64,000 nt of DNA, taken from positions 3,968,001 through 4,032,000 of the forward strand of contig CM000154.2 of the NCBI GenBank assembly GCA_000004695.1, read 5' to 3'. The position numbers were made by a program, and so were the translations under genes. The DNA comes from Dictyostelium discoideum (Eukaryota). Positions within the stretch are counted from its first letter, which is position 1; each line of letters starts with the position of its first letter. The notes below the pieces were generated by a model that searched no databases, was not told the origin of the DNA, and worked only from the letters and a program-made list of their open reading frames with translations. Positions 1 to 64,000 of the stretch are shown here, piece by piece.

Positions 1-273
1 AAAAAAAAAAAAAAAGGTGTAAAAATTTGTATTTATTTATTTATTTATATGAATTTATTAAATTTTTTTTGAATGATTGTGTTGGGTGATATCTTATTTT
101 TTATTTTTTATTTTTTTATTTTTTTTATAAACACAAAAATTAATTAAAAAAAAAAAAAAATTCAAAAGAAAAATGTGAAATTAAATAGATTTATAAATAT
201 ATATAAAAAGGTAAATATATATATATAAACTATTGTGCGAAATGACCAAAAAAAAAAAAAAAAATTTGAAAAT

Positions 274-317
<44 letters not shown>

Positions 318-558
318 AAAAAAAAAATTAAAAAATTAAAAAAAAAGAATTTAAAAAAAATTTTTAAATTAAATTTTTTTATTTTTTATTTTATTTTTTT
401 GAAAAAAAAAAAAAAAAAAAAACATATGTGTACACCATTTTTTGATTATTAAAAAAAAAAAAATTACTATTTAGAGAAATAAAATAAATTAATAAATTTT
501 TGAAATTTTTAATTTTTTATTTACAAATTATTATTTTTTTTTTTTTTTTTTTTTTTTT

Positions 559-1464
559 CTAATCAAAATTTGTTGAGGTTGTTAGAGTTTTAAAATTATT
601 TAAATCTGATTGAATAGAGGTAACTTTTTTATTGAAAAAATCTATAGTTTCAGGACCCAAAAATAAATGAAGTGGAGGTGAAGTATTATTATCTAATGAG
701 AGATCTATTAAAATGTTCATTGCTTTTTTAGGATCACCATTGAATGTCCAATTGGGTTTATCATTAACAGCCTCTCTGACATTTGAATAACAATCCAATG
801 GATTATCAGAAGAGGTAGCAGATTCTTGAATACTAGTTTTAAAGAAACCAGGTTTCACACAAGTCACATGAACATTATGTGGCTTCATTTCCATATGCAA
901 CGACTCGCTGATTGCCTCCATGGCGAATTTGGTCGACGAATAGGGCGAAGATCCCGCTGACAAATTCAAAATACCAGCAATTGAAGAGATGTTATAAACC
1001 CTGCACCCGCCATACTTGTTGGTCTTGGTGTACTCCCTTAGCAGTGGCAAAGCGTTACGCAACACATTTAACATGCCGAAGAAATTCGCGTCGAATATAT
1101 CACGATACTCCCTATCTGACAACTCCTCAACAGCGCCCAGTCTGAGGTAACCACTGTTATTAACGACTACATCCAATCTACTGAATTTCGATATTGTTTC
1201 AAGTAAACTTGATTTTACACTTCCTTCATCCACCAAATCAACTTGACAAATTAATAATTGTTTACCATGTTCTTCTTTTGATAGTCCTGTAACTTCACCT
1301 TGATTTAAATCTTTATTAAATATTTTCTTTTCTAAATTCTCTTTATTTCTAGTTGTTGCTGTGACTTTAAAACCTCTTTTAATTAATAATACTGTTAATA
1401 TAAATCCAAATCCTTTTGAACATCCTGTAATATACCATACAAAATTTTTATTAAATTCTTCCAT
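559..1464 (-). CDS. Short-chain dehydrogenase/reductase (SDR) family oxidoreductase, single exon, 301 aa
   Basis: N-terminal Rossmann motif YITGCSKGFGF (TGxxxGxG), NNSGY motif and catalytic YSSTK (YxxxK) in the ORF translation. The ORF runs Met to stop with no in-frame interruption. Confidence 0.8.
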   Translation of the reverse strand: MEEFNKNFVWYITGCSKGFGFILTVLLIKRGFKVTATTRNKENLEKKIFNKDLNQGEVTGLSKEEHGKQLLICQVDLVDEGSVKSSLLETISKFSRLDVVVNNSGYLRLGAVEELSDREYRDIFDANFFGMLNVLRNALPLLREYTKTNKYGGCRVYNISSIAGILNLSAGSSPYSSTKFAMEAISESLHMEMKPHNVHVTCVKPGFFKTSIQESATSSDNPLDCYSNVREAVNDKPNWTFNGDPKKAMNILIDLSLDNNTSPPLHLFLGPETIDFFNKKVTSIQSDLNNFKTLTTSTNFD

Positions 1465-1915
1465 ATATTTTTTATTTTTTTATTTATTTATTTTTTTATT
1501 TTTTTATTTGTATATTTATTTATATGTGTAAAATTTTATGTATCTATTTTTTTTTTTTTTTTTATCTCCAGTGGTGGTATTGAATAATAAAATTAAATAA
1601 AATAAAATAAAAAATAAAAAAATAAAAAAAAATGATATTGAAAAAAAAAACTAAACCCAATGTCAAAGTTTTTTTTTTTTTTTTATTATTCCGAAAAATG
1701 AAGAAATTATTTTTTTTTATTCAGAAAGTTGAAGAAATTGTTTTATTATTCCGAAAGTTGGAGAAATTGTTTTTTTTTTTTGTAATTTGGTCTAAATTAA
1801 TGAAAAAAAAAAAAAATATCCTGGTGAAAAAAAAAAAAAAAAAATATCCTCTAAAAAATATCTTAAAAACAAAATTTTATAAAAAAAAAATAGTAAATTT
1901 TAAAAAATTAAATGT

Positions 1916-3699
1916 TTATTTCTTTTGTTTCTTTTTAGCTTTTTTATCTTCTTCAGATTCTTCCTCTGATTCATCTGAAGCAGAACCTTCATCAGACTCA
2001 GAACCAGACCTATAATTTTGGAGAGAAAAAAAATTAAATATGTTAGAAAGAGATTTTTTTTTTTTTTTTTTTTTTTATAAAAATATAAAGGCATACTCTG
2101 AAGGTTCATAATCATCATCATCAGAATCATCATCATCTATTATCATTGCAGGACCAGTAGTAACTGGATTTAAAATTGATAATTTCTTTTCTTTAAGGAA
2201 ATTGAAAAGACTTGGATATTCTTCACGTTGGATATTTACAAATTGAATGGAAGTTGAGTTCTTTAGATTGATAGATAAATCGAATGTACGATTACTACCA
2301 CCCCTAACGGATGGTGCACCATAACGAGCAAATTCAATGTTTGAGATATCTTCAAATTTAATATAGGTTGGTGGTTTATGAACAAAAAAGAAACATCTCT
2401 CCAATGGATATAAATAACCTTCATTGGCTTTCAATGAACATTTGATAGAGTTTGCACCTGAGTCCGATTGGAAATTACCAGGAATTGTGATTTTCTTGCC
2501 AGTCAATGCTTTAAGGATCTTACAAATGAGTGCATTGGCATTACCATTCATAATTGGTGAGAGTTGATCTTTGAATTTCTGTTGAAGTTCATCGGTTAGA
2601 TTTAATTCGAGATGAATGTTCTCCTCTGCTTGGAATTGAATGACTAAATGGGCGTATTTAGTTTGACCTTGACGAATGGGTGGGTCCAAGGAGATGATGA
2701 AAAAGATATGTTTTTGGTCTGGTCTAAAGAATTGAAAGAGACGTGAAATACTCTCATAGGGCACTTTATAGTCATGAGTTTTACCATGAAGTTTAAGGAA
2801 TGTTGGATACATTTCAATATCGATACGACCTCTTGGTGTAAGGAATTGAATGGCAGAGAATACAACCAAACTCTTACCAACATTCGATACCATATCTGAT
2901 TTATTCATAATGGTTTGTTGGAATTGCTCCAATGCACTAATCTCCTCCTCCTTTTCTGCATCCTCTTCATCCTCCTCATCCTCTTCGCCATCCTCGCCCA
3001 CCTTCTTTTCTTTACCACCTTCTTCACCCTCTTTCGATGGTCTAATTGGTGTGAAAAAACGCATCTCTACCATTGTTTCATCATCGTCATCCATTGCTTT
3101 ATCATGATGAAATTCCAATGTTAATTCATTTTTATTGTTTGCACCAATGACCGATTGTGATACTTCAGAGATTGGAAATTCAAATCCAACCTTACCATGA
3201 TCAGTGGTAAATTGAATCATTGGTCCATTGACTTTAACCTCACCCCAATTACAACCTTTACTTGATAATTCGATAATTTCCAATGGTGATACATTATATT
3301 GATCTGATAAATACTTTCTAACTACTTCATAATCTTGTTCTTTAAATCCATCAAATTTAACTGTTGCACCACCTTTAATCGATAATATTAATTGAAATAT
3401 TCTTGGTGTAACTCTAGCCCAATTTGCTCTCTTTATATCTGATGATGAAACTGTTTCAATTTTACCATTCTCCGATTTCCATGTTATATTATTTGTTGTA
3501 AATTTTAAAATACCTCTAGTCTAATAATAATAAAAATAAAAAAAATTAATATATTTATAATTTTTGAGAAAGTATTTAGAAAATTAATAATAAAAATTAA
3601 CTATATTATATATTTTTTTATGATGAAATTTACTCCACTAATTCTACCACCTAATGAAATATTATTAAATTGTGATACTGGATTTGAAGATGAGCTCAT
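1916..3699 (-). CDS. FACT complex subunit SSRP1/Pob3 homolog, 3 exons: complement(join(1916..2009,2097..3520,3634..3699)), ~527 aa, no HMG box
   Basis: Exon 1 encodes MSSSSNPVSQFNNISLGGRISG and ends at a GTAAAT donor. Exon 2 starts TRGILKFTTNNITWKSENGKIETV...GFKEQDYEVVRKYL...SKGCNWGEVKVNGPMIQFTTDHGK, which aligns with the human SSRP1 N-terminus (CVKGWNWGTVKFGGQ). The middle domain matches ...RGRIDIEMYPTFLKLHGKTHDYKVPYESISRLF...LDPPIRQGQTKY. After an acidic tail a GTATGC donor splices to a terminal exon RSGSESDEGSASDESEEESEEDKKAKKKQKK. Frame and phase are consistent across both introns. Confidence 0.8.
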
Positions 3700-4262
3700 T
3701 TTTTTTTTATTTTTTTTTTTTTATTTGTTTTTATATATATAAATCTACAGTAATATATATAAAATAAATATATTATTAAATATATGTTTTCTAAAAAAAG
3801 AAGAAAAACTAAAAAAAAAAAAAAACAAAAAACAAAAAACAAATATGACAAATTTTAATAAAAATAAATAAAAAAAAAAAAAATAAAAAAAAAAATAAAT
3901 AAAAAAAAAAAAATTTTAAAAAAAAAAAAAAAAATTCAAAAAAAAAATAGTTTAACGAGAAATCTTTTTTTGGCGCCACACCACACACTTTTTGATTGAA
4001 TGTTTAATAATAATGTATTAAACATTATTATCTTTATTAAAATATTTTAAATGTTTGGCTAAATAATAATTATCACCACATGATTGGAAAGTTATGATAC
4101 TAATTATAAAACAACCCAAATTCAATATTTTATTATTTTTTTTTTTTTTAAAATTTTAAAAAAAAAACAACTGGAAATTTTCTGGAAAAAGTTGGATTTT
4201 TGTGAAAATTTGGTAATGAAAAAGGAAAGGTTGGAATTGAAAGAAGAATACTTTTCCCGTTA

Positions 4263-4313
<51 letters not shown>

Positions 4314-4699
4314 AATAATCGTTGGCAAAAAAAAAAGAAAAAATAAAAAATAAAAAAAAATAAAAAATAAAAAATAAAGGGAAAAAAAAAAAAATTTAAG
4401 AAAAGTCTTTTGAATCTTTAAATTTTGAAGCTGTTATGTTGGAACTGATCTTGTTTTAAAACAAAAGATAATAATTTAGATATCATCAATTTTGTGCCCA
4501 TAAACAAATAGTTTTTATTTTTTTTTTTTTTTTTTTTTGTCAGTCCTGTTTTTTTTTTTTTTTTTTTTTTTTTCAAGTGATGATTATTTTATTTTTCATT
4601 TTTTTTTTTTATTTTTTTTTTGATTTTTTTTTTTTTTTTTCTTTAACCTCTTGTGTATTCACCTCACTGATGACGTTTGAACATTATTTTAATTCAAAG

Positions 4700-4735
<36 letters not shown>

Positions 4736-5177
4736 CAAAATCAGAAATAAAAAATAATCAATGGAAACATATTCTATCTTTTTTTTTTATTTTAATTTTT
4801 TATTTTAATTTTTTTTTTTATTTTTTTATTTTTTAAAGTTAAAAAAATGTTAATTCAAATTTGAAAAAATGGGATGGGTCGTTGAGATATTTCCAAAATT
4901 TTTTTTTTTTTTTTTTTTTTAACCCAAAAAATCGCATTGCAAAAATAAAAAAAAAAAAAAAAAATTAAATAATTAGAAAATTAATCAGCTGATTCTGTTC
5001 AACTTTTTTAAATGACAATTGAAAAGATTTTTATTTTAAAATTTTTTTTATTTTTTAATTATTTTTTATTTTAATTTTTTTTTTTTTTTTTTCATTTTTT
5101 TCACCATCAGTATAAAAACTTTTTTTTTTTTTTTTATTTTATTTTTTCATTTAGAATATTTTAGATTAAAAAACAAA

Positions 5178-7140
5178 ATGAGAGTTTTGTTACTTTTAGT
5201 TTTCCTCGTATTTTGTATCATTCCAGCAGCTCTCTCATTCAGAGACACCAACTGGAGCAAATACAACAGAGCTGGTAAAAAAGAAACTGTAGATTTCCGT
5301 ATTGCACTCAATCAAAGAAATTTAGATGTCTTAGAAAATACTTTATTGGATGTTTCTAACCCAGAATCACCAAATTATGGTATGTGTCAAAATAAAAAAA
5401 ATAAAAATAAAAAAATAAAAAAATAAAATTTTTTTTTTTAAGATTTAAAACTAATAAATATTTTTTTTTATTTTTATTTATTTAATTAAATTTAAATAAA
5501 ATCAAAACCAAAAAAAAAAAAAAAAAAAAAAAAAAAATTCTATAGGTAAACATTGGACTTCTGAACAAGTTGCTGATTTAGTTGCACCAGAACCATACGT
5601 TTCAAAGAAAGTTGCAAATTATTTAAAAAAGAATGGTTGTCACAATGTTGAAAATCATCGTGATTACATTAAAGCAACTGGTCCAGTTGATTCAGTTGAA
5701 AAGATTTTCTCAGTTGAAATGTACAATTACAAACATAATATTAAATCCGATCAAGCTATCATTCGTTCATCAGAAACCTATCAAGTTCCATTTGAAATCT
5801 CTCAATATGTTCACATTGTTTCTGGTATCTCTGAACTCCCACATCTCAAGAGTGGTCCAAAATCACAAAGATTAAGACCAAATCCAAAGGATTTCCAAGC
5901 TACTCCAGCCCCAGCTGGTCCAGCTGATCCAGGTATGGTCGTTCCACAAACCATCCAACAACTCTATGGTATTCCATCAAACTACCAAAACAACCAAAAC
6001 ACTTCACTCTGTTTAGCTGAATTTGCTGCAGATCGTTCATACCAACCAAAGGATCTCAAGACCTTTGCCGCCAAGACTGGTACTCCATTAATCAATGTTG
6101 TTAAGAATGTCGGTCCATTCCAACCAACTCAACCAGATCTTGAATCAACCCTCGACGTTCAATATGGTGGTGCCACTGCACAAACTGCCGATGTTTGGTT
6201 CTGGACTGTCAACGGTTGGATGTACGAGTTCTCATCAGATCTCGCCGCCACTGTCCCAGCTCCATACGTTGTCTCAATGTCATGGGGTTGGCCAGAACCA
6301 TTACAATGTCAACAAGGTATTGGTAACTGTACCGATGGTGAATCATCACAAGACTACGTCAACCGTGTTAACATTGAATTCCAAAAGATTGGTCTCCGTG
6401 GTATCACCCTTTTAGCTTCTTCAGGTGATCAAGGTGCCCCAGGTGATGGTAATCCATCATGTACCTCAAGAGATCAACCAATCTCAACCATTTTCCCAGG
6501 TGCCTCCCCATGGGTTACCTCTGTTGGTGCTACCATGTTAGCTGCCCCATCCACCAGCAATCCAAATCCAATCGATACTTCTGATGCCCCAGTCTGTGGT
6601 ATCCACGCTTGTGCTACCTCAACTCAAGAAGTTACCTGTTCATCTCCATCCGCTTTGATCACTACTGGTGGTGGTTTCTCCAACTACTCCCCACAACCAG
6701 CATGGCAATCAAAAGCTGTCAATGCTTACCTCAACTCTGGTGTTGTCTTACCAAACAAAAAATTCTTTAACGCTTCAAACCGTGGTTTCCCAGATGTCTC
6801 TGGTTTAGGTCACAACTACTACATTGTTGCCGCCGATCAAATGAACTTAGTCGATGGTACCTCTTGTTCATCACCAGTCATTGGTGGTATTGTTGCCTTA
6901 TTAAACAGCTATCGTTTAGATAATGGTAAATCAACCCTCGGTTTCATTAACCCAGTCTTATATGCTGCTTACGCCTCTAACCCAGCTGCCTTCAATGATA
7001 TCACCGTTGGTAACAATTATTGTACTGAAAGCTGTTGTGCTACCACTGGTTTCGTTGCCACCAAAGGTTGGGATGCTGTCACTGGTTTAGGTTCACCAAA
7101 TTTCAAACCATTATTATCATACATTCAATCTTTAAATTAA
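5178..7140 (+). CDS. Tripeptidyl-peptidase I (sedolisin/S53 family, CLN2-like), 2 exons: join(5178..5379,5546..7140), with signal peptide
   Basis: The N-terminus MRVLLLLVFLVFCIIPAALS is a signal peptide. Exon 1 ends ...SPNYG at a GTATGT donor (phase 1). Intron 5380..5545 ends at a TATAG acceptor, and exon 2 continues KHWTSEQVADLVAPEP... A pro-domain is followed by an S53 catalytic domain with the serine motif SGTSCSSPVIGGIVALL and many Cys/Pro. Confidence 0.8.
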
Positions 7141-7208
7141 ATAAATAAAATTATTTAATAATAAAAATAAAATTAATAATATTATCTAAAAATATCTAAA
7201 AATTGATT

Positions 7209-7240
<32 letters not shown>

Positions 7241-7306
7241 TTGTGATTTTCTAAATTTTTTTTTTTTTTTTTAGATATTTTATTTTTTAAAAAAAAAACA
7301 GAAATA

Positions 7307-8386
7307 ATGAATATAAAAAAAGATACAAATATTTTATTTTTAAAAGTTTGGAGAAATATTGTAATAAGAGAAATTATTTTATATCATTTAAGATTGTTTA
7401 AAAGCAATTTTATTTTTAAAATTAATAATGTAAAAGGATTTAATAATAAAAAGAATAAATATTATGTACAAAAGATTGAAATTAATTTCAATGTTGAATT
7501 AAAAGAAGATATATTCTCAAAATACTTAAATTTAACATCTTTAAAATTTTCAAATAAATTTAATAAATCAATTGATAATTTAACATTAACAAATAATATT
7601 AAATATTTAGAATTTGGTAATTTATTTAATCAATCACTAAAACCATTGGATCAATTATTTCAACCTAATAATTCACTTGAATCAATAAAGTTTGGTAATA
7701 ATTTTAATCAAAAACTTATATTTAATAATAATATTGAAAATCAATCAATTTTATTCACCCACTTGAAAACTTTAAAATTTGGAATTTATTTTAATAAACC
7801 ACTTTTTAATATACCAAATTCAATAACACATCTTGAATTTGGTAGAGAATTTAATCAAGATTTTTCATTTTCTAGTAACAATGGTGATGGAGGTGATAGT
7901 GGTGATGGTGGTGAACAGCCAAATTTAAAATGTTTAAAATTTGTGGGTAGATATAATAAGATTTTAAAGGTTGGTCAACTTCCATCATCATTGAAAATAC
8001 TTTATTTGTCAGATCAATTTAATTTGAAATTATTTAAAGGTATGTTACCAGAAGGTCTTGAAGAATTATATTTCCAATCAAGTTATAATCAAGAATTAAA
8101 ACCAAATGAATCAATACCATCAACTGTAAAATTAATAAAATTATCATATTCATTTAATCAAGAATTATCAGTAGGTGTTTTCCCACCAAATATTGAAACT
8201 ATTATATTTGGTGAATTATTTTCAAAACCAATTAAAATAGGTATTATACCAGAGAGTGTTAAATATTTAAAATTACCAAAATTTTATAAAACATATTTAA
8301 CATACTTACCTCAACCACCAGCCATTAGTGAACTTTATTCAATTCCACCAAATTCTTATAAAAATTTATCATTTTATGAAAATTAA
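7307..8386 (+). CDS. FNIP-repeat-containing protein, 359 aa, single exon
   Basis: Repeated ~22-aa units with LxFGxxFNQxL and an explicit FNIP motif (KPLFNIPNSITHLEFGREFNQ). This is a dictyostelid-expanded family. Confidence 0.75.
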   Translation: MNIKKDTNILFLKVWRNIVIREIILYHLRLFKSNFIFKINNVKGFNNKKNKYYVQKIEINFNVELKEDIFSKYLNLTSLKFSNKFNKSIDNLTLTNNIKYLEFGNLFNQSLKPLDQLFQPNNSLESIKFGNNFNQKLIFNNNIENQSILFTHLKTLKFGIYFNKPLFNIPNSITHLEFGREFNQDFSFSSNNGDGGDSGDGGEQPNLKCLKFVGRYNKILKVGQLPSSLKILYLSDQFNLKLFKGMLPEGLEELYFQSSYNQELKPNESIPSTVKLIKLSYSFNQELSVGVFPPNIETIIFGELFSKPIKIGIIPESVKYLKLPKFYKTYLTYLPQPPAISELYSIPPNSYKNLSFYEN

Positions 8387-8415
8387 TTAATTAATTAATT
8401 ATAATAATAATAGCG

Positions 8416-8448
<33 letters not shown>

Positions 8449-8952
8449 TTCTATTAATAAATAATATTTTCACATTCTATTGATAAAAACATTCAAATCT
8501 GACACACTTAATTTTATTTATTTAAGTATATAAAAATAGAGCACCATCCATAAACCTTTTCACCAAATTTGTATGTTTTAAACCCCAGGTTTCCTCAAAA
8601 ATTAATTTAAACTATTTTTTTTTGATTTTTTTTAATTTTTTAATTTTTTTTTAATTTTTTTTTTTTTTTTACAAAATTTTATTTTTTTAATTTTTTAATT
8701 TTTTTTTTTTATTTTGTCGAATCATTACATATGTGGTCAATTCACATATACTCTATTGCCATACTATTTAATTTTATTATTAATAAACCATCTATATAAC
8801 CAATAATAATATAATAGTAAAAATATACTAAATAGTTATCTAATAATTTATAAATTTCACTAAAAAAATAAAAAATAAAAAATAAAATAAAAAACAAAAA
8901 AAAAAAAACTAAAACACTAAAACACTAAAACACTAAAACTTTTAAAAAAAAA

Positions 8953-15217
<6,265 letters not shown>

Positions 15218-15669
15218 ATTAAAAAATAAAAAATTAAAAAATATATATAAAAATATAAAAATAAACTTTGGTCCATTCAAAAAATAAAAAAATAAAAAAT
15301 TCTAAAAATAAAAAAAAAGATAAAACTCCCACTTCCAAGATTGTTTCCAAAAAAAGATAAAACTTATCAACAAAGTTGTTTTTTTTTTTTATTTTTATTT
15401 TTATTTTTTTTTCATTTTATTTTTTTTTTAATTTTTTTTTTTAATTTTCAGTGGGCAACACTTTTTTTTTTTTTTTTTTAAATTGGTTGCAACATATAAT
15501 TTCCCCCCAAAATAAAAAATAAAAATAAAAAAAAAAAAAAAAACAATAATTATTTAATTTTATGTAGTTAAAATCATATATTCATTTTATATTAGTTTTA
15601 TAAATACAATCAAACATAATAATAATAAATAATAATAAATAATAATATTGAAAACAAATTAAAATAAAA

Positions 15670-18235
15670 ATGATGATTAGTGATACAGAAAATCAACCAT
15701 TATCACCAAATAAAAATTCAAGTGGTAATAGTGGTAGAAATGATTTAATTATTAAACTTGTATTTCCACCATCATCATCTATAAGAAGTAAATTTATGTT
15801 TGTTCAAGAGAATCAAAAAGTTAGTGACATAGTAGATTATGCAACTCAATTAGCAGGTTTAAACCCTGGTTATAGTTTACAATTATCAGCATCACCAACA
15901 ACAGGTAGACCTCAATGGTTAGATGATGATCAATTATTAATAAGTTATTCAATTCCAACTTCTGTATGTTATATTATTATATTTATATACACATATACAT
16001 ATATCATAATAATAATAATAATAATTATTATTATCTCACAATTTATTAACATATATGCTGAATGAATATATAATATATATATATATATAGAGTGAAATTA
16101 AAATTAAAAGAAAACCAGGTATTAAAAGAAGAAATACACTTTCAACTATTAAACCAATTAAAGAGGGTAAAGTTCAAAAATTAACATCAATTACAAAGAT
16201 TTGGACAACTCGTTATCTAAGATTATATTCAATGAGATTAGCTCATTCTTCAAATGAAAATGATTCAAGTGCTGATCATATTCAATTTGCTGATATAACA
16301 AATGTTGATAAAGAAGTTAATAGAAAATATACTTTTGTAATTTATTGTCAAAATAATAGTAATACCACAAATACAACAACAACATCATCATCATCAACAA
16401 CGACGGCAACAGTGGGTAGTGGTAATGCTGGATTATCGCAAAGTCAAACAGTTTCAAGTTTTCAAAATTTAAGTGCAAGTACCAGTGGTACCAATTTATT
16501 TGCAGAGAGTAAAAAAGAAAAAGAATATGTTTTTAGATGTATAAATCAAAGAGAAGCTGAAGATTGGATCACTTCAATTCGTTCAATGTTAAGATCATCA
16601 AGACCTGATCTTTTATTACCACCTTTAACACCATTTTTATCTGTAAATAATAATACAAAGAATAATAATAATAATAATAATAGTAATTTAATATTACCAC
16701 CATCACCTTCACCATCAAATCAATTATCTTTAAATAATAATAATAATAGTAATAGTAATAATAATAATAATATATGGACTTCACCAACATTACCAAGTTC
16801 AATGCCACCACCAACAACGCCAATAATATCATTAAATCAAAGTGTAACACCAACAAATGAAAAGAATAGTAGTAGTGCTACTACTATTGATAGAGAAATA
16901 ACACCATCACAAACACCAACTAAACAAAGATCACTCTCCTTTTCATTTTCAAAAATTGGTGGTAATAAAAGAAAAGAATTACCACCACCATTTATACAAA
17001 ATCAATCATCATCATCAACATCATCATCACCTTCATCAACAAGTTCTACATCATCATCATCAACACCACCACCACCACCTACACAATCTTTATCAGAAAG
17101 AAATAATCAATTGGAGGAAGAGATAAAAAGATTAAATGAAGTATTAAATAGGGATACAAAATCTAAAGTAGAACTTGAAAAGAAGTATCAAAAGATTAAA
17201 GCGAAAATGGCGATTTTAAAGAAACAAAGATCAAGATCACTCTCTACTCCTGCAACACCAGAAGTTCCAAGAAAAGATAAATCTTCTTTTATTCCAACAT
17301 TTTTAATTGGTGGTAGTAGAGTTAAAGATAAAGATAAAGATTTACAACAACAACAACAGCAACAACAACAACAATCACAAAATGCTACAGCAACAACAAC
17401 ATCAAATACACAAGTTTCACATAAACGTCATTCATCAAGTTCTCAATCATTTAATTTAAATAATTTAAATAATGGAAGTTCATATTCAAATAAAGGAATA
17501 ATGATGGATGATGATAATACAGATAATGATATAACCAGTAGTGAAATGTTTACAGGTAGTGTATTTGATGATGCTGATATTTCAGATTTTGAAAAGGATA
17601 AAGAGATCAAAGATTTGAAAGATCAATTGGTTAGAATTAAAGAAAAGATACAATTAGATTTAAATGAAAAAACTAAAGTTGAAACTTCTTTTAAATTATT
17701 GGAAAAAGAATTATTCACCCAAAAGAAATTGGATGAAAAGAGAGAAAGAGAAATACTTGTAAATGAACAAAGACAAGATGATCAATTAGATTCTATGGCT
17801 GAATTAGCTTCACGTCTAAAGAAAACTTTATTCGATTTGAAAGAAAAGTTAGAAAACGAACAACAACAACAAGAAGATGAAGAAGAAGAAGATGAAGAAA
17901 ATGAATATATTGATGTTGAGGATGGTCATGATGATGATACTAATAATAATATTAGTAATATCAATCATGATGATAGTTATCAAAATGAAAATCAATATAA
18001 TATCAATGGTAAACATAATAATAGTAGTAATAATAATAATAATAATAAAGAACATACTATCAATAATGAAAATGAAGAAGACGATGAAGAGTTAGATGTA
18101 GATTATGGTGATATAGGTGATGACATTGAAGATTATGATGATGATAAAAATGAATCTTATATTGAGAGTGGTAATATTACGACTGCATCAATAAAAGAAG
18201 ATATTGATTATCAGGATCTTGAATCAACTATATAA
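15670..18235 (+). CDS. PH-domain and coiled-coil protein with ubiquitin-like N-terminus and long poly-N/S/Q tracts, 2 exons: join(15670..15963,16091..18235)
   Basis: Exon 1 ends ...SIPTS at a GTATGT donor, then a TATATAG acceptor. The PH domain is KEGKVQKLTSITKIWTTRYLRLYSMRLAHS...KYTFVIYCQ...EKEYVFRCINQREAEDWITSIRSML. The coiled coil includes LEEEIKRLNEVLNRDTKSKVELEKKYQKIKAKMAILKK. The C-terminus is acidic. Confidence 0.65.
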
Positions 18236-18377
18236 TTATTAAAAAATAATAATAATAATAATAATAAAATTTATTTATTTAATTATTTATTTATTTACTA
18301 TATATTTATTTATTTATCATTTTATTGACTAATTTGTTTTTATTTTTATTAATTTGTTTTTATTAATTTATTTGTTT

Positions 18378-18965
18378 GCTTGTTTTTTTTTTTTTTTTTT
18401 CTAAATAATATTTAAAGAAGATTAATTAATTCGGCCACATTCTTTAAAAAAACACCAATATAAACGAAGAGGTTGATATAATTGATTATTACATCTTAAA
18501 ATTGAGTGTCGTCTTAAATTCTGTCTTTGGAAAGTTTGGATAATTTTTTAACCTATTTTTTTATAAGGATTATCCATTAAAGGAAATAAACAAAAATTAA
18601 TAGTTTTATTTTGAAATTTCAAGATAAAAATTAGTTTTTCTTCTTTGATTTAAATTTTAAATAATTATAGTGTTGTTATTGTTAATATTATGTTTTTTTT
18701 TTTTAAAAAAAATATCCAATTTTAAAAATATTAATTAGTATTTAAAATTAAAGAAATTAAAGAAATAAATCAAATATTAAAATTGGTTATTTAGATGAAA
18801 AGGTGGAAGGAGACCCTGTTTGGAAACACTGTTTCAGGAGTAAAAGTACCACGTACGGGTATATACTTTTCATGATAGTTTCTTATATTATCTGTTTAAA
18901 TCATTTGAAAGAGTTAATTTTAAAAACTTTTTCTTTTGATTTTTTATATTCTAGAGTTTGTATCA
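18378..18965 (-). mobile_element. 5'-truncated poly(A)-terminated non-LTR retroelement fragment (TRE3-like) downstream of tRNA-Ala
   Basis: About 540 bp of non-genic composition (lower A+T, no homopolymers) begins roughly 100 bp downstream of the minus-strand tRNA-Ala 3' end. It ends in a T22 run on the plus strand (18378..18400), which is poly(A) on the element strand. Position and orientation match TRE3-family tRNA-downstream integration. Confidence 0.4.
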
Positions 18966-19020
18966 TATAAAGTAGACCCTTTTTCTAATCTTCATGTTTC
19001 CTTATCTTTTTAAAATTTAA

Positions 19021-19037
19021 GAGTCGAACCTGCGATC
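19021..19037 (-). promoter_or_regulatory. External B-box (ex-B) downstream of tRNA-Ala
   Basis: The minus-strand sequence is GATCGCAGGTTCGACTC, about 31 nt beyond the tRNA 3' end. It has the same extended sequence and spacing as the ex-B box behind tRNA-Asp at 37573..37589. Dictyostelium tRNA genes characteristically carry an extra pol III B-box 20-40 bp downstream. Confidence 0.65.
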
Positions 19038-19061
19038 TTGAAACTCTCGCGAGGGAAAATT

Positions 19062-19157
19062 TGGAGAAGAAGGGTATCGATCCCTTTACCTTATGGAAAT
19101 CTGATTATCGTTGCTGTTTATGCAAACCATACGCTCTACCATATGAGCTACATCCCC
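19062..19157 (-). tRNA. tRNA-Ala(UGC) with a 23-nt intron
   Basis: The minus-strand read is GGGGATG TA GCTC ATATGGTA GAGC G TATGG TTTGCAT [aaacagcaacgataatcagattt] CCATA AGGTA AAGGG ATCGATA CCCTT CTTCTCC A. The G3:U70 pair is the Ala identity element. The anticodon loop TTTGCAT gives UGC. The anticodon stem TATGG/CCATA re-forms only once the 23-nt insert is removed. The T-arm GGGATCGATACCC is canonical. Confidence 0.75.
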
Positions 19158-19457
19158 TTTGATGAAATTTTAGGAATTTTTGATGATTTTATATATTAAA
19201 ATTTCAGATAATTCCCAAAAAAATTATAAAATTCATTTTTTTTTTTTTTTGAAAATAAAAGTTTATCTAAATTTATTATCAATAATCTTGGGAAAAATTA
19301 AAAACCACAAACGATATTATAATGATTTATTATAGATTTAAACACAAAACAAAACAAAATTTTATTTTAAAAAAATAATAACACAAGATGACTCACAAAA
19401 AAAAAAAAAAAATTATTTTGAAAAAAAAAAAAAATAAAAAATTAAATTAGAAACAAA

Positions 19458-20839
19458 ATGACAAAGAGTGTATTTGTGACAGTTGGTACAACCAAGTTTG
19501 ATGATTTAATAGATAAAATTGATTCACCAAAATTATTTAATATATTATTAAAGTATGGGTTTAACAAAATGATTATTCAAATTGGTAATTATAGTGGAAC
19601 AATTGAAAATTCATTACCATTTGATGAAAATAATAATAATAATAATAAAACAAATAGTAAAACAACAACATCAACAACAACAACAGCAAAATTTGAATCT
19701 TTATATTTTGATTATAAACCATCACTTTCTGAATTTATGAAAAATTCAGATTTAATAATTTCTCACGCAGGTAATTAATTTTATTATATATACACAATAT
19801 TTAATAATAATAGTATAATTATACTAATAGTAACTATAATTATTATTATTATTATTTAAAATAATTTTAGGATCAGGATCAATTTTAGAATCTTTAGAAA
19901 ATAACAAACCATGTATATGTGTTGTTAATGATAAATTAATGGATAATCATCAAAAAGAATTAGCAGATAAATTATCAAATCTTTCATATATTTTATCAAC
20001 TAATCCAACTTCATTATATGAAACCATTGAAACTAAATTGGATGAATATTTAAAGAATAGAATTTATTTAGATAAATCTATTCATCAAAAAGCACAACAA
20101 CAATTTGCTACATCATTATCAAATCAATTTAAATTAATAAATAATAATGAAGATGATAATACTAAAACATCATCATCATCATCAACAACAACAACAACAA
20201 CAACAACAAATTCAAAAAAGAAATTTAAAACAATGGTAGTTTTAGGATCAGGTGGTCATACAACTGAAATGTTTTATTTATTAAAAAAAGTTGATAAAAA
20301 TAAATTTAATCCAATCACTTATGTATTAGCTGATAGTGATAAAAGATCTGAAGATAAAATTAAAATTGAAGATACATCATCACCAATCATAAAGAAAATA
20401 CCAAGAAGTAGAAATGTTGGTCAATCATTTTTTAATAGTATTTTTACAACTGTATGTTTTTAATTTTATTATTAATTATTATTATTATTATTATTATTAT
20501 TATCTATTATTAATTATTATAAATTTAAATATATAGTTAATTGCATTATTTTATTCAATGTTATTAGTATTTAAAGAAAAACCAGATTGTCTTTTATGTA
20601 ATGGACCAGGTACATGTGTACCATTAGCAGTTTGTGTTTTATTATTAAGATGGTTACGTATTGGAAAAGGTTCAAAGATTATTTATATTGAAAGTTTAGC
20701 AAGAGTAAATGATTTATCATTATCTGGGAAAATATTACAACATATTTCTGATTGGTTTGTTGTTCAATGGCCTGAATTACTTAGTAAAACTGATTCAAGT
20801 AATGTATCTTGTATAAATTTATTCTTTGAAACATTTTAA
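19458..20839 (+). CDS. UDP-GlcNAc transferase, ALG13 and ALG14 domains fused in one ORF, 3 exons: join(19458..19770,19871..20451,20537..20839), ~405 aa
   Basis: Exons 1-2 give the ALG13 domain: MTKSVFVTVGTTKFDDLI...SDLIISHAG|GSGSILESLENNKPCICVVNDKLMDNHQKELADKLS (human ALG13: MKTVFVTVGTTSFDDLI...[43 protein letters not shown]). The same exon continues without a stop through a Ser/Thr-rich linker into the ALG14 domain: KKFKTMVVLGSGGHTTEMFYLL...YVLADSDKRS...IPRSRNVGQSFFNSIFTT|LIALFYSMLLVFKEKPDCLLCNGPGTCVPLAV...IIYIESLARVNDLSLSGKIL...DWFVVQWPEL. No N-terminal TM helix precedes the ALG14 domain. Introns have GTAATT and GTATGT donors and ...TTTAG and ...TATAG acceptors with phase preserved. Confidence 0.75.
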
Positions 20840-20987
20840 AAATTAAAAAAACAAAAAACAATAAACATTATAAAATATAATTATATATTTTATTTTTTAA
20901 ATAATATATTTATTTATTTATTTATTTATCGAAGTTTATATTACATTAAAAAAAAAAAAATAATGATGATAATAATTTAATATGTTT

Positions 20988-21026
<39 letters not shown>

Positions 21027-21029
21027 CTT

Positions 21030-21766
21030 TTATCTTGAAAATAGTTTAAATACTGTTGAAAAGGTACCAGTAATCATGGACTGACCAAATGGAATATATG
21101 ATAGTGAATACCAAATTACTGTTATAAATTGAATTACCACAAATATTAAAGTTAAAATTGTAGATTGAAGTGAAAGTGCGAAATAAATTGTAGCAAATAT
21201 TGAACCTATATATAAAATGGTTGAATATAATCTCTCTTTTGATGACATAATATTGGCTATTTGTTTTTTAACACCAACTAAAATAACTAATCCAATTATA
21301 ATTGATAAACTACCTAATGAATAAAATTTTGCAAATTGTCTTGGTATAAATAATACCATTGTTGACTAATAAATAATAAATAATAAATAATAAATAATAA
21401 ATAATAAATAATAAATAATAAATAATAAATAATTAGTAAAATTATTAAAATTATAAATTATTTTATTTTATTTTTACTTACCATTCCTAAAAATATAATG
21501 CCAATAACCAAACATATTACGAAACCAGTTAATCTTTGAAAATATGTTAATGAAGATGATTCTTGTAATTCTTGATAAAATGTTTTCGATTCTGCTGGTG
21601 ATGTTGTACCACCTAAAGCACCTGGTATATTTGATTTAATTTTTGACAAAAATCCATCTCCTGTATTACTAATATCATTCCAATATTGACCAGATGTTGA
21701 TTTAAAACTACTAAATACTGATGAATTGGTTTTAAATTCTACATCTAATTGACTTGTATCTATCAT
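21030..21766 (-). CDS. SFT2-domain vesicle transport protein, 2 exons: complement(join(21030..21366,21482..21766))
   Basis: Four TM helices. The sequence ...RLTGFVICLVIGIIFLGM|STMVLFIPRQFAKFYSLGSLS...[32 protein letters not shown] matches human SFT2D (FAVFYTLGNL...[21 protein letters not shown]). The intron contains an (AATAAATAAT)n repeat, with a GTAAGT donor and a TATTAG acceptor. Confidence 0.75.
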
Positions 21767-23147
21767 TTTATTTATACTTAAATTTCTTTTTTTTTTTTTT
21801 TTCTTTTTTTTAATTTGTTTTAATTCTCATATTATTTCAAAGGAGTGAAATTAAATTAAATTTATAAAATATCTCTTTTTTTTTCTTTTTTTTTCTTTTT
21901 TCTAAAAAATTAAAAAATTAAAAAATAAAAAAATTAAAAAAATAAAAAATAAAAAAAAAAAAAATAAAAAAAAAATAAAAAAAATAAAAAATAAAAATAA
22001 AATAATAAAAATAGTTTAACCACAAATTATTCGTTTCATGGTTTACCAAAATAAAATTTATTTTAGAACTAACTAATTTTATTTTCTAATAATTTTTTTT
22101 TAAAAAATTCTTTTGACATTTTTTTAAAAAAATGAACTTCAAATTAAAAAAAAATCAACAAAAAAAATATATTAATAATCAAAACAATTAATTAAAATAA
22201 AAAAAAATAAAAAAAATCACAAAAAAAAAAAAAAAAAAAAAAGAAAAAACCAGATATCGATTAGATTTTAATTTAAAACTTTTTTAAAAAATGAAAAAAA
22301 AAAAAAAATAATAAAAATAATAAAAAAAATTAAATTGTTTATTATAATCTTCAAAACAAAGCTCGAAAATCTATTTTTAAAAAATTTTAATATTAAAACC
22401 ATTTTATAATTGAAAGTGTTCGAAATGATTCGCATTCAAATTTGATATAATTTTTTTTTTTAAATTGATTTTACAAGCAATCACCTTCCATTAATCCAAT
22501 CAAAAAAAAAAAAAATAAAAATAAAAATCAAAAAAAAAAAAAAAAAATATCAAAGATTAAACATGTCTGAAATTCAATGTTGTATTTATATTTTATTTTA
22601 TTTTTATTTTTTTTTTATTTTTTTTTCGCAATGTGTGATGCACACTGTGTGTTTGTTGATATTAAATGTGTGAAACCACACCACCACTTTGTGATGGTAT
22701 TTTTACAAATTAATTTAAAATAGTTCAACTCCCAAACTAAATTTAAAATGATTGAAAAAAAAAAAAAAAAAAAAATAAAATTAAAAAAAAAAATTATAGA
22801 TTGGTTGGAAAAAAAAAAAAAAAAAAAAAAAAAATATTAAAAAGCAAGTGAGTATAAAATTTTTTTTTTTTTTTTTTTTATAATTAAATTTTAAATAGTT
22901 ATATAAACACTCGTATAATAAAATCTATAAACAATTCAAACTATTTAAAAAAAAAAAATAATAATTAAAAAACTATTAATTTACCATTAAAAAAAAAAAA
23001 AAAAAAAAAAAACAAAACTTTTTTTATTTGAAAAAAAAAAAAAAAAAAAAAATATCTTTTTTTAAAAAATCTAATTAAAAATAATTTTAATTATTATTAA
23101 GAAATAAAAAAAAAAAAAGGAAATTAATTTTAATAACAATTTTTTTA

Positions 23148-24077
23148 ATGGTTTTAAATTTTATAAATAAATCAGAATCAATTTGTAATGCACCAAGTAC
23201 TGGAGCAAATGGTACATCAACATTATTATATATTCCAATAACTCAACCAAATGAAACTCAACCATTTTTAACATTTAATATACCATCGACATTATCAAAT
23301 AGCAATTTTATGATTGGTTCAATCTCCATTGAATCAATTAGTGAAGTTAATTCAAATAATGATATGATTGTAAAGAGAATACCATTTACCAATTGGTTAA
23401 AGATTTCACCATTAACTTCAGTACCATTTAAATATTCAATTAAAACCAATGATTTAAGTTTACTAATTGATGTCAATTGGTCAGTGAATGTAATCAATGC
23501 ACAATTGAATTATACAAATATTCAATTCAGTTTTAATTTCACAAAATATCAATTTCAATCACCAACAAATAAATTGTCTTTGAATTTAGTTCAAAGCTTA
23601 ATGGATTCTCAAGTTTCTACTGGAAAAAGTGCATGTGGTATCTCACAATTGGTTACAAATTCAGTTTATCATCAAGAGGTTAAACTTGGTGATATTACAT
23701 TACTTGGTGAATTAAATACTGATTCAAATATTGATGGTACCCTTGAAAATAAAGTACTCATTGCTACTCAAGTTAATAAATCTACTACAACAACAACTTC
23801 TTCAATTGAAACTTCTCAAAAAATTTCAATCATTATTCCAAATTTCTTAAATTTTGCTCAATTTACAACAAATTATTTCCCAATTAAAGATCCAAGTCCA
23901 ATTACATCAACCTTTGCAAATGGTACAATTTGTGTTTCTGGTCCTTCTTCAAAAACTGGTAGAACTCAACAAGAAGTTGCTGCAATTTGTGTTGGTGTAA
24001 TTGGTTTTTCAATTATTGGTTTAATGGCACTTCACTTTTTCTATTTAAATGGTAGATTTTATAACAAAAGAGATTAA
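23148..24077 (+). CDS. Hypothetical Ser/Thr/Asn-rich type-I-like membrane glycoprotein, 309 aa (N-terminal exon or signal peptide possibly missing)
   Basis: Many NxS/T sequons. A single C-terminal TM helix AAICVGVIGFSIIGLMALHFFYL is followed by a basic tail. No signal peptide is found at the annotated Met, so an upstream exon may exist. I recognise no homology. Confidence 0.4.
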   Translation: MVLNFINKSESICNAPSTGANGTSTLLYIPITQPNETQPFLTFNIPSTLSNSNFMIGSISIESISEVNSNNDMIVKRIPFTNWLKISPLTSVPFKYSIKTNDLSLLIDVNWSVNVINAQLNYTNIQFSFNFTKYQFQSPTNKLSLNLVQSLMDSQVSTGKSACGISQLVTNSVYHQEVKLGDITLLGELNTDSNIDGTLENKVLIATQVNKSTTTTTSSIETSQKISIIIPNFLNFAQFTTNYFPIKDPSPITSTFANGTICVSGPSSKTGRTQQEVAAICVGVIGFSIIGLMALHFFYLNGRFYNKRD

Positions 24078-24170
24078 ATAATTTATTTATTTTAAAAAAA
24101 AAAAAAAAAAAAAAAATTAAAATCTTTGATTTGGATTAAATTTTAAAGTTTTTAAAAACATATTTAATTA

Positions 24171-24208
<38 letters not shown>

Positions 24209-24462
24209 TATTTTTAATTATTAATAAAAAAAAAAAAAAAAAAAAAAAAAACGAACATACCCCATTTTGATTTTTTTTTTTTTTTTGAAATCTAACGAAA
24301 ATCTTTACTTTTATTTTTAATTAAAATCACACAAACAATTTTTTTTATTTTTTTATTTTTTTTTTTTTGTTTTTGTTTTATTTTTTCATTTTCATTATCT
24401 TTCATTTTTTTCATTTATTTTATTTTTAATTTTTGTGTTTAAACAAAAAAAAAAATTAAAAA

Positions 24463-24921
24463 ATGTCAGCAATTTGTGTTATAAAAGGAGATGGAGTCGA
24501 TGGTATAATTAATTTTAAACAAAATGATAATAAATCACCAGTTATAATTAGTGGAGTAATTTCAGGATTAAAAGAGGGTAAACATGGATTTCATGTTCAC
24601 GAATTTGGAGATACAACCAATGGGTGTTTATCAGCAGGAGCTCATTTTAATCCATTTAAAAAAGAACATGGTTCACCAAATGATGAAAATCGTCATGTTG
24701 GTGATTTAGGTAATATAGAATCTAATAAAGATAAGAAATCAATTATAAACATTACAGATAATATCATAACATTGTTTGGTCAAAATAGTATAATTGGTAG
24801 ATCAATAGTTGTGCATGATAAAGAAGATGATTTAGGCAGAGGTAATTCACAAGATTCTAAAATAACTGGTAATGCTGGTTCAAGACTTGGTTGTGGTATA
24901 ATTGCACTATCAAAAATTTAA
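24463..24921 (+). CDS. Cu/Zn superoxide dismutase (SOD1 family), 152 aa, single exon
   Basis: Metal-ligand signature [14 protein letters not shown] and C-terminal signature [13 protein letters not shown], plus conserved DLGNI. The protein is full length. Confidence 0.9.
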
Positions 24922-25061
24922 AAAAAATAATAAAAAAAAAATTAAAAATTAAAAAAAAAAAAATAAAAAAAATAAAAAAAATAAAAAATAAAATAAAAAA
25001 TAAAAAATAAATAAATATATATACACACAATAACATATAATTTATTTTATTTATGATAATT

Positions 25062-25755
25062 TTATTGAATATTACTAAATATGAAAGATTGATGGGGTGG
25101 TAATTTTAGGAAATTCCATTTTGAAATAAAAGGATTAATCAAGTAATAAAGTTTATCATCACTATTTTTAATATAATCAATGTTGAAATGATTATTACTT
25201 AAATCTACATATTCAGTTAATAAATTTAATTTTGATTCAAATGTTTTAATTGAAATTTTTAAATTTGAATCAATTTCATTATCACTATTTCTTTTTGATA
25301 TTATTTCTTCATTATTATTACCTTCTTCATCATTAATATTTCCATATCCATTATTTTCATTATTATTTCCATTATCATTATTATTATCATTATTATTATT
25401 AAATGATAAATCAATATTGATTTTATTATTATCATGATTATTTAATAAATTATAAAGTAAAGTGAAAATAGCGATTATTGAAAGATTACAATTTCTAAAT
25501 GAAACTTTTTTTAAAGATTTACAAAGTGGTAAATGTTTAATGAGTATTTTTGAACCTTTAATACCAATATTATTATTTTGTAATTGTAATACCAATAATC
25601 TATTTGAATTTTCAATTAATTTACCAACACTTGTGATATCATCCATTGTTGATAATTCCATATCATCAATAACCAATTTACTAATTTTATTAAATTCACT
25701 ATTATCTAAAATTGATAATGATACTGGTGTCATTGCTGATGTTATTACATTCATC

Positions 25756-25793
<38 letters not shown>

Positions 25794-27319
25794 GCTTGTT
25801 GTTGTTGTTGTTGTTGTTGATTTAATTGAATTTGAACCAATATCTAAAGTTGGAATTAAACTACATTTTTTAAATAAATTAGTTAATGTTTGATTTGATA
25901 ATTTATCTAAACCACAAGATCTAATTTCAAATTCATGTAAATTTGAAAGTATATTACAAGTTGATGATGATAATAATTGAAAACCACTATCACCAATTTC
26001 TTCATTACCAGATAATTTTAATACTATTAAATTTGTTGAAGAAGAAGATAATAATAATAATGATTCAAAAATGATTTTAAATGATTGAAAAGTTAAATTA
26101 CAATAACTTAAATTTAAAGTTGTTAATGGTGAAAAAGTTAACCAATTTAAAAAGATATTTGAATCTAATTTTGAAAATCTATTAAATGAAAGATTTACAT
26201 TTTTAATATACTTTGGTTGATAATTTAATGATTTAATTGCCAATGTTAGCTTGCTAATAGTTTCTCTATTCAATGCACAATTAATTAAAGATAATTCTTC
26301 AACATTATATAACGATAGAAATATTGAAATCATTTGATCAATTGATTGAATTGATAATCTATTATTAGTGAATGAAATCGATTTAATTGTAGCTCTATTT
26401 CTAAATGATTCCAAATGAAAAGATAATGTAATTTCCAATAATGTTGATTCTTTAAAAATTTGATTATTGGTAGTGGTAGCAGTAGTATCATTTACTAAAT
26501 AATCACAACTATAACCATTAATTAATAATGAATCATCAGAGATTGAAATTGAATCGATTAGATCAGAATCTTCAAGTTGGTCATGTGAATCATCAATGAA
26601 TGAACATTTCAATTGTTTAATATTTTTCTTTTCAATTAAATCTATTAATTTATATTTCAATGGTACTTCTTTTTCATTACCAACATAGAATTTATCAACT
26701 TGAATAATTTTTTCAAATCTATTATATCCTAATAATTTAATTCTATCATTACATCTTTCTCTTAACCAATTTAAATCATATTCATTTGATTCTAATCCAA
26801 TAATTGGTATAAATAATATAATATCTAAAAATATTTTAACTTTAATAAATTTATATTTATTTAAAATTGTAGTTATTGTTATTGCTGTTGTTGTCGTTGT
26901 ATTTGATTTTTTAATTGGTGATATTAAATTATTATTATCATTGTTGTTATTGATGGTATTGTTGGTATCATCAAATACCTTATTTAAATTCTTTTTCCAA
27001 TCTTTATTTTTTTTAATTGGTACATCATTTGGAACAATAAAGTCATTAGTCCAACATGGTAATAATTCGCCATTACTATCATAATGACTTGGTGAATGAT
27101 ATTCAATTTCATTTTGATCGAAATCATCTTCAATTGAATAATTATTAGTACTACTACTATTATTATTATTTGGTGATTTCGTAGGTGATAATGGTGATGG
27201 TGATGATGTATTAAATCTTCTTTTAGTTGGTGTTGAAAGTTTTGAAGGTGTTGAAATTCTACTATTACTATTACCATTGATATTACTACTACTACTACTA
27301 TTATTATTTTTTAAAATCG

Positions 27320-27351
<32 letters not shown>

Positions 27352-30128
27352 CTATCAACAATAATTGGATCTTTAATACTTCCAGTATTTTCATAACTTT
27401 TATATTTTCTTTTTTGTTCTTCTTCTTGTTGTTCCTTTTGTAATTGTTCTAATAATGGACCTGATGAAGGATAAATTATGAAATCATCTTTATAGGAAGG
27501 TAAATCAACTGGTTTACCTGTGATTTTTGAATATTCTAAACCATCAGCACCTACTATATAACTTGAACCAACTTGAAAATGTGATCTTGTCTTTTTAGAT
27601 GATGATGATGATGATAATAATCCTCCTTCTTCAAAATTAAAATTCATTTCCCTTTTATTATTTTCATTCCTTTGAATTTGTAATAAATATTCTGTATCTA
27701 GTATTTCATTTTCAAGTTTCTCTCTTTCTTCTTTTTTATTCCTTAATTCTTCTAATATTTCTTTTCTACTTTTACCATTACCATTACTATTACTATTACC
27801 ATTACTATTACCATTACTCTTACCATTACTGTTACCATTACTATTACCATTACCATTACCATTACTATTACCATTATCAATATTATTTTTATTATTTTCT
27901 AGTATTATTGGAGATGATTTATCAATTGACATTGGTGAATTATTACCAGTTTTTAAATAATCAGCACTATTATTTAGATTATCTTCAAATGATAAATTCT
28001 CAAAAGATAAATCCTTAGTTCCATCTTTCTTTTTTGGTGAAATTTTAAATTTTGAAGATTCTGTATTATCTCTATCATCACCACCATCATCAATATAGTT
28101 AATATAATCAGTATCACAATCATAAGAGTTTTTAATATTCTTTTGAAATTGTTTTGATAGAGAGTATTTTTGTGATTGTGATAATGATAATGATTGTGAT
28201 GATGATGATAATGATAATGATAATGATGGTGATGATGATTGATAATTTTCTTGTTCTTGTTTTAATTTTTTAATTCTTTCATTTACTTTTGATTCTTTTA
28301 TTAAAGTTTCTTTATAAAATTTTGAAAAATCATCAAATTCTAAATAAACTAATAATAAATTTGAAATTGCCATTAATTTCCTTTCAAAAATTGAAATTAA
28401 TATTTGATATTCTTCTTCTTGATCTTCTCCTCCCTCTTTTTCTTTTTCAAATTGATCATTCTCTAAAATTTTAATTGCATCATTTAATAAACTAATTCTT
28501 TTTTCCTTTCTACTATCACCAAATGGTTCTAACCTTTTCAATGCATTTGAATAATTTATTTTTGCTAATGCTATTATTTGTATTATTTGTTGTTGTTGTT
28601 GTTGTTGTAATTGTAGATTATTATTATTATTATTACTGTTTTCATTTATTTTATTACTAAATTCTATTATAGATCTACTTAAACCAATTGAGATATTAAA
28701 ATATTTTTTTATTTTTAAACAATCTAAATAATTTGAATGATCTTCTAAAACTAAAAATAATTTATCATATTTTTTTAAATAAATTAATGATTTTTCATAT
28801 TCTACCCAATATTTTAATTTCTTTTCAATGAAATAAAAATATCTATTTTCATAATCATCTGGTTTCTCTTTATCTAATTGATCTAAAATCGTTTCATATA
28901 TTAAAATTAAATTTTCATGATATAGAGTTATATCTCTATTATTATTATTATTATTATTATTATCATCTTCATTTTTATTTTTATCTTTATTATTATTATT
29001 TGAATTTAAAATTGAATTTAATAATTTTTCAGATTCAATTCTATTTTTATTAATTTTAATTGAATTTTTTAAACGATTCATTTGAAAATCTAAATATGAT
29101 CTCTTTATTAAATGTGGACACTTTTCAGATTCTTTTTCAAGTTGTTTAATTGTTTCTTTAAATTCTTTATTTCTTTCATCACTATAATAGCATTCAAGTA
29201 ATAATTGATAACAATCAAATTTATCTTTATCCATTTTAGTTGTTGATGATGATCTATTAATTCTTTCATTTAAATAATAACTTGCTCCAACTGCATCATG
29301 ACATTTTAAACATAATAATCCTAAATTATAATATTGATTTCCTTCCATATCTTTTTTACATTTTTCTTCAACTAATAAAAAAAAAATAATAATAATAATA
29401 ATCATATATATATATTAATAATTAATTTTTTAATTTTTAAAATTATAATGTATAATATTATTCTTACTCTTTTTATAAAATGATAAAGCTTTTTTATATT
29501 GTTCTAAATGAATACTACAATAAATTTCATTTGATAAAAGTTCAATATTCTTTATAAAATCTTTAATGTTTTCAGATGATTGATTATCAATTTCTAAAAG
29601 TTCAACTGAATATTGATATGCTAAAACTTTTAAATACTTTATTGCTTTCCTTATTATTGTATATGGATTATTGTTTTTATTATAAATTTTATTTTTATTA
29701 TTTGTTGAAGAATCTTCATTATCTAATTTATTTAATTTATTACAATAAAATACACCAATGTCATGAAAACAATCAAATGATATTTTATAAAATTTCTTTG
29801 TTGGTGGTTGAAATGTTTTAAGTTTCGATTGAAAATGTTCAATCCTTATGATTATATCATTTTCATTTAATATGTCAATACCAAATAGCATATTGGTATT
29901 AAATACACCAATTAAAATACCTAAAATATCATATAATGTACTCTCTTTGATATCATTATCATTATTATTATTGTTTTTATTATTATAGTCACTACCAACA
30001 CTATTATATATTTTATTTATAATTTCCCATCCTTTTCTATATTCATCTCTAGTTTTCTTTTTTTTTTCAAATCCACCTTTTTCTGATAATTTTGCTGATT
30101 TTAATATATTTGATAATTGTACTTCCAT
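25062..30128 (-). CDS. Large leucine-rich-repeat (RNI-like) protein with N-terminal helical/TPR-like region, coiled coils and poly-N/Q/S tracts, 2 exons: complement(join(25062..29371,29468..30128)), ~1680 aa
   Basis: Exon 1 (MEVQLSNILKSAKLSEKGG...YKKALSFYKK) ends at a GTAAGA donor in phase 1. A TTATTAG acceptor gives ...IEEKCKKDMEGNQYYNLGLLCLKCH... The C-terminal half has LRRs of the ribonuclease-inhibitor type: NLSFNRFSKLDSNIFLNWL...LNLSYCNLTFQSFKII...LKLSGNEEIGDSGFQLL...LHEFEIRSCGLDKLSNQTL...LDIGSNSI. Confidence 0.6.
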
Positions 30129-30560
30129 TTTAAAAAATGGTCAATTTATTATTTATTATAATAAAAAAAAAAAAAAAAAAATAGAAAACTTCTTGTTTAT
30201 TTATTAATTATTTATTTATTTTATTTATTTATTTATTTTATTTATTTATTTATTGTTTATTTGTTTGTAAAAAAAAAGAAAATAAAAAAAAAAAAAAAAA
30301 AATAATAAACTTCTTGCTTTTTTTGAAAATTAATTTTTTTTTATTTTTCAATTTTTTTTTTAAAAAAAAAAAGGAGGGAAAATTTTTTAGATATTTTAAT
30401 TGTTTCTATGAATATAACAATTAAAAACAACTTTACAAAATAAGAAATCTAATAAATATATATATTTGAATAATTAAATAATTATATAAATAAAAGGTTG
30501 AATAATAATTGTGATTCTAAGCATTATTTAATCTTGATAAAATTTTTGAATGGGCTATTA
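30105..30560. repeat. Copy 1 of a ~440-bp duplicated segment (promoter plus first ~25 nt of the gene at 30128)
   Basis: About 90% identical to 33035..33470 (...ccattt(t)aaaaaatggtYaatttattat...aaaatagaaaacttcttgtttatttat...aaggagg(g)aaaatttttt(t)agatattttaatt...ataaataaaaggttgaaYaataattgtgattctaagcattatttaatcttgataaaattttt). A third 45-bp copy sits at 35634..35680. Confidence 0.8.
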
Positions 30561-31028
30561 GTATATGTAATTAATTTAAACTTAATTTAGGTCATCAGAA
30601 ACTACATATAATGAAATCATGTTCACCTCAACCCACACCTACAATTTGGTACAATGCAAATATGTGTTAAGGTCAAAAAAAAAAAAAAAAAAGTTTTATT
30701 AATAAAAAAAAGTTTTATTATTAAAATTTTCTATTAAAAAAAAAAAAAAAAAAAAAAAAATTTAATAAATAATAAAAATTAATAATGCCTTACAGAAGGA
30801 ATTTGTTTTAAATTTTGTATCCCTTTCTATTTTAATTTCAAAAAAAAAAAAATAGATATCAATGGTTGCACTCTAAAAAATAGAAATATATAAAAAAAAA
30901 TTATAATAATAAAAAAAAGAGTTTGAAATAAATAAAATTAAAATAAGCACCAAAAAAGATTATAATTTTAGCTTTTTTTCTCTTATTTCGAAAAAAATAA
31001 ATTAGGAAATTCCCTTAGACACATTTCA

Positions 31029-31078
<50 letters not shown>

Positions 31079-31435
31079 AATGGATAAAATTATTTATATA
31101 TTATTCTCCATTTTTAACTCTTGAGAGTGCTATCCGGACTATTAGTGCTAATAAAAGCCCTTCTAAGGGATGGTCGACCTTGCCATTATGTGTAGCCAAT
31201 CAAATAATGAAGCATCAAACCCTACTTTTTTTTTTCTTTTTTTTTTTGCTTTTCACTTTTTTTTTTATTTCACCCATGTAATAAAAATTAATTTCTAAAT
31301 ATGGATTGATTGATTCTTTAGAAATGTAAAAAAATTAAAATGTTTGAAATAAGCATCAAAAAAATAAAAAAGTGTTTAACCACTTCCCAAAAAAAAAATA
31401 AATTGGGTAATTCCCTTTGACACATTTTATATTTT

Positions 31436-31468
<33 letters not shown>

Positions 31469-31559
31469 TTTATAAACAAAAATTTAATTTAGTTCAAAAA
31501 ATTATTCTATATTATTTTAATAATTCAAATAATAATTTTATCTGTTTTACAAAAAAAAT

Positions 31560-31932
31560 GAATAAATCAAATAATGAAATATCAAACCCACAATAAGGAA
31601 GCTCAAATGATTCTAATGTTAATTCATCAAATGGTGGTTCAAGTAGTCCAAATTTTTTTATAGTTTATAAAGATGGTATTCAATACAAATTTCACAATTC
31701 ATCAACTTCGAAAGATGTTCTCAACTTTTTTGGATTAGAAAATGGTTATCTACAAACTCAACTTGGCCATCAAAAAGTTATTAATGCTAATCCAAATTAT
31801 TTACCAACATCTGGTACTTTTCATGTTGTTGAACAATCTTCAAAATTTTTATTTTTCAAAATCGCTGTATTAATAATTTCAATTAACTTTATAATTCAAA
31901 TTATATATTATTCAATTAAAATTTTAAAATAA
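31560..31932 (+). pseudogene. Disrupted small ORF (one in-frame TAA at codon 13) encoding a ubiquitin-like N-terminus plus C-terminal hydrophobic tail; likely pseudogene or gene with sequence error
   Basis: MNKSNNEISNPQ*GSSNDSNVNSSNGGSSSPNFFIVYKDGIQYKFHNSSTSKDVLNFFGLENGY...SKFLFFKIAVLIISINFIIQIIYYSIKILK. The frame is otherwise open for 123 codons. Its first ~25 nt are duplicated at 31197..31222. Confidence 0.3.
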
Positions 31933-33034
31933 TTATATAATAAATAAAACTTTTTTTATAATTTTAGTTTTTGATTTATTTTTATTTTTTAGTAATTTTT
32001 TTTTTTTTTTTTTTTTTCTTTTTTTTTTTTCTTTCTTTTTTTTTTTTTTTATTTTTTTTAATTTTTTTTTTTTCTTTACCTTTTTTTTTTTTTCGATCAT
32101 ATAGAAATAAAAAATAAAAATTAAAAGAATTATAACCATATCAAACCCATACCAAAATTTATGTTTACAAAATCAAATTTTAAATTCACACCATAATAAC
32201 TCAACAATAATAATAAATATTGATAATGGTGATTGCAATTTAGATTGTTCATGATTTTTTACAATAAATAACTTTAATAATATTTCATTCTTACCTAAAT
32301 AATCAAATAATAATAATAATAATAAAATTATAGAAATTATTTAAGAATAGATAACTCTAATGTTAAATTCGATGGATCAATAATAATAATAAACACATTT
32401 GAAATACTAATAATTAGTAATAGTGAAATATCATTCAATAATGGAGCAGTATTTTATCTTGAAGGCTTTCTTGAAAGAAAAGAAACATGTTCAAAGATTA
32501 AATTTTCAACTCAACCATCATAGTGTATTTGATCTAATGGTATAAATTCAGATTCTAGGATACTTGAATTACGAAATCTTTCAATAGAAAATATATCTTT
32601 AATTATAAATTATCATACAGATGATAGTAGCAGTAGTAAAGAAAAAAAAAAGTAAAGTAAAAAAAGTACGGTAGAGAATTCAAAGATTTTAAATTTCATT
32701 TCAGATAGTGATATGATTAATAACTCATATCATTCTACTATTATATTTAAGTATCAACCAAGTTAATTGATCAATACCAAACAACCATCTATCAATTTCA
32801 ATTTGAAAATAATCAATTTTCAAGTTATTTAATTTTTTCAAAAAAAAAAATTCCACCGTTAATCTCTTCAATAAAAAGATACTAAAAAAATCAAGGTGGT
32901 GATAGTTCAACTCTTTTTATGTTTAATGCTTCAAATATCATTGTAAATTATTGTCAATCCTCTTTTAATAATTAGCTTCAGTAAATGTTTTGAAACTGGT
33001 CAAACTATCAATATATTTTTCTGTTAATTATCAA

Positions 33035-33177
33035 ATATTTGATAATTGTACAATTCCATTTAAAAAATGGTTAATTTATTATATAAAAAAAAAAAAAATA
33101 GAAAACTTCTTGTTTATTTATTTGTTTATTTATTTACTTATTTATTTATTATTTATTCATTTGTTTGTGAAAAAAAG

Positions 33178-33209
<32 letters not shown>

Positions 33210-33470
33210 AACTTTTTGTTTGTTTGTGAAAACTAATATTTTTTATTTTTCTCAATTCTTTTTTTTTAAAAAAAAAAAGGAGGAAAATTTTTTTGGATAT
33301 TTTAATTCTGTATGAATATAACAAGTAAAAACAACTGTACAAAATAAGAAATCTAATAAATATATATTTGAATAATTAAATAATTATATAAATAAAAGGT
33401 TGAACAATAATTGTGATTCTAAGCATTATTTAATCTTGATAAAATTTTTGTATGGGCTATCACTATTTTT
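33035..33470. repeat. Copy 2 of the ~440-bp duplicated segment, carrying a decayed copy of the 30128 gene start
   Basis: Contains ATGGAATTGTACAATTATCAAATAT on the minus strand, against ATGGAAGTACAATTATCAAATAT at the real gene start, followed immediately by a stop. The rest is collinear with 30129..30560. Confidence 0.8.
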
Positions 33471-33561
33471 TCTTTTAAAGAATTTCTTCACTTTTATAAA
33501 ACTTTTTTTAATTCTATTTAGAAACAAAAAAAAAAAAAAAAAAAATTAGTCTGAAATTCAA

Positions 33562-33769
33562 TTAAAATAATATAATAAATAAATTTAAAAATTTTAATAA
33601 ATACCCTTTAGCAACCATTTGAAAGAAAAAATGTATCATTTTAATAATGGGATAGCTTTGAATTTGTCTATTTTTTTTATAATCTTCATCAGATTCATTA
33701 CTACCATTTGTATTTAAATTATTGTCACTATTATTAATACCAATATTATTACTATTATTATTTATATTA

Positions 33770-33816
<47 letters not shown>

Positions 33817-34521
33817 TGAAGATGATGATAATGATAGAGGTGAAGAGGATAAAGAAGAACTTGTGGAAGGTGTAGTTTTACCAACAAGTGCAGTTGAATC
33901 ATATGATCTTAAAACTCTAATTTCTTTTTCTCTCTCTTCAACTTTTTGTTCCAAATGTGAAATTTTATCTTTCATTTTTTGGCAATAACATTCAACCTCT
34001 AAATGATATGTAATATCTTGTTCAGTCTTTCCACTATAAAAACAACCAAACTCTTTATTTGGACAATATCTATTACAAAAGAATAAAGTTGTACTTGATT
34101 CCCATAATGCATTATTATCAAAATCTTCATTATTTATATTATTATTATTATTATTATTTATATTATTGTTATTAATATTATTATTAATATTTGGTGATGG
34201 TGGTTGTTGTGATGGTGAAATATTTTCAAATGATGGTGATTTTGAAGAATTGAAAGATGTATTTGATTTTGGTGATGAAAATGAATCACCTGATGATTTC
34301 ATTTCATAGAAATCTTGATATGATAGTGTTGGTGATGATTTATCATTACTATGATCACTAATAACACCATGACTATTAAATTTGCATTGTCTTTCATGTG
34401 CCAATTTTGATCCATAGCTAATTAAACAATTACATCCATTTACTTTGGTTGTAATTTCACCATTATTTGGGTTTTCTTCAACACCATATTGACAATAACA
34501 TAATAATTGGTCAAACTCATC

Positions 34522-34555
<34 letters not shown>

Positions 34556-34869
34556 AATTTAAAAAAAAAAAAAAAATAAATTACAAAATTAATATTTTAT
34601 ATTTTATAATTATTTTATTTCAAATTTTATTAAAATTGATAATAATAAAAATAATAATAATAATTTTTACCTTTTAATTGTTCATTAATAGAAATATTTG
34701 TTAAAGGAAAATTATCAATTGGACAATGTGTTAATGTTTCAACACAAAATGAACAAAAACAATGTAAACAAGTACTATTTTCAAATGGTACATCCATTAA
34801 TCCGCCATGATATGAACATAAAAATTTATCTTCTGGGTTGATTACAAATAATGTTTTAGAAACTTCCAT
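33562..34869 (-). CDS. TRAF-type zinc-finger / RING-finger protein with coiled coil and poly-N/S tracts, 2 exons: complement(join(33562..34520,34681..34869))
   Basis: Exon 1 holds a RING-like motif: MEVSKTLFVINPEDKFLCSYHGGLMDVPFENSTCLHCFCSFCVETLTHCPIDNFPL (compare TRAF6 CPIC...TPCGHRFCKACI...HKCPVD). The donor after ...NEQLK-G is GTAAAA, the acceptor is AAAAAG, and the join gives ...DEFDQLLCYCQYG...CNCLISYGSKLAHERQCKF. A second TRAF zinc finger is FFCNRYCPNKEFGCFYSGKTEQDITYHLEVECYCQ, followed by the coiled coil KISHLEQKVEEREKEIRVL. Confidence 0.6.
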
Positions 34870-35689
34870 TTTAATTTTTAAATTATTATTATTATTATTT
34901 TTTTTTTAAAACAAATAATTTTTTTTTATAATAATTTTGTTAATTATATTTTTATTTTTATTATTATTATTGTATTAATTTATAAAGTGTTTGTTTTTAA
35001 TACCATAAAAAAATAAAAATTAAATAATTAAAAAATTAAAAAATTAAAAAAAAAATTTATTAATAAATTTTTTTTTTTTTTTTTTTACTATTTTTGAAGT
35101 TGTTAATATAAATTAGGGAATAATTTTTAATAATTTATTTTTTTTATTAAATTTTTTTTAATTTTTTCTTTTTCTTTTTTTTCTTTTTTTTGAAATTACA
35201 AATTCTTTGATTGATCATATATTTTTAGCATCAAGTACACATTTATTGATATGTAAGTGTGTGTTAGTGTGTTTTTTTGAAATTGATTCATACAAAATTT
35301 ATCTGGGTGGGGTGTTTTTTTTATTTTTGGACAAAAGTAATAATAATAATAAAAATAAATGGGGTTGTTTTCATAAATCATTTCAGTTAAAATTAATTTT
35401 TTATAATTTTTTTTTATACCCATTGAATTATTTTTTTATTTTTTAATTACTTTTTTAAATATTATCTATTTAAATAATTTTTTTTTTTTTTTAAATTAAT
35501 TTTTTTTTTCATTAATTAATAAAACTTATTTTGAATTGAATGAATTTAATTTTTTATTTTCATTTCTTTTTTTATTTTTTTTGTTTCTTTTTATTTGATA
35601 TTACCTGTTTTATGAATTGTTAAAAAAGTAATAACCATGGTTAATTTATTATTATATAAAAAAAATAGAAAACTTCTGGTTATTTTCTA

Positions 35690-37430
35690 CATCAAAAGGA
35701 AATATTCGATTATTGCCATATCTCGATTATTCAATATTTTTTTTTTTTTTTTTGAATTGGATAACGCAATTATTATTTGCTTCTCCTTGAGATGCTAGAT
35801 CTCATTTTATTTTATTTTTTTTTTTTTTTTTACAGGGTCTCTAAAAGAGGGGTTAGTTTACTTTTTTTTTTTTTTTTTTTTTTTTGTTTCGAATTTTGAA
35901 TTGTATTATTACTTTTGATTAAAACATCTTTTTTGTCCAAACTTTTTTCTAAATCTTTTTTTATTTTATCGTCTGGTTCGTGATTGATGTTTATGACGTA
36001 TTTGAATTGTTTTTTTTTTAATTGAGTTTTATCCACAATTTCGCTTATTTTTTGTAGGCATTTGTGTTGCTTAATATTTGTGGTGTTGTTTGTGATTTTC
36101 ATTTTATTTTCTTTCTATTTTTTATATTTAGACAAAAAAGATGTTTTAATCAAAAGTAATAATACATTCAAAATTCTCACAGACAGTATTAGTACAGTAA
36201 TCTATTTTGTAAATATGTTCGATGCAGAATTAAAAGGACAATTTATAACCACTCTAAGACCAAAAAATATGTATACGGATTTCGATTGGTATAAATCACT
36301 CACAGAAATAGAATGGGTAATAGAAAATGAAGGATGTAAACTAATTAAATCTGAAATTAAAGGCGAAACTCTAATTATCAAAACAGTGAAAAGAGTCGTA
36401 GAAGAATATGACACTATCATTGAACTAGACAATCTAACATTAATTGGTCACTCCAACAAAGGATGGAGAGATCAAACCTCATTACCAGAAAATCAAGAAG
36501 AAAACAAAAATAAAAAACAATCAGATGAACAACAACCAAAATCTACATCAGAACAAATACCAAAACAAGGAAAAAGAACAATCATTATCCCACCAATCAC
36601 CTCCTCATCTAATGATAAAACATTTATGGCCCTAGATGATACAGCTCAAAAGGTAATAGATGCATCACTAGAAAACGTAGATGAACTAACAAGAATAGAG
36701 AATGAGATCAATACCCAATCGATAAAAAATCAAGAAATTAAAACAAAATCAGAAAAACCTATTGAACCACCATCTCCATACAATACACCAATAAAACAAC
36801 ACGGCGAAACAAAGAGACTAACAACGGAAGAAAAACTTAGAGAGGTAAATGATATCTTCGACTTCACCAGCCCAAACACTGATGCAATAAGAAAAATAGA
36901 ATTCCCACTTTCAATCCCTTCAAATCAATGGTTCTTCTCCTCTCCAATAAAACATATCATGAGTTTCAGCCCAACCTATGGTACACCATCGAAAATTATC
37001 GATTCACCAAGTAAATTGTTAAACACACCAAAAAACAAACAACAAGACAAAACAAACAGGACCAACAAAACACCAGTCAAACCAAAATTGGGTGAATATG
37101 GACAAAAAAGCATAAAAACAAAAATGGATGAAGATATAGACAACTTCAACAAGGAAATTCTAAAACAAATCAGTAAATCAAAAAACCCCACAAACACACA
37201 AGACCAACAACACAACGAACAAAGTAAAGATCAGTTAGAAGACAAAATAAACCAGAAACTTCAAAAGGTAGATAAAAATCTACCCCAAATAAAACTATAA
37301 AGAAAAACACAATAAGAATAGGTGTTTGGAACGTCCAAGGATCCAACACCATCCAATCTGCCAGCATAATAAACACCGTATTAGACAACAACAAGCTGGA
37401 CGCAGCACTTCTAACTGAAACAAATAAAAC
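35690..37430 (+). mobile_element. TRE5-type (tRNA-upstream) non-LTR retrotransposon, 3'-truncated: 5' modules, intact ORF1 (36215..37300) and the first ~43 codons of ORF2 (37300..37430)
   Basis: ORF1 (MFDAELKGQFITTLRPKNMYTDFDWYKSLTEIEW...QKLQKVDKNLPQIKL) is a hydrophilic, basic protein of ~361 aa. The composition is lower in A+T than host genes. Directly after its stop comes the ORF2 start KNTIRIGVWNVQGSNTIQSASIINTVLDNNKLDAALLTETNK, the AP-endonuclease opening motif of L1-like elements (xxWNxxGxx...LQETH). The element stops about 48 bp before tRNA-Asp, the hallmark TRE5 integration distance. A 31-bp inverted repeat lies in the 5' region (35908..35940 against 36130..36160). Confidence 0.6.
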
Positions 37431-37477
37431 GATTATTCAATATTGTTATTTCTAATTATTAAAAACTTTCACATCAT

Positions 37478-37549
37478 TCCTTGTTGGTCTAGTGGTGAGG
37501 ATTTTCGCCTGTCACGCGAAAGGCCCGGGTTCAATTCCCGGACAGGGAG
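37478..37549 (+). tRNA. tRNA-Asp(GUC)
   Basis: TCCTTGTTGGTCTAGTGGTGAGGATTTTCGCCTGTCACGCGAAAGGCCCGGGTTCAATTCCCGGACAGGGAG is near-identical in architecture to eukaryotic tRNA-Asp-GTC. The anticodon loop is CTGTCAC. A T6 pol III terminator follows, and an ex-B box AATCGCAGGTTCGACTC sits at 37573..37589. Confidence 0.9.
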
Positions 37550-37572
37550 TTTTTTAAGATTCCAAAAAATAA

Positions 37573-37589
37573 AATCGCAGGTTCGACTC
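37573..37589 (+). promoter_or_regulatory. External B-box (ex-B) downstream of tRNA-Asp
   Basis: The sequence AATCGCAGGTTCGACTC sits just beyond the tRNA's T6 terminator. It has the same extended sequence and spacing as the ex-B box behind tRNA-Ala at 19021..19037. Confidence 0.65.
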
Positions 37590-37639
37590 TTGTTTAAGAC
37601 TATATTGATAATAATAAATAAAGGAAAAAAAAACCGTAC

Positions 37640-39407
37640 CGCGATCAAGAGGATACAAGATACACGTGAAAAGTAATTCATCCTTTTCTATCTTTAATCT
37701 CGGTCAATTTTAACCAATCTTTCAAAAAAAATCACCAATCCACCACGATCTACAGATCTAACTTACCAAATCGCCGATTCAAAGGAATCCCATCGAGATG
37801 AATTCCTACGCAGACGCGGCTAAAATGGCCAACCCCTCCACCCATATGGACGAGGCATCGGAGAACTTCATTAAGGAATTCTCCACAAAAACAGCAGAGA
37901 TAAAGGAGACCTACCCCAAACTATCAATAGGCCTCAAAGACATCTCCAAATACTGCGAGACCATATTGAACATGACTGCGCTCTCAACCTATGAGAAGAA
38001 CAACGGATTCTACCCAATTACTCGAATTCCCCAAAATGGATCTCAAGGGGTTAGAAGAAATGNNNNNNNNNNNNNNNNNNNNNNNNNNNNNNNNNNNNNN
38101 NNNNNNNNNNNNNNNNNNNNNNNNNNNNNNNNNNNNNNNNNNNNNNNNNNNNNNNNNNNNNNTTTACAAATGCATAAATCTGCAAATAATTCAATATACA
38201 TAATAAGTTGGATGGATCAAATCATCAACAAATCAATCTCTTCTCCATACCTTATAAAAATCAAAAAAGAATGGGAAAATTATGCAACTCAAATTGGACA
38301 TCTAAAAGATAAAGTTCAAATCCTACAACCAATATTAATAAAAAATCAAACCTCTCAAACATTAAACACAAATAATATTCCACTACCACCAACACTCAAA
38401 GAAATCTACTCGACAATACTCAACAATCACCAATGTAAATCAAAAGACTATATTGGCAAGAAATATTCAGATCTACTTCTTACTTCGCACCAACAATCAA
38501 TACAACTATTACGGAAATACACATACCACCAACTATTTGTCAAAATTCAAAAATTAAAAGATCCATAAGGCCGTGATACAATGCAAAGATTCCATGCTAG
38601 ATGTTTTCCGATTAATCATCTACACAACAAAGTTTGCCCCATTTGCAACAATGAAATGAATAATGATCCCTATGGTCATTTGTTTTTCAATTGTCAGCAC
38701 ACAATCAACTTCATAAACCACGACAAATTAAAATATTTTATATATAAAAATTGCAATGGAAACAAAAACTGGTCACTAACAAAAAACCAAACAATAAAAT
38801 TATTCACACTCATTTATAAACCACAAACAAACAACAAAGCATTTAAACCAGATCCAACTATCAATATTAATTTTCATTTTGCAGAAAACGCACAATATAA
38901 AAAATACAGGTTCAACTAGAATTATATAAACACAAATCTTGATCTAGTCAGAACACATGCATATTAGAACATAATCTCATTTGTTATTCACCAAATATGG
39001 ATATGGTTATGCAAATCATTATTTGGCATCAATATAACTCAATCAATTGACAATTGGAACAACTAAATAAACAACACAACACTAGATTATGATATATTAA
39101 AATCAAAATGACACAAGCTAATAAGATTGGAATATTCAAGAACATTATCAAACTTTAACCAATACTCAATTAAAAACAACCTCACAAAAACTCAAAAAGA
39201 AACCCAATGGTCTGAAACCATCAAAAAATTTAAAAAAGAATGGAGCATAAACACAAATGAACCAATTCCAACAATTACACCACCAATTAATTATTAATTA
39301 CCTAATCTAAAATAACATACCATTTTAAATTCACAAAAACTAAAAAACCTAAAATAAATAAATAAAAATAACATACTAATTGTATACTACAATAGTTTAT
39401 TTATATC

Positions 39408-39434
<27 letters not shown>
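37640..39434 (+). mobile_element. TRE3-type (tRNA-downstream) non-LTR retrotransposon with a 100-N assembly gap (38063..38162), ending in A28
   Basis: Begins about 90 bp after the tRNA-Asp 3' end. Composition is unlike host genes (roughly 60% A+T, CG dinucleotides present). The 5' ORF MNSYADAAKMANPSTHMDEASENFIKEFSTKTAEIKETYPKL... is interrupted by the N-gap. Past the gap there is a Cys/His-rich ORF MQRFHARCFPINHLHNKVCPICNNEMNNDPYGHLFFNCQH, typical of a non-LTR ORF2 C-terminal zinc knuckle. An untranslated 3' region follows, then poly(A) at 39407..39434. Confidence 0.55.
38063..38162. other. Assembly gap (100 N) inside the TRE3-like element
   Basis: A run of exactly 100 N. A conventional gap placeholder of this size usually means the true length is unknown. 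Confidence 0.95.
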
Positions 39435-39439
<5 letters not shown>

Positions 39440-40027
39440 TATTAGAATATCTATTTATAATTAAACAATAAAGATAATAAATTACACGATATTTTAATTA
39501 TGTAAAAATGTATTAATGATTAAATTTTATTTTAAAATTTTTATTTTTCGACATTTTTCGTTTTTACAAAAACAACGAAAAATGCGCGATTTACAACGTA
39601 TAGAATACGTTTCATTATTATTATTAAATTATTATTTATTATTATTATTATTATTATTTATTATTTATTATTTATTATTATTATTTATTATTTATTATTA
39701 CTATTTATTATTATTATTGATTATTATAAAATCTAATATTCATTACACAAGGTTTCAATTCTTTTTAAACTAAACTTCAGAATTCAATCTCCATAATTTA
39801 CTATTTTTTATCTTAAACTGTTTAAAATTGATCTAATTCAAAAAAAAATAATATAAAAATAAAATATGAGGAAGGATAATGAGGTTAATATAAACTACCT
39901 AAATCTTAGATCCCACATAAAATACGTTCAATGGGATATTAACATTCAATTAAAATAATACATTGAATTTTATTTTTATTTTGATTGTGTGTTTATTATT
40001 ATGTGATGTGGTGATTGTGAAAAGATT

Positions 40028-40104
<77 letters not shown>

Positions 40105-40115
40105 TTAAAATAAAT

Positions 40116-43078
40116 TTAAAGGAAGAATAATTTATCAGATAATTGAGGCGCAGCATCAGCGAAAACTGTTCTACCAATTAAAAATGCCATTTTGTGTGCA
40201 AATTGACAAGTTGCTGGAACACGAACTATAAATTTTAAATTTTAAAGTATTAATATATATATATCAAAATAAAGATTATTTATATTATTTAAATTTAATA
40301 TTAAAATATTAATAATTACCAGATTTTTCAAAGTTGAAATAAAGATGACACATTTGGAAAGTAAATAATTGAAATAAATCAGCAGGCATTTTTTGTTCAT
40401 CCAATAAAACGTGATAATGAGTTGGATTGACAGAACCATTGTTAGTTACTTGAGAGACTAAAAAGAAATCATACCAATTTGGATGGGTAATTTTTGAGTC
40501 AACCAAAGTACCAGCTGGAGGATTACCAATTGGATCAGCAGTAAATAAACGTGCATTTGTATTCTTTTTGACAATGACATACATTAACTTTGGTTTTATA
40601 CCCCAAGAAGATGGTGTTTCAGCAAAACCTTTTTTCATTGCAGCAATTTCAGATCTATTGACAAGATCTAACATACCATCACCAACACCATCACGATAAA
40701 CTATAACCAATTCTGGTAAACAATTATTGAAACTAAAATATTTTGACATTGCTTCTTTAGTTGCTTCTTCAAGAGAATCAATGATTTCTTTACCAGGACG
40801 CTTTTGAACAAAAGATCTTGAGAAATACTTTTGAAATTTATCATCGATAGTTGCAACGAATCCAACTACTGAATGACCTCTCATATCAGAGTTATGACCA
40901 ACATCGATACCAATGATCATTGTTTTCTTTGGAATGACACCATTGAATATTTGTTGATTGAGACCCCATGGTGCATAACCTAACTTTGCAATTACTTGTT
41001 GTTTTAATTTATTGGTTACTGATCTACCTTTATAAAAAGTCCTTGGGAAAATACATTGAGTTAAAACTTTAAATTGAACCAATGATTTTCTCTTTATCTC
41101 TTTATAGATTTCTGGTTGATTTTGTGGAATTAACATTAAAAAGAATTGAATACCATGTGTTTTAATTGCATTCTCCATGATATTAGAGTATTGAATTGGT
41201 CTTTTATCGCGTGGGTCTGTATAACAAATTGTTGTTGGTTGTGACATTCCAGTTTCATTTATGAAATTATAAAGATTGGTTTGGCAATCTCTTGTTCTCT
41301 CATATTCATCACGATCAACAACAAATGCCCATTTAATATTATTCAATTGACGTTTATTATCATTTGGTAAATTCTTTGGTGCACTTAAAACATAACCATC
41401 AACTTTTAAAGCTGGTTGATATGTAATTCCCCATGGTTCTAATGATTTTGAAACTTTTGGATTATTATTAATATCTGAAATAAAATTACTCAATGTTTGA
41501 TATCTTTGACTTGGATCAAAATTTGAATGTTTTGCTAATTCAGCCATAAGTTTAAAATTTTTACGCATCTAAATAATAGTATTTATATTAATATGTTTAA
41601 ATTAATTAATAAGAATAAAAAATAAAAAGAACAAACTTACATGATCACTTAATCCAGTTAAAAATGTTAATTCTGGAATTAAAAAGATAGTTTGTTTAAT
41701 ACCTCTGAATTTAACTTCAGATTTTAATAATGGTTGACGATAATCTGTAATTTTATGATTTGGATAATTTCTTTGATAATATTGTAAAAATGTTGTTGTA
41801 CCATCCATTTTATCATTAACTCCACTTGACCAAGAAATATTAGAGATACGATAGGTTTTATTATTATAACGAGTTAATACAATTGAATTTATAATTTCAT
41901 CAAAACATCTATCTTTGTCATATCTAAGGTATTTAATTCTATCTAATACAGTTTCAGATCTAACAACTTTTGAACTTGTATCTGCTAATAACATTGTACC
42001 AGATTCTGTTGAAACTACAGATGTACTAAAACCTTTCCAAACTTCAAGTAAATAATCTTCAAATTTAATTTTATTTATTGGTGAATAGTAATTTCTACCA
42101 ATAAGTGAAAATCCCATTTTTCTCATATTCTATATTTATAATAAAAAAAAAAAAAAATAAAAAATTATTAATTATTAAATTTAAAAGAAATAAAAAATAA
42201 AAAAACAAAAAAAATAAACTTACATTTTTTGTAATAATATTAAAAAATTGAGAATTAACAGATGATTTATCCCTATGGTTAACTTCTTTTACTTTTCTAA
42301 TAAATATTTGAACACCATCAATTGATTGTGAATTAATATTGATATTAATCGGAGAATATAAAATTGAATCACCATCATAGAAATAAAATTCTTTTGATAT
42401 GTTATTTAATGAAAGTAATTCTCTAATTAATTTACGTCTCTTGTCAAAAGTAACTTGTGGTGGATTAAAATCAATACGAAATTCTAGTGATTTCCTATCT
42501 GAAATAACAATTGGAAAGAAATTTGAAATTAAAGAAATTTGTTTACCTTGAACAGTTCTTGATTTTGCTGTAACAATTGCAACATTTTCAATGTCAGAAT
42601 CTTTAACCATATCTCTTCTTGAAATTCTTGGAACTAATAGATTTGTATTTGTTGTATTTGTTGTTGTAGTTGTTGTAGTTGTTGTTGTTGTTGTTGTTTC
42701 AGGTGTTTGAGGTTGTGTGATTGGTTTTACTTCTTGAAATTGTTCTTCAAGTGGGATACTGTTATTTTGTTTTCCCCAAGCATTTTGAGTTTGTCTTGGT
42801 TGGAAATATTGTTGTGGTTGTTGTGGTTGTTGTAGTTGTTGTTTTTGTTGTTGTGGTTGTTGTGGTTGTTGTGGTTGTTGTGGTTGTTGTTTTTGTTGTT
42901 GTTTTTGTTGTTGTTTTTTTTGTTGTGGTTGTTGTGGTTGTTGTTTTTGTTGTTGTTGCGGTGGTTGTTGTTGATAATTATTATTATTGGTTCTTTGTTT
43001 CAATGGTGATTGACTTCTATCAATTTCTTGATGAGATTTTGGTTCACCATTGAATCCTTTTTGTTTTTTTGGGATCAT
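40116..43078 (-). CDS. Argonaute/Piwi-family protein (PAZ + PIWI), 4 exons: complement(join(40116..40225,40320..41568,41641..42129,42224..43078)), ~900 aa, poly-Q/poly-T N-terminus
   Basis: PAZ region ...ISNISWSSGVNDKMDGTTTFLQYYQRNYPNHKITDYRQPLLKSEV. PIWI domain with the catalytic residues ...MIIGIDVGHNS...LPELVIVYRDGVGDGMLDLV...NPTHYHVLLDEQ. A final 110-nt exon (GTAATT donor, TTTATAG acceptor) encodes VRVPATCQFAHKMAFLIGRTVFADAAPQLSDKLFFL*, which matches the Piwi C-terminus [21 protein letters not shown]...NRLYYL. All junctions conserve phase and the exon lengths sum to a multiple of 3. Confidence 0.8.
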
Positions 43079-43705
43079 TTTAATTTGGAAATATTAAAAT
43101 ATTAATTAATGAAAATATTATGTATTTGTTTAAAAGATAAATAGGTATTTAAAAAATTTATATTGTTATAGCAAAAAAAAAAAAAAAAAAAAAAAATAAA
43201 ATTAAAATATTATTTTAATTAAAAAAAAAAAAAAAATGGGTTAGGAATTTGTGAGAAAAAAATAATAAATAAATAAAAAGAAAATATTATTTTAATTAAA
43301 AAAAAAAAACAAAAATACAAAATAAAATAAAATTTAAATTAAAAATAAAAAAATAAATAAAAAAAAAAAATGTGAAAAGATTTAACCACTTAAAAAAAAA
43401 ATTTCCAAAAAAATATCTTGTTTGACAACATTAATTTTAAAAAAAAAAAAATAATAATAATTCCAAGCCCAAAATGCTTAAAAGATTAAGTTTGTAAAAT
43501 ATCTTCTAAAACCATTAAAAAAATAAGGATTTGATTAATTTTTTTTAAAAAAAAAAATTTTAAATTTAAACAAGTTATTATTTTTGTTTCCAAAACTGAT
43601 GATATTTTAAAAAAAGATTTTTTTTTTTTTTTTTTATTATTTGATTATTTATATTTTTTTTTTTTTTTTTTTTATAAATTTTTATTTATATTATTACAAA
43701 ATTAA

Positions 43706-44887
43706 TTATGAATTAATTTTTTGAATACTACTTGAATCGATATCAATATTAGAATTATTAATATTATCATTTTTTGGATATTTACCTTCAACACCCATTT
43801 TATACATTTCATAATTTTTTAATTTAATTTGATCATAATGATATGTAATACATTCATGTGCTTGAGTATCAAGCCAACCACCTTTATCTTTAATCAATAA
43901 TCTTGTAATAACTCTTGAACAAATTGCACCAACTATTGTAATCAAAACTGTAATATATGAACCAATGTCTGAAAGAATTCTAATTGCAAGTTCAAAATTT
44001 GATTCAGTTTTTTCTGTTATCACTGCAACATCATTAAAATAAATTGAATAAGATAAAGTAAATGCTCTTGCAACACTTTGTTTAATTTGCCTTGAGTTAC
44101 TAGTTGCAACAGAATTAATAAACACTTCTTTTTCATCACCAAATGTTTTTATTATTTTTTTTGATGTTCCCAATGTAAATTGTTGTGATGAATCTGAATA
44201 ATATTTATCATCTCCAAACCATACGGAAATTGGGAAAGATGGAACTCCAAGATCAAAATAACCAGCAACTACATTTATCTAAAAAATTTATTTTATAAAA
44301 TTTTCATTATTATTATTTTATTTATTATTATTTATTTTTTATTATTTTTAAAAATAAATATTTTACCTCTAAAAACTCTTTTTCTCCCAAAGCCATTTCA
44401 TCAGTTGAATAATAACCAACGAAATCTGGTGATATTAAAACAAAGGTGGAATTAATTGCATATGCACAATCAAGATCCCCAACTAGTAATTTATTATTAT
44501 TAACACAATTTACCAATTGCTCCATAACATAATTACCCTTTTCATCGTAATAATATCTATTAAAAATTACAGAATATAAAAAAAATAATGAAATTTCATA
44601 GGTATTAAAAATAACATAAAAATGAGGAGGCTATAAATTTATTAGTATTTTTTTTTTTTTTTTTTTTTAAAATAATAACAAAAAAATGATTTAAAACCCA
44701 CATTTATTTTTTCTTGATAATCTGCAGTTATTGAAACAACTCTATTTGTTATATTCCTTTCAATGATAAAGTAACAAATTACAGTAAAACTTAAAACCAA
44801 GAGAATATGTTCAAAAATTTTTATTCTATATTTTTTTAAGCTTACTTTATCATCATTTGGAATACCAAAAATTCTATTGAACACCAT
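43706..44887 (-). CDS. Hypothetical two-TM membrane protein, single-module member of a paralog family, 3 exons: complement(join(43706..44278,44367..44630,44702..44887)), ~340 aa
   Basis: N-terminal TM helix IFEHILLVLSFTVICYFII, then ERNITNRVVSITADYQEKIN with a donor at the position equivalent to the paralog's. The module ...NFELAIRILSDIGSYITVLITIVGAICSRVITRLLIKDKGGWLDTQAHECITYHYDQIKL aligns with both repeats of the gene at 45215..47500. Splice sites are weaker (GTGGGT and GTAAAA donors), so boundaries are approximate. Confidence 0.5.
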
Positions 44888-45214
44888 TTTATAATATTTT
44901 TATTTATAATTTTGATGTCTTAAAAATTTATTTTAAGTAAAAAAAAAAAAAAAAAAAAAAAAAATTAAATCAAAAAAAAAAAAAAAAAAAAGAAAAAAAA
45001 ATTAAAATATCTTTGTAAAGAGAGTATTCATAATTTTTTCAAGTTGATGAAAACTTAAAAAAAAAAAAAAAAAAAATTTTAAAATAAATTTACAAAGATA
45101 TTTTTAGAAGATCAATTTTGTTATTTTTTTTTTTTTGATTAACGCATTTTTAATTTTTTTTTTTTTTTTTTTTTTAATTTTTTTTTTTTTTATATAAACA
45201 AAATAAAAAATACA

Positions 45215-45434
45215 ATGGGTAGATTTCTTACAAATTATTATAATAAAGTTTTTAATTCACCTAAAAATTTCGACGATATATCTTCAAAAAAAACAAGAAA
45301 CTTTTTAATGTTGTTATGTTTTTTGGGTATAATTCTTTGGATTATTATTATTATTGTAGTAGTAAAAGATTCATTAAATAGATTAACTTTTATGACCAAT
45401 GAAATTGAAAATCAAATTATTGTAAAATTAATAA

Positions 45435-45478
<44 letters not shown>

Positions 45479-47500
45479 CCTAATATTTTATTTATTACAA
45501 ATAGATTCCAAATTTAATTTTTACATTTTATAAAAATGTTTCACAATATGCAATTAATTCTCCTTCAGGTGAAGTTATTCCAAGTAATATAGAATTTTCA
45601 AATGGTTATTTTTGCCAAATTCCAGAAAATTCCATAATTGAAAATTGTACTAATACGGATTTGTTAGCTATTGATAAACAATTTGATCCCATTAGAAATG
45701 AAATTTATGTAAAGAATTTTAATCTAACATTTGAAAAAGAATATTTTAATGTAAGTCATTAAAATCTAATATTTTAAAAAAAAAAAAAAAAAAAAATAAA
45801 TAAATAATAATAAAAATTATAAAATTTATATTTAGATTAATATTGGACAAGATTTAAAGAAATACAATGAATCATCGCCTTATGATACTTCTTTTACAAC
45901 ATTTGGAATGAATATTAATAGTTACAATTTCTTTTTGAATGGTCCAATCGATTTACAAGTAATGATAAAGAAAACAAAAAGAATTGATAGACATCAAGAA
46001 GAGACAATGAATTTTATTCCAAGTGTATTGGGTGCTGGAGAAAAAAGTAGCACATGTCCTGATTTCGGTGATAGAAGTAGAGGTTATCTTAATTGTTCAA
46101 CTGTATCGGTATCAATTGTTTATGAGTCTAATATTGTCCCAACTTATAGAGAAGAAACAAATATACAATTATTTAAAAGAATATTAAAAGATATATTTTC
46201 AATTGGTAAATTGATATTGACCTTGATGGGATTAATAATTATTTATTATCAAACAAAGTTTTTATTTAAAGATCAAACAGCTTGGTTTGATAATGATGTA
46301 AGAGATGCAGTTTTATTTCATTTCAATTACCATGAATTGGATCCAGCCGATGATGAGGAAAAACCACCAGGTTTCTTTGCAAGACAATTATCTAAAATAA
46401 AATCTTTTTTTTCTAAAATAATATCTGCAATCAAATATGTAGCCTGTTGTTGCTATCGTTGCCGTAGTAAACCAGTTCCAAAACCACCAAAAACCTTAAC
46501 AAGACAAGAAAAGATTGCAAAGGAAACCAAAGGATCAGGTTGTCCAATATTAAGATTGTTTCAAGGTATTCCAAATCAAGATAAGTATAGTGGTTCAATT
46601 AGTTTAATTAATTCGATAAAATGGCTTTTGTTGGCTATTGTTGTAATTATATATGGTGTTTTCATTGCTATTCAAGATTCTAATAATAGATTAATTATTT
46701 TAAAGTTGGATAATCTTGATAAATTAGAAATTCCTGCAATTCAATTTAACTATACTGGAGACAATTTCTGGTTAAAAAATTATCATGAATATTTACCATT
46801 TGGTCAAAGAAAGTTTTGTGGTATTAATAACACTGAACCAATTTATAATATCAAAAAATGTACATCCACCAATGGATTCCCAAATCAAACTCTAACTCTT
46901 AACGGTGATCATTTAACAAACTTGGAAATTAAAAATGATACAATACAATTAAAAGAAAATCAATACTATGGATTCATTATTGAATCATCTGTTGCACTTT
47001 GGGATTTTTTCCCATCATTTGAACATGTTCATATTACAATGAACATAAATGGTATAGAGTATTACTTAAGACCATTTTCAAATAATACAATTCATTTAGA
47101 GAAAAATGTCTATCATTATAGTAATGGTACTTCAATCACCTCTTATAATCCTAGAATTTTTCAAGCACAAGATGAAATTAATTATCTTGGTAAAAATGCA
47201 AATTATACTTATTATTATGGTAACACCACTGTAAACTTTTTCTATTCCTCATCAAGTATTAAACATACATTTATTGAAGGTAAAACTGATTTAAGATTCA
47301 GAATTGTTTCTGATATTCTTGCATTTTTGACCCCTGTCAAAATTTTCTTTACTAATTTCTTTACATACTTGGTCATTCGTTTCGCTAATAAATATTCAAC
47401 CGCCCATGTTGATTCATCAATAAGAGAAGCAATTCTTTACCATATGAGATATTATGAAAAATATTCAAAAAAATTTAAAAAAACTGGAAAAAGTGTTTAA
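45215..47500 (+). CDS. Hypothetical multi-TM membrane protein carrying two tandem copies of the module found in the divergent neighbour, 3 exons: join(45215..45421,45505..45750,45836..47500), ~705 aa
   Basis: N-terminal TM helix NFLMLLCFLGIILWIIIIIVVV, then KDSLNRLTFMTNEIENQII. Module copy 1 is ...IQLFKRILKDIFSIGKLILTLMGLIIIYYQTKFLFKDQTAWFDNDVRDAVLFHFNYHELD. Module copy 2 is ...DLRFRIVSDILAFLTPVKIFFTNFFTYLVIRFANKYSTAHVDSSIREAILYHMRYYEKYSKK. Exon 2 is placed by frame and phase only, so it is less certain. Confidence 0.5.
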
Positions 47501-47566
47501 ATAAAATAATAAAAAAACCACACACCAAATATAATAAAATAAAATATAAATAATTTTTTATTATTT

Positions 47567-48572
47567 TTAAAGAATTAATTCCATTTCAAATTGCGAAACC
47601 CAAAAATCTAAACCAATTCTTTTATTAAAGAAATTTTTTAAATTTTCATAACCTTCTTCAATATTTGAAGCATTGAAATTAATCGATTGGAATTCATTTG
47701 ACATTGTATAAAATAATTTAGTTGCTACATTTTTATTTCTAAATGTTGGTGTTACATAAACTTGTCTAATTCTTTGGCTTTGAGAATGGATTGATAAAAA
47801 CCCAATAATTTTATTTGTTTTATTATCTTTTGCAATCCAAATTTTATTAAATCCCATACTAAACTCTCTTTGAATCACTTGATTTGTGTTTGACCAAGAT
47901 GGGTTCATTCTTGGTTGTTGTTGTTGTGGATCATCATTTTCAATGAAATTAATAATATCTTCTGTTAAATTTTCAACTTTTTCAATTATAATATCATTTT
48001 CATTGTTACTATTTAAATATTTTAATAATGAATCTCTATTTAAATCACCTTTATATGAATGTAATTCTCTTGTAATTTTAAATCCACAATTTTCATAAAC
48101 TTTAATTGCACGTGGATTGGTTTGAATAACTTCTAATACTATACTTTTAATACCATTCTCTTTAAAGGTTGATTTCATTTGAGAAATGGATTTCTCAATT
48201 AATTTATTACCTCTTGCTGTTGGAATAACTCCTGTTGCTGAATTATATAATTTTGTTGGATTTTTAAAATTATCTGGTGCAAGTAAAACAAATCCTTCCA
48301 ATTTATTTTCATCATTCTCATTATATATACCTATAGAATGATCCATTGATATACCATCTCCTTGAATTTTTTGTGATAATGATTCTTCCGTTAAAACAAA
48401 TTTAATCACATAATCTGAAAATGAAAAATTAAATACATCTAAAAAAAAACATAACAATAAAATAAATATTTGGAAATTTTAATTTTATAAGAAAAAATTA
48501 ATTTAATTATTAATTAATACCTGTTAATTCTTTTAAATTAAAGTTTGGTCCAATTATTTTAATTGTTTTCAT
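47567..48572 (-). CDS. Tandem GNAT-domain N-acetyltransferase, 2 exons: complement(join(47567..48438,48521..48572))
   Basis: Acetyl-CoA binding motif A in GVIPTARGNKLIEKSISQMKSTFKENGIKSIVLEVIQTNPRAIKVYENCGFKI. A second GNAT fold is IGFLSIHSQSQRIRQVYVTPTFRNKNVATKLFYTMSNEF. A 52-nt first exon (MKTIKIIGPNFNLKELT) joins through a GTATTA donor and TTTTTAG acceptor in phase 1. Confidence 0.65.
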
Positions 48573-48902
48573 TGTTGAGTTTATATTAATATAAAATTGT
48601 TTAAAAAAAAAATAAAAAATAAAAAATAAAAAAAAAAAAAAAAATAAAAAACGAAAAAATCGTTGTTTTTTTGATTCTGAGAAAAAAAACATAAAAATTT
48701 AATTTTGGAAAAAGGAACATTGTTTGCATTGTAGTAAACAATTTTTATTTGAAAATTCATTTGACCCAACAGGAATTAAAAAAAAAAAAAAAACCAAAAT
48801 AATTTAGCATAATGGGTTTAACAAAAAATTAAAACAGTTTTTTTTTTTTGGATATTTAATCGGTTAAAATCCAAATCCCTTAAAAATTAATATGTACCAT
48901 GG

Positions 48903-48945
<43 letters not shown>

Positions 48946-49006
48946 CAAAACAATTAAAAAATATAAAAAAATGGTTTATTTCCCAATACCCATATAAATT
49001 ATTAAA

Positions 49007-49336
49007 ATGCCACAAGAGAAACTACTTGGTTTGATACCAAAAATTATTTTTAATGATAATTATGAATCAAAACTTATTATAAATGGATCTTCTTTAAAAA
49101 CAATGTCAAAAGAAGATATAAATGATTTGTTAATAAAATTAATTAAAATAAATGAAATTATGGATGAAATAATATTAACAATTAATAAAGATACAACAAA
49201 TCATTTTAATTTAATTCAAGAAAATAGAGAACAATTAGAAAATGTTACTAAAGAACTTTGGGTCATCAAAAATGACGAAAAAGAGAATCAACAAAACCCT
49301 TTTAAGAGATCATGGCTTGGTCGTGTTATTTTTTAA
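49007..49336 (+). CDS. Hypothetical small coiled-coil protein, 109 aa
   Basis: Clean ORF, single exon, predicted helical (LLIKLIKINEIMDEIILTINKD...ENREQLENVTKELWVIKNDEKENQ). No recognisable domain. Confidence 0.3.
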   Translation: MPQEKLLGLIPKIIFNDNYESKLIINGSSLKTMSKEDINDLLIKLIKINEIMDEIILTINKDTTNHFNLIQENREQLENVTKELWVIKNDEKENQQNPFKRSWLGRVIF

Positions 49337-49972
49337 AAAAATTAAAAGTAAAATATAATAATCATAATGCTTTCAATCATTTAAATAATAAAAAAATGAT
49401 TATTTTTTTAAATTTTTTTATCTTTTTTAAAGACCATTAATTCAAATTAAAATATAATAATTATGATTTTAATCATTTGAAATTAAAAAAATGGCCTAGT
49501 TCATTTTTATTTAAATTTTTTTTGAGATTTATTTTAATTTTCTTTATTAGCAATTAATTCTAATTGCTCGTGATATATAAAAAATAAACAAATTGAACTA
49601 TAAAAATTTTCAGTTTCTATATTTCCAATACAAAATGAAGAATTGAGTGGGAATTTTGAAAAGGTTTCAAAATAATCAATTTCAAAAATACGGAAATTGA
49701 TGTTTGACTTTTTATCCAAATTTGGACATTTTATTTCAAATAATTTATTATCGATCCTAAAAAAATATGACCCTTTGAGTTCTACTCTTTTTGAACTAGT
49801 TTGTTCTGATCTTGGATCGCAATACAAAAAATCATCTTTAATTGTAATTTAAATATAATTTCTACTATAAAACGCAGCCACTTTAATTTCATACGATACT
49901 TTTTCATGTCCAGTCATAATATAAGTAAACTATAAATTTATTATAATTTTAATATTTATTTTGTCATTGTTT

Positions 49973-50009
<37 letters not shown>

Positions 50010-51199
50010 GTTTTTTTTTTTTTTTTTACTATTATTTTTGATTAATATTTACAATTTATTTTTTTATTTAATAAAAGTAATGATTGAAAAAATTATTTTT
50101 TATTATTTTATATAGTTTCTAATGTTAATTTTCAATTTTTTGTTGACTGTTTTTGGAAACAGATTGTGGAGGTATAACTAAAATAGGCAATTTTTGGGAT
50201 AGTTAAAGATTATTACTATAAATCAATAAGATTTGAATTACTCTTATTATTTGATTTGAATTTGGTAAATTTATATTATCATTTTATTATGTTTTAAATT
50301 CAATTGCTAATATAACCCATTAGTATTCTTTAAATGCCCATCATTTATTTCAAATTGACCACCTTGTAATAATTTAAAATGTTCATATGATTCTTTGAAT
50401 TGTGTAATATAATGTTAAACCATCAGCACTGGTATATGAAAATAGATTCACACAATTTTTATTTAATTTTGGTCCTGTATGTTTTGATTTTAATTTCGAT
50501 TTTTGTGAAGTATTTTTTTTAACTTTTTTATAAACTCGAGTTGAGTAATTGGTTTAAATCAAACAATTGGACTCTATTTCTTTTTGATAATTTGATTGAT
50601 CTTCTTGTTACAATTTTATCCATGTTTTTCCTTTTTTTTTTTTTTTTTTTTTAATTAATTAATATTTATATCTTTAAATTATTTGTTTTTAATAGTGAAA
50701 AAAAAAAAAAAAAACAACATTTTTGCTTTTATAACAACAGCGCAAATAAAAATAAAAATAAAAATAAAAATAAAAAAAAAATATTTTTTGTCTTACTGTT
50801 ACAATCAAATTTCAATCGAGATTAATTTTTTAATATAAAATTAGTTTTTGTGGAAAAGAAATATTAATAAGAAAATAATTAAATAAATAATTATATAAAT
50901 AAATGATTAAATAAATAAATAAAAAAAGTTGAATATTTATATTTATTTATGTTTTTTTAATTTTGTTTATTCATTTATTTTTTTTTATTTATTTACCATA
51001 AAAAAGATAAAAAAAAATTTAAACAATAACACATAAAAATATAATGTTTTTTAATTACTCTAAAAAAAAAAAAAAAAAATCAAAAAAAATGAAATTAGAT
51101 ATTTTTTAGTGTTTTTTTTTTTTTTTTAAAGATTTTTTTTTTTGGTATCCGAGTCTTTTTTTTTAATTTTTTTTTTTTTTTTTTTAATTTTATTACACA

Positions 51200-52229
51200 A
51201 TGAAATCATTAGCATTATTGTTATCGTTATTAATCAATTTTTCTATTGGTAGTTATATAAATTTCATCCCATATGATAATTCAGATTGCACTGGAGCAAT
51301 CAACGGGGGAGGTTGGTCTATTTTGGAGTATGCTTGTTTTTCAATCGATGTCAGATACAATTACCAATTTACAACCCATACTTTAAATGGTGAAGGATTT
51401 GTTCAATGGGTAAGATATAAAATACTAATAATAAAAAAAAATAAAAAAAAAAAATAATTAATAAAAAAATAAAACTAATCTTGAAAAAAAAAAAAAAACA
51501 ATAAATAAAAAGACTCAATTCCCAAGAGTTGTAGGAAAAACACAATGTTTTTATCAAGACTTACCAATAAGTAATGCATCAATTGGATCATGTTATAAGA
51601 ATAACCCTCTATCAACATTTGATATCTTTCGTTCATTACCATCAAATCAATATTATTTAATTTCAGTTACAAGTGAACCATTTTACCCAACTAATCAAGC
51701 AGGTATGATTGTTTTACAATATATGGGTAATGGTGAATGTTCAAATGATAATGTAGAAATAATGCAATATTTTACAAATAACACTCAAAGTGAAGATGGT
51801 ATAACTGGTATTCAAATGAAATGGTATTGTAATGATGAAAATGAACCATATGAAACTCAATGTTTTAATGGAAAGAACTGTTTTGATATGCCACAACAAT
51901 ACAAATGTTCACCAACTCATCCATTCTTCAATACATCCGATGAAATTTCAGGTGGTACTGGTGCTGGTGATTATTCAGGTACTGGTTCAGGAAGTAGTAG
52001 TGGTAATAGTGGTACTAGCGATGGAGGTAGCAGTGGTTCTGGTTCTGGTTCTGGAAGTGGTGCATTTATCTCTATCATTGATCAAAATGATAAAAATAAT
52101 AACAAAAATAATAACAAAAACAAAAACAATAATAATAATAATAATAATTACAACCAATATGAAAAATCAACTGGAGATGGTGGTATAACTAAACCTCATG
52201 ATAATTATATATCCTCATTTTGTACTTGA
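51200..52229 (+). CDS. Secreted Cys-rich protein with Gly/Ser-rich linker and poly-N tail, 2 exons: join(51200..51409,51513..52229)
   Basis: Signal peptide MKSLALLLSLLINFSIGS. There are 12 Cys in paired spacing (CTGAINGGGW...YACFSID | ...QCFYQD...SCYKNN...GECSNDN...WYCNDENEPYETQCFNGKNCFDMPQQYKCSP), then GSGSSSGNSGTSDGGSSGSGSGSGSG. The GTAAGA donor and ...AAAG acceptor preserve phase. There is no C-terminal hydrophobic GPI signal. Confidence 0.55.
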
Positions 52230-52335
52230 TAAAATAAAAATATTTATTTTTCAAAAGATCATTAAAATTATTATTATTATTATTTTTTTTTTTAAACAAA
52301 TTTATTTTTGGAATTTATTTATTTATTTTTAAAAT

Positions 52336-52733
52336 TTATTTTTTCATATCACCAGTAGCAGCTTCTAAAAGGATAATTGTATCACCATCTTGATCATCAT
52401 TTCTAATTTGTTTTTTGTTTACAATTGGAACTTGGAAAGTATGGAAATAATCTAAACCCATATAGGTATCTGAATATAATTTAACATTATAGTTTGTAGA
52501 GGATTGGAATGGAGCTTTTGGAATTTTAAAGTTTGCAGTAACTGAATTTGAAATCATTTGTGGTACTCTCTTAAATCCAATCATTTGTTCTTTTTCATCT
52601 GTTAAAACCATAATCCAACCTTCATCTTTATCTTTACTATAAAGTGGTGCAAATGCATGACCATTTGAGAATTTCTTATTCTCTCTTGTAACTTTAATTT
52701 TAATATTAAATTCTTGACCTGAATAAACTATTG

Positions 52734-52764
<31 letters not shown>

Positions 52765-55700
52765 CTTTTTGTTATTATTATTATTATTTTCATTATTATT
52801 ATCATCATTATTATTACTATTATTATTTGTATTAATAAAATATTCAATTTTAACTTTTGGTAAATGATCAATAACATTTAAAGTTTCTTTAATTTGAGAA
52901 TCTGAAAGACCAATATTAGTTAAAGATAAATGAATTTTATCTCTTGGAATTTTTAACATATCAGAAAGATTTGAGATTTGTTCACCATTTGATAAGATTA
53001 AATTTGAAGAGAGGAAATCAGCAAAATCTTTGTTGATATGAGGTAAAGTCATTAATGAAGAATCATAATCCCAACGACCTTGAACCAACATTTGTAATAA
53101 TCTAATTACTTGGATGGCAGTAGCGAAATAACCATATTCAAAGGAGACATCAATCATAGCTTGAAGAATACGAATACCTTGATCCAAAGCAGACTTTGTA
53201 TCGGTGGTAAAATCTGTGATTGGTAATGGACATCTTTGGAAATGAGCTTGTAATAGCAAATGAACTTTGGTATGAGAATCTTCATAGTTTCCAATTTTAA
53301 TTGGAAGATTTTCATTCAACTCTTGATTTAGAATCTCTTCATTGTGTCTTACTGGGAATTCACTATATTCGGCAGCATCTGATAATACTCTTAGGAGGGT
53401 TTTAATATCACTATCACGTTTAATATTATCAGAGAAGTTTTGAACGGTTTTATAATTCAAATAGTAGAAAGAAGCGATTTTACCCATTGACATTGGTATG
53501 ATTTCATCGTATTCATTGATTTCAATACAACTTGATTGTTCGAGATCGGCCAATGTTGAATCCAAGAGATCAGAGAGATATTGATTTACAGCTTCGACAC
53601 TATTATCCTCGAGACCATAATAAGATGGTGATACAACCAAACGACGGAAAAAGAAAGTATTGACCAAATAATTGATTGCACCTTGTTTTGATTGAATTGT
53701 ACCTGAAACGATCTCGGCATTCAAATGGTCATGTAAAAAGTCTTTGAGATGGCTTTCAACTGGGAATGGATCGTAAAGGAATTTCTTATAGAATTGTTTC
53801 TTTGGTTCATGAACCATTACCATTGCTTTACCTTCTTTATCGAATTGTGGACGACCTGCACGACCAATCATTTGAAGTACATCAGTCAATGGGAAATCGA
53901 CATAACGTTTGGTTTTACCATCGAAATATTCGGTACCTTTAATGATAACTAAATGGGCGGGTAAATTGACACCCCAAGCCAAAGTACTTGTAGAGATTAG
54001 AATTTGAATTTTATTCTCACCAAAGAGTGATTCAACGATTGTACGATCACCATCATTTAAACCAGCATGATGCATACCTATACCAAATGAAAGTGTATGT
54101 CTAAGATGTTGATCTTTAACACGTGCCAATGTTGGTTCAATATCAAAACCCTTTTGAATCCATTGTAATGGATCATTATCAACCACCAAATAAGAGATTA
54201 AATCCAATGCGGTTAAACGAGTTTGACGACGACTGCTTACGAAAATTAAAACTGGTTTCTTTGGTGAATAGGTTGCGATAGCGGCAAATGAAGGTTTATT
54301 CATAGTTTGCATACGTGGACAATAGTTTTTACCTTGGAAACCTTGAATATGAACTTCAATTGGTACTGGACGACAAGATGGTCTAAAATTGAAAAGACCA
54401 ACTCTATCAATACCCATCCACTCTGAAAGATCAATTGCATTTGCCATGGCAGTTGATAAACCTACTACACGAATATTAACACCGGTTTGTTTAGAAATTA
54501 ATTTCATACGACTTACAATTACCTCTAAAATTGGACCACGTAACTCACCAATTAAATGAATTTCATCAATGATTAACAATGATACAGAGGTTACATAGGA
54601 ACGATTCTTCCAATTTCTACTAATACCATCCCATTTCTCTGGTGTTGTTGTAACGATATCAGCATTTTGTAATGCAATCATATTTGGAGTGTAATCACCA
54701 GTTAACTCTACCAATTTCTTACCAAGTTTCTCTTGAAATTTAACCTTCCAATCATTCATTCTTTCACGTACCAATGCCTTCAATGGTGCAATATAAACCA
54801 CTTTCATATGAGGTTCATCTCTAAATACTTTAAACATTGCTAATTCTGCACAAATGGTTTTACCTGAACCAGTTGGTGAACCTAATAAAACATTATTATT
54901 TGTATAATAAAGAGTATGAAAAACTTGAGTTTGAATTGGATTGAAATGAGAGAATTTGAATAATGATTCAAAATCTTTATTTTTCAATGCTTCCTTTGGT
55001 AATGGTTGTAAATCTAATAACTCTGTATTTACGACACGATCTTGTTGTGGTAAAACTAAATGTCTGAATGAAATCTCTCTAATACCTTCGGAACCTAACC
55101 AACGATCGGAAATATAATGTAAAAAGAATTGTGATGGCATTGGATTTGGTAATGGTATGATACAAGTCAAAGTGATTGGTTCAGTTTGATTATAGATCTT
55201 TTTAGTTAACATGAAATATTCACTATGGAAAATGTATTGACTTTCATTATCTTGTACCCAAATCCAAAATGGTTGACTATCACCATGCATCTTGTCATTC
55301 CAACTAAACATTGGTATCAATGTCATATTGATACGAATGATATTTGCAGTGATTGGTTGAACTTGAATTTCAAAATCCAATTGTGGGAATTGTTGTGCAA
55401 TCTTTCTAGTGGTTTTTGCAATCAATTGATTACCCAAAACAAATGACAACTCCCCAATCTCCATATCACAAATTCTTTCAGGTGTCCAATCTCTTTCTTC
55501 AATCTTTCTAATGGTATCAAGTGATAATACTTTTGCTTGACGTAATGGTGATTCGAAATGCCAAAGTTGATGATCAACCATCTTGCAAAGATCTAAAATG
55601 GTCTTACTAACTGTGCACCAACCTTTCTTTAAAGAGATTTCAAAAAGACCTCTTAAAATTCTAGAACTATTTTGAACGGTATAATTTGAATCACTAACTA

Positions 55701-58700
55701 AACTAAAGCCATCAATATTTGCACGTGAAAAGAAAGCTTGAAGTAAACATTTCACTTTGGAATGACTATCCAAAACTGTCAATTCATAATAACATTGGTT
55801 CTCGGCTAATTTATCCAATTCAGTTGATTCCTCTTCACGTAAGGTAATATTTTCAAACTCGGATGAATTTGATAAAATATTTAAAACTTGATCTTGACCC
55901 AATTGATCATTCAACATTTCATTGAAAGTTTCAATCGATGGATGTTTAATATAATAATGTGAGGCGATTCTACCCAATTCTGTCATACCTAAATTTTCAG
56001 ATTGTTCATCGAAACGAGTCATTTTACATTGTTCCAATTTCTTTGCTGCTCTAATGATAATTTCACGTTTAAACTCTTCAAGTTGTGGATCTTTTGAACG
56101 TTGAGAACTTGGTATACCATACACCAATGGATTTTGAAGCATTCTAATGAATAAATAGGTATAACTTAACCAATTGACAGCTTCATTAACATTTGATACT
56201 GTTCCTAAAACAATCTCTGCATTTAAATGATCCTCAAGATTTGTAATGAATTTACTTTCAATTGGCATAGAACTTGACATTAATGAAAGATAATGATCCA
56301 ATTTATCCTTTGAAGTTAAAAGGAAACCTTCACCACTTGTATCGAATTGTGGACGACCAGCACGACCAAAGATTTGCATAACATCTGAAATTCCAAGATC
56401 CATAAAACCACCATTCTTTGCATTGTAAACTTGAGTACCTTTAATGATTACAGTATGAGCAGGTAAATTTACACCCCAAGCCAAGGTTGCTGTACAAACT
56501 AAAACCTTAATGGTACCATTGGCAAAGTATTTCTCAACCACATTTCTATCAGATCTTAGGAGACCAGCGTGATGTACGGAAATACCATGTTGAAATAATG
56601 ATCTAATCTCTTTACTCTTTACTTTTTCAAATTCTTTCTTTGCACCAAATGATGGTTCCTCATTAGAGAAACGGAAATGCTTTTCTTTTGCCATATCACT
56701 TAAAATCTCTGCACTCTTTACAGTATCCTTTCTAGAATGAACAAAGATCATAACTTGATGACCTTCCTTTAATGATTTCTCCAATCTTTCATAACATAAT
56801 TGATTCATATTATTTTTCATAACCATTATACCTTGATTATCTTTAACACCAATGAAATTTTGAGTTAAAGGTACTGGACGATAAGATGAATCGAAAAAGT
56901 GAGTACCTGAAGCTGGTGCTCTAATAAATCTTGCAACATCTTTATAGTTTGGTAATGTTGCTGACAAACCAACGATACGAATCATCTCTTGAGTGGTTTC
57001 AACTTGACGAAGTGTTCTTGCTACAATACACTCCAATACTGGACCTCTCTCTTCATGAAGTAAATGAATTTCATCGATAATGATTAATCTAACCAATTTT
57101 GTCAATGCAACATCACTACTTTTTCTTGTGATAACATCCCATTTCTCTGGTGTTGTAACGATGATTTGAGTCTCTTTAAGTTCCTTTTGAGTCAATTGCA
57201 TATCACCAGTTAACTCTTTTGATACGATACCTAAATATTTCAATGAATTTGAAAATTTCTCAACCATTTCACTTGCTAAAGCTTTCAATGGTGCAATATA
57301 AATGATCTTGAAATTATCTTTATCCAAATAACCATATGGATTGATATTGCTTTCAATCTCGTGTAAAATTGTCAATAAAGCAATATTGGTTTTACCAGCA
57401 CCAGTTGGAGCTGAAATTAAAATATTTTCATTACTCTTGTATGCAGATTCAAATACACGACTTTGAATACGATTTAATTTCTTTATACTACCAAATGCTG
57501 CTCTACTAATCTCTGCAATTGATTCTCCAATCTCTATTAATTTTTCATTATCTGCAAATGGTTTAGCCAATGAATATGGTACCATAACTTCAGTATGTGT
57601 GGTTTTCTCTGTTCTAACTGTACCCTTTGGCAATGCAATCTTACCACCGTATGGTAAATCTATACAAACATCACCACCTGTAAACTCTTTTTGATTATAA
57701 ATAGTTGGTTGTTCAAATGATTGTTGACTATGATCAATAAATTTAATTTGTTCTTCTTGATATTGTTGTTGCTGTTGTTGTTGTTGATCATTTTTATATC
57801 TCTTTTTATCATCTTTTTTTAATTGCTTATCAAAATCTTTTTCATCTTTTGTTTGAATTGAAAAATGATTTAAAGGACCAGAATGATTCGATGCTCTATA
57901 ACCAGATACAACAGAACCCAAAATACTATCACGATACTTTATGATATCTGCAATTAATTCTAAATGATCGAAACCTAATAATCCAATCATATCCTCTTCA
58001 ATTGTTTCTTTTTTATTTTTTAAAAATGACATTATTGTATTATAAATCTCTTCTGATGGTATACCTAAACCAATTGAAATTACACTACATTCCTCTCTTA
58101 ACCATTCAATTGTATAAGTGCTATCAACTACATTATTTGATTCTAAATTATTTGAACCACCAGCTGCTGCTAATTTCTTTAATTTTTTTGATTTTTTAAT
58201 TTGACCAGGTTGATGAATTAAAACCATATCACTTAGAGGTGTATTTATAAGTTTTTCTTTTTCCTTTTCTTTTTGTTCATCAAGATTATTATTAATTTTT
58301 GTATTGATGAAATGATTGATTTCATCGAAAATTGACATTTCATCATTATCTTCAAATTGTAATTGATATTTCGATGGTAATTGCCATTCCATTGATTCGA
58401 AAGAATCAATGGTTTGTACTGATTCATTGGATGCTTTTGAATCTGATTCAAATGGATTCTTAATTTGTAATAAAAGGCCAACTTGTTCACTTAATTTATT
58501 ATACATTGCTACTTTGAAAAATGAATGAAAAATTTGACGTAATGATTCACATTTTGATGCTTTATCTTTATGTGGATTTGCAACAATCATAAATGTTTCA
58601 TAAACTGCTGATGCAATCTCATCTGATGGTATTTCATCATCACCAATCATCTCTAAAACAATCTCTTTAAATTTATTAAAAATTTGTCTATTCTCTTTTT

Positions 58701-59033
58701 CTTTTTCTTTATTTTGTTCTTTTTTTTTTTTAATATAAATATTAAAAGTATTAAAAATTAAAAATTATAAAAAGTTAAAATTTAGTTTATTATTTTTATG
58801 TTTTTATTTATTTAAAAAAAAAACTTACTACTGTCACTAAAATAACTCCAAGTTAATTGACCTTTTTCAATAATTCTATCTTTTTCTTTTTTCTTTTCAT
58901 TTCTTTTTTTCATAATTTCTTTATTACGAGCAACTACTTGTTCATCAAAAGTTTGAGTATTACCATTTGTTAAAGATCTAAGTGTATTACTTATAGTGGG
59001 TTCAAATTTATTCTGATTATCAAATATACCCAT
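52336..59033 (-). CDS. ASCC3-type Ski2-like tandem helicase (activating signal cointegrator 1 complex subunit 3 ortholog), 2 exons: complement(join(52336..58718,58829..59033)), ~2195 aa
   Basis: Two DExH helicase cassettes, each followed by a Sec63 unit. Strings match ASCC3 rather than Brr2: [162 protein letters not shown]-like C-terminus (APLYSKDKDEGWIMVL). Exon 1 (MGIFDNQNKFEPTISNTLRSLTNGNTQTF...) matches the ASCC3 N-terminus (ALRSFSNVTKQ). It is joined through a GTAAGT donor and ...AAAAG acceptor in phase 1. Confidence 0.8.
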
Positions 59034-59142
59034 TCTTTAATGTTTTTTTTTGTTTTTATTTGTTTTTATTTGTATCTTTTATTTCTATCTCTATTCTTTT
59101 TAAAATATATGATTAAAAGTGAGTAATGTAAAAAAAAAAATG

Positions 59143-59173
<31 letters not shown>

Positions 59174-59179
59174 GGTTTG

Positions 59180-59214
<35 letters not shown>

Positions 59215-59523
59215 AAAAAGTAAAAAATGAAGAAAATGAGATAAATACCAGAAAATGTCCAAAATGGATAAAGTTAAAAAATGAAATAATTTTGTTTAAG
59301 GAAATGAGTTTGGAATGATTATATAATATATATACATCCAAATAATTTATTTATTTAATAATTTTTATTATATTGTTATAGATGAATAAACCTAAACTTC
59401 TTCTTAATTATCTTTTTTTTTAAAAAGTTATAAAAATTTCTTAAAAACCTAAAACTAAATTTAACTTTTTTTTGTTTTTTTTTTTTTTTTTTTTTTTTGT
59501 TTTTTCGACCGTTGAATAATGTT

Positions 59524-60450
59524 TTATTTATGTAATGGAGTTGTAATTTTCTTATCTTTATTTGCTTCATTTATATCTTCATGATAATTTGTAAATTCAT
59601 GATCACCCATCATGCCTTTAATAACTTTATCAGCATTATCTTCATCTCTTAATACTGATTTTTGACCGGCACCAGTGATGCCACCTTTTTTATTACGATT
59701 TTGATATTGAATATTTAAAATCTGTTCCTCTGTTAACTCTAAATCTTTACAACCATACACTTCAACATATTCAATTTTATATTCCGCTTGTGAGGATAAC
59801 ATAGTGTTACCATAGGTGCTTGCTCTTGGTTTACCATCACCATTACTTAATATTTCATCAGATCCTTTACTTTCACCATTTTCCATTAGGTGATCTATAG
59901 AGAATGCATATAAAAGTTCACCACCCATTGCAAAACCGTTGAATAATGTTTTAGAATCTGCATTGAAATATTGAAAACATTGATCTAGGCCTGTGGATCG
60001 GAATATCTCAATCTCAGGCTTCAATGTGAAAACGAAATTATTTTTATTTCCATAGAATTTTGGATACTTAATTTTTAAATTTTCGTCACAAAATCCACCA
60101 AAGATATGACCTTCCTCACCCTCCTCCTTTACAATGACAATAATCGAGCCTTTCTCTGTTGAATGATGTTGAAATCTATTGAATGAATGACCATCCCTTG
60201 ATGATGAAAATAATAATTTCCATGTTTCCCTATATGAATCATCTGGTAAATATCTTGATATCCATCTAATATGTTCATCATTTAATAATTTAGATTTCTC
60301 TGTTAATTCTGGTACTTTAACATAAAATTGATTTTTATTATTATTATTATTTATTTCATTTTTTTCTTGTTGTTCAATATTTGTTTGATTATTATTATTA
60401 TTATTATGATGATGATGATGATGATGATGTTTTGATGAAGATGATCCCAT
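59524..60450 (-). CDS. TLDc-domain protein (MEAK7/TLDC1-like), N-myristoylation consensus, 308 aa
   Basis: Starts MGSSSSK (Gly2, Ser6), then a His8 tract. The TLDc domain is WKLLFSSSRDGHSFNRFQHHSTEKGSIIVIVKEEGEEGHIFGGFCDENLKIKYPKFYGNKNNFVFTL...ELLYAFSIDHLMENGESKG...IEYVEVYGC. Confidence 0.6.
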   Translation of the reverse strand: MGSSSSKHHHHHHHHNNNNNNQTNIEQQEKNEINNNNNKNQFYVKVPELTEKSKLLNDEHIRWISRYLPDDSYRETWKLLFSSSRDGHSFNRFQHHSTEKGSIIVIVKEEGEEGHIFGGFCDENLKIKYPKFYGNKNNFVFTLKPEIEIFRSTGLDQCFQYFNADSKTLFNGFAMGGELLYAFSIDHLMENGESKGSDEILSNGDGKPRASTYGNTMLSSQAEYKIEYVEVYGCKDLELTEEQILNIQYQNRNKKGGITGAGQKSVLRDEDNADKVIKGMMGDHEFTNYHEDINEANKDKKITTPLHK

Positions 60451-60813
60451 TTTATTTATTTATTTATATTTTATATATGTATGTGTATATGTAAGTATTA
60501 AGTTTAGTTTTTCTTTTTCTTTTTTTTATGAAAAACAAAATGAGTTTTTTTTTTTTTTTTTTTATTTTTTATTTTTTTTAATATTAAAACATATTTTTTT
60601 TTTTACCAGGGTTATTTTTATTTTTATTTTTATTTTTTTTTTTTTTTTTGTTTTTTTTTGTTTTTTGTTTTTATTTTCTCATTAATATAAGAGATTTAAA
60701 AAATAAATGAAAAATCAATAATAATTTATAGTTATACATGTAAAAAAGTGTTTAGATTTTTATTTTTTTTTTTTTTTTTTTTTTTTGGCCAATTTTTTTT
60801 TTTTTTTTTTTTT

Positions 60814-61317
60814 TTACCAATTTAATAATTCATAACCCATCCAAAACATACTTGTACCAGCAACAATGAATGGTGAAATTGCATCTTTTATTCTACTTGT
60901 TTTATAAATGAAACATTCAGTTACGAAATGTCCACCAGCAATTAAGAATGAAACAAAAGTGCAAGCATATAATGCTTTATTGAATGGATTAAATGCTGTA
61001 GCAACACAAAGTGTAAAACTCATCATTGTCCAACTACCAAATAATCTACAAAATAATGGATTAACTTTTTTTTTAAAAAAAATAAATAAATAAAAATAAA
61101 TTAATAATTTTAGAAAATTAGAAATATTTTTTTTTTTTTTTTTTTTTTTTTTTATTATTTTTTTTTTTATTTGATAATAATAATAATAAGACATACTTGA
61201 TTTTTGATCACCAGAATAAACATTTGATTTAATTCTTGATTGATTAAAGAATGCTTGTGAAGCACCTAACAATCTTAAACTTGCAACAACTAAAAGCCAA
61301 ATTGAAATCTTTTGCAT
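60814..61317 (-). CDS. Hypothetical small four-TM membrane protein, 2 exons: complement(join(60814..61064,61197..61317)), ~124 aa
   Basis: Exon 1 MQKISIWLLVVASLRLLGASQAFF...GDQKS has a GTATGT donor in phase 1. The intron carries poly-A and poly-T. Exon 2 is INPLFCRLFGSWTMMSFTLCVATAFNPFNKALYACTFVSFLIAGGHFVTECFIYKTSRIKDAISPFIVAGTSMFWMGYELLNW. I am not sure of the family. Confidence 0.45.
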   Translation of the reverse strand: MQKISIWLLVVASLRLLGASQAFFNQSRIKSNVYSGDQKSSMSYYYYYQIKKKIIKKKKKKKKNISNFLKLLIYFYLFIFFKKKVNPLFCRLFGSWTMMSFTLCVATAFNPFNKALYACTFVSFLIAGGHFVTECFIYKTSRIKDAISPFIVAGTSMFWMGYELLNW

Positions 61318-61344
61318 TCTTATCCTTTTTGTGAAGCGAAAAAC

Positions 61345-61380
<36 letters not shown>

Positions 61381-61573
61381 AAAAAAAAAAAAAAAAAAAA
61401 GTGATTGGTTGTGAGTGAAAAAAAAAAAAAAAAAAAAAAAATTGAGAGAATTAAATTCCAAGTGATAAATATTTTTTTTTTAAACATTTTTATTTATTTA
61501 TTTATTTTTTTTAAAATTTTTTTTTTTTTTATTATCTTTGTAAATTATTATTTAATTTACTTGTTTATTTTTT

Positions 61574-62716
61574 TTAATTTTCTGCTTGTTGTTTATTTTC
61601 TTCTTGATTTTCTTCAGTTTGTTCAGTTTCTTCTTGAATTTCAACTTTTGGATATTGTTGAGAGGCTAATCTATATTTAAGTGGACGTTTAAGGATAGAA
61701 TTATAATCTCTTTTAACTTTTTCAGGTCTAACTTTATTGATGATGATAGATTTTTCAGAGGTGGATGGAGTACGTAAACTACCATCGATACCTTGAATTA
61801 AAACCATTGGATCAGGGTTAACTTTTTTAGTGAATGGATCTCTAGAGGTATCAACGAAAACTAAATTCTTTTTTCTTGGCATGAGATAGGTTGGACCTCT
61901 GAAATAGATTGGTTGGTCATCGAATGCCTCTGGTATTTTAGTTGGAACTTGGTGAATTGGGTCTGGTTTGCCACGAACGTTCTTTTTATTTTTAACATCT
62001 CTTTGATGGAGATAGTTTTGGTTGATTGAACGAGCATTGGAACCAACACCCTTTTGGAGTGAAAAGTTTTGGTAATCGTTCACCTTTTGGTTGTCATCCT
62101 CACCCAAATCGTCGTCATGGAAACGGCAGCCCCACTGTTCGGCCAAGGCGAGATCGAGTTCCTTGTGCACTGGGAACCCCCTTTCAATCTCTTGTTTTTC
62201 AATCTCTACGAAACGAAGTAACGCAACTACACGACCTGGATGAAGGGTGAAAACTTGTGACAAACGTTTGACGTCCCAAAACGATGGATCGTCATGGTGA
62301 AGTCTGTATAACTCATATTTGATCTCTGGATATAATGGTGGTCTGACATCCATTATCTCATCCTCCAATTCATTTAAATCATCATTAAGTTCTCTATCAA
62401 ACTCTTCCTCTGGTGTCTCTTCTACATAATTTTCATCATCTTCATCTTCATCATATTCTTCATCATCATCTTCATCATATTCTTCATCATCATCTTCATC
62501 CTCTGTGTTTCTTTCTTCAGATGAAGCTTCATTTAATAATTGTTTAGTTGAGCTAAAACTTCTATTTTGTTGAAGTTGTTGTTGATTATATTGTATGATT
62601 TTACTTTTATTATTGCTATTCTTATTAATTAATGTAATTGATGAATTGAAAATTATATTTCCATTGTTTAATGTTCTTTTAACTAAACACATATATTTAT
62701 GACTGTTTCTAATCAT
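61574..62716 (-). CDS. Hypothetical acidic protein with a basic N-terminus suggestive of mitochondrial targeting, 380 aa
   Basis: N-terminus MIRNSHKYMCLVKRTLNNG is basic/hydroxylated with no acidic residues. An acidic DE-rich block follows, then a conserved-looking core YELYRLHHDDPSFWDVKRLSQVFTLHPGRVVALLRFVEIEKQEIERGFPVHKELDLALAEQWG. I do not recognise the domain. Confidence 0.45.
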   Translation of the reverse strand: MIRNSHKYMCLVKRTLNNGNIIFNSSITLINKNSNNKSKIIQYNQQQLQQNRSFSSTKQLLNEASSEERNTEDEDDDEEYDEDDDEEYDEDEDDENYVEETPEEEFDRELNDDLNELEDEIMDVRPPLYPEIKYELYRLHHDDPSFWDVKRLSQVFTLHPGRVVALLRFVEIEKQEIERGFPVHKELDLALAEQWGCRFHDDDLGEDDNQKVNDYQNFSLQKGVGSNARSINQNYLHQRDVKNKKNVRGKPDPIHQVPTKIPEAFDDQPIYFRGPTYLMPRKKNLVFVDTSRDPFTKKVNPDPMVLIQGIDGSLRTPSTSEKSIIINKVRPEKVKRDYNSILKRPLKYRLASQQYPKVEIQEETEQTEENQEENKQQAEN

Positions 62717-63075
62717 CTTTTTTTTTTTTTTTTTCCTAAAAAATATATATATTATATAAATATATTTATATATATATAATTTATTTTGATAAAAAATGAA
62801 AATATATTAAAAAAAAAAGATAAATTTTACAATGAAAATATATTCAATGTTGTCGTTTTTTATAAAAAAAAAAAAAAAAATAAAAATAAAAAATAAAAAA
62901 AAAAAAAAATAAAAATTCATTTTTTTTTTCTTTTTTAAAAAAAAAAAAAAATAAAAAAAAATAATTTCAAAATTATGTTTGTTTATAAAATTATAATTTT
63001 TTTTTTTTTTGATCATTTTTTCAGTGAGAAATATTTAATTAAAGTATTAAAGATAAAAATAAATAAAAATTAAAC

Positions 63076-63107
<32 letters not shown>

Positions 63108-63676
63108 TAATTTTAATTGAAGTAATAATAGAATTTGGAAAAAAAAAAAAAAAAAAAAACCATTTTTAAAATTTTAATTATTAATAATGGGACCGGGGAA
63201 AAAAAAAATTTTTAATTAAAAAAAAAATTAAAAAAAAGGGCAAAACCCCCTTTTTGATATTTTTTTAATTCCTAATTTTTTTACTTTTTATTCCTTTTCC
63301 TTGTATTAATATGTTTTTTTTATAAAAAACCATCTTTTTTTTTTATTTATTACTTCTTCCTGTGCAATAAATAATTAATTTCTTTTTTTATGTATGTATG
63401 TATGTATATGTATGTATGTGTGGGTGTAAACAATTGATATTTTACACATTAAATATAAATCTCCAAAAATTATTACTGTTATATCAATTCTTAAAAAGAG
63501 AGGAAAATAAAAAAATTTCTTTATAAAGTATACTTGATAATAAATTTGATTTCTTGGGGGAATTAAAATTTTTTGATATTTTTTATTTTTTTTTTTTTAT
63601 TTTCGTTTTTAAATTAAAATTAATTTTTTTTTTATTTTATTTTGAGTCACACACAAAAAACACTTTCAATAATTTT

Positions 63677-63766
<90 letters not shown>

Positions 63767-63906
63767 TAATAATTAAATAATTTTTAATTTATCTTCTTTT
63801 TCTTTTTTTCTCTCTCTCTTTTTTTTTTATTTATTTAATTTTATTTCTTTTTAAATATTTTTATATATTTTTTTTTTTTTAAAAAAAAAAATAAAATAAA
63901 AAATAA

Positions 63907-64000
63907 AATAAAAATGGAAAATTTTAATTATCCAAAATTAAATTTAATTAAACCAGTACCATCCGATATTGAAATTGCATCATCAGTTGAACCATTACCA
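63907..64000 (+). CDS. Formate--tetrahydrofolate ligase (FTHFS domain of C1-THF synthase), 5' end only; continues beyond the window
   Basis: MENFNYPKLNLIKPVPSDIEIASSVEPLP matches the conserved start of the FTHFS domain (L..PVPSDIEI...). Confidence 0.55.

Follow-up and report, generated by a model that had tools for sequence, protein, structure and literature searches.

The minus-strand locus at positions 19062-19157 is quite likely a functional nuclear tRNA-Ala(UGC) gene, with an intron in its anticodon arm and an external B box (ex-B box) behind it, and the DNA farther downstream is probably ordinary intergenic spacer that holds no trapped retrotransposon. The gene, the intron, the tRNA identity elements, the ex-B box and the conservation of these parts are all observed directly. 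The locus was studied in a window of 64 kb, which denotes the whole stretch of DNA that was analyzed; it belongs to chromosome 5 of Dictyostelium discoideum AX4, has a G+C content of 23.1% and contains a single gap of 100 N.

Genomes used for comparison

Directly left of the studied region lies the gene of a PH-domain protein, DDB_G0290337 (AX4, 100% identity), with two exons at 15670-18235, and syntenic loci were reached via this neighboring protein in three assemblies. The first (L001) is a newer AX4-like assembly that is identical at the locus; the second (L002, GCA_054859385.1) is labelled D. discoideum and carries a PH-domain orthologue that is 87% identical in protein; and the third (L003) is D. 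firmibasis. The same tRNA-Ala, in the same orientation, is found in all three. The alignable intergenic DNA of L002 at this locus is about 76% identical to that of AX4, and, despite its species label, L002 probably represents a lineage of its own or a cryptic species. In D. purpureum, the synteny is lost, and no tRNA is present within 8 kb.

Structure and identity of the tRNA-Ala(UGC) gene

A search of the window with Infernal cmscan and the Rfam model RF00005 gave two tRNAs, namely tRNA-Asp(GUC) at 37478-37549 (+), which was likewise called by ARAGORN and serves as the comparator below, and a 96-nt match at 19062-19157 (-) that scored 49.1 bits (E = 1.8e-7) against a gathering score of 29. 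The alignment of the latter contains a 25-nt insertion in the region of the anticodon loop; ARAGORN in bacterial mode, which has no intron handling, misses this gene because of its intron. On the minus strand, the gene reads as exon 1 GGGGATGTAGCTCATATGGTAGAGCGTATGGTTTGCA, intron TAAACAGCAACGATAATCAGATT and exon 2 TCCATAAGGTAAAGGGATCGATACCCTTCTTCTCCA. Exon 1 (19121-19157), as placed by the sequence and the cmscan alignment, covers tRNA positions 1-37 and ends with the anticodon UGC and A37, and exon 2 (19062-19097), as placed by the cmscan alignment and the fold, covers positions 38-73.

Excision of 23 nt after position 37 yields a cloverleaf of 73 nt with 20 pairs, a folding energy of -19.1 kcal/mol and an anticodon loop of 7 nt, in which the only mismatch is U6.U67 in the acceptor stem. 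The identity elements of tRNA-Ala are present, i.e., the anticodon UGC at 34-36, the pair G3:U70 and A73, and the isoacceptor Ala(TGC) is listed for D. discoideum in a published survey (PMC13063481). The original prediction, made from the letters of the window, of a tRNA-Ala(UGC) that can be recognized by G3:U70 and folds only when a 23-nt insert is taken out of the anticodon loop is thus confirmed by the RF00005 score and by the 20-pair cloverleaf, and the exons are identical in the relatives. The T-arm, AAGGG-AUCGAUA-CCCUU, is unusual in having A54 where T54 is the usual base. Metagenome scans with the tRNA/intron junction gave no match.

A run of four T at 19056-19059 (-), located 2 nt past the tRNA and found at the matching position in L002 and D. 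firmibasis, is the likely terminator of RNA polymerase III. On established pol III biology, RNA polymerase III would transcribe the gene from the minus strand and would stop at this T4 run 2 nt beyond its end, and the 23-nt intron would be removed from the precursor by the tRNA splicing endonuclease and a ligase.

The intron

The intron (19098-19120, minus strand) occupies the canonical 37/38 position, and its excision restores the cloverleaf; flanking T residues leave its boundary uncertain by 1 nt. When the precursor is folded with the cloverleaf stems enforced, the intron segment GCAA pairs with U33-C36 and thereby with the anticodon. In AX4 the intron measures 23 nt, and in D. firmibasis 22 nt. 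Compared with AX4, the intron of L002 differs by two substitutions, and that of D. firmibasis shows a single substitution and has lost 1 nt; no other part of the gene differs between the genomes. In these respects the gene resembles eukaryotic pre-tRNAs with 37/38 introns: the intron is short and begins one base 3' of the anticodon, part of it is complementary to the anticodon, and it evolves freely between invariant exons. It departs from the usual cases in its isotype, as alanine is not known to be among those that most often bear introns in model eukaryotes.

The external B box

External B boxes of the consensus GTTCRANYC have been reported ~41 bp behind 66% of the tRNA genes of D. discoideum (PMC3159450). 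Behind tRNA-Ala(UGC), the box that had been predicted is indeed present as GATCGCAGGTTCGACTC at 19021-19037 (-), and its core GTTCGACTC at 19021-19029 fits the consensus. As in other D. discoideum tRNA genes with an ex-B box, the core stands on the tRNA strand, ~30 nt behind the gene and past the T-run, and nothing substantive differs from those genes, given that the deviant internal box GATCGATAC is general to Dictyostelium tRNA-Ala.

The box behind the comparator tRNA-Asp, at 37573-37589 (+), reads AATCGCAGGTTCGACTC and matches the Ala box at 16 of 17 positions, so that the two are not the identical 17-mers that had been claimed; the stretch truly identical between the loci is the 18-mer ATCGCAGGTTCGACTCTT. 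Similarly, a spacing of 31 nt had been given for both loci, and the distance from the end of the tRNA to GGTTCGA is indeed 31 nt at tRNA-Ala and is 30 nt at tRNA-Asp. To account for the likeness, the original prediction had offered concerted evolution or a shared origin of the flanks. Neither proposal is supported by the wider distribution of the motif: at unrelated loci, the core GATCGCAGGTTCGA also occurs behind two Thr(AGU) genes, as GGATCGCAGGTTCGA and GATCGAAGGTTCGA, and in degenerate form behind a Val(AAC) gene, and the spacers between tRNA and ex-B box are unrelated between Ala and Asp. Recurrence behind unrelated tRNA genes, combined with unrelated spacers, indicates on sequence grounds that the shared letters represent a conserved, genome-wide consensus motif and not a shared flank. 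Among the other tRNA genes compared here, those for Ala(AGC), Tyr and Val(UAC) and one of the Thr genes have no ex-B box.

Across the genomes, the box of tRNA-Ala(UGC) is likewise conserved, with 17 of 17 positions matching AX4 in L002 and 13 of 17, GTTCGA among them, in D. firmibasis, and with an unchanged spacing in both; about half of the positions of the spacer between tRNA and box have changed in the relatives, with the box conserved beyond it. The box is presumed from the literature to be an additional binding site for TFIIIC. The T-loop AUCGAUA, present in both the UGC and the AGC isoacceptors of tRNA-Ala, places the internal B box GATCGATAC off GTTCRANYC at two positions, and the external box may therefore be of help to a gene whose internal box is non-consensus. 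This idea of compensation is weakened by tRNA-Ala(AGC), whose internal B box is equally weak and which nevertheless has no ex-B box.

TRE3 elements behind tRNA-Asp and at other loci

TRE3 elements of the families TRE3-A to TRE3-D are found 14-305 bp downstream of tRNA genes, in about 150 copies in all, of which TRE3-C and TRE3-D together make up 40 (PMC5006619). Protein searches gave two Dictyostelium TRE3 families, here called X and Y; judged by abundance (family X has 79 cluster members), X is probably TRE3-A and Y probably TRE3-B, and the two remaining families are presumably TRE3-C and TRE3-D. A downstream retroelement had been claimed for both tRNA loci, which are 18 kb apart, and for tRNA-Asp the claim stands: the 5' end of a TRE3-type element of family X begins ~84 nt after the gene, in the same orientation (37634-38062, +), and is cut by the N gap. 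For tRNA-Ala, no such element is supported, as detailed in the following section.

At 97% identity, copies of the family X 5' part occur in L006, behind a Tyr gene and in a tandem adjacent to it, and in L007, behind a Thr gene; the family has a 3' UTR of ~100 nt and a tail of 30 A. To the right of the gap, a second TRE3-type element, of family Y, is represented by its 3' part (38163-39435, +), with the zinc-finger C-terminus of ORF2, a 3' UTR of ~110 nt and a poly(A) tail of 28 A at 39408-39435; two copies in L004 match this part at 97-98% identity. Of these, one is truncated at its 5' end and is situated 65 nt behind tRNA-Val(AAC). In the newer assembly GCA_054883475.1 (L008 11849-21086 and L005 1-9507), ~13 kb stand in place of the 100-N gap at window 38063-38162 and comprise the remainder of the TRE3-X element, a gene for 343 aa, the tRNA-Ala(AGC) gene and the 5' portion of a TRE3-Y element that is full-length; therefore, the 5' end on the left and the 3' end on the right belong to two elements behind two different tRNA genes. 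At L006 2613-2695 lies a gene for tRNA-Tyr(GUA) that is interrupted by an intron of 11 nt and is reported by ARAGORN as tRNA-???; behind it comes the tandem of two full-length TRE3-X elements.

Further features surround the comparator locus. A third piece of a non-LTR element, at window 36130-37430 (+), runs toward tRNA-Asp and ends abruptly 47 bp upstream of it; it contains an ORF1 of 361-412 aa and the start (~40 codons) of an AP-endonuclease ORF2 and is the same in the newer assembly. Its distance from the tRNA is typical of TRE5, but it is 3'-truncated and has the wrong orientation for TRE5, whose 5' end is expected to face the tRNA (PMC3159450). Directly 5' of this piece, at window 35809-36129, lies a segment that recurs with 93-99% identity at L005 4785-5108 and L007 9112-9350, where it stands 250-340 bp upstream of tRNA-Ala(AGC) and tRNA-Thr genes; it may be the 5' UTR of the element. 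The retroelement cluster is adjoined by the Argonaute gene ArgoL1 (PAZ and Piwi domains) at window 40309-44173 (-), just downstream of which is a run of 73 T at window 40029-40101.

The spacer behind tRNA-Ala(UGC)

The supposed retroelement block is the stretch that separates the ex-B box from the A/T run (18401-19020, no strand assigned), and the run itself, the supposed poly(A) tail, is a homopolymer of 18 T on the plus strand (18383-18400), i.e., A18 on the tRNA strand and not the A22 that had been claimed. The ~620 bp between ex-B box and A18 would, in our reading, be ordinary AT-rich intergenic DNA shared with the sister lineage. The spacer aligns with L002 over its full length, between the PH-domain stop codon and the ex-B box, with the block collinear and the alignment unbroken through the A-run; such collinearity of AX4 and L002 would equally follow from an insertion older than their split. 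Identity to L002 is mostly 55-95% in the distal half (18236-18735), and the half proximal to the tRNA shows indels of 10-62 nt in both lineages. In D. firmibasis (L003), there is no homologue of the block. Between the PH-domain gene and tRNA-Ala(UGC), that species has a multi-exon gene at L003 7441-9911, which encodes a secreted or cell-surface-like protein with Thr-Pro repeats and has no D. discoideum counterpart at the locus; it is an ordinary gene of this kind and no retroelement.

Two islands in the distal half, at 18448-18497 and 18499-18558, stood out in the sliding identity, as they are 95-97% identical to L002, whereas the remainder of the alignable spacer half is mostly 55-80% identical. 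That these two stretches of ~50 nt form a functional non-coding element missing from the annotation is unlikely, though not negligibly so; candidates would be a small RNA or, for the upstream gene DDB_G0290337, a regulatory site or a 3' element. Marginally less credence still is given to the version that places such an element, for example a regulatory site or small RNA, downstream of tRNA-Ala. The two islands match no Rfam family and have no counterpart in D. firmibasis L003, and two genomes are informative; 18448-18558 folds stably on neither strand (z = +0.25 and -0.36), a metagenome scan with a block island gave no match, and no Dictyostelium upstream sequence element was seen in the sequence. 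The contrast with the surrounding spacer could be uneven divergence arising by chance over ~100 nt. A functional role of the islands would in any case be compatible with the main explanation of an ordinary tRNA-Ala gene followed by intergenic spacer. The G+C-richer patch of the spacer likewise gave a folding z-score near 0, and the Rfam search of the spacer found no known RNA family. A snoRNA candidate at 18832-18909, with a SNORD28 score of 22.5 bits against a gathering score of 50, was rejected, because its C box is without the terminal GA and L002 carries deletions of 18 nt and 22 nt at this position.

The claim that gave the spacer its interest was that 18401-18965 is a 5'-truncated TRE3 on the tRNA strand, ~100 bp behind tRNA-Ala and ended by poly(A). 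Position and orientation would fit TRE3 behavior, given the 14-305 bp at which these elements lie downstream of tRNA genes, and genuine 5'-truncated copies are so placed behind tRNA-Val in L004. Nevertheless, the block is like TRE3 only in its location, within the range of TRE3 insertion behind tRNA genes. In blastn, with 18236-19061 as the query and the rest of the window plus L003-L007 (containing full-length X and Y elements) as targets, the block gave only AT-rich noise against families X and Y, with 3' UTRs included, and the alignment to TRE3 3' ends that had been proposed thus found no match; the comparison covered X and Y, two of the four TRE3 families, and no LTRs of Skipper-2 or DGLT-A. 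No copy of the block exists in ~145 kb of other D. discoideum DNA (the remainder of the window plus L004-L007). A terminal 540 bp of TRE3 is about 80% ORF2 coding sequence in both families; tblastn of the block, with the C-terminal ORF2 sequence of each family as the query, gave non-collinear matches of 15 aa only, and the same test detected the X and Y ORF2 in each other at E = 6e-52 as a positive control. The longest ORF of the block on the tRNA strand is 28 aa.

Other signs of an insertion are absent or ambiguous. Between the sequence after the A-run and the interval 18700-19061, no target-site duplication of at least 9 nt was found, and, when one mismatch was allowed, an AT-only 11-mer was the sole candidate of at least 11 nt. 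The A18 run at the distal end of the block is in the place of a poly(A) tail, but the 64-kb window contains 71 A/T runs of at least 18, and this one, shared with L002, is of doubtful diagnostic value. The "foreign composition" that had been ascribed to the block is weak: its G+C of 20.5% (18401-18965) does exceed the 7-14.5% of neighboring intergenic DNA, if slightly, but it is below the window mean, and on the tRNA strand the block has A 0.41 and T 0.38, which is T-rich and wrong for the TRE3 sense strand, since the 3' ends of X and Y have T 0.27. Moreover, L002 shows neither an empty site nor a junction. The TRE3 reading is therefore improbable, with the exclusion of the presumed TRE3-C and TRE3-D from the families compared counting in its favor and the lack of X or Y similarity at DNA and protein level, of an ORF remnant and of a target-site duplication counting against it; that the block is a degenerate fragment of an element outside families X and Y is held to the same small chance. 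Ordinary intergenic DNA remains the preferred reading of the spacer. On chromosome 5, 18 of 34 tRNA genes bear a TRE (PMC5006619 Table S2). As the spacer is not a trapped retrotransposon, tRNA-Ala(UGC) is most likely one of the unoccupied tRNA genes.

Conservation and functional status of the gene

Between AX4, L002 and D. firmibasis, the exons agree at 73 of 73 positions, whereas the intron varies and the flanks are strongly diverged, a pattern of purifying selection on the mature tRNA-Ala(UGC) sequence. The tRNA-Ala(AGC) gene at L005 5354-5426 also has the U6.U67 mismatch and the T-loop AUCGAUA, and the mismatch and odd T-arm are therefore traits of the family and not signs of decay. A54 and A60 of both isoacceptors recall eukaryotic initiator tRNAs. 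That the gene is a decaying pseudogene, as the acceptor-stem mismatch, A54 in place of T54 and the insert in the anticodon loop might suggest, is rejected as extremely improbable, because its exons stay identical in three diverged genomes while intron and flanks change, its terminator and ex-B box are conserved, and its oddities recur in tRNA-Ala(AGC).

Significance

The arrangement of a tRNA-Ala(UGC) gene with an ex-B box is an already known, textbook kind of Dictyostelium feature, and the finding matters little beyond the quality of annotation. For annotation, a poly(A/T) run together with a mild shift in composition is no evidence of a retroelement in a genome of 77% A+T, and tRNA-Ala(UGC) is to be counted among the roughly 40% of tRNA genes without a TRE. 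At the same time, the comparison of the three genomes provides a clean small case in which selection acts on the exons and the ex-B box of a tRNA gene and not on its intron or spacer.

Follow-up and report, generated by a model that had tools for sequence, protein, structure and literature searches.

A three-exon gene for Alg13 and Alg14

From the sequence of the 64-kb stretch of Dictyostelium discoideum DNA analysed here (the window) and its list of open reading frames (ORFs), it is clear that a gene on the + strand opens with an ATG at 19458 and closes with a TAA stop ending at 20839. Three pieces in the same frame appear for it in the ORF list. When the GT..AG combinations within this interval were enumerated, splicing of three exons (Table 1) gave a product of 398 aa, and this was the sole combination that retained every conserved motif. 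As checked by an exact-sequence look-up, the spliced product is the same, residue for residue, as XP_635810.1 / EAL62296.1 / UniRef100_Q54G73. The locus is the annotated D. discoideum AX4 gene DDB_G0290339, and the computed gene model equals the deposited one. The deposited name of XP_635810.1 is 'hypothetical protein DDB_G0290339 [Dictyostelium discoideum AX4]', and the UniRef label of Q54G73 is UDP-N-acetylglucosamine transferase subunit ALG14.

Table 1. Exons, introns and encoded domains of DDB_G0290339, in window coordinates.
Feature	Position	Strand	Description
Exon 1	19458..19770	+	Start codon and Alg13 up to the 'ISHAG' motif; aa 1-104 and the first base of codon 105; GTAAT donor at 19771
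Intron 1	19771..19870	+	GTAAT...TTTTAG, 8% GC; splits the HAG/SGS donor-binding loop of Alg13
Exon 2	19871..20451	+	Remaining Alg13, linker and first third of Alg14; holds the whole fusion junction; continuous ORF 19939..20463
Intron 2	20452..20536	+	GTATG...ATATAG, 4.7% GC
Exon 3	20537..20839	+	Remaining Alg14, including the hydrophobic helix LIALFYSMLLVF and the conserved C-terminal 'NLFFETF'; TAA stop
Alg13 (Glyco_tran_28_C)	19470..20091	+	aa 5-178, across intron 1; Pfam E=3.3e-23
Linker	20092..20232	+	aa 179-225; tail of the last Alg13 helix, N/D/S/T low-complexity run, basic 'KKKFKT' stretch
Alg14	20233..20800	+	aa 226-386, across intron 2; from M226 of MVVLGSGGH; GSGGH loop at 20245..20259; PF08660 E=2.1e-62

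A preliminary description of this DNA, made from its letters, had ALG13 and ALG14 fused in one frame at 19458-20839, and both the fusion and the coordinates proved exact, with the two Pfam domains following one another without a stop. The N-terminal half was assigned to Glyco_tran_28_C (PF04101), the family of Alg13 and of the MurG C-terminal domain, at 83 bits (Pfam gathering score 22), and the C-terminal half to the Alg14 family PF08660 at 210.5 bits (gathering score 27), both matches being far beyond chance. The only sequence matches in the PDB were the yeast Alg13 NMR structures 2ks6 and 2jzc (E~3e-23); an Alg14 structure was not detected by sequence in the PDB copy searched. Across 43 fused homologues, residues H103, G105, E111, N124, L127, M128, H131, Q132 and E134 of the Alg13 half are invariant, as is G230-S-G-G-H234 of the Alg14 half in the fused-family alignment. 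The catalytic-type motifs HAGxGS..E, N..LM.NHQ.E and GSGGH are all invariant across the family.

Exon 2 contains, in one frame and with no stop, the last part of Alg13 (…KLMDNHQKELADKLS…NRIYLDKSIHQ), then the linker and then the first residues of Alg14 (KKKFKTMVVLGSGGHTTEM). The earlier wording 'within one exon' was therefore right for the junction and wrong for the gene as a whole, which has two introns, one within each domain. A tblastn search with the protein found no second copy of Alg13 or Alg14 within the 64-kb window. Upstream of the gene there is an intron-containing tRNA, which was detected by Rfam and by ARAGORN with the -i option and was missed by ARAGORN in its default mode.

Domain order and predicted fold

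In MurG the acceptor-side domain comes first and the donor-binding domain second. We have aligned each half of the fused-family alignment with E. coli MurG, entered as a single sequence, by using hhalign, and the two halves were found to be inverted. The Alg14 half (aa 224-324) aligned to MurG 6-111 with a weak E value of 9e-4, placing GSGGH on GGTGGH and PDxLLCNGPGT on PDVVLGMGGYVSGPGG, while the Alg13 half (aa 90-163) aligned to MurG 247-320 with a likewise weak E value of 0.015, placing SDLIISHAGSGSILE on ADVVVCRSGALTVSE and the HAGxGS..E loop on MurG 'RSGALTVSE'. Although these scores are weak, the correct motifs were matched up, in agreement with Pfam and Foldseek, and the Alg13-N / Alg14-C order, opposite to that of MurG, stands as originally described. 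In terms of motifs, the MurG G-loop GGxGGH resembles GSGGH, and the MurG donor loop S-G-A-x-T-x-x-E resembles A-G-S-G-S-x-x-E in the present protein.

The structure was modelled by AlphaFold2 on the orthologue from a D. discoideum isolate (P0001, 95-97% identical), with an alignment of 42 same-order sequences. The model reached a mean pLDDT of 88.7 and a pTM of 0.85, and only aa 195-210, the Ser/Thr run, fell below a pLDDT of 50. In this model two long helices (141-158 and 164-186) close the Alg13 domain, and after them come the linker and β-strand 1 of Alg14 (219-223). Read from the pTM alone, the model implies that the mutual arrangement of the two ~180-residue domains may be regarded as confidently predicted. 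The top Foldseek match was yeast Alg13 (2jzc), and further matches were to MurG (7d1i, 1f0k, 3s2u) and to GT1-type GT-B enzymes, over ~160-186 columns at a TM-score of ~0.3. These matches cover one domain at a time, as would be expected of a permuted order, since Foldseek makes no end-to-end alignment of a circular permutant; they confirm each domain separately.

The C-terminal helix of MurG-type GT-B enzymes folds back against the N-terminal domain, and a short connector suffices to join it to the N-terminus of the acceptor-side domain; the fusion is therefore best described as a circular permutation. Compared with MurG, the linker would bridge the old termini and the former connection between the domains would be open, as in a natural circular permutant of the GT-B fold.

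Distribution of the two fusion orders

A homologue search across 5.8 billion proteins gave 1270 hits. The best 120 were scored for the order of their domains and for how hydrophobic the sequence ahead of Alg14 is, the order being re-checked by means of the NHQ.E and GSGGH motifs. Among these best 120 of 1270 homologues, 46 proteins including the query have the Alg13-then-Alg14 order. Their named sources are Dictyostelium (five species or isolates), Polysphondylium, Acytostelium, Tieghemostelium, Cavenderia, Heterostelium, Pelomyxa schiedti and Entamoeba, all of which belong to the Evosea within Amoebozoa. The DDB_G0290339 product is built in the same way, with Alg13 N-terminal to Alg14 in one ORF and no transmembrane (TM) segment between them. 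None of the 46 same-order proteins among the best 120 carries a hydrophobic 19-mer before Alg14. The comparison with other amoebozoan loci, which had been proposed beforehand, thus recovered the same anchor-less order in Dictyostelia, Entamoeba and Pelomyxa. One protein (P0062) was considered as an Alg13-TM-Alg14 variant and rejected, its hydrophobic stretch being an insertion inside the Alg14 domain and probably a gene-model artefact.

The continuity of the fusion is also seen at the nucleic acid level. Several same-order proteins, P0014 and P0015 among them, are complete ORFs of transcriptome assemblies, which indicates that a single mRNA covers both domains in these relatives. In Entamoeba nuttalli genomic DNA, the first ~283 residues, comprising Alg13, the junction and most of Alg14, are encoded by one uninterrupted ORF. 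In D. purpureum genomic DNA the junction lies within one exon, and introns are present at both of the equivalent positions. The minus-strand gene of the Got1/Sft2 family that lies downstream in the window is syntenic in D. purpureum.

The reverse arrangement, Alg14 followed by Alg13, occurs for example in Neobodo, Euglena-like and Alexandrium sequences. These fusions, like the stand-alone Alg14 proteins, mostly have an N-terminal hydrophobic helix, with a 19-residue Kyte-Doolittle mean (KD19) of ~1.7-3, and the few with lower values begin at or near the Alg14 domain. Arcella intermedia, which belongs to the Tubulinea within Amoebozoa, also has the Alg14-then-Alg13 order, but the hydrophobic stretch at its N-terminus is short (KD19 0.92). 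This opposite order within the same supergroup points to at least two independent fusions of the Alg13 and Alg14 halves in Amoebozoa.

The linker, the missing anchor and membrane attachment

The low-complexity run of the linker is encoded by in-frame (TCA)n(ACA)n repeats. The spacing from NHQ to GSGGH ranges from 71 to 107 residues among the same-order homologues (median 76.5), and the longest values, 95-107, are those of the D. discoideum group, whose long linkers are due to the Ser/Thr/Asn repeats typical of these species. Linker length differs between D. discoideum isolates and between species, and the alignment showed that the frame is kept in five Dictyostelium sequences. Retention of the frame despite changes in repeat length speaks against a frameshift introduced by sequencing and in favour of the fusion being under selection.

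With a disordered, low-complexity linker of this kind, the full-length fusion could be cleaved within its Ser/Thr run to give a non-covalent Alg13/Alg14 heterodimer as in yeast. The yeast complex needs a short C-terminal Alg13 helix and the last Alg14 residues (Gao 2008, as cited in PMC8993221), and both elements appear to be retained here. However, there is no conserved cleavage motif and no sign of processing, and in Entamoeba, where the spacing is ~71 residues, little is left of the linker beyond the helices. Moreover, cleavage would still not restore a TM anchor. We consider such processing unlikely.

Separate production of the two halves appears less likely still. In this case Alg13 would be made from the first ATG, and a TM-less Alg14 would arise either by initiation at M226, as the preliminary description had suggested for the Met of MVVLGSGGH, or from a second transcript whose 5' end would lie within the linker. 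An in-frame ATG does stand exactly at the start of Alg14 β-strand 1, and M226 is conserved in dictyostelids, in Pelomyxa and in one further homologue (P0023). Over the 120 scored homologues, however, the position four residues before GSGGH is Met in 52, Leu in 52 and Val, Ile or Cys in the rest, with Cys in the Entamoeba fusions, and Met is also found in TM-anchored stand-alone Alg14 proteins (spider KTMVVLGSGGHT, Neocallimastix STMIVLGSGGHT). A position that is this variable, and is shared with anchored Alg14, is better viewed as a hydrophobic residue of β-strand 1 than as the signature of a start codon, and internal initiation is accordingly not supported. A second transcript fares no better, since there is no stop between the domains, the frame survives the repeat-length changes in the five Dictyostelium sequences, and complete transcriptome ORFs cover both domains in relatives. 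The base composition points the same way: the linker DNA (20091..20227) has 22.6% GC, in the range of the exons (21-25%) and well above the introns (5-8%) and flanks (6-14%), which argues against a hidden intergenic region. We infer that the gene yields one polypeptide in vivo.

Most eukaryotic Alg14 proteins have an N-terminal TM anchor that lies outside the Pfam domain, and this anchor is absent from the DDB_G0290339 product because the linker occupies the N-terminal end of its Alg14. The sequence ahead of Alg14 contains no hydrophobic helix, as had been noted at the outset: the highest KD19 over aa 150-235 is -0.41. The N-terminus of Alg13, for its part, opens straight into β-strand 1 (MTKSVFVTVGTT). 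The only hydrophobic windows in the protein are aa 291-310 and aa 317-335, both internal to the Alg14 domain, and their KD19 of ~1.9 exceeds the classical TM threshold of 1.6, so a naive predictor could call them TM segments.

An integral membrane protein anchored by these two internal segments is nevertheless very unlikely. In the model they belong with high confidence to the Rossmann fold, one as a core helix and the other as a strand followed by a helix (helix 285-306, strand 310-314, helix 319-331; pLDDT 88-97), and they align to elements of the soluble MurG fold. They also contain invariant polar residues typical of an active-site face, namely Q289, S290, S294, T297, T298 and N320-G-P-G-T-C, and they are common to all the Alg14 proteins that already have a separate TM helix. 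As for an assembly or annotation artefact, in which a frameshift or lost stop would lie in the error-prone homopolymeric and triplet repeats of the linker, this can be dismissed with near certainty, because the frame is continuous in independent assemblies of another D. discoideum isolate, D. cf. discoideum, D. citrinum, D. firmibasis and D. purpureum, as well as in other dictyostelid genera, Pelomyxa and Entamoeba, and the separating frameshift or sequence error that had been named as a possible objection was not found.

Taken together, DDB_G0290339 most likely encodes a single-chain, circularly permuted UDP-GlcNAc:GlcNAc-PP-dolichol β-1,4-GlcNAc transferase that is peripheral on the cytosolic face of the ER, a reading to which we assign a probability of about 0.85. 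The EC 2.4.1.141 activity is assigned by orthology only. In the proposed mechanism, the second step of N-glycan precursor synthesis would be performed by the single 398-aa polypeptide, in which the Alg13 half, coming first, would bind UDP-GlcNAc through HAGxGS..E and N..LM.NHQ.E. A flexible low-complexity linker would join the C-terminal helices of Alg13 to β-strand 1 of the acceptor-side Alg14, which would provide the GSGGH loop and the side facing the lipid acceptor.

For this single-chain transferase, recruitment to the membrane without a TM segment is probably peripheral and MurG-like, by analogy with MurG and the archaeal Agl24, and it is plausible that it differs from that of the TM-anchored Alg14 of yeast and animals, a point already made in the literature (PMC8993221). 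According to PMC8993221, TMD-less MurG and Agl24 are still membrane-associated, and in MurG, Agl24 and the Amoebozoa fusions, which are without a TMD, hydrophobic patches and partners (MraY, Alg7) are thought to mediate the association. Since MurG, Agl24 and the DDB_G0290339 product all lack a TM segment, peripheral association is likely to be their common mode.

A candidate for the attachment site is the most hydrophobic Alg14 helix (aa ~289-311). It is preceded by a conserved basic 'IPRSR' stretch and, apart from its invariant stripe of small polar residues (those at 289, 290, 294, 297 and 298), is otherwise apolar. In the hhalign alignment, aa 299-310 of this helix fall on MurG residues 73-84. 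The MurG 73-84 helix reportedly carries the hydrophobic patch proposed to bind MurG to the membrane (Ha et al. 2000). The enzyme may then be held on the cytosolic ER face as a peripheral protein, like MurG and Agl24, by the basic-flanked helix (aa ~283-311), by binding to the first-step enzyme Alg7, or by both.

In the yeast and human Alg13/Alg14 heterodimer (EC 2.4.1.141), the domains are homologous and the reaction is presumed to be the same, and the C-terminal helices of Alg13 and the conserved C-terminus of Alg14 are kept in the Dictyostelium protein; the heterodimer, however, consists of two polypeptides, whereas DDB_G0290339 encodes one, without the N-terminal TM helix on Alg14. The Alg14-Alg13 fusions of kinetoplastids, euglenids, dinoflagellates and Arcella also hold both halves in one polypeptide, but in the MurG-like order and mostly with an anchor (KD19 usually ~1.8-2.9), in contrast to the inverted, anchor-less protein described here. 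With MurG (GT28) and the archaeal Agl24, the common features are the GT-B architecture of two Rossmann domains and the lack of a TM segment; MurG differs in its acceptor, which is lipid I rather than dolichol-PP-GlcNAc, in the order of its halves and in its very low sequence similarity. The fusions of Entamoeba histolytica and other Evosea have the same domain order, the same absence of a TM segment and the same conserved motifs, and nothing in them is different in kind.

The inverted, anchor-less architecture is already known and annotated, and has been published since 2005-2007. In the eLife 2022 paper (PMC8993221), the reverse-order Alg13-Alg14 fusion is credited to Bickel 2005 for E. histolytica and to Averbeck 2007 for D. 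discoideum, and the TMD is stated to be missing 'in the Alg13-14 fusion of E. histolytica and D. discoideum'; Lombard 2016 (PMC4973528) likewise mentions that the two are fused in some amoebozoa. The fusion has also been cited as an illustration in studies of how Alg13/Alg14, MurG and Agl24 evolved. A full-text literature search for the identifier DDB_G0290339 returned no match, and no statement of the opposite fusion order of Arcella was found in PMC8993221 or PMC4973528.

What would be new, if true, is confined to the mechanism of membrane binding and the double origin of the fusion within Amoebozoa. The combined proposal is that the Evosea enzyme is a natural circular permutant of the GT-B fold which has lost the TM anchor and reverted to peripheral binding of the MurG/Agl24 type, through the Alg14 helix and/or Alg7, with two fusions within Amoebozoa, and we regard the chances of its being correct as even. 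Such an enzyme would amount to a natural experiment, indicating that fusion of the GT-B halves is possible in both orders and that Alg14 can do without its TM helix. A single-chain, TM-less eukaryotic enzyme of this type would also be convenient for structural work.

Both fusion orders in Amoebozoa

Amoebozoa contain Alg13/Alg14 fusions of both orders, as is clear when the Arcella intermedia homologue P0046 is set against the homologues P0001–P0034. In Evosea (Dictyostelia and Archamoebae), the Alg13 half precedes the Alg14 half and there is no transmembrane helix, whereas in P0046 (Tubulinea) the order is Alg14-Alg13 and the N-terminus carries a short hydrophobic stretch. The presence of both orders suggests that the fusion events were independent within Amoebozoa.

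Variant and incomplete gene models

The metagenomic homologue P0062 (385 aa), a fusion with the same order as the D. discoideum protein, has a Val-rich hydrophobic insertion of ~60 residues (VVALIVVVVQTVETVVCLH...) within its Alg14 domain, which may reflect intron retention or an artefact of the gene model. P0005, the model deposited for D. purpureum (L003, GL871146.1, about 3001..4340), is missing 15 residues; the genomic frame continues uninterrupted through NDDKESSSNKQPKPIIKKIPRSRNVGQSY, restoring the conserved 'IKKIPRSR' motif, and the gap is probably an over-predicted intron in the annotation.

Genes flanking ALG13-14 and a further tRNA gene

tRNA genes and downstream neighbour in the window
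Feature	Position	Strand	Evidence
tRNA-Ala(UGC), intron-containing	19062..19157	-	Rfam + ARAGORN -i
tRNA-Asp(GUC)	37477..37550	+	
Got1/Sft2-family membrane protein gene	21030..21766	-	PF04178

The tRNA-Ala(UGC) gene lies upstream of ALG13-14 and is divergently transcribed, 300 bp from its start codon. It scored 49.1 bits in Rfam (E=1.3e-8), has a 23-nt intron and carries a G3:U70 pair; ARAGORN did not detect it in default mode and confirmed it with the -i option. A second B-box-like motif, GGTTCGACTC, is found ~30 nt downstream of the tRNA (~19018..19033) and resembles the Dictyostelium 'ex-B box'.

On the other side, the Got1/Sft2-family gene is the downstream, convergent neighbour, with the domain match in the exon at 21030..21359 (E=1.7e-27) and a probable upstream exon at 21458..21766. 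A Got1/Sft2-family gene is likewise next downstream of the D. purpureum orthologue.

Follow-up and report, generated by a model that had tools for sequence, protein, structure and literature searches.

A local direct repeat upstream of a large gene on chromosome 5 of Dictyostelium discoideum and a later short copy near a tRNA-Asp gene

A segment of about 450-470 bp lying upstream of a large gene on chromosome 5 of Dictyostelium discoideum AX4 occurs twice, in direct orientation, within the window studied here (the whole analysed stretch of 64 kb), and a short piece of it occurs a third time. We consider it probable that this repeat, designated A, with its copies A1 and A2, is ordinary local repair scarring, in which the native upstream segment was copied once locally and a short piece was copied again later (A3). 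The features concerned are as follows.

29430..30128, minus strand: first exon ORF of the large gene, a 1,656-aa model spanning about 25062-30128
30105..30572, minus strand: A1, native upstream region of the large gene with its 5' UTR, ATG (30128) and first 8 codons; the parent copy
33035..33474, minus strand: A2, derived direct copy of A, sited between the small-gene region and the 3' end of a RING-like gene
35637..35677, plus strand: A3, A2-type patch of 34-40 bp with the core GTTAATTTATTATTATATAAAAAAAATAGAAAAC, in the AX4 lineage only

Extent and identity of the repeat

Global alignment of A1 (30105-30572) with A2 (33035-33474) gives 402 identical bases out of 430, or 93.5% without gaps, in agreement with the first-pass annotation, in which the upstream region and first 25 nt of the large gene recurred at about 90% identity. 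A genuine direct repeat is also recovered by blastn at 30105-30564 against 33035-33466 (84.1% over 484 columns, gaps counted), and the cross-lineage comparison adds about 8 bp of homology, up to 30572/33474. The pair scores 324 in alignment, whereas 239 other AT-rich windows score 59 on average and 215 at most. Identity reaches 96% in the right-hand 146-149 bp, while the mismatch in the left plus middle parts, which are low-complexity DNA, is 6.5% or 17% depending on the alignment method. The ATG of the large gene (30128, minus strand) and its first 8 codons fall inside A1; the copied ATG in A2 is followed by a stop after 11 codons, and not directly as had been stated. The spacing from A1 to A2 is 2,930 bp and that from A2 to A3 about 2,570 bp.

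The same layout recurs in an independent AX4-like assembly, GCA_054883475.1 (L001, 99.6% identical), and is therefore not an assembly artefact. Neither the 64-kb window nor the orthologous sequence of three other assemblies (about 60 kb) contains any further copy of A, and the unit is syntenic in every lineage examined. Across these loci, the sequence comparison supports the view that A would be a low-copy local duplication and not a fragment of an element.

DNA between and around the copies

30597..30711, plus strand: B-left, conserved block directly right of A1, holding the annotated first exon (30611-30664) of the small gene DDB_G0290345, gene model P0003
30926..31226, plus strand: copy 1 of a tandem duplication with a unit of about 400 bp upstream of the small gene, AX4 lineage only, with a GC-rich island at 31100-31200
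31329..31592, plus strand: copy 2 of the tandem duplication, probably the ancestral copy, found in other lineages
31663..31932, plus strand: conserved coding core of DDB_G0290345, 89 aa with a hydrophobic C-terminal tail
32093..33037, no strand assigned: 945-bp segment, AX4 lineage only, exon-like GC of 22-25%, no homolog
33026..33047, no strand assigned: perfect 22-bp palindrome AATTATCAAATATTTGATAATT across the left edge of A2; only 5 palindromes of this kind occur in the 64 kb
33426..34869, minus strand: RING-like zinc-finger gene, probably DDB_G0290347 (PMC4118049)

B-left is syntenic in D. cf. discoideum (L003) and in the two divergent D. discoideum assemblies ACTFIW (L004) and ACTFIR (L005), at 75-78% identity. 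The short internal duplications reported earlier between the copies are real though weak, with 82 of 98 positions identical, gaps included, between 30926-31034 and 31329-31435, and a 26-bp pair at 31197 and 31565 that continues them in register. The supposed broken ORF at 31560-31932 turns out to be the annotated gene DDB_G0290345; its core (31663-31932) is intact, its upstream ATG at 31560 is not conserved, and its protein is 94% identical to that of ACTFIW and about 50-55% to that of D. cf. discoideum (tblastx). The 945-bp segment is absent from ACTFIW and ACTFIR, in which a T-rich tract directly abuts A2, and the palindrome is not at the ACTFIW junction. Part of this segment, 32230-32640, had been described as degenerate coding-like sequence. 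Its GC content is indeed exon-like, but stop-free runs are equal in length on both strands, and neither a protein homolog nor a Pfam family was found for this part or for the 945-bp segment.

The large gene, previously labelled an LRR gene, has no Pfam match at E<=0.1, and the label is thus without Pfam support at that threshold. Searching the large gene against 30565-33100 by tblastn returned only matches at E>3, and 30565-33035 against the window by tblastx nothing at E<=0.01. Given that the DNA between the copies resembles neither flanking gene, no duplicated gene is decaying there. The gene death proposed in the first-pass annotation is contradicted by this, by the 25 nt that were all that was copied of the large gene, and by the conservation and annotation of the small gene.

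Occurrence in other lineages and age

Both A1 and A2 are found at the same positions in ACTFIW and ACTFIR, where the A2 orthologues (10517-10913 in L004; 9647-10035 in L005, reversed) carry A2-specific bases. Copy-specific characters were read from a seven-sequence alignment. The A1 copies and the D. cf. discoideum copy have GTAC-TTCC where the A2 copies have G(T/C)ACAATTCC; at a second position ATTGTTTATTTGTTTGT in the A1 copies corresponds to ATTT(A/T)TTCATTTGTTTGT in the A2 copies, and at a third GAAAATTAATTTT corresponds to GAAAAC(T/A)AAT(A/T)(T/A)TT. The neighbouring genes of the AX4 and ACTFIW/ACTFIR lineages are 96.6% identical (3.4% substitutions). Since both lineages have the two copies with their copy-specific bases, the duplication is fixed and predates the lineage split, and it can no longer be called young, as it had been.

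D. cf. discoideum is the outgroup, with 94.8% and 95.2% identity to the two D. discoideum lineages. Its locus has the order large gene, A1-type copy, B-left and small gene, and covers only up to 520 bp past the small gene, the position of A2 being beyond its end. Given that this A1-type copy stands beside the same gene and the same downstream block, A is the native upstream region and not a dispersed element. A1 and the large gene are contiguous in AX4, ACTFIT, ACTFIW, ACTFIR and D. cf. discoideum; the right-hand 150 bp or so of A1 are deleted in ACTFIW/ACTFIR and partly deleted in D. cf. discoideum.

The third piece and the TRE5-A insertion

TRE5-A is a non-LTR retrotransposon (AB-ORF1/ORF2-BC) that targets tRNA genes, and one such element adjoins A3.

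35739..37429, no strand assigned: composite TRE5-A insertion, with a 15-bp target-site duplication on either side (35724-35738 and 37430-37444), outside the A duplication
37477..37550, plus strand: tRNA-Asp(GTC), target of the TRE5-A insertion

The exact motifs ATGGT[T/C]AATTTATTAT and AAATAGAAAACTTCT are limited to the A1, A2 and A3 sites, where their order is kept. A3 has the A2-type T in ATGGTTAATT as well as the TTATTATTATATAAAA string found in the A2 of ACTFIW, and it lies about 100 bp upstream of tRNA-Asp. It is absent at the aligned site in ACTFIW and ACTFIR. At its junctions there are candidate microhomologies, AT(G) and TT(C)T, of 2-4 nt within AT-rich DNA. As in a templated-insertion scar, A3 is a short insert with a matching template nearby and is missing from the sister lineages.

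A third copy of 45 bp had earlier been placed exactly at the 5' edge of the TRE5 element. The copy itself stands, at 34-40 bp, but not its placement. Because the limits of TRE5-A are set by the target-site duplications and by an oligo-T tract (35739-35755) beside the left one, A3 stops 46 bp short of the duplication, and the element end on its side is the 3' (oligo-A) end (PMC3159450). The element stands at a distance of about 33-47 bp from tRNA-Asp, on its upstream side, and has both a target-site duplication and an oligo-A end, but the repeat unit shares no sequence with it. No similarity of A to TRE5-A or TRE3-like sequence was found in the window, and the TRE5-A region matches A only at 35637-35685. 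A was accordingly rejected as a TRE5-A fragment, having no element modules in common with it and matching only outside the target-site duplication. In ACTFIW the TRE5 site is empty although A1 and A2 already exist. This, together with the position of A3, speaks against the earlier suggestion that the segment owed its mobility to retrotransposition at the tRNA hotspot; TRE5-A probably inserted later and independently.

Origin of the copies

In the history that we propose, A, comprising the promoter, the 5' UTR and the first 25 coding bases of the large minus-strand gene, is the native intergenic region. As the lineage comparison shows, a single A copy of about 470 bp was inserted about 2.4 kb away, in direct orientation, before AX4 split from ACTFIW/ACTFIR. 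It is bordered on one side by the T-rich tract that follows DDB_G0290345 and on the other by the 3' end of the RING-like gene. What was copied is intergenic apart from 25 coding nt, and the event therefore neither added nor removed a gene copy. A2 probably arose by a template switch during repair or replication (an insertional duplication), for which both of its junctions, being in T-runs, would give microhomology. Intrachromosomal insertional duplications of the MMBIR/FoSTeS type are comparable in size (a few hundred bp), in direct orientation and in distance (a few kb), as well as in their junctions in short homopolymer microhomology, their lack of mobile-element hallmarks and the fixation of the event in a lineage; unlike in these, the mechanism for A2 is read from the junction sequence alone.

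A3, the 945-bp segment and the extra tandem copy of about 400 bp were probably gained in the AX4 lineage, although the 945-bp segment and A3 may instead have been lost in ACTFIW/ACTFIR. Short templated insertions, left where double-strand breaks are mended by polymerase-theta-type end joining with snap-back or copying from a nearby template, resemble A3, a 34-bp copy of sequence 2.6 kb away with 2-4 nt of possible microhomology, and their snap-back form resembles the junction of the 945-bp segment, which has an 11-nt inverted copy of adjacent A2 sequence.

From their positions, A1 would act as the promoter of the large gene and the right-hand 150 bp of A2 would now provide the RING-like gene with its 3' flank (3' UTR or terminator). 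Such a role would account for the unusual conservation of these 150 bp; the rest of A2, left and middle, is probably inert. It is a tentative possibility, compatible with the origin favoured here, that A2 has been kept as functional sequence, either with its right part supplying the RING-like gene with a 3' UTR, terminator or last exon, or with its promoter part giving rise to a minus-strand transcript antisense to DDB_G0290345. Between AX4 and ACTFIW, the right-hand 143 bp of A2 have 3 differences in 143 positions and the left plus middle parts 15 in 205, a contrast resting on small counts, and the same right-hand part is dispensable at A1, given the deletions described above. Two annotations end the RING-like gene inside A2, one of them with a last mini-exon (33426-33513) partly within it, but the ACTFIW model ends at the ORF stop at 33562, short of A2, and the early stop after the copied ATG also speaks against a function.

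Other origins fit less well. The first-pass annotation had seen a young segmental duplication of promoter plus gene, with decaying copies mobilised at the tRNA/TRE5 hotspot. Two near-identical copies and a fragment within 5.6 kb, near a tRNA gene with its TRE5-A, and a 945-bp inter-copy stretch with exon-like GC do invite this reading, but it is highly improbable given the divergence of the lineages that have both copies, the lack of any protein-level trace of a flanking gene between them, the conserved and annotated small ORF, the empty TRE5 site of ACTFIW and the distance of A3 from the target-site duplication, at the element's 3' end (PMC3159450). A tandem duplication of a whole [A+B] unit of about 2.9 kb, with the second B then lost or replaced, would suit the similar spacings of 2,930 and about 2,570 bp, which hint at a former array. 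It is nevertheless improbable, as B (30565-33034) has no residual similarity, in DNA or protein, to the DNA right of A2 (33475-35636), as A3 is a mere 34-bp lineage-specific patch, and as the deletion would have had to stop precisely where A2 starts.

The least credible reading is that of a dispersed repeat, with 30105-33474 as one LTR element or A as the terminal module of a known Dictyostelium transposon. Skipper and DGLT-A are LTR retrotransposon families of Dictyostelium, and the A-B-A layout, in which two direct repeats of about 450 bp enclose about 2.5 kb of decayed-looking DNA, is superficially like an LTR element. Unlike one, it has no TG...CA termini, primer-binding site, polypurine tract or target-site duplication in either orientation (as read directly from the sequence), and no gag/pol, Pfam domain or protein homolog inside, while its 'internal region' holds a conserved host gene. 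Furthermore, the large-gene ORF runs through the A1 boundary, the outgroup has A beside the same gene and downstream block with other content further on, and A is unlike the TRE5-A or TRE3-like sequence of the window.

Implications

The value of these results lies mainly in annotation hygiene. Gene models in this region disagree because of the second promoter-like copy and the 945-bp segment: DDB_G0290345 has been modelled as 107, 116, 122, 130 or 132 aa, and some annotations end the RING-like gene inside A2 and others short of it. The comparison also parts three things that seemed linked in the raw sequence, namely the intergenic duplication, which is old, the small repair scars, which came later, and the TRE5-A insertion, which is independent.

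A broader reading, which we regard as unlikely, is that template-copying repair has acted repeatedly on this 6-kb interval in the AX4 lineage and its ancestors and left a record there, with A2 co-opted to supply the RING-like gene with its 3' end or to serve as an antisense promoter directed at DDB_G0290345. The events would be the 470-bp insertional duplication, the 945-bp insertion by way of an 11-nt snap-back palindrome, the 34-bp templated patch and the tandem duplication of about 400 bp. If such template-copying events cluster non-randomly, the locus could offer a small natural case of this kind of repair in Dictyostelium, and if the repeated-repair reading is true, it would be a naturally formed record of theta-like or MMBIR-type repair in Amoebozoa, beside an RNA polymerase III/TRE integration hotspot.

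Gene content of the region

The region has a G+C content of 23% and was assigned to chromosome 5 of Dictyostelium discoideum AX4 by exact protein look-ups, which also matched one ORF to Q54G70, a Cu/Zn superoxide dismutase, and the small gene flanked by the repeat copies to DDB_G0290345 (Q54G68). DDB_G0290343 has been listed as sod1 in a recent paper, and DDB_G0290347 has been described as a RING-type zinc-finger protein (PMC4118049); judged by gene order, the latter is probably the cysteine-rich gene to the right of the repeat. The features are as follows.

24463-24921, 152-aa ORF, Cu/Zn superoxide dismutase
25062-29405 and 29430-30128, minus strand, large gene; 29430-30128 is the first-exon ORF, with its ATG at 30128
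30105-30572, A1, upstream region and first 25 coding nucleotides of the large gene
30611-31932, small gene DDB_G0290345
32093-33037, 945-bp segment found in the AX4 lineage only
33035-33474, A2, direct copy of A1
33562-34869, minus strand, cysteine-rich RING-like gene
35637-35677, A3, short A2-type patch
35724-37444, TRE5-A insertion including its target-site duplications
37477, tRNA-Asp

The large gene gave zero Pfam matches at E<=0.1, and its earlier label as a leucine-rich repeat gene had a visual pattern as its sole basis. A word-indexed protein search did not return its annotated full-length protein, and the ortholog search yielded a single 232-aa Logan ORF on a contig that stops 48 bp upstream of the ATG. 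At gathering scores, Rfam reported only two tRNAs as RNA genes in the whole window, and nothing meaningful within 30000-35800 at E<=1. The second tRNA (19062-19157, minus strand, 49 bits in Rfam) was not reported by ARAGORN, and its length of 96 nt indicates that it probably contains an intron. Downstream of tRNA-Asp, an ORF at 37798-38568 with up to 46% G+C is broken by a 100-N assembly gap (38063-38162); it is presumed to be a TRE3-type element on the 3' side of the tRNA gene.

A direct repeat of about 470 bp

The direct repeat reported by the first-pass annotation is genuine. A global alignment of A1 with A2 gave 402 identical positions among 430 aligned (80/81 in the left part, 177/194 in the low-complexity middle and 140/146 in the right part), while blastn aligned 30090-30564 with 33019-33466 at 84.1% over 484 columns, gaps counted. 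At 324, the alignment score far exceeds the level that composition alone yields: 239 other AT-rich windows averaged 59 and reached at most 215. Nor is the repeat an assembly artefact, because both copies are present in the independent AX4-like assembly GCA_054883475.1, which is 99.6% identical to window 14433-34952.

The repeat unit includes the ATG of the large gene (30128, minus strand) and its first eight codons. The copied ATG in A2 does run into a stop as claimed, but after 11 codons rather than immediately. A blastn match at 63.5% (31650-33466 against 28699-30564) that would carry the repeat on into the gene body was rejected, as it added only about 30 bits and was comparable to many AT-rich background matches of 57-60%. 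The product of the large gene showed no protein similarity to 30565-33100 by tblastn (best E=3.5), and tblastx found no coding sequence related to 30565-33035 across the whole window. Therefore only about 470 bp, of which 25 nt are coding, were ever copied, and the proposed gene death has no decaying gene copy behind it. The copy in "D. cf. discoideum" runs past the A1/A2 boundary as ...TATCACTATTTTTTC, like A2, thus the copied segment once reached about 30572/33474; the AX4 A1 has diverged since then across its last ten bases.

Comparison across lineages

Three further loci were compared: L003 from D. cf. discoideum (GCA_054859205.1), L004 from ACTFIW (GCA_054859355.1) and L005 from ACTFIR (GCA_054859385.1). 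The last two are labelled D. discoideum, yet they are only about 91% identical to AX4, gaps included. Read rightward, the loci are arranged as follows.

L003: large-gene ortholog; single A copy (16112-16526); about 100 bp; block homologous to 30597-30759; FNIP-repeat-like gene without AX4 counterpart; small-gene ortholog; T-rich tract, where the locus ends
L004 and L005: large gene; A1 without its right-hand ~150 bp; conserved block; small gene; T-rich tract; complete A2 directly after that tract; RING-like gene; region up to 35638; tRNA-Asp

Substitution identity over the superoxide dismutase and large-gene region was 96.6% for AX4/ACTFIW, 94.8% for AX4/cf. discoideum and 95.2% for cf. discoideum/ACTFIW, and D. 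cf. discoideum is therefore the outgroup. Copy orthology was judged from a seven-sequence alignment, in which one set of states is common to the A1 copies and the cf. discoideum copy and another to the three A2 copies. The diagnostic positions read GTAC-TTCC in the former versus G(T/C)ACAATTCC in the latter, ATTGTTTATTTGTTTGT versus ATTT(A/T)TTCATTTGTTTGT, GAAAATTAATTTT versus GAAAAC(T/A)AAT(A/T)(T/A)TT, and ATTTTTCAATTTT versus TTTTCTCAATTC. Given these position-specific states, the A copies cluster by position and not by genome, and the duplication predates the AX4/ACTFIW split; on the same alignment, the left and middle parts of A1 and A2 have not become homogenised since. The duplication had been called young, an age that does not hold, as the A1 and A2 states were already distinct before that split. 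Within AX4, A1 and A2 differ at 38/218 positions in the multiple alignment and at 16/248, with 14 gaps, in the pairwise one, and orthologous A copies show from 12/227 to 23/272 mismatches; such counts are method-dependent in low-complexity DNA, so the age claim is limited to "older than the AX4/ACTFIW split".

Cluster look-ups found no cf. discoideum members in the clusters of the RING-like, Piwi and 335-aa proteins, and the 270 bp compared beyond its T-rich tract had no homology to the AX4 945-bp segment. The FNIP-repeat-like gene of this lineage (461 aa, L003 16795-18480) lies between A and the small gene and has no counterpart there in AX4, ACTFIW or ACTFIR.

DNA between the copies

A block at 30597-30711 is 75-78% conserved in the same place in all lineages, which marks A1 and its neighbour on the right as ancestral. 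The internal duplications noticed earlier were borne out: 30926-31034 matches 31329-31435 at 82/98 positions with several gaps, and the 26-bp pair at 31197 and 31565 continues in register with it. Within the first copy of this ~400-bp tandem duplication, found only in AX4, lies a GC-rich island (31100-31200, 26-30% G+C) that is unmatched in the other three lineages and in Rfam.

What had been taken for a broken ORF at 31560-31932 is the annotated DDB_G0290345, whose AX4 model (107 aa) splices 30611-30664 to 31663-31932. Its last 89 residues, with a hydrophobic tail at the end, share 94% identity with the ACTFIW protein and have a recognisable counterpart in cf. discoideum. The AX4 ATG at 31560 is ACG in ACTFIW and thus not kept, so the in-frame stop sits in upstream sequence and is not a gene lesion. 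The gene has been modelled variously at 107, 122, 116, 132 and 130 aa; the AX4-type models require an intron of roughly 1 kb, very large by Dictyostelium standards, and clear conservation is limited to the last 89 codons.

ACTFIW and ACTFIR lack the 945-bp segment, and in both of them A2 directly adjoins the T-rich tract. The degenerate coding-like sequence seen here in the first pass has a G+C content of 22-25%, exon-like for this genome, but its stop-free runs are nearly equal on both strands (65 and 63 codons), and neither word-indexed search nor Pfam found a homolog. The sole match to the 65-aa stretch, from exhaustive HMMER, was a tandem-repeat junk protein and was treated as spurious. 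Segment and A2 meet in a perfect 22-bp palindrome (33026-33047). Five such palindromes occur in the 64 kb, and this one is not found at the ACTFIW junction. It would be accounted for by snap-back-primed insertion of the segment in the AX4 lineage; a deletion in the ACTFIW/ACTFIR lineage, with its end point only a few bases from the A2 boundary, is less probable.

The right-hand part of A

The right-hand ~150 bp of A1 have been lost in ACTFIW (L004 9241-9260) and ACTFIR (L005 reversed, ~8409), and about 95 bp of this part in cf. discoideum (L003 ~16440), which suggests that it is dispensable at the A1 site. In the right part of A2, AX4 and ACTFIW differ at 3/143 positions versus 15/205 in the rest of A2; the counts are small, and the pattern fits a role as the 3' flank of the RING-like gene. 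Annotations of ACTFIR and of the AX4-like assembly (ACTFIT) give this gene a final 88-nt mini-exon (33426-33513), with its last 41 nt inside A2, and that of ACTFIW ends it at the ORF stop, 33562.

The third piece and TRE5-A

An exact-string search located ATGGT[C/T]AATTTATTAT and AAATAGAAAACTTCT only at 30137/30179, 33067/33096 and 35637/35663, in the same order, and the third copy piece is thereby real. Its described position, exactly at the 5' edge of TRE5, is not. TRE5-A targets sites about 50 bp upstream of tRNA genes, inserts so that its 5' end points at the tRNA gene, and has the architecture AB-ORF1/ORF2-BC (PMC3159450). In AX4, 35739-37429 is flanked by a 15-bp direct repeat, CGATTATTCAATATT, and the right repeat copy ends 32 bp before tRNA-Asp. 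On its left side the insert opens with an oligo-T tract (35739-35755), which, as expected, corresponds to the oligo-A 3' end of an element on the minus strand. A3 ends at 35677, 46 bp outside the target-site duplication, and so lies neither at the TRE5-A edge nor at the 5' end.

In ACTFIW the TRE5-A site is empty and the 34-bp core of A3, GTTAATTTATTATTATATAAAAAAAATAGAAAAC, is missing, with both flanks aligning (...AACCATC joined to TTTGGGTTATTATCTA...); ACTFIR agrees on the A3 site. A3 has A2-type states, namely T in ATGGTTAATT and the string TTATTATTATATAAAA as in the ACTFIW A2. The most plausible reading of A3 is a short insertion templated by A2, 2.6 kb away. Nothing links it mechanistically to TRE5-A, and the suggestion that the retroelement mobilised the segment is wrong.

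The TRE5-A insertion is itself composite. Minus-strand oligo-T and C/B-module-like sequence run from 35739 to about 36100 in the canonical orientation; the plus strand carries ORF1 (36062-37300) and the first 37 ORF2 codons (37318-37429, IGVWNVQGSN...LTETNK). A 51-bp inverted repeat (35891-35941 versus 36127-36176, 96%) seems to represent the B-module, one copy per arm, and the arrangement looks like a 5'-inverted, twin-priming-like insertion. The site upstream of tRNA-Asp holds TRE5-A in AX4 and nothing in ACTFIW; in ACTFIR it holds a different insert of ~650 bp (L005 reversed, ~12370-13030), which includes an oligo-T tract.

Origin of the repeat

A reading of A1, the intervening DNA and A2 as an LTR element fails on termini, primer-binding site, polypurine tract, target-site duplication and coding content, every LTR hallmark examined being absent here. 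A also has no sequence in common with the TRE5-A copy in the window. Its single-locus synteny across four lineages, among the loci compared, argues against a high-copy element and bears out the local duplication proposed earlier.

The compared loci show in which order the events took place and how far the copied segment extends. A1 would serve the large gene as promoter and 5' UTR, and this native upstream region was probably copied by template switching during repair or replication, giving an insertional duplication; the A2 junctions fall in T-runs. The first-pass observation is largely correct and errs on age, gene death and the retroelement link: the locus represents an ordinary insertional duplication within one chromosome, to which small repair scars were added later.

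Follow-up and report, generated by a model that had tools for sequence, protein, structure and literature searches.

A TRE5-A.1 insertion in two opposed pieces at the canonical site upstream of a Dictyostelium tRNA-Asp gene

In this study, we describe a TRE5-A-derived insertion next to a tRNA-Asp gene of Dictyostelium discoideum, located in a 64,000-nucleotide stretch of genomic DNA that we analyzed as a whole (the window). It consists of two pieces of one TRE5-A.1 element in opposite orientations within a single exact target-site duplication (TSD). Most likely, the front part of the element was flipped and its middle was lost during insertion. The best explanation is one aberrant event of target-primed reverse transcription (TPRT), either twin priming in the style of L1 or a template switch.

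Results

The insertion occupies the standard TRE5-A site

The features of the target site and the insert are as follows.

37477-37550, plus strand: tRNA-Asp(GTC), the target gene (ARAGORN)
37580-37590, plus strand: external B-box (ex-B)-like motif GGTTCGACTCT, 30 bp 3′ of the tRNA gene, read from the sequence
35724-35738: left TSD copy CGATTATTCAATATT, 15 bp, exact repeat
37430-37444: right TSD copy CGATTATTCAATATT, 15 bp, at -47 to -33 relative to tRNA-Asp
35739-35755, minus strand: oligo(A) tail A17, seen as T17 on the plus strand, distal to the tRNA gene as in canonical copies
35756-35890, minus strand: complete C-module (end of the 3′ UTR) in canonical orientation, matching TRE5-A.1
35891-36129, minus strand: 3′ B-module, positions ~95-333 of the 333-bp duplicated block
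36127-36129: inversion junction, TTT common to both segments (3-nt microhomology), where the alignments overlap
36127-37426, plus strand: inverted TRE5-A.1 segment, equal to positions 7162-8461 of the reference copy L005 in forward orientation
37427-37429, plus strand: three extra A residues at the tRNA-proximal junction

The orthologous sites in L014 and in a divergent strain (L016) also carry tRNA-Asp(GTC), and the divergent strain keeps an ex-B-like motif (for the concept, see PMC5911963) as GGTTCGATTCT. The 15-bp repeat occurred in two copies within the 64-kb window versus zero expected by chance, and the pair encloses an insert of 1,691 bp (35739-37429). The tRNA-proximal edge of the insert lies 47 bp upstream of the tRNA gene, which is the canonical TRE5-A position; the original prediction had placed this end correctly at about 48 bp, but had set the start of the element at 35690. 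In seven canonical TRE5-A copies, the junctions were 45-49 bp from the tRNA gene, the TSDs 13-18 bp and the tails 11-27 nt long. The position of the insert (-47), the length and location of its TSD and its tail of 17 nt all fell inside these ranges, and the values agree with the literature on TRE5-A (PMC5391098). The insert therefore shows one hallmark of TRE5-A, TSD-flanked integration approximately 47 +/- 3 bp upstream of a tRNA gene.

The insert joins two fragments of one element in opposite orientations

As no other TRE5 or TRE3 copy usable as a reference was found in the 64-kb window, we mapped the insert on intact TRE5-A.1 copies, with L005 as the coordinate reference; canonical copies were drawn from the assembly GCA_054883475.1 via the ORF1 protein P0014. 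L001 from D. cf. discoideum, whose ORF1 is 64% identical, was rejected as a reference because it is too distant.

The tRNA-distal piece (35737-36129) corresponded to L005 12257-11869 reversed, colinear at 99% identity with the 389 bp at the 3′ end of canonical copies. Its tail directly adjoins the C-module end GAATTGGATAACGC, the same as in canonical copies. The TRE5-A type of 3′ end, consisting of B-module, C-module and oligo(A), is present on the minus strand. In L005 the B-module is duplicated (6880-7211 equals 11775-12107), and the 3′ B-module piece of the insert repeats the start of ORF1 (MKITNN..., ORF 35830-36102 on the minus strand).

The inverted segment runs from the last part of the 5′ B-module through codons 55-444 of ORF1 into the ORF2 frame, of which it holds the initial ~50 codons. 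Its ORF1 is homologous to that of D. discoideum TRE5-A (444 aa), with 99% identity over codons 55-444; it ends with a stop at 37298-37300, and its first ATG at 36215 opens a 361-aa ORF (36215-37300) that reads toward the tRNA gene. The ORF2 frame, which is -1 with respect to ORF1, is open from 37276, specifies the N-terminus of the endonuclease (RIGVWNVQGS...LLTETN) and breaks off after ~43-50 codons, right at the target site. A TRE5-A ORF2 with APE, RT and zinc-finger domains was not found in the insert, which has only ~50 codons of it and lacks canonical 8462-11868. Nor did any part of the insert match the 5′ A-module, the promoter (L005 6207-6879). Altogether, the insert lacks the A-modules, the beginning of the 5′ B-module, codons 1-54 of ORF1 in its 5′ copy and 3.4 kb of ORF2. 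Without a promoter module or RT, the copy can no longer act as a retrotransposon.

The internal junction reads ...TTTCTATTTTTTATATTTAGACAAAAAAGATG..., and the base after the shared TTT is A (36130) versus G in canonical copies. The insert also contains an internal inverted repeat of ~50 nt. The forward alignment paired window 36127-37429 with L005 7162-8464; the three extra A residues were colinear with none of the canonical D. discoideum copies (0/14). At this breakpoint canonical copies read ...ACAAATATAAAAAC, whereas the window reads ...ACAAATAAAA followed by CGATT. A canonical variant without the 12-nt repeat at the breakpoint would have removed the three "extra" A residues, and was rejected, as the repeat was present in 14/14 D. 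discoideum copies. Non-templated nucleotides are reported to be frequent at TRE5-A 5′ junctions (PMC5391098).

Several elements of the original prediction survive this mapping: the upstream element is of the TRE5 type, namely TRE5-A; a rearrangement did occur, in the form of the inverted fragment; and the part adjoining the target is the start of ORF2 (matching L005 up to 8461) and not a C-module, with the frame cut after about the 43 codons first counted. The proposal that 5′ modules, ORF1 and the ORF2 start all run toward the tRNA gene was right for ORF1 and ORF2, but 35739-36126 is the TRE5-A 3′ end on the opposite strand. The expectation of a 3′ module with an A-tail beside the tRNA gene had the element the wrong way round; the tail is properly tRNA-distal.

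The insert is a young copy derived from TRE5-A.1

The inverted segment differed by 1 mismatch in 1300 nt from many TRE5-A.1 copies versus 20 from TRE5-A.2 copies. The insert is thus a young copy derived from the autonomous TRE5-A.1, and the single mismatch indicates that the insertion is recent and has changed little since. TRE5-A.1 (also DRE) is the autonomous, L1-clade, tRNA-gene-targeted non-LTR element of D. discoideum. Both fragments share 99-99.9% identity with it, and the insert has its B- and C-modules with oligo(A), its -47 bp site, its 15-bp TSD and its tRNA-distal tail. Unlike TRE5-A.1, the insert carries the fragment with ORF1 and the ORF2 start inverted, lacks the parts listed above and cannot be autonomous.

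An internally deleted TRE5 variant had also been proposed. The internal deletion is real, but the copy is not the known TRE5-A.2, a non-autonomous element of structure AB-ORF1-BC which likewise keeps ORF1, has lost most of ORF2 and is of similar size (~2.6 kb versus ~1.7 kb for the insert). With TRE5-A.2 as the source, the internal deletion would have been only ~270 nt. We rejected this source on the deletion junction, the BC-module deletion and the SNPs. The TRE5-A.2 copies in L003, L004 and L015 carry a colinear junction at approximately 8572/11706 (L005 coordinates), whereas the breakpoints of the insert are 8461 and 11869 with inversion; the 72-bp BC-module deletion of TRE5-A.2 (PMC3159450), which shows as 12085/12155, is absent from the insert (35737-36129); and the 20 mismatches are diagnostic. 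Another 361-aa ORF1 annotation (P0034 in L015) was considered as a second inverted copy and rejected as an ordinary 5′-truncated TRE5-A.2.

An independent assembly and an empty site confirm the locus

Over the 11.9 kb of window 26181-38062, the gap-free assembly GCA_054883475.1 had 0 mismatches; the same comparison had 6 short indels, which were not individually inspected. It reproduces both TSD copies and the inversion junction, and annotates the 361-aa product as a gene; this product was recorded at one place only. Because this assembly shows the identical structure, a collapse of the TRE5 part, which had been suspected, is ruled out. In the divergent strain, the orthologous tRNA-Asp site is empty. 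Our data establish the structure of the insert with its TSD, the subfamily it comes from, that the locus is real and that the orthologous site is empty in the divergent strain.

Two TRE3 families lie on either side of the assembly gap

Downstream of tRNA-Asp, the window contains the following features.

37618-37626: left TSD copy ATAAAGGAA of the downstream TRE3; the right copy is in the hidden part, outside the window
37627-38062, plus strand: 5′ end of TRE3-X, a TRE3-type element; CCGTACCGCG starts at 37634, leaving ~430 bp before the gap
38063-38162: assembly gap of 100 N, standing for at least 9.2 kb
38163-39434, plus strand: 3′ end and poly(A) of TRE3-Y, a different TRE3-type element, with an in-frame stop at 38566-38568

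TRE3-X starts 77-84 bp after the end of tRNA-Asp, past the ex-B box and in the same orientation as the tRNA gene, close to the ~90 bp first estimated. It thereby shows the position and orientation typical of TRE3, which inserts 40-150 bp downstream of tRNA genes and is transcribed in the same direction as they are (PMC5911963), and tRNA-Asp indeed stands between a TRE5-type and a TRE3-type element, as originally described. The part of TRE3-X in the window shows 100% identity to L014. There the whole element is present (~5.25 kb), with an ORF1 of 351 aa, an RT-containing ORF2 of 1059 aa, poly(A) and its TSD, and it ends ...A30-TAAAGGAA-CACAATT; a second copy was found in L010.

TRE3-Y is only 69% identical to TRE3-X over 172 bp, and 97% identical to L005 5897-4881. 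The 5′ end of this L005 element matches the one 70 bp downstream of tRNA-Ala in L014. The 5′ ends of TRE3-X and TRE3-Y differ, the TSD of TRE3-X was seen only in L014, and no TAAAGGAA TSD was found after 39434. The gap conceals the rest of TRE3-X, ~3.4 kb of other sequence, a 5′-truncated TRE5-A, tRNA-Ala(AGC) and the 5′ part of a second TRE3; L014 runs through 11849-21086 without reaching the post-gap sequence, and L016 too has tRNA-Ala between the two flanks. These results show that 37640-39434, first taken for one poly(A)-ended TRE3, holds parts of two different TRE3 families, and that TRE3-Y belongs to the tRNA-Ala gene hidden in the gap. With at least 9 kb and a tRNA gene in between, the apparent single TRE3 is therefore two unrelated elements; a gap does lie here, as noticed at the outset, but it is not a small hole in one TRE3. 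To the right of the gap, a 530-aa ORF matched only short Logan contigs, a 112-aa TRE3 ORF was not on record, and the Argonaute-like gene had no identical D. discoideum protein in the database.

Discussion

How could an element land at the proper site with a proper TSD and yet have its ORF part reversed? Our leading account, which we hold with about even confidence, is that a young TRE5-A.1 insertion at the standard site went wrong during TPRT by twin priming as in L1; the order of events and the priming mechanism are inferred. At the tRNA-distal nick, a first cDNA would have been primed on the poly(A) tail and would have copied just the last ~390 nt of the RNA (the C-module and part of the 3′ B-module). 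A second cDNA, templated by this TRE5-A.1 RNA or a different one, would have begun from the tRNA-proximal end of the staggered break, priming on A-rich sequence ~130 nt inside the ORF2 region, and would have run 1.3 kb toward the RNA 5′ end before ending within the 5′ B-module. The cDNAs may then have been joined by their 3′ ends at the TTT/AAA microhomology. On the element's sense strand, the product would read TSD, inverted piece (ORF2 start, then ORF1 back to codon 55), 3′ B-module, C-module, A17 and TSD; the A-modules, ORF1 codons 1-54 and 3.4 kb of ORF2 would have remained uncopied.

Several observations argue for this account. An exact 15-bp TSD encloses both fragments, which come from one element in opposite orientations, and the head-to-head orientation of the poly(A)-bearing fragment is the canonical one (PMC3159450). 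The inverted fragment (canonical 7162-8461) lies 5′ of the non-inverted one (11869-end) in the RNA, and the twin-priming model requires an inverted fragment from upstream RNA (PMC2837659). The internal junction shows microhomology, although 3 nt is weak evidence. The near-identity to TRE5-A.1, the identical locus in the independent assembly and the empty orthologous site are likewise in its favor. The insert thus resembles 5′-inverted, internally deleted human L1 copies (the Ostertag and Kazazian model, summarized in PMC2837659) in its TSDs around two oppositely oriented fragments, the poly(A) on a normally oriented 3′ fragment, the more 5′ origin of the inverted fragment, the internal deletion and the microhomology at the internal junction. 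It differs from them in host and family (Amoebozoa, tRNA-targeted), in the very large deletion and in the junction between target and inverted fragment, where the two share no bases and three extra A residues stand instead. By its sequence, this tRNA-proximal junction resembles a priming site less than it does an ordinary 5′ joining end. The 3.4-kb deletion between the fragments also speaks against twin priming: where L1 undergoes classical twin priming, the losses or duplications at the point of inversion are usually small. Variants in which the first cDNA stops early have been described (PMC2837659). In the literature searched, we found no twin priming, 5′ inversions, inverted TRE5-A copies or "TRE5-A.3" in Dictyostelium TRE elements.

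A second way for TPRT to yield the same final anatomy, which we consider a possible but distinctly less probable course, is a single continuous first-strand cDNA. After ~390 nt of sense RNA, the RT would have jumped at TTT onto an antisense TRE5-A template, either abundant minus-strand RNA driven by the C-module or cDNA, copied 1.3 kb and stopped; the cDNA end would then have been attached to the target on its tRNA-proximal side by way of 3 non-templated A, as at an ordinary 5′ junction. This accounts better than a priming site for a tRNA-proximal junction with 3 extra nt and no microhomology; extra nucleotides are reported to be frequent at TRE5-A 5′ junctions (PMC5391098). The 3.4-kb "deletion" needs no special account. 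According to PMC4559204 and PMC3159450, TRE5-A makes considerable antisense RNA; however, we found no evidence of switching onto antisense RNA for TRE5-A or other families. The outcome in sequence is the same as that of twin priming, and the two would be inseparable by sequence alone.

Events separate from this insertion appear unlikely. In one version, the inversion is older and arose at another locus, and the present copy is an ordinary 5′-truncated product of a rearranged master RNA that retains the C-module needed for mobilization in trans. The tRNA-proximal junction does resemble a normal 5′ truncation junction with extra nucleotides, and an intact C-module, essential for retrotransposition (PMC3159450), is present. 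However, the inversion junction occurs in no second copy among ~20 TRE5-A copies at the loci examined, the 361-aa product is on record at one place only, the master would lack an A-module promoter, and 1 mismatch to active A.1 copies leaves little time for two successive events. Equally improbable is a normal TRE5-A.1 insertion followed by a DNA-level inversion and two deletions. Dictyostelium TE loci are reported to be frequently rearranged in genome evolution (PMC5391098), and L008 and L009 hold tandem B-module-mediated arrays, but one breakpoint would have to match the boundary between element and TSD exactly, leaving the 15-bp TSD intact, and three separate changes would be required in so little-altered an element. 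Moreover, the canonical element has no inverted homology to drive an inversion, because its two B-modules are direct repeats. Finally, an assembly artefact in the reference, with repeat reads collapsed or wrongly joined, is highly improbable despite the repeat-rich region and the 100-N gap 630 bp away, since the independent assembly has the same structure and a perfect TSD is unexpected from a mis-join.

For users of the reference, the gap at 38063-38162 calls for caution: it stands for at least 9 kb, including the tRNA-Ala gene and most of two TRE3 elements, and annotation across it joins unrelated elements.

The C-module, reported as a weak antisense promoter, points in the insert into the sense copy of ORF1 codons 55-444, and a transcript from it would carry a hairpin with a 50-bp perfect stem formed by the two B-module pieces. 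It is a long shot, suggested by this arrangement, that the locus, as the first documented TRE product of twin-priming type or antisense template switching, might by accident be a small TRE5-A regulator. If so, the transcript could yield an N-terminally truncated ORF1 protein or, alternatively, Dicer substrates against the TRE5-A B-module and ORF1 start.

By rule, the 5′ end of TRE5-A faces the tRNA gene's 5′ end and the tail is distal (PMC3159450, PMC5391098). The fragment with poly(A), C- and B-modules follows this rule and the ORF1-bearing fragment is reversed, an arrangement that would resolve the apparent breach of the element's strict orientation: at its poly(A) end the copy obeys the rule, and the ORF part was flipped, most likely during insertion. 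The defect is of an ordinary kind, familiar from human L1 and newly seen in the TRE5-A family. By analogy with mammalian L1, our findings suggest that aberrant TPRT with 5′ inversion and internal deletion also occurs in an amoebozoan, tRNA-targeted element of the L1 clade.

A rearranged TRE5-A copy occupies a canonical site upstream of tRNA-Asp

The window is AT-rich (23% GC), and its protein matches to Dictyostelium discoideum show 96–99% identity. The 64 kb contain just two exact copies of the 15-mer CGATTATTCAATATT (35724–35738 and 37430–37444), against a chance expectation of 0. The original prediction of an element at this tRNA gene is real, far beyond chance. The two copies form a target-site duplication (TSD) bounding an insert of 1,691 bp (35739–37429), whose right end lies 47 bp from tRNA-Asp.

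Features around the insertion site (window positions)
37477–37550, plus strand, tRNA-Asp(GTC), the sole tRNA gene called in the window by ARAGORN
37580–37590, plus strand, B-box-like motif GGTTCGACTCT, read from the sequence
~37627–37634, plus strand (as the tRNA), start of a TRE3-type element, with CCGTACCGCG from 37634
38063–38162, 100-N assembly gap

As a benchmark for the geometry we took seven canonical copies of TRE5-A in another assembly. Their TSDs measure 13–18 bp, each beginning 30–35 bp upstream of the tRNA, and they have the tRNA-proximal junction at 45–49 bp and A-tails of 11–27 nt. With a TSD of 15 bp at −33 to −47 and a tail of 17 nt, the window copy conforms to the canonical geometry in every respect. 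The primary TRE5-A integration site is position 47 (PMC5391098).

A plus-strand ORF running from the ATG at 36215 to 37300 encodes 361 aa with 99% identity to the 444-aa TRE5-A ORF1 proteins of D. discoideum, which bears out the assignment to TRE5. Its N-terminus is absent and was found on the minus strand (MKITNNTTN..., 36102–35891). We dissected the insert against intact TRE5-A.1 copies from GCA_054883475.1, the autonomous form of the element, with locus L005 as reference.

Modules of the intact TRE5-A.1 copy (L005 positions) and matching pieces of the insert (window positions)
L005 6207–6905, A-modules
L005 6880–7211, 5′ B-module
L005 7001–8335, ORF1
L005 11775–12107, 3′ B-module
L005 up to ~12257, C-module and poly(A)
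Window 35737–36129, piece 1, L005 12257–11869 reversed, 99% identity
Window 36127–37429, piece 2, L005 7162–8464 forward, 99.7% identity

On the sense strand of the element, which is the minus strand of the window, the order is TSD, the reverse complement of 7162–8461 plus three extra A residues, 11869 to a tail of 17 A, and TSD. The piece with the poly(A), the C-module and part of the 3′ B-module thus keeps the canonical orientation. The inverted fragment carries ORF1 codons 55–444 and then ~50 codons from the start of ORF2, whose −1 frame is open from 37276 and encodes the APE N-terminus; ORF2 is cut off at the target site, as had been predicted. The two fragments overlap by TTT (36127–36129), and each retains the B-module end, giving a ~50-nt inverted repeat (35891–35941 and 36127–36176). 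Relative to the canonical element, the A-modules, the first 955 bp and 3,404 bp of ORF2 are absent; the proposals of rearrangement and of internal deletion both hold. The left ~390 bp, taken originally for 5′ modules, are in fact the 3′ end of TRE5-A on the minus strand. Nor did the orientation originally expected of a TRE5 element survive, since all the intact TRE5-A.1 copies examined stand head-to-head with their tRNA gene, in agreement with the literature (PMC3159450).

The locus is not an assembly artefact

The region is free of N in GCA_054883475.1 (chromosome CM142511.1). The alignment of window 26181–38062 to it shows 6 short indels but not a single mismatch and covers both TSDs and the inversion junction, which effectively rules out, for the TRE5-A insert, the assembly collapse that had been offered as an explanation. 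Locus L016, from the divergent assembly GCA_054859355.1 labelled D. discoideum (~90% nucleotide identity), contains the orthologous RING-finger gene, named after its D. purpureum homolog, together with tRNA-Asp and the ex-B box. No insert was found in L016 between the RING-finger gene and tRNA-Asp; with its orthologous flanks present, it represents an empty site, in which the target 15-mer has diverged.

Two TRE3 elements flank the assembly gap

Downstream, the TRE3-type element begins 77–84 bp after tRNA-Asp, beyond the external B box (ex-B) and in the orientation of the tRNA, in line with the rule for TRE3 (PMC5911963). A second copy is placed likewise behind tRNA-Val in locus L010. In L014, the corresponding locus of GCA_054883475.1, the element is complete (~5.25 kb), with a poly(A) tail, the TSD ATAAAGGAA, an ORF1 of 351 aa and an RT-containing ORF2 of 1059 aa. 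It is followed there by ~3.4 kb of other sequence, a 5′-truncated TRE5-A and tRNA-Ala(AGC), 70 bp behind which another TRE3, distinct from the first, begins with its 5′ end.

The piece after the gap (38163–39434) has just 69% identity over 172 bp to the first TRE3. Its identity is 97% to an L005 copy that agrees with the second TRE3 at the 5′ end. The TSD TAAAGGAA was not found after this piece, and tRNA-Ala stands between both flanks in L016 too. The single TRE3 of the original prediction thus resolves into two elements at two tRNA genes, and the 100 Ns stand for at least 9.2 kb.

Several further features were observed on this side. The TRE5-A-like fragment hidden by the gap (L014 20093–20659, 92% to A.1) ends ~15 bp upstream of tRNA-Ala (20674–20746), nearer than the canonical ~47 bp. 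The post-gap TRE3 copy is degenerate, given an in-frame stop (38566–38568) between the end of the RT ORF and a C-terminal zinc-finger-like CPICNN...H...C motif. In each of the three assemblies, a diverged intergenic repeat containing ATTATTATAAAATNNAATATTCATTACAC adjoins the tRNA/TRE cluster (window 39438–39745, L014 16831–16926, L016 7681–8223, the last with an inverted duplication), and its recurrence makes the right flank harder to align. In L016 (6600–9036), 2.3 kb separate tRNA-Asp from tRNA-Ala, and the TRE insertions of the window are missing except for a small fragment resembling the C-module, upstream of tRNA-Ala; hence all three large elements of the locus are lineage-specific.

Origin of the insert

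TRE5-A.2 is a known non-autonomous variant with an internal deletion. Its copies L003, L004 and L015 share a colinear join of canonical positions 8572 and 11706 and a ~70-bp deletion in the BC module (BC deletion), reported as 72 bp (PMC3159450). The insert has neither the junction nor the BC deletion, and its SNPs fit A.1, so that this variant was rejected. Across 1300 positions, the inverted fragment shows 1 difference from many A.1 copies and 20 from A.2 copies; together with the lack of A.2 features, this indicates an A.1-type source RNA and a young insertion.

Twin-primed L1 insertions are defined by opposite-orientation fragments of one element within one intact TSD, the poly(A) fragment being normal and the inverted fragment coming from further 5′ in the RNA, with an internal deletion and junctional microhomology (PMC2837659). 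The insert shares all of these traits. A single aberrant target-primed reverse transcription (TPRT) event of the twin-priming kind would yield both fragments and is our best explanation, to which we give about an even chance. The fit to classical twin priming is poor in two respects, the 3.4-kb deletion and a tRNA-proximal junction without microhomology.

That junction carries three A residues, colinear with none of 14 canonical D. discoideum copies, and non-templated nucleotides are frequent at TRE5-A 5′ junctions (PMC5391098). Because it resembles the usual 5′ junction of TRE5-A, two alternatives keep some weight. One continuous cDNA may instead have switched template onto antisense TRE5-A RNA, which the C-module is known to give (PMC4559204, PMC3159450); we regard this switch as rather unlikely. 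The same junction would suit an ordinary 5′-truncated copy of an already rearranged master element, but the inversion junction was not found a second time among the ~20 TRE5-A copies compared, making this improbable. DNA rearrangement after insertion is unlikely, as its breakpoint would have to fall exactly on the TSD boundary and three changes would be required in a nearly mutation-free copy.

Tandem TRE5-A arrays were observed elsewhere on CM142511.1 (L008 and L009, ~3.02–3.04 Mb), with an ORF1–ORF2 unit every ~4,890 bp. This period is the same as the distance from the 5′ to the 3′ B-module and suggests that the arrays formed by B-module recombination.

Neighboring gene and possible consequences

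To the right lies a PAZ/Piwi Argonaute-like gene (40309–43078, minus strand) of three exon-like ORFs, with an uninterrupted run of ~71 T (40030–40100) just upstream of the gene region. Its best database matches reach 79% identity in D. cf. discoideum and 73% in D. citrinum; as the search brought up no D. discoideum protein identical to it, the gene may lack annotation in the reference or be a pseudogene there.

Lacking both a promoter module and an RT, the rearranged copy is predicted to be a dead transposon. Weak antisense promoter activity is reported for the C-module (PMC3159450), which in the insert points into the sense ORF1 stretch, codons 55–444; this stretch is annotated as a gene in GCA_054883475.1. 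A transcript driven from the C-module is predicted to form a hairpin with a 50-bp stem and a 185-nt loop (folding-energy z-score −9.4). Such an insertion defect was not found reported for the TRE5-A family in our literature search. With this insert, a well-known class of LINE insertion defects gains a new example from Dictyostelium TRE5-A.

Follow-up and report, generated by a model that had tools for sequence, protein, structure and literature searches.

The window analysed here, a 64-kb stretch of Dictyostelium discoideum DNA, contains two divergently transcribed paralogues. Gene M, on the minus strand (43706..44887), encodes a single-module protein of 340 amino acids, termed S type, and gene P, on the plus strand (45215..47500), encodes a two-module fusion of 705 amino acids. 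Both models were derived from reading frames and GT..AG joins. The coding exons of M are 44887..44702, 44630..44367 and 44278..43706 (stop codon included), separated by introns at 44701..44631 and 44366..44279; those of P are 45215..45421, 45505..45750 and 45836..47500. All four introns are in phase 0 with GT..AG ends. The initial annotation had noted one intron at an equivalent position in the two genes, and this is true of both introns: the first falls between QEKIN and PPHF in M and between NQII and IPNL in P, the second between GEKEFLE and INV in M and between EKEYFN and INI in P.

Annotated orthologues in other Dictyostelium genomes, 340 and 702 amino acids long, align over 100% of the M and P models. 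Across orthologues, lengths range from 326 to 340 residues for M (56–90% identical, coverage 99–100%) and from 690 to 702 for P (56–88% identical, coverage 99–100%). Independent annotations in five other genomes reproduce the protein lengths and the exon joins. One M splice donor, GTGGGT, is non-consensus; the equivalent site reads GTGAGT in two related species (L001 and L002).

The spacer between the start codons (44887 and 45215), put earlier at about 330 bp, measures 327 bp (44888..45214) and is presumed to be a bidirectional promoter; short divergent spacers are common in the compact Dictyostelium genomes. It consists of an A-run, a core of complex sequence of ~110 bp and a T-run; D. cf. 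discoideum shares blocks of this core, and D. firmibasis does so in part. In addition, 13 bp of the spacer look like an inverted repeat (ATATCTTTGTAAA / TTTACAAAGATAT), but A/T runs swamp repeat finding here and the element is only partly conserved in L001, so no significance is attached to it.

M is predicted to be a two-pass membrane protein. A cytosolic motif, FNRIFGIPNDDKVSLKKY (44828..44881, minus strand, as are all M features), is invariant among orthologues and precedes TM1 (residues 24–42, 44762..44818), which was placed by hydropathy and corresponds to an AlphaFold2 (AF2) helix at residues 14–47 of an orthologue. The ectodomain (residues 43–249, 43982..44761) is split by both introns; it is predicted to be all-β and has a Cys104/Cys117 pair and sequons at N45 and N122. 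It leads into the pre-TM2 and TM2 segment RILSDIGSYITVLITIVGAICSRVITRLLI (residues 250–279, 43892..43981; AF2 helix 244–278 in the orthologue), where conservation peaks (invariant alignment columns 235–258). The cytosolic post-TM2 signature KDKGGWLDTQAHECITYHYDQ (residues 280–300, 43829..43891) follows, predicted to be a conserved helix, and its pattern (S/T)AW(F/V/I)D…RE(A/S)(I/V)L(Y/H) is kept family-wide.

P arose by an old in-frame, head-to-tail fusion of two modules of this kind, which a Cys-rich cytosolic linker of ~70–90 residues connects. Its N-module (residues 1–382, 45215..46528, plus strand throughout), delimited by hmmsearch domain boundaries, comprises a pre-TM1 motif (45239..45295), TM1 (45302..45364), an ectodomain with five sequons and four Cys, TM2 (46178..46267) and a post-TM2 motif (46268..46342). 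The linker carries a Cys cluster, ACCCYRC (46442..46462). The C-module (residues 383–705, 46529..47497), delimited in the same way, comprises the pre-TM motif LRLFQGIPNQDKYS (46550..46603), TM3 (46616..46672), an ectodomain with eight sequons and a Cys479/Cys493 pair, TM4 (47300..47386) and a second post-TM2 motif (47387..47464). Of the 13 N-x-S/T sequons in P, every one falls inside the two predicted ectodomains and none in the N terminus, linker or tail, and a Cys pair occupies equivalent positions in all three modules of M and P; the ectodomains are taken to be glycosylated and to contain disulfides. As the linker is cytosolic, both P ectodomains would lie on the same side of the membrane.

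The locus is indeed a divergent paralogue pair, in which M has a single module and P has two in tandem, with a short common spacer, and the three copies of the C-terminal motif quoted in the initial annotation are found verbatim (M residues 250–300, P 266–320 and P 640–694). The repeat unit, on the other hand, is not this C-terminal segment alone: homology spans the entire two-TM protein, ~320–380 residues, in the order N-terminal motif, TM1, β-ectodomain of ~200 residues, TM2 and cytosolic WxD…RExxxYH motif. In composition-adjusted BLASTP, M matches the first P module with E=1e-10 and the second with E=0.019, and the N-terminal motifs RIFGIPNDDK and RLFQGIPNQDK match with E=0.001. Profile–profile comparison of the modules gave E=5e-12 (M versus P N-module), 9e-10 and 6e-15 in global mode over 250–310 columns, and 2.7e-10, 4.7e-7 and 1.5e-12 in local mode, whereas reversed-sequence controls gave 0.036–0.51. 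The P C-module is thus homologous to both M and the P N-module, across ~290–300 columns, and the similarity brought out by the pairwise and profile alignments is statistical rather than compositional. Further paralogues within the 64-kb window were not found by tblastn.

The family is small, with 27 representatives among 1.84 billion proteins. Members occur in Dictyostelium, Tieghemostelium and Vermamoeba; those outside the dictyostelids come from the transcriptome of Vermamoeba vermiformis, from a TARA Oceans scaffold and from further, unassigned environmental contigs, so the family, earlier taken to be lineage-specific, is not strictly confined to dictyostelids. A protein search with a profile of the divergent members brought back no more than two sequences, both from its input. 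Three candidates were rejected: an Artemia match from an exhaustive search (P0036) is spurious, caused by a repeated RILSDISLS motif, and neither the 684-residue neighbour of the T. lacteum single-module gene nor a 1072-residue extra gene in D. firmibasis belongs to the family.

The pairing of a single-module with a two-module gene recurs. Ten such pairs stand head to head in the window plus four further group-4 genomes, at no fewer than four paralogous loci and with gaps of ~250–430 bp, and all group-4 single-module genes that were looked up have an adjoining two-module partner. In Tieghemostelium the two genes are ~14 kb apart and not head to head, so adjacency is not universal, and a further single-module gene there (P0018) is without a partner. 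A tree of the modules resolves three clades, S (single), N and C (the two halves of the fusion), with bootstrap values of 83, 87 and 96. Each contains a Tieghemostelium member; the fusion therefore predates the split of dictyostelid groups 3 and 4 and has remained stable since. Instead of standing at various points along a process of internal duplication, as first read, the family consists of three old module types, already distinct before Tieghemostelium diverged. With one clade per module type, each pair contributes exactly one S, one N and one C module. The S and N trees have identical branching order, which suggests that the S and N–C genes were duplicated as a unit.

A Pfam scan of M and P (E<=10) assigned no family, PF00858 (ASC, the DEG/ENaC family) and PF15122 (TMEM206, the PAC channel) included; the sole match for either protein, to Jagunal at E 0.5, was unusable. 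PF15122 had no match in ~30 family members and consensus sequences, and PDB sequences searched with a 21-member family HMM, or with the member P0026 alone, gave no match at E<=10. P0026, a distant member that a dictyostelid-only profile matches over its full length (E=9e-11), is the only one to match ASC (E=2.4e-4), its 20.7 bits falling below the gathering cut-off of 23.6. Taken as fragments, its N-terminal part aligns to ASC profile positions 26–73 (TM1 and the FPxxTxC motif) and its C-terminal part to positions 404–444 of 455 (pre-TM2 and TM2), and the two are collinear. The family consensus scores E 0.09 against ASC. Aligned by hhalign to ASIC1a and ENaC alpha, beta and gamma, the family gave two collinear local matches at the same two elements, with scores of 33 and 28 (P 0.003 and 0.014) against 13 for the reversed control; overall, the ASC comparisons are weak (P 0.003–0.03 against 0.04–0.8 for reversed sequences, probabilities 4–12%). 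Scores against human PAC, 17.5–22.1, were no better than those of reversed controls (13.0–21.4). The human PAC sequence used agrees at every residue with its PDB chain; the ASIC1a and ENaC sequences gave full-length matches with bit scores consistent with near-identity. Given weak ASC matches and control-level PAC scores, membership at the sequence level is not claimed.

DEG/ENaC channels are marked by a His-Gly gating motif before TM1 and a G/S-x-S selectivity filter in TM2. The amoeba family has no HG, the conserved motif at that place being F-x-G-I-P-N-x-D-K, and no clear G/S-x-S filter is common to its TM2 segments (IVGAICS, LMGLIII and FFTNFFT). TM2 of the P N- and C-modules includes basic residues, K272 and K649, and the junction leading into TM2 has a conserved D/E-T-N…R-I-x-x-D-I pattern. 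The post-TM1 F-P-x-(V/I/L)-T-x-C and pre-TM2 LLSxxGG motifs are recognisable in a distant clade: P0026 carries ELPFPYLTFC and SQLGGAISLVIG, P0025 carries FQFPNMTFC and P0034 carries KDIGGFLGALF. M and P retain of these only the Pro (invariant P64) and an R-I-L-x-D-I-G/x-S stretch.

The predicted structure is based on one AF2 model, that of the M orthologue P0009 (90% identical), made from a shallow 15-sequence alignment; pLDDT is 71 overall, rising to ~80–88 for the ectodomain, with agreement among all five models. Hydropathy, the AF2 helices and the placement of sequons and Cys all indicate two TM segments, intracellular termini and a large extracellular loop. The model has a palm-type β-core in which TM1 is continuous with the first strand and the long last strand is continuous with TM2, and it resembles the PAC/TMEM206 subunit in fold and size. 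In a Foldseek search of the PDB, PAC/TMEM206 took all of the top 20 places (E 2e-10 to 3.5e-7, probability 1.00, TM-scores of only 0.38–0.51), followed by PDPNaC1, ASIC1a and BRTNaC1. Two independent structure-comparison methods placed only ENaC/ASIC/PAC on top, by a clear margin, and the top matches include 6wth, described as an ENaC ectodomain. The module had been thought novel and without known relatives; its predicted structure instead matches DEG/ENaC/ASIC and PAC/TMEM206 by both methods. P2X receptors, which occur in Dictyostelium and are likewise trimeric with two TM segments per subunit and a β-rich ectodomain, served as a specificity control: they share the topology but differ in fold (Foldseek TM-score 0.13), and the family has no Pfam P2X_receptor match.

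The family also departs from its structural relatives in several respects. PAC (TMEM206/ASOR), described mainly from vertebrates, has no detectable sequence similarity to the amoeba proteins and lacks their post-TM2 WxD…RExxxYH motif; it is a homotrimer made from a single gene, whereas the amoeba family comprises old S, N and C module types, the latter two in one fused chain. The ectodomain of DEG/ENaC channels, ~350–400 residues, is about twice as long as that of the amoeba modules (~200), which lack its Cys-rich thumb and finger (2, 4 and 2 ectodomain Cys). We know of no fused two-subunit gene in the DEG/ENaC family.

With a probability of roughly 0.55, M and P represent a divergent amoebozoan family of channel-like proteins with an ENaC/PAC fold and presumably form one pseudo-heterotrimer of 1+2 modules. 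According to this model, M and P would be co-transcribed from the common 327-bp spacer, and one M would combine with one P, yielding three ectodomains and six TM helices, as in ENaC alpha-beta-gamma. The three TM2 helices would line a central ion pore, and gating might proceed where the last β-strand runs into TM2, a highly conserved site; ASIC/ENaC channels gate at this junction and at TM2. The evidence for a trimer, namely the three module clades and the count of 1+2 modules, is circumstantial. A 1:1 trimer-like assembly of M and P, channel activity, ion selectivity, a gating stimulus and co-regulation of M and P are all inferred.

A stronger version, which we advance only tentatively, is that group-4 amoebae build an ENaC/PAC-fold channel from split subunits, one chain fusing the non-identical N and C subunit-equivalents plus S from the divergently co-transcribed gene, as an obligate 1:1 pseudo-heterotrimer. 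If true, this would be the first natural trimeric-channel architecture of the 'two-thirds plus one-third' kind and the first member of the ENaC/PAC structural class in Amoebozoa, and the ENaC/ASIC/PAC fold would be far older and more widespread than current phylogenies assume. DEG/ENaC channels are regarded as essentially animal, the isolated finds reported outside animals being all from Heterokonta and a filasterean relative, with none from Amoebozoa (PMC10507113, PMC9822975), and our literature search returned no prior description of ENaC, ASIC, PAC or TMEM206 for Dictyostelium, Amoebozoa or Vermamoeba. If Dictyostelium, Tieghemostelium and Vermamoeba do carry a recognisable relative of this fold, the architecture would be at least as old as the last ancestor that Amoebozoa share with Opisthokonta, or ancient gene transfer would be indicated; either origin would place the fold in a genetically tractable organism. 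Subunit order and stoichiometry in heterotrimeric channels, a long-standing question, would become directly testable with a 1+2 gene pair, in which evolution has seemingly used gene fusion to fix two of three positions and a common promoter to fix the remaining one.

The fold could be as proposed and M and P could still act independently, M as homotrimers and P in separate oligomers (for example three P chains with two pores, or another stoichiometry), the head-to-head layout being a by-product of local duplication retained through the common promoter. Subunits of this class are commonly homotrimeric (ASIC forms homo- and heterotrimers, PMC8880099, and PAC structures are homotrimers), and the separated Tieghemostelium genes and the partnerless P0018 fit such independence. 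We nevertheless consider it unlikely: 10/10 group-4 pairs, at >=4 paralogous loci, keep one S beside one N–C gene, the S, N and C clades were separate before Tieghemostelium split off and have remained so, the S and N trees share one branching order, and an even-numbered chain of modules would presumably be awkward in a three-fold assembly without a single-module partner.

Improbable, too, is that the proteins are not channels at all and that the ENaC/PAC resemblance is generic or reflects AF2 bias, M and P being lineage-restricted two-pass proteins such as a β-sandwich receptor, an adhesion protein or a cargo receptor like Erv41/Erv46 (ERGIC2/3). Sequence matches to channel families above threshold number zero, the motifs typical of the ENaC pore and gate are missing, and a TM2 fragment of the family consensus has a weak Pfam ERGIC_N match (E 0.038). 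That match is non-collinear, however, setting the N-terminal region of the model against the C-terminal TM of the family; no collinear ERGIC_N or COPIIcoated_ERV match was found in Pfam, and the structural score of Erv41/Erv46, with its luminal β-sandwich, lies under every ENaC/PAC match. By contrast, the sub-threshold ASC matches are collinear, at TM1/β1 and β12/TM2, the strongest conservation falls on the last strand–TM2 junction and TM2, and ENaC/ASIC/PAC structures, 6wth among them, are alone at the top of both structure comparisons. Should the channel idea fail, the locus would still present a clean, old and stable fusion-plus-partner pair in an uncharacterised family of membrane proteins.

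Finally, that there is no real paralogue pair, the module similarity being an I/L/F/Y/N compositional artefact or the exon joins wrong, is an explanation to which a genome of ~20% GC, compositionally biased proteins and one off-consensus donor (GTGGGT) lend some colour, but it is refuted by the controls: composition-adjusted BLASTP still gives E=1e-10, hhalign gives E=1e-7 to 1e-15 over 250–310 columns against 0.04–0.5 for reversed sequences, independent annotations of five other genomes agree on lengths and joins, and the donor reads GTGAGT in relatives.

Neither M, the single-module gene on the minus strand, nor P, its divergently transcribed two-module paralogue, has a match in Pfam. We modelled the fold on the M orthologue P0009 (90% identical) using AF2 and an alignment of 15 sequences that covers the three module types, namely single (S), first half of P (N) and second half of P (C). 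The five models concur, with a pLDDT of 71 overall and about 80–88 over the ectodomain. A helix (residues 14–47) is continuous with the first strand of an all-β ectodomain, the long last strand of which (220–241) is continuous with a helix spanning residues 244–278. The top Foldseek matches are 20 PAC/TMEM206 chains (E 2e-10 to 3.5e-7, probability 1.00, TM-score 0.38–0.51), followed by PDPNaC1, ASIC1a and BRTNaC1. P2X receptors, which served as a specificity control for this result, have the topology of the family but a different fold, and align poorly to the model (TM-score 0.13). The family is thus predicted, from a single AF2 model of one orthologue and a shallow alignment, to be new, very divergent and of the ENaC/PAC fold. 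Alternatively, M and P may not be channels but receptors, or cargo receptors of the Erv41 type, built on a generic β-sandwich; reliance on one model leaves room for this, and no channel motif is intact. We consider it unlikely, as only ENaC/PAC proteins were ranked top by the two structure-comparison methods used (Foldseek being independent of the other), and the sequence signals, although weak, are collinear with the DEG/ENaC/ASIC family, ASC (Pfam PF00858).

These signals, kept apart from the fold result, provide a weak sequence link to the ENaC/PAC families. The single-module metagenome protein P0026, which the dictyostelid profile matches from end to end (E=9e-11), scores E=2.4e-4 and 20.7 bits against ASC, slightly below the gathering score of 23.6 bits. 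Its N-terminal fragment aligns to ASC positions 26–73 (TM1 and the FPxxTxC motif) and, collinear with it, its C-terminal fragment to positions 404–444 of 455 (pre-TM2 and TM2). A small ASC profile was also made from human ASIC1a and ENaC α, β and γ; each of these sequences had a full-length PDB match with a bit score consistent with near-identity. Against it, the family gives two collinear local matches in hhalign (scores 33 and 28, P 0.003 and 0.014; reversed control, score 13; hhalign probabilities at most 12%), which fall on the same two elements, the TM1 region and pre-TM2/TM2. Comparison with PAC was no better than controls, and HMM searches found no PDB sequence matching the family. Unlike DEG/ENaC proteins, the family has neither the HG motif nor a clear G/S-x-S filter, and its ectodomain is devoid of Cys-rich thumb and finger domains. 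Because of the weak ASC scores, control-level PAC scores and absent hallmarks, the family was not assigned to PF00858 or PF15122 (PAC/TMEM206).

With the dictyostelid profile as query, an exhaustive HMM search through 1.84 billion representatives retrieved just 27 proteins at E≤0.001, from Dictyostelium species, Tieghemostelium lacteum, a Vermamoeba vermiformis transcript, a TARA Oceans scaffold and short metagenome contigs. Outside dictyostelids, members from this tubulinean amoeba and from marine and other metagenomes are intron-less and single-module: P0042 is the V. vermiformis transcript, and the others lie on the TARA Oceans scaffold (L011, 3163–4203) and an environmental contig (L010, 4767–5918).

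The single-module and two-module genes also stand head-to-head in Dictyostelium cf. discoideum (gap 326 bp) and at the orthologous locus of D. firmibasis (gap 427 bp). A second D. firmibasis locus carries a tandemly duplicated pair, and D. dimigraforme has pairs at three further loci, one of them duplicated. With the window's own pair the total is ten, spread over at least four paralogous loci; six-frame HMM searches identified every partner as a family member, and a partner was present for every group-4 single-module gene looked up. In T. lacteum, the two-module P0016 shares a contig with the single-module P0020, separated from it by about 14 kb and not head-to-head, and a further single-module gene, P0018, has no partner. 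One further region, at 4259–5531 (+) of the D. dimigraforme locus L003, gives weak family HMM matches (E 1e-3 to 4e-6) in and just beyond a 261-aa gene call (4259–5478) adjoining a bona fide pair, and may be a decaying family member.

We placed all modules in a neighbour-joining tree (100 bootstraps over 328 columns), a simple approach to a difficult alignment. All partnered single modules, including P0020, form an S clade (bootstrap 83); the N-modules, including that of P0016, form an N clade (87), and the C-modules, again including that of P0016, a C clade (96). P0018 falls into a fourth group (64) with metagenome single-module proteins that retain ENaC-like motifs. The presence of a Tieghemostelium member in each of the three clades shows that the fusion and the three module types predate the split of groups 3 and 4. 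The S and N subtrees branch in identical order, which suggests that the pair has been duplicated whole since then, and every pair contributes exactly one module each of types S, N and C. This history runs against the initial annotation, which saw a family caught at different stages of internal duplication.

Full-text literature searches turned up no account of relatives of DEG/ENaC, ASIC or PAC/TMEM206 from Dictyostelium, Amoebozoa or Vermamoeba, nor of any trimeric channel family with a gene in which two subunits are naturally fused. On the predicted fold, this would be a new family combining ENaC/PAC architecture with an unprecedented 1+2 gene organisation. To our knowledge, every solved protein of this fold (PAC, ASIC and ENaC structures) is a trimer, with TM2 helices lining a central pore; ENaC comprises three different subunits. 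Since the pair delivers 1 + 2 = 3 distinct modules from a short shared spacer, it would be most simply explained by a pseudo-heterotrimer, in which the P fusion would fix two subunit positions and co-expressed M would supply the third. Such a fusion is topologically compatible: the N-module's TM2 leaves the chain on the cytosolic side, and a cytosolic linker leads to TM3, which passes back out. Among M orthologues, conservation is highest from the last strand through the pre-TM2 stretch to the beginning of TM2 (invariant A235–Y258); in ASIC and ENaC, the junction of last strand and TM2 couples the ectodomain to the gate. Basic residues lie inside TM2 of the N- and C-modules (K272 and K649 in P); in PAC, it is a lysine of TM2 that determines anion selectivity. 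For M and P, assembly, conduction, selectivity, stimulus and subcellular location all lie beyond the architecture and are matters that we infer. The two proteins could instead share the fold and act independently, their adjacency being a historical accident; this is improbable given how strictly the genes pair 1:1 and how old the S/N/C split is.

The repeated unit was established by sequence comparison. Composition-adjusted BLASTP matches the C-terminal segment of M to the first P copy with E=1e-10 and to the second with 0.019; unexpectedly, the N terminus of M (RIFGIPNDDK) also matches residues 391–451 in mid-P (RLFQGIPNQDK; E=0.001). In profile–profile alignments of orthologue sets, M and the two halves of P match each other across 250–310 columns, with E=5e-12, 9e-10 and 6e-15 in global mode and 2.7e-10, 4.7e-7 and 1.5e-12 in local mode, whereas reversed-sequence controls give 0.036–0.51. 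The similarity is thus statistical, and the notion of a compositional artefact or wrong exon joins is refuted by the controls and can be dismissed. The module had initially been confined to the C-terminal segment. These matches instead show that the whole protein is the repeat unit, which runs from a pre-TM1 motif and TM1 through a ~200-aa ectodomain to TM2 and a cytosolic (S/T)AW(F/V)D…RE(A)(I/V)LYH motif; P consists of two complete units fused head-to-tail via a cytosolic linker. All 13 N-x-S/T sequons of P lie within the two predicted ectodomains, and an ectodomain Cys pair occupies equivalent positions in 3/3 modules, so the predicted topology is self-consistent. The linker carries a Cys cluster, ACCCYRC (P residues 354–360; window 46442–46462, +), which looks like a candidate palmitoylation site; every P orthologue has a run of 3–6 Cys there, for example CCCYCCC, CCCCCC or CCCGCCGCC. 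No further paralogues of M or P were found within the window.

The window is AT-rich (GC about 14–30%), and all reading frames were inspected before exon joins were checked. M (exons 44887..44702, 44630..44367 and 44278..43706, −) and P (45215..45421, 45505..45750 and 45836..47500, +) have three exons each and encode predicted proteins of 340 and 705 aa. Each of the four introns is in phase 0 and bounded by GT..AG; the sole weak donor, GTGGGT, is GTGAGT at the matching site in two related species. Equivalence had been noted for one intron position and holds for both (intron 1, …QEKIN|PPHF in M vs …NQII|IPNL in P; intron 2, GEKEFLE|INV vs EKEYFN|INI). The best protein matches show 88–90% identity in D. 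cf. discoideum and 83–84% in D. discoideum isolates, and independent annotations from five other genomes give proteins of 326–340 and 690–702 aa that align to 99–100% of the models. The divergent start codons are, as described, close together (327 bp). The spacer has the usual Dictyostelium layout of an A-run, a complex core of ~110 bp and a T-run, with core blocks conserved in the closest relative, and co-regulation from it is plausible. Within the core (45008–45103), ATATCTTTGTAAA is repeated ~70 bp away as its exact reverse complement, TTTACAAAGATAT; conservation of this inverted element in the closest relative is only partial.

On one side of the pair lies a Piwi/Argonaute gene (40309–43078, −), whose product has a long N-terminal region rich in Q and T, and on the other a double-GNAT acetyltransferase gene (47567–48457, −). 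Both are also present in D. cf. discoideum, and the acetyltransferase side is retained in D. firmibasis, where an extra 1072-aa gene without a Pfam match (L002, 3027–6245, −) separates it from the P orthologue; this gene, absent from the window, was rejected as a family member by HMM. The environmental gene on L010 likewise lies near two GNAT acetyltransferase genes. A 473-aa ORF (5719–7140, +) encodes a TPP1/sedolisin-type peptidase (Pfam Peptidase_S8 and Pro-kumamolisin activation domain; PDB TPP1, E 8e-49) and is a striking compositional outlier, with a GC content of 44–48% vs about 15–25% otherwise. A tRNA-Asp(GTC) gene (37477–37550) lies between GC-richer ORFs (36062–37300 and 37798–38568) in which no Pfam match was found; the region 36062–38568 may be the remnant of a tRNA-gene-targeted retroelement. 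Finally, housekeeping genes for SSRP1/FACT (2075–3283, −), a Sec7/BIG-type ARF-GEF fragment (11858–15217, +) and a Brr2/SNRNP200-type helicase (52336–58650, −) are consistent with a normal chromosomal context.
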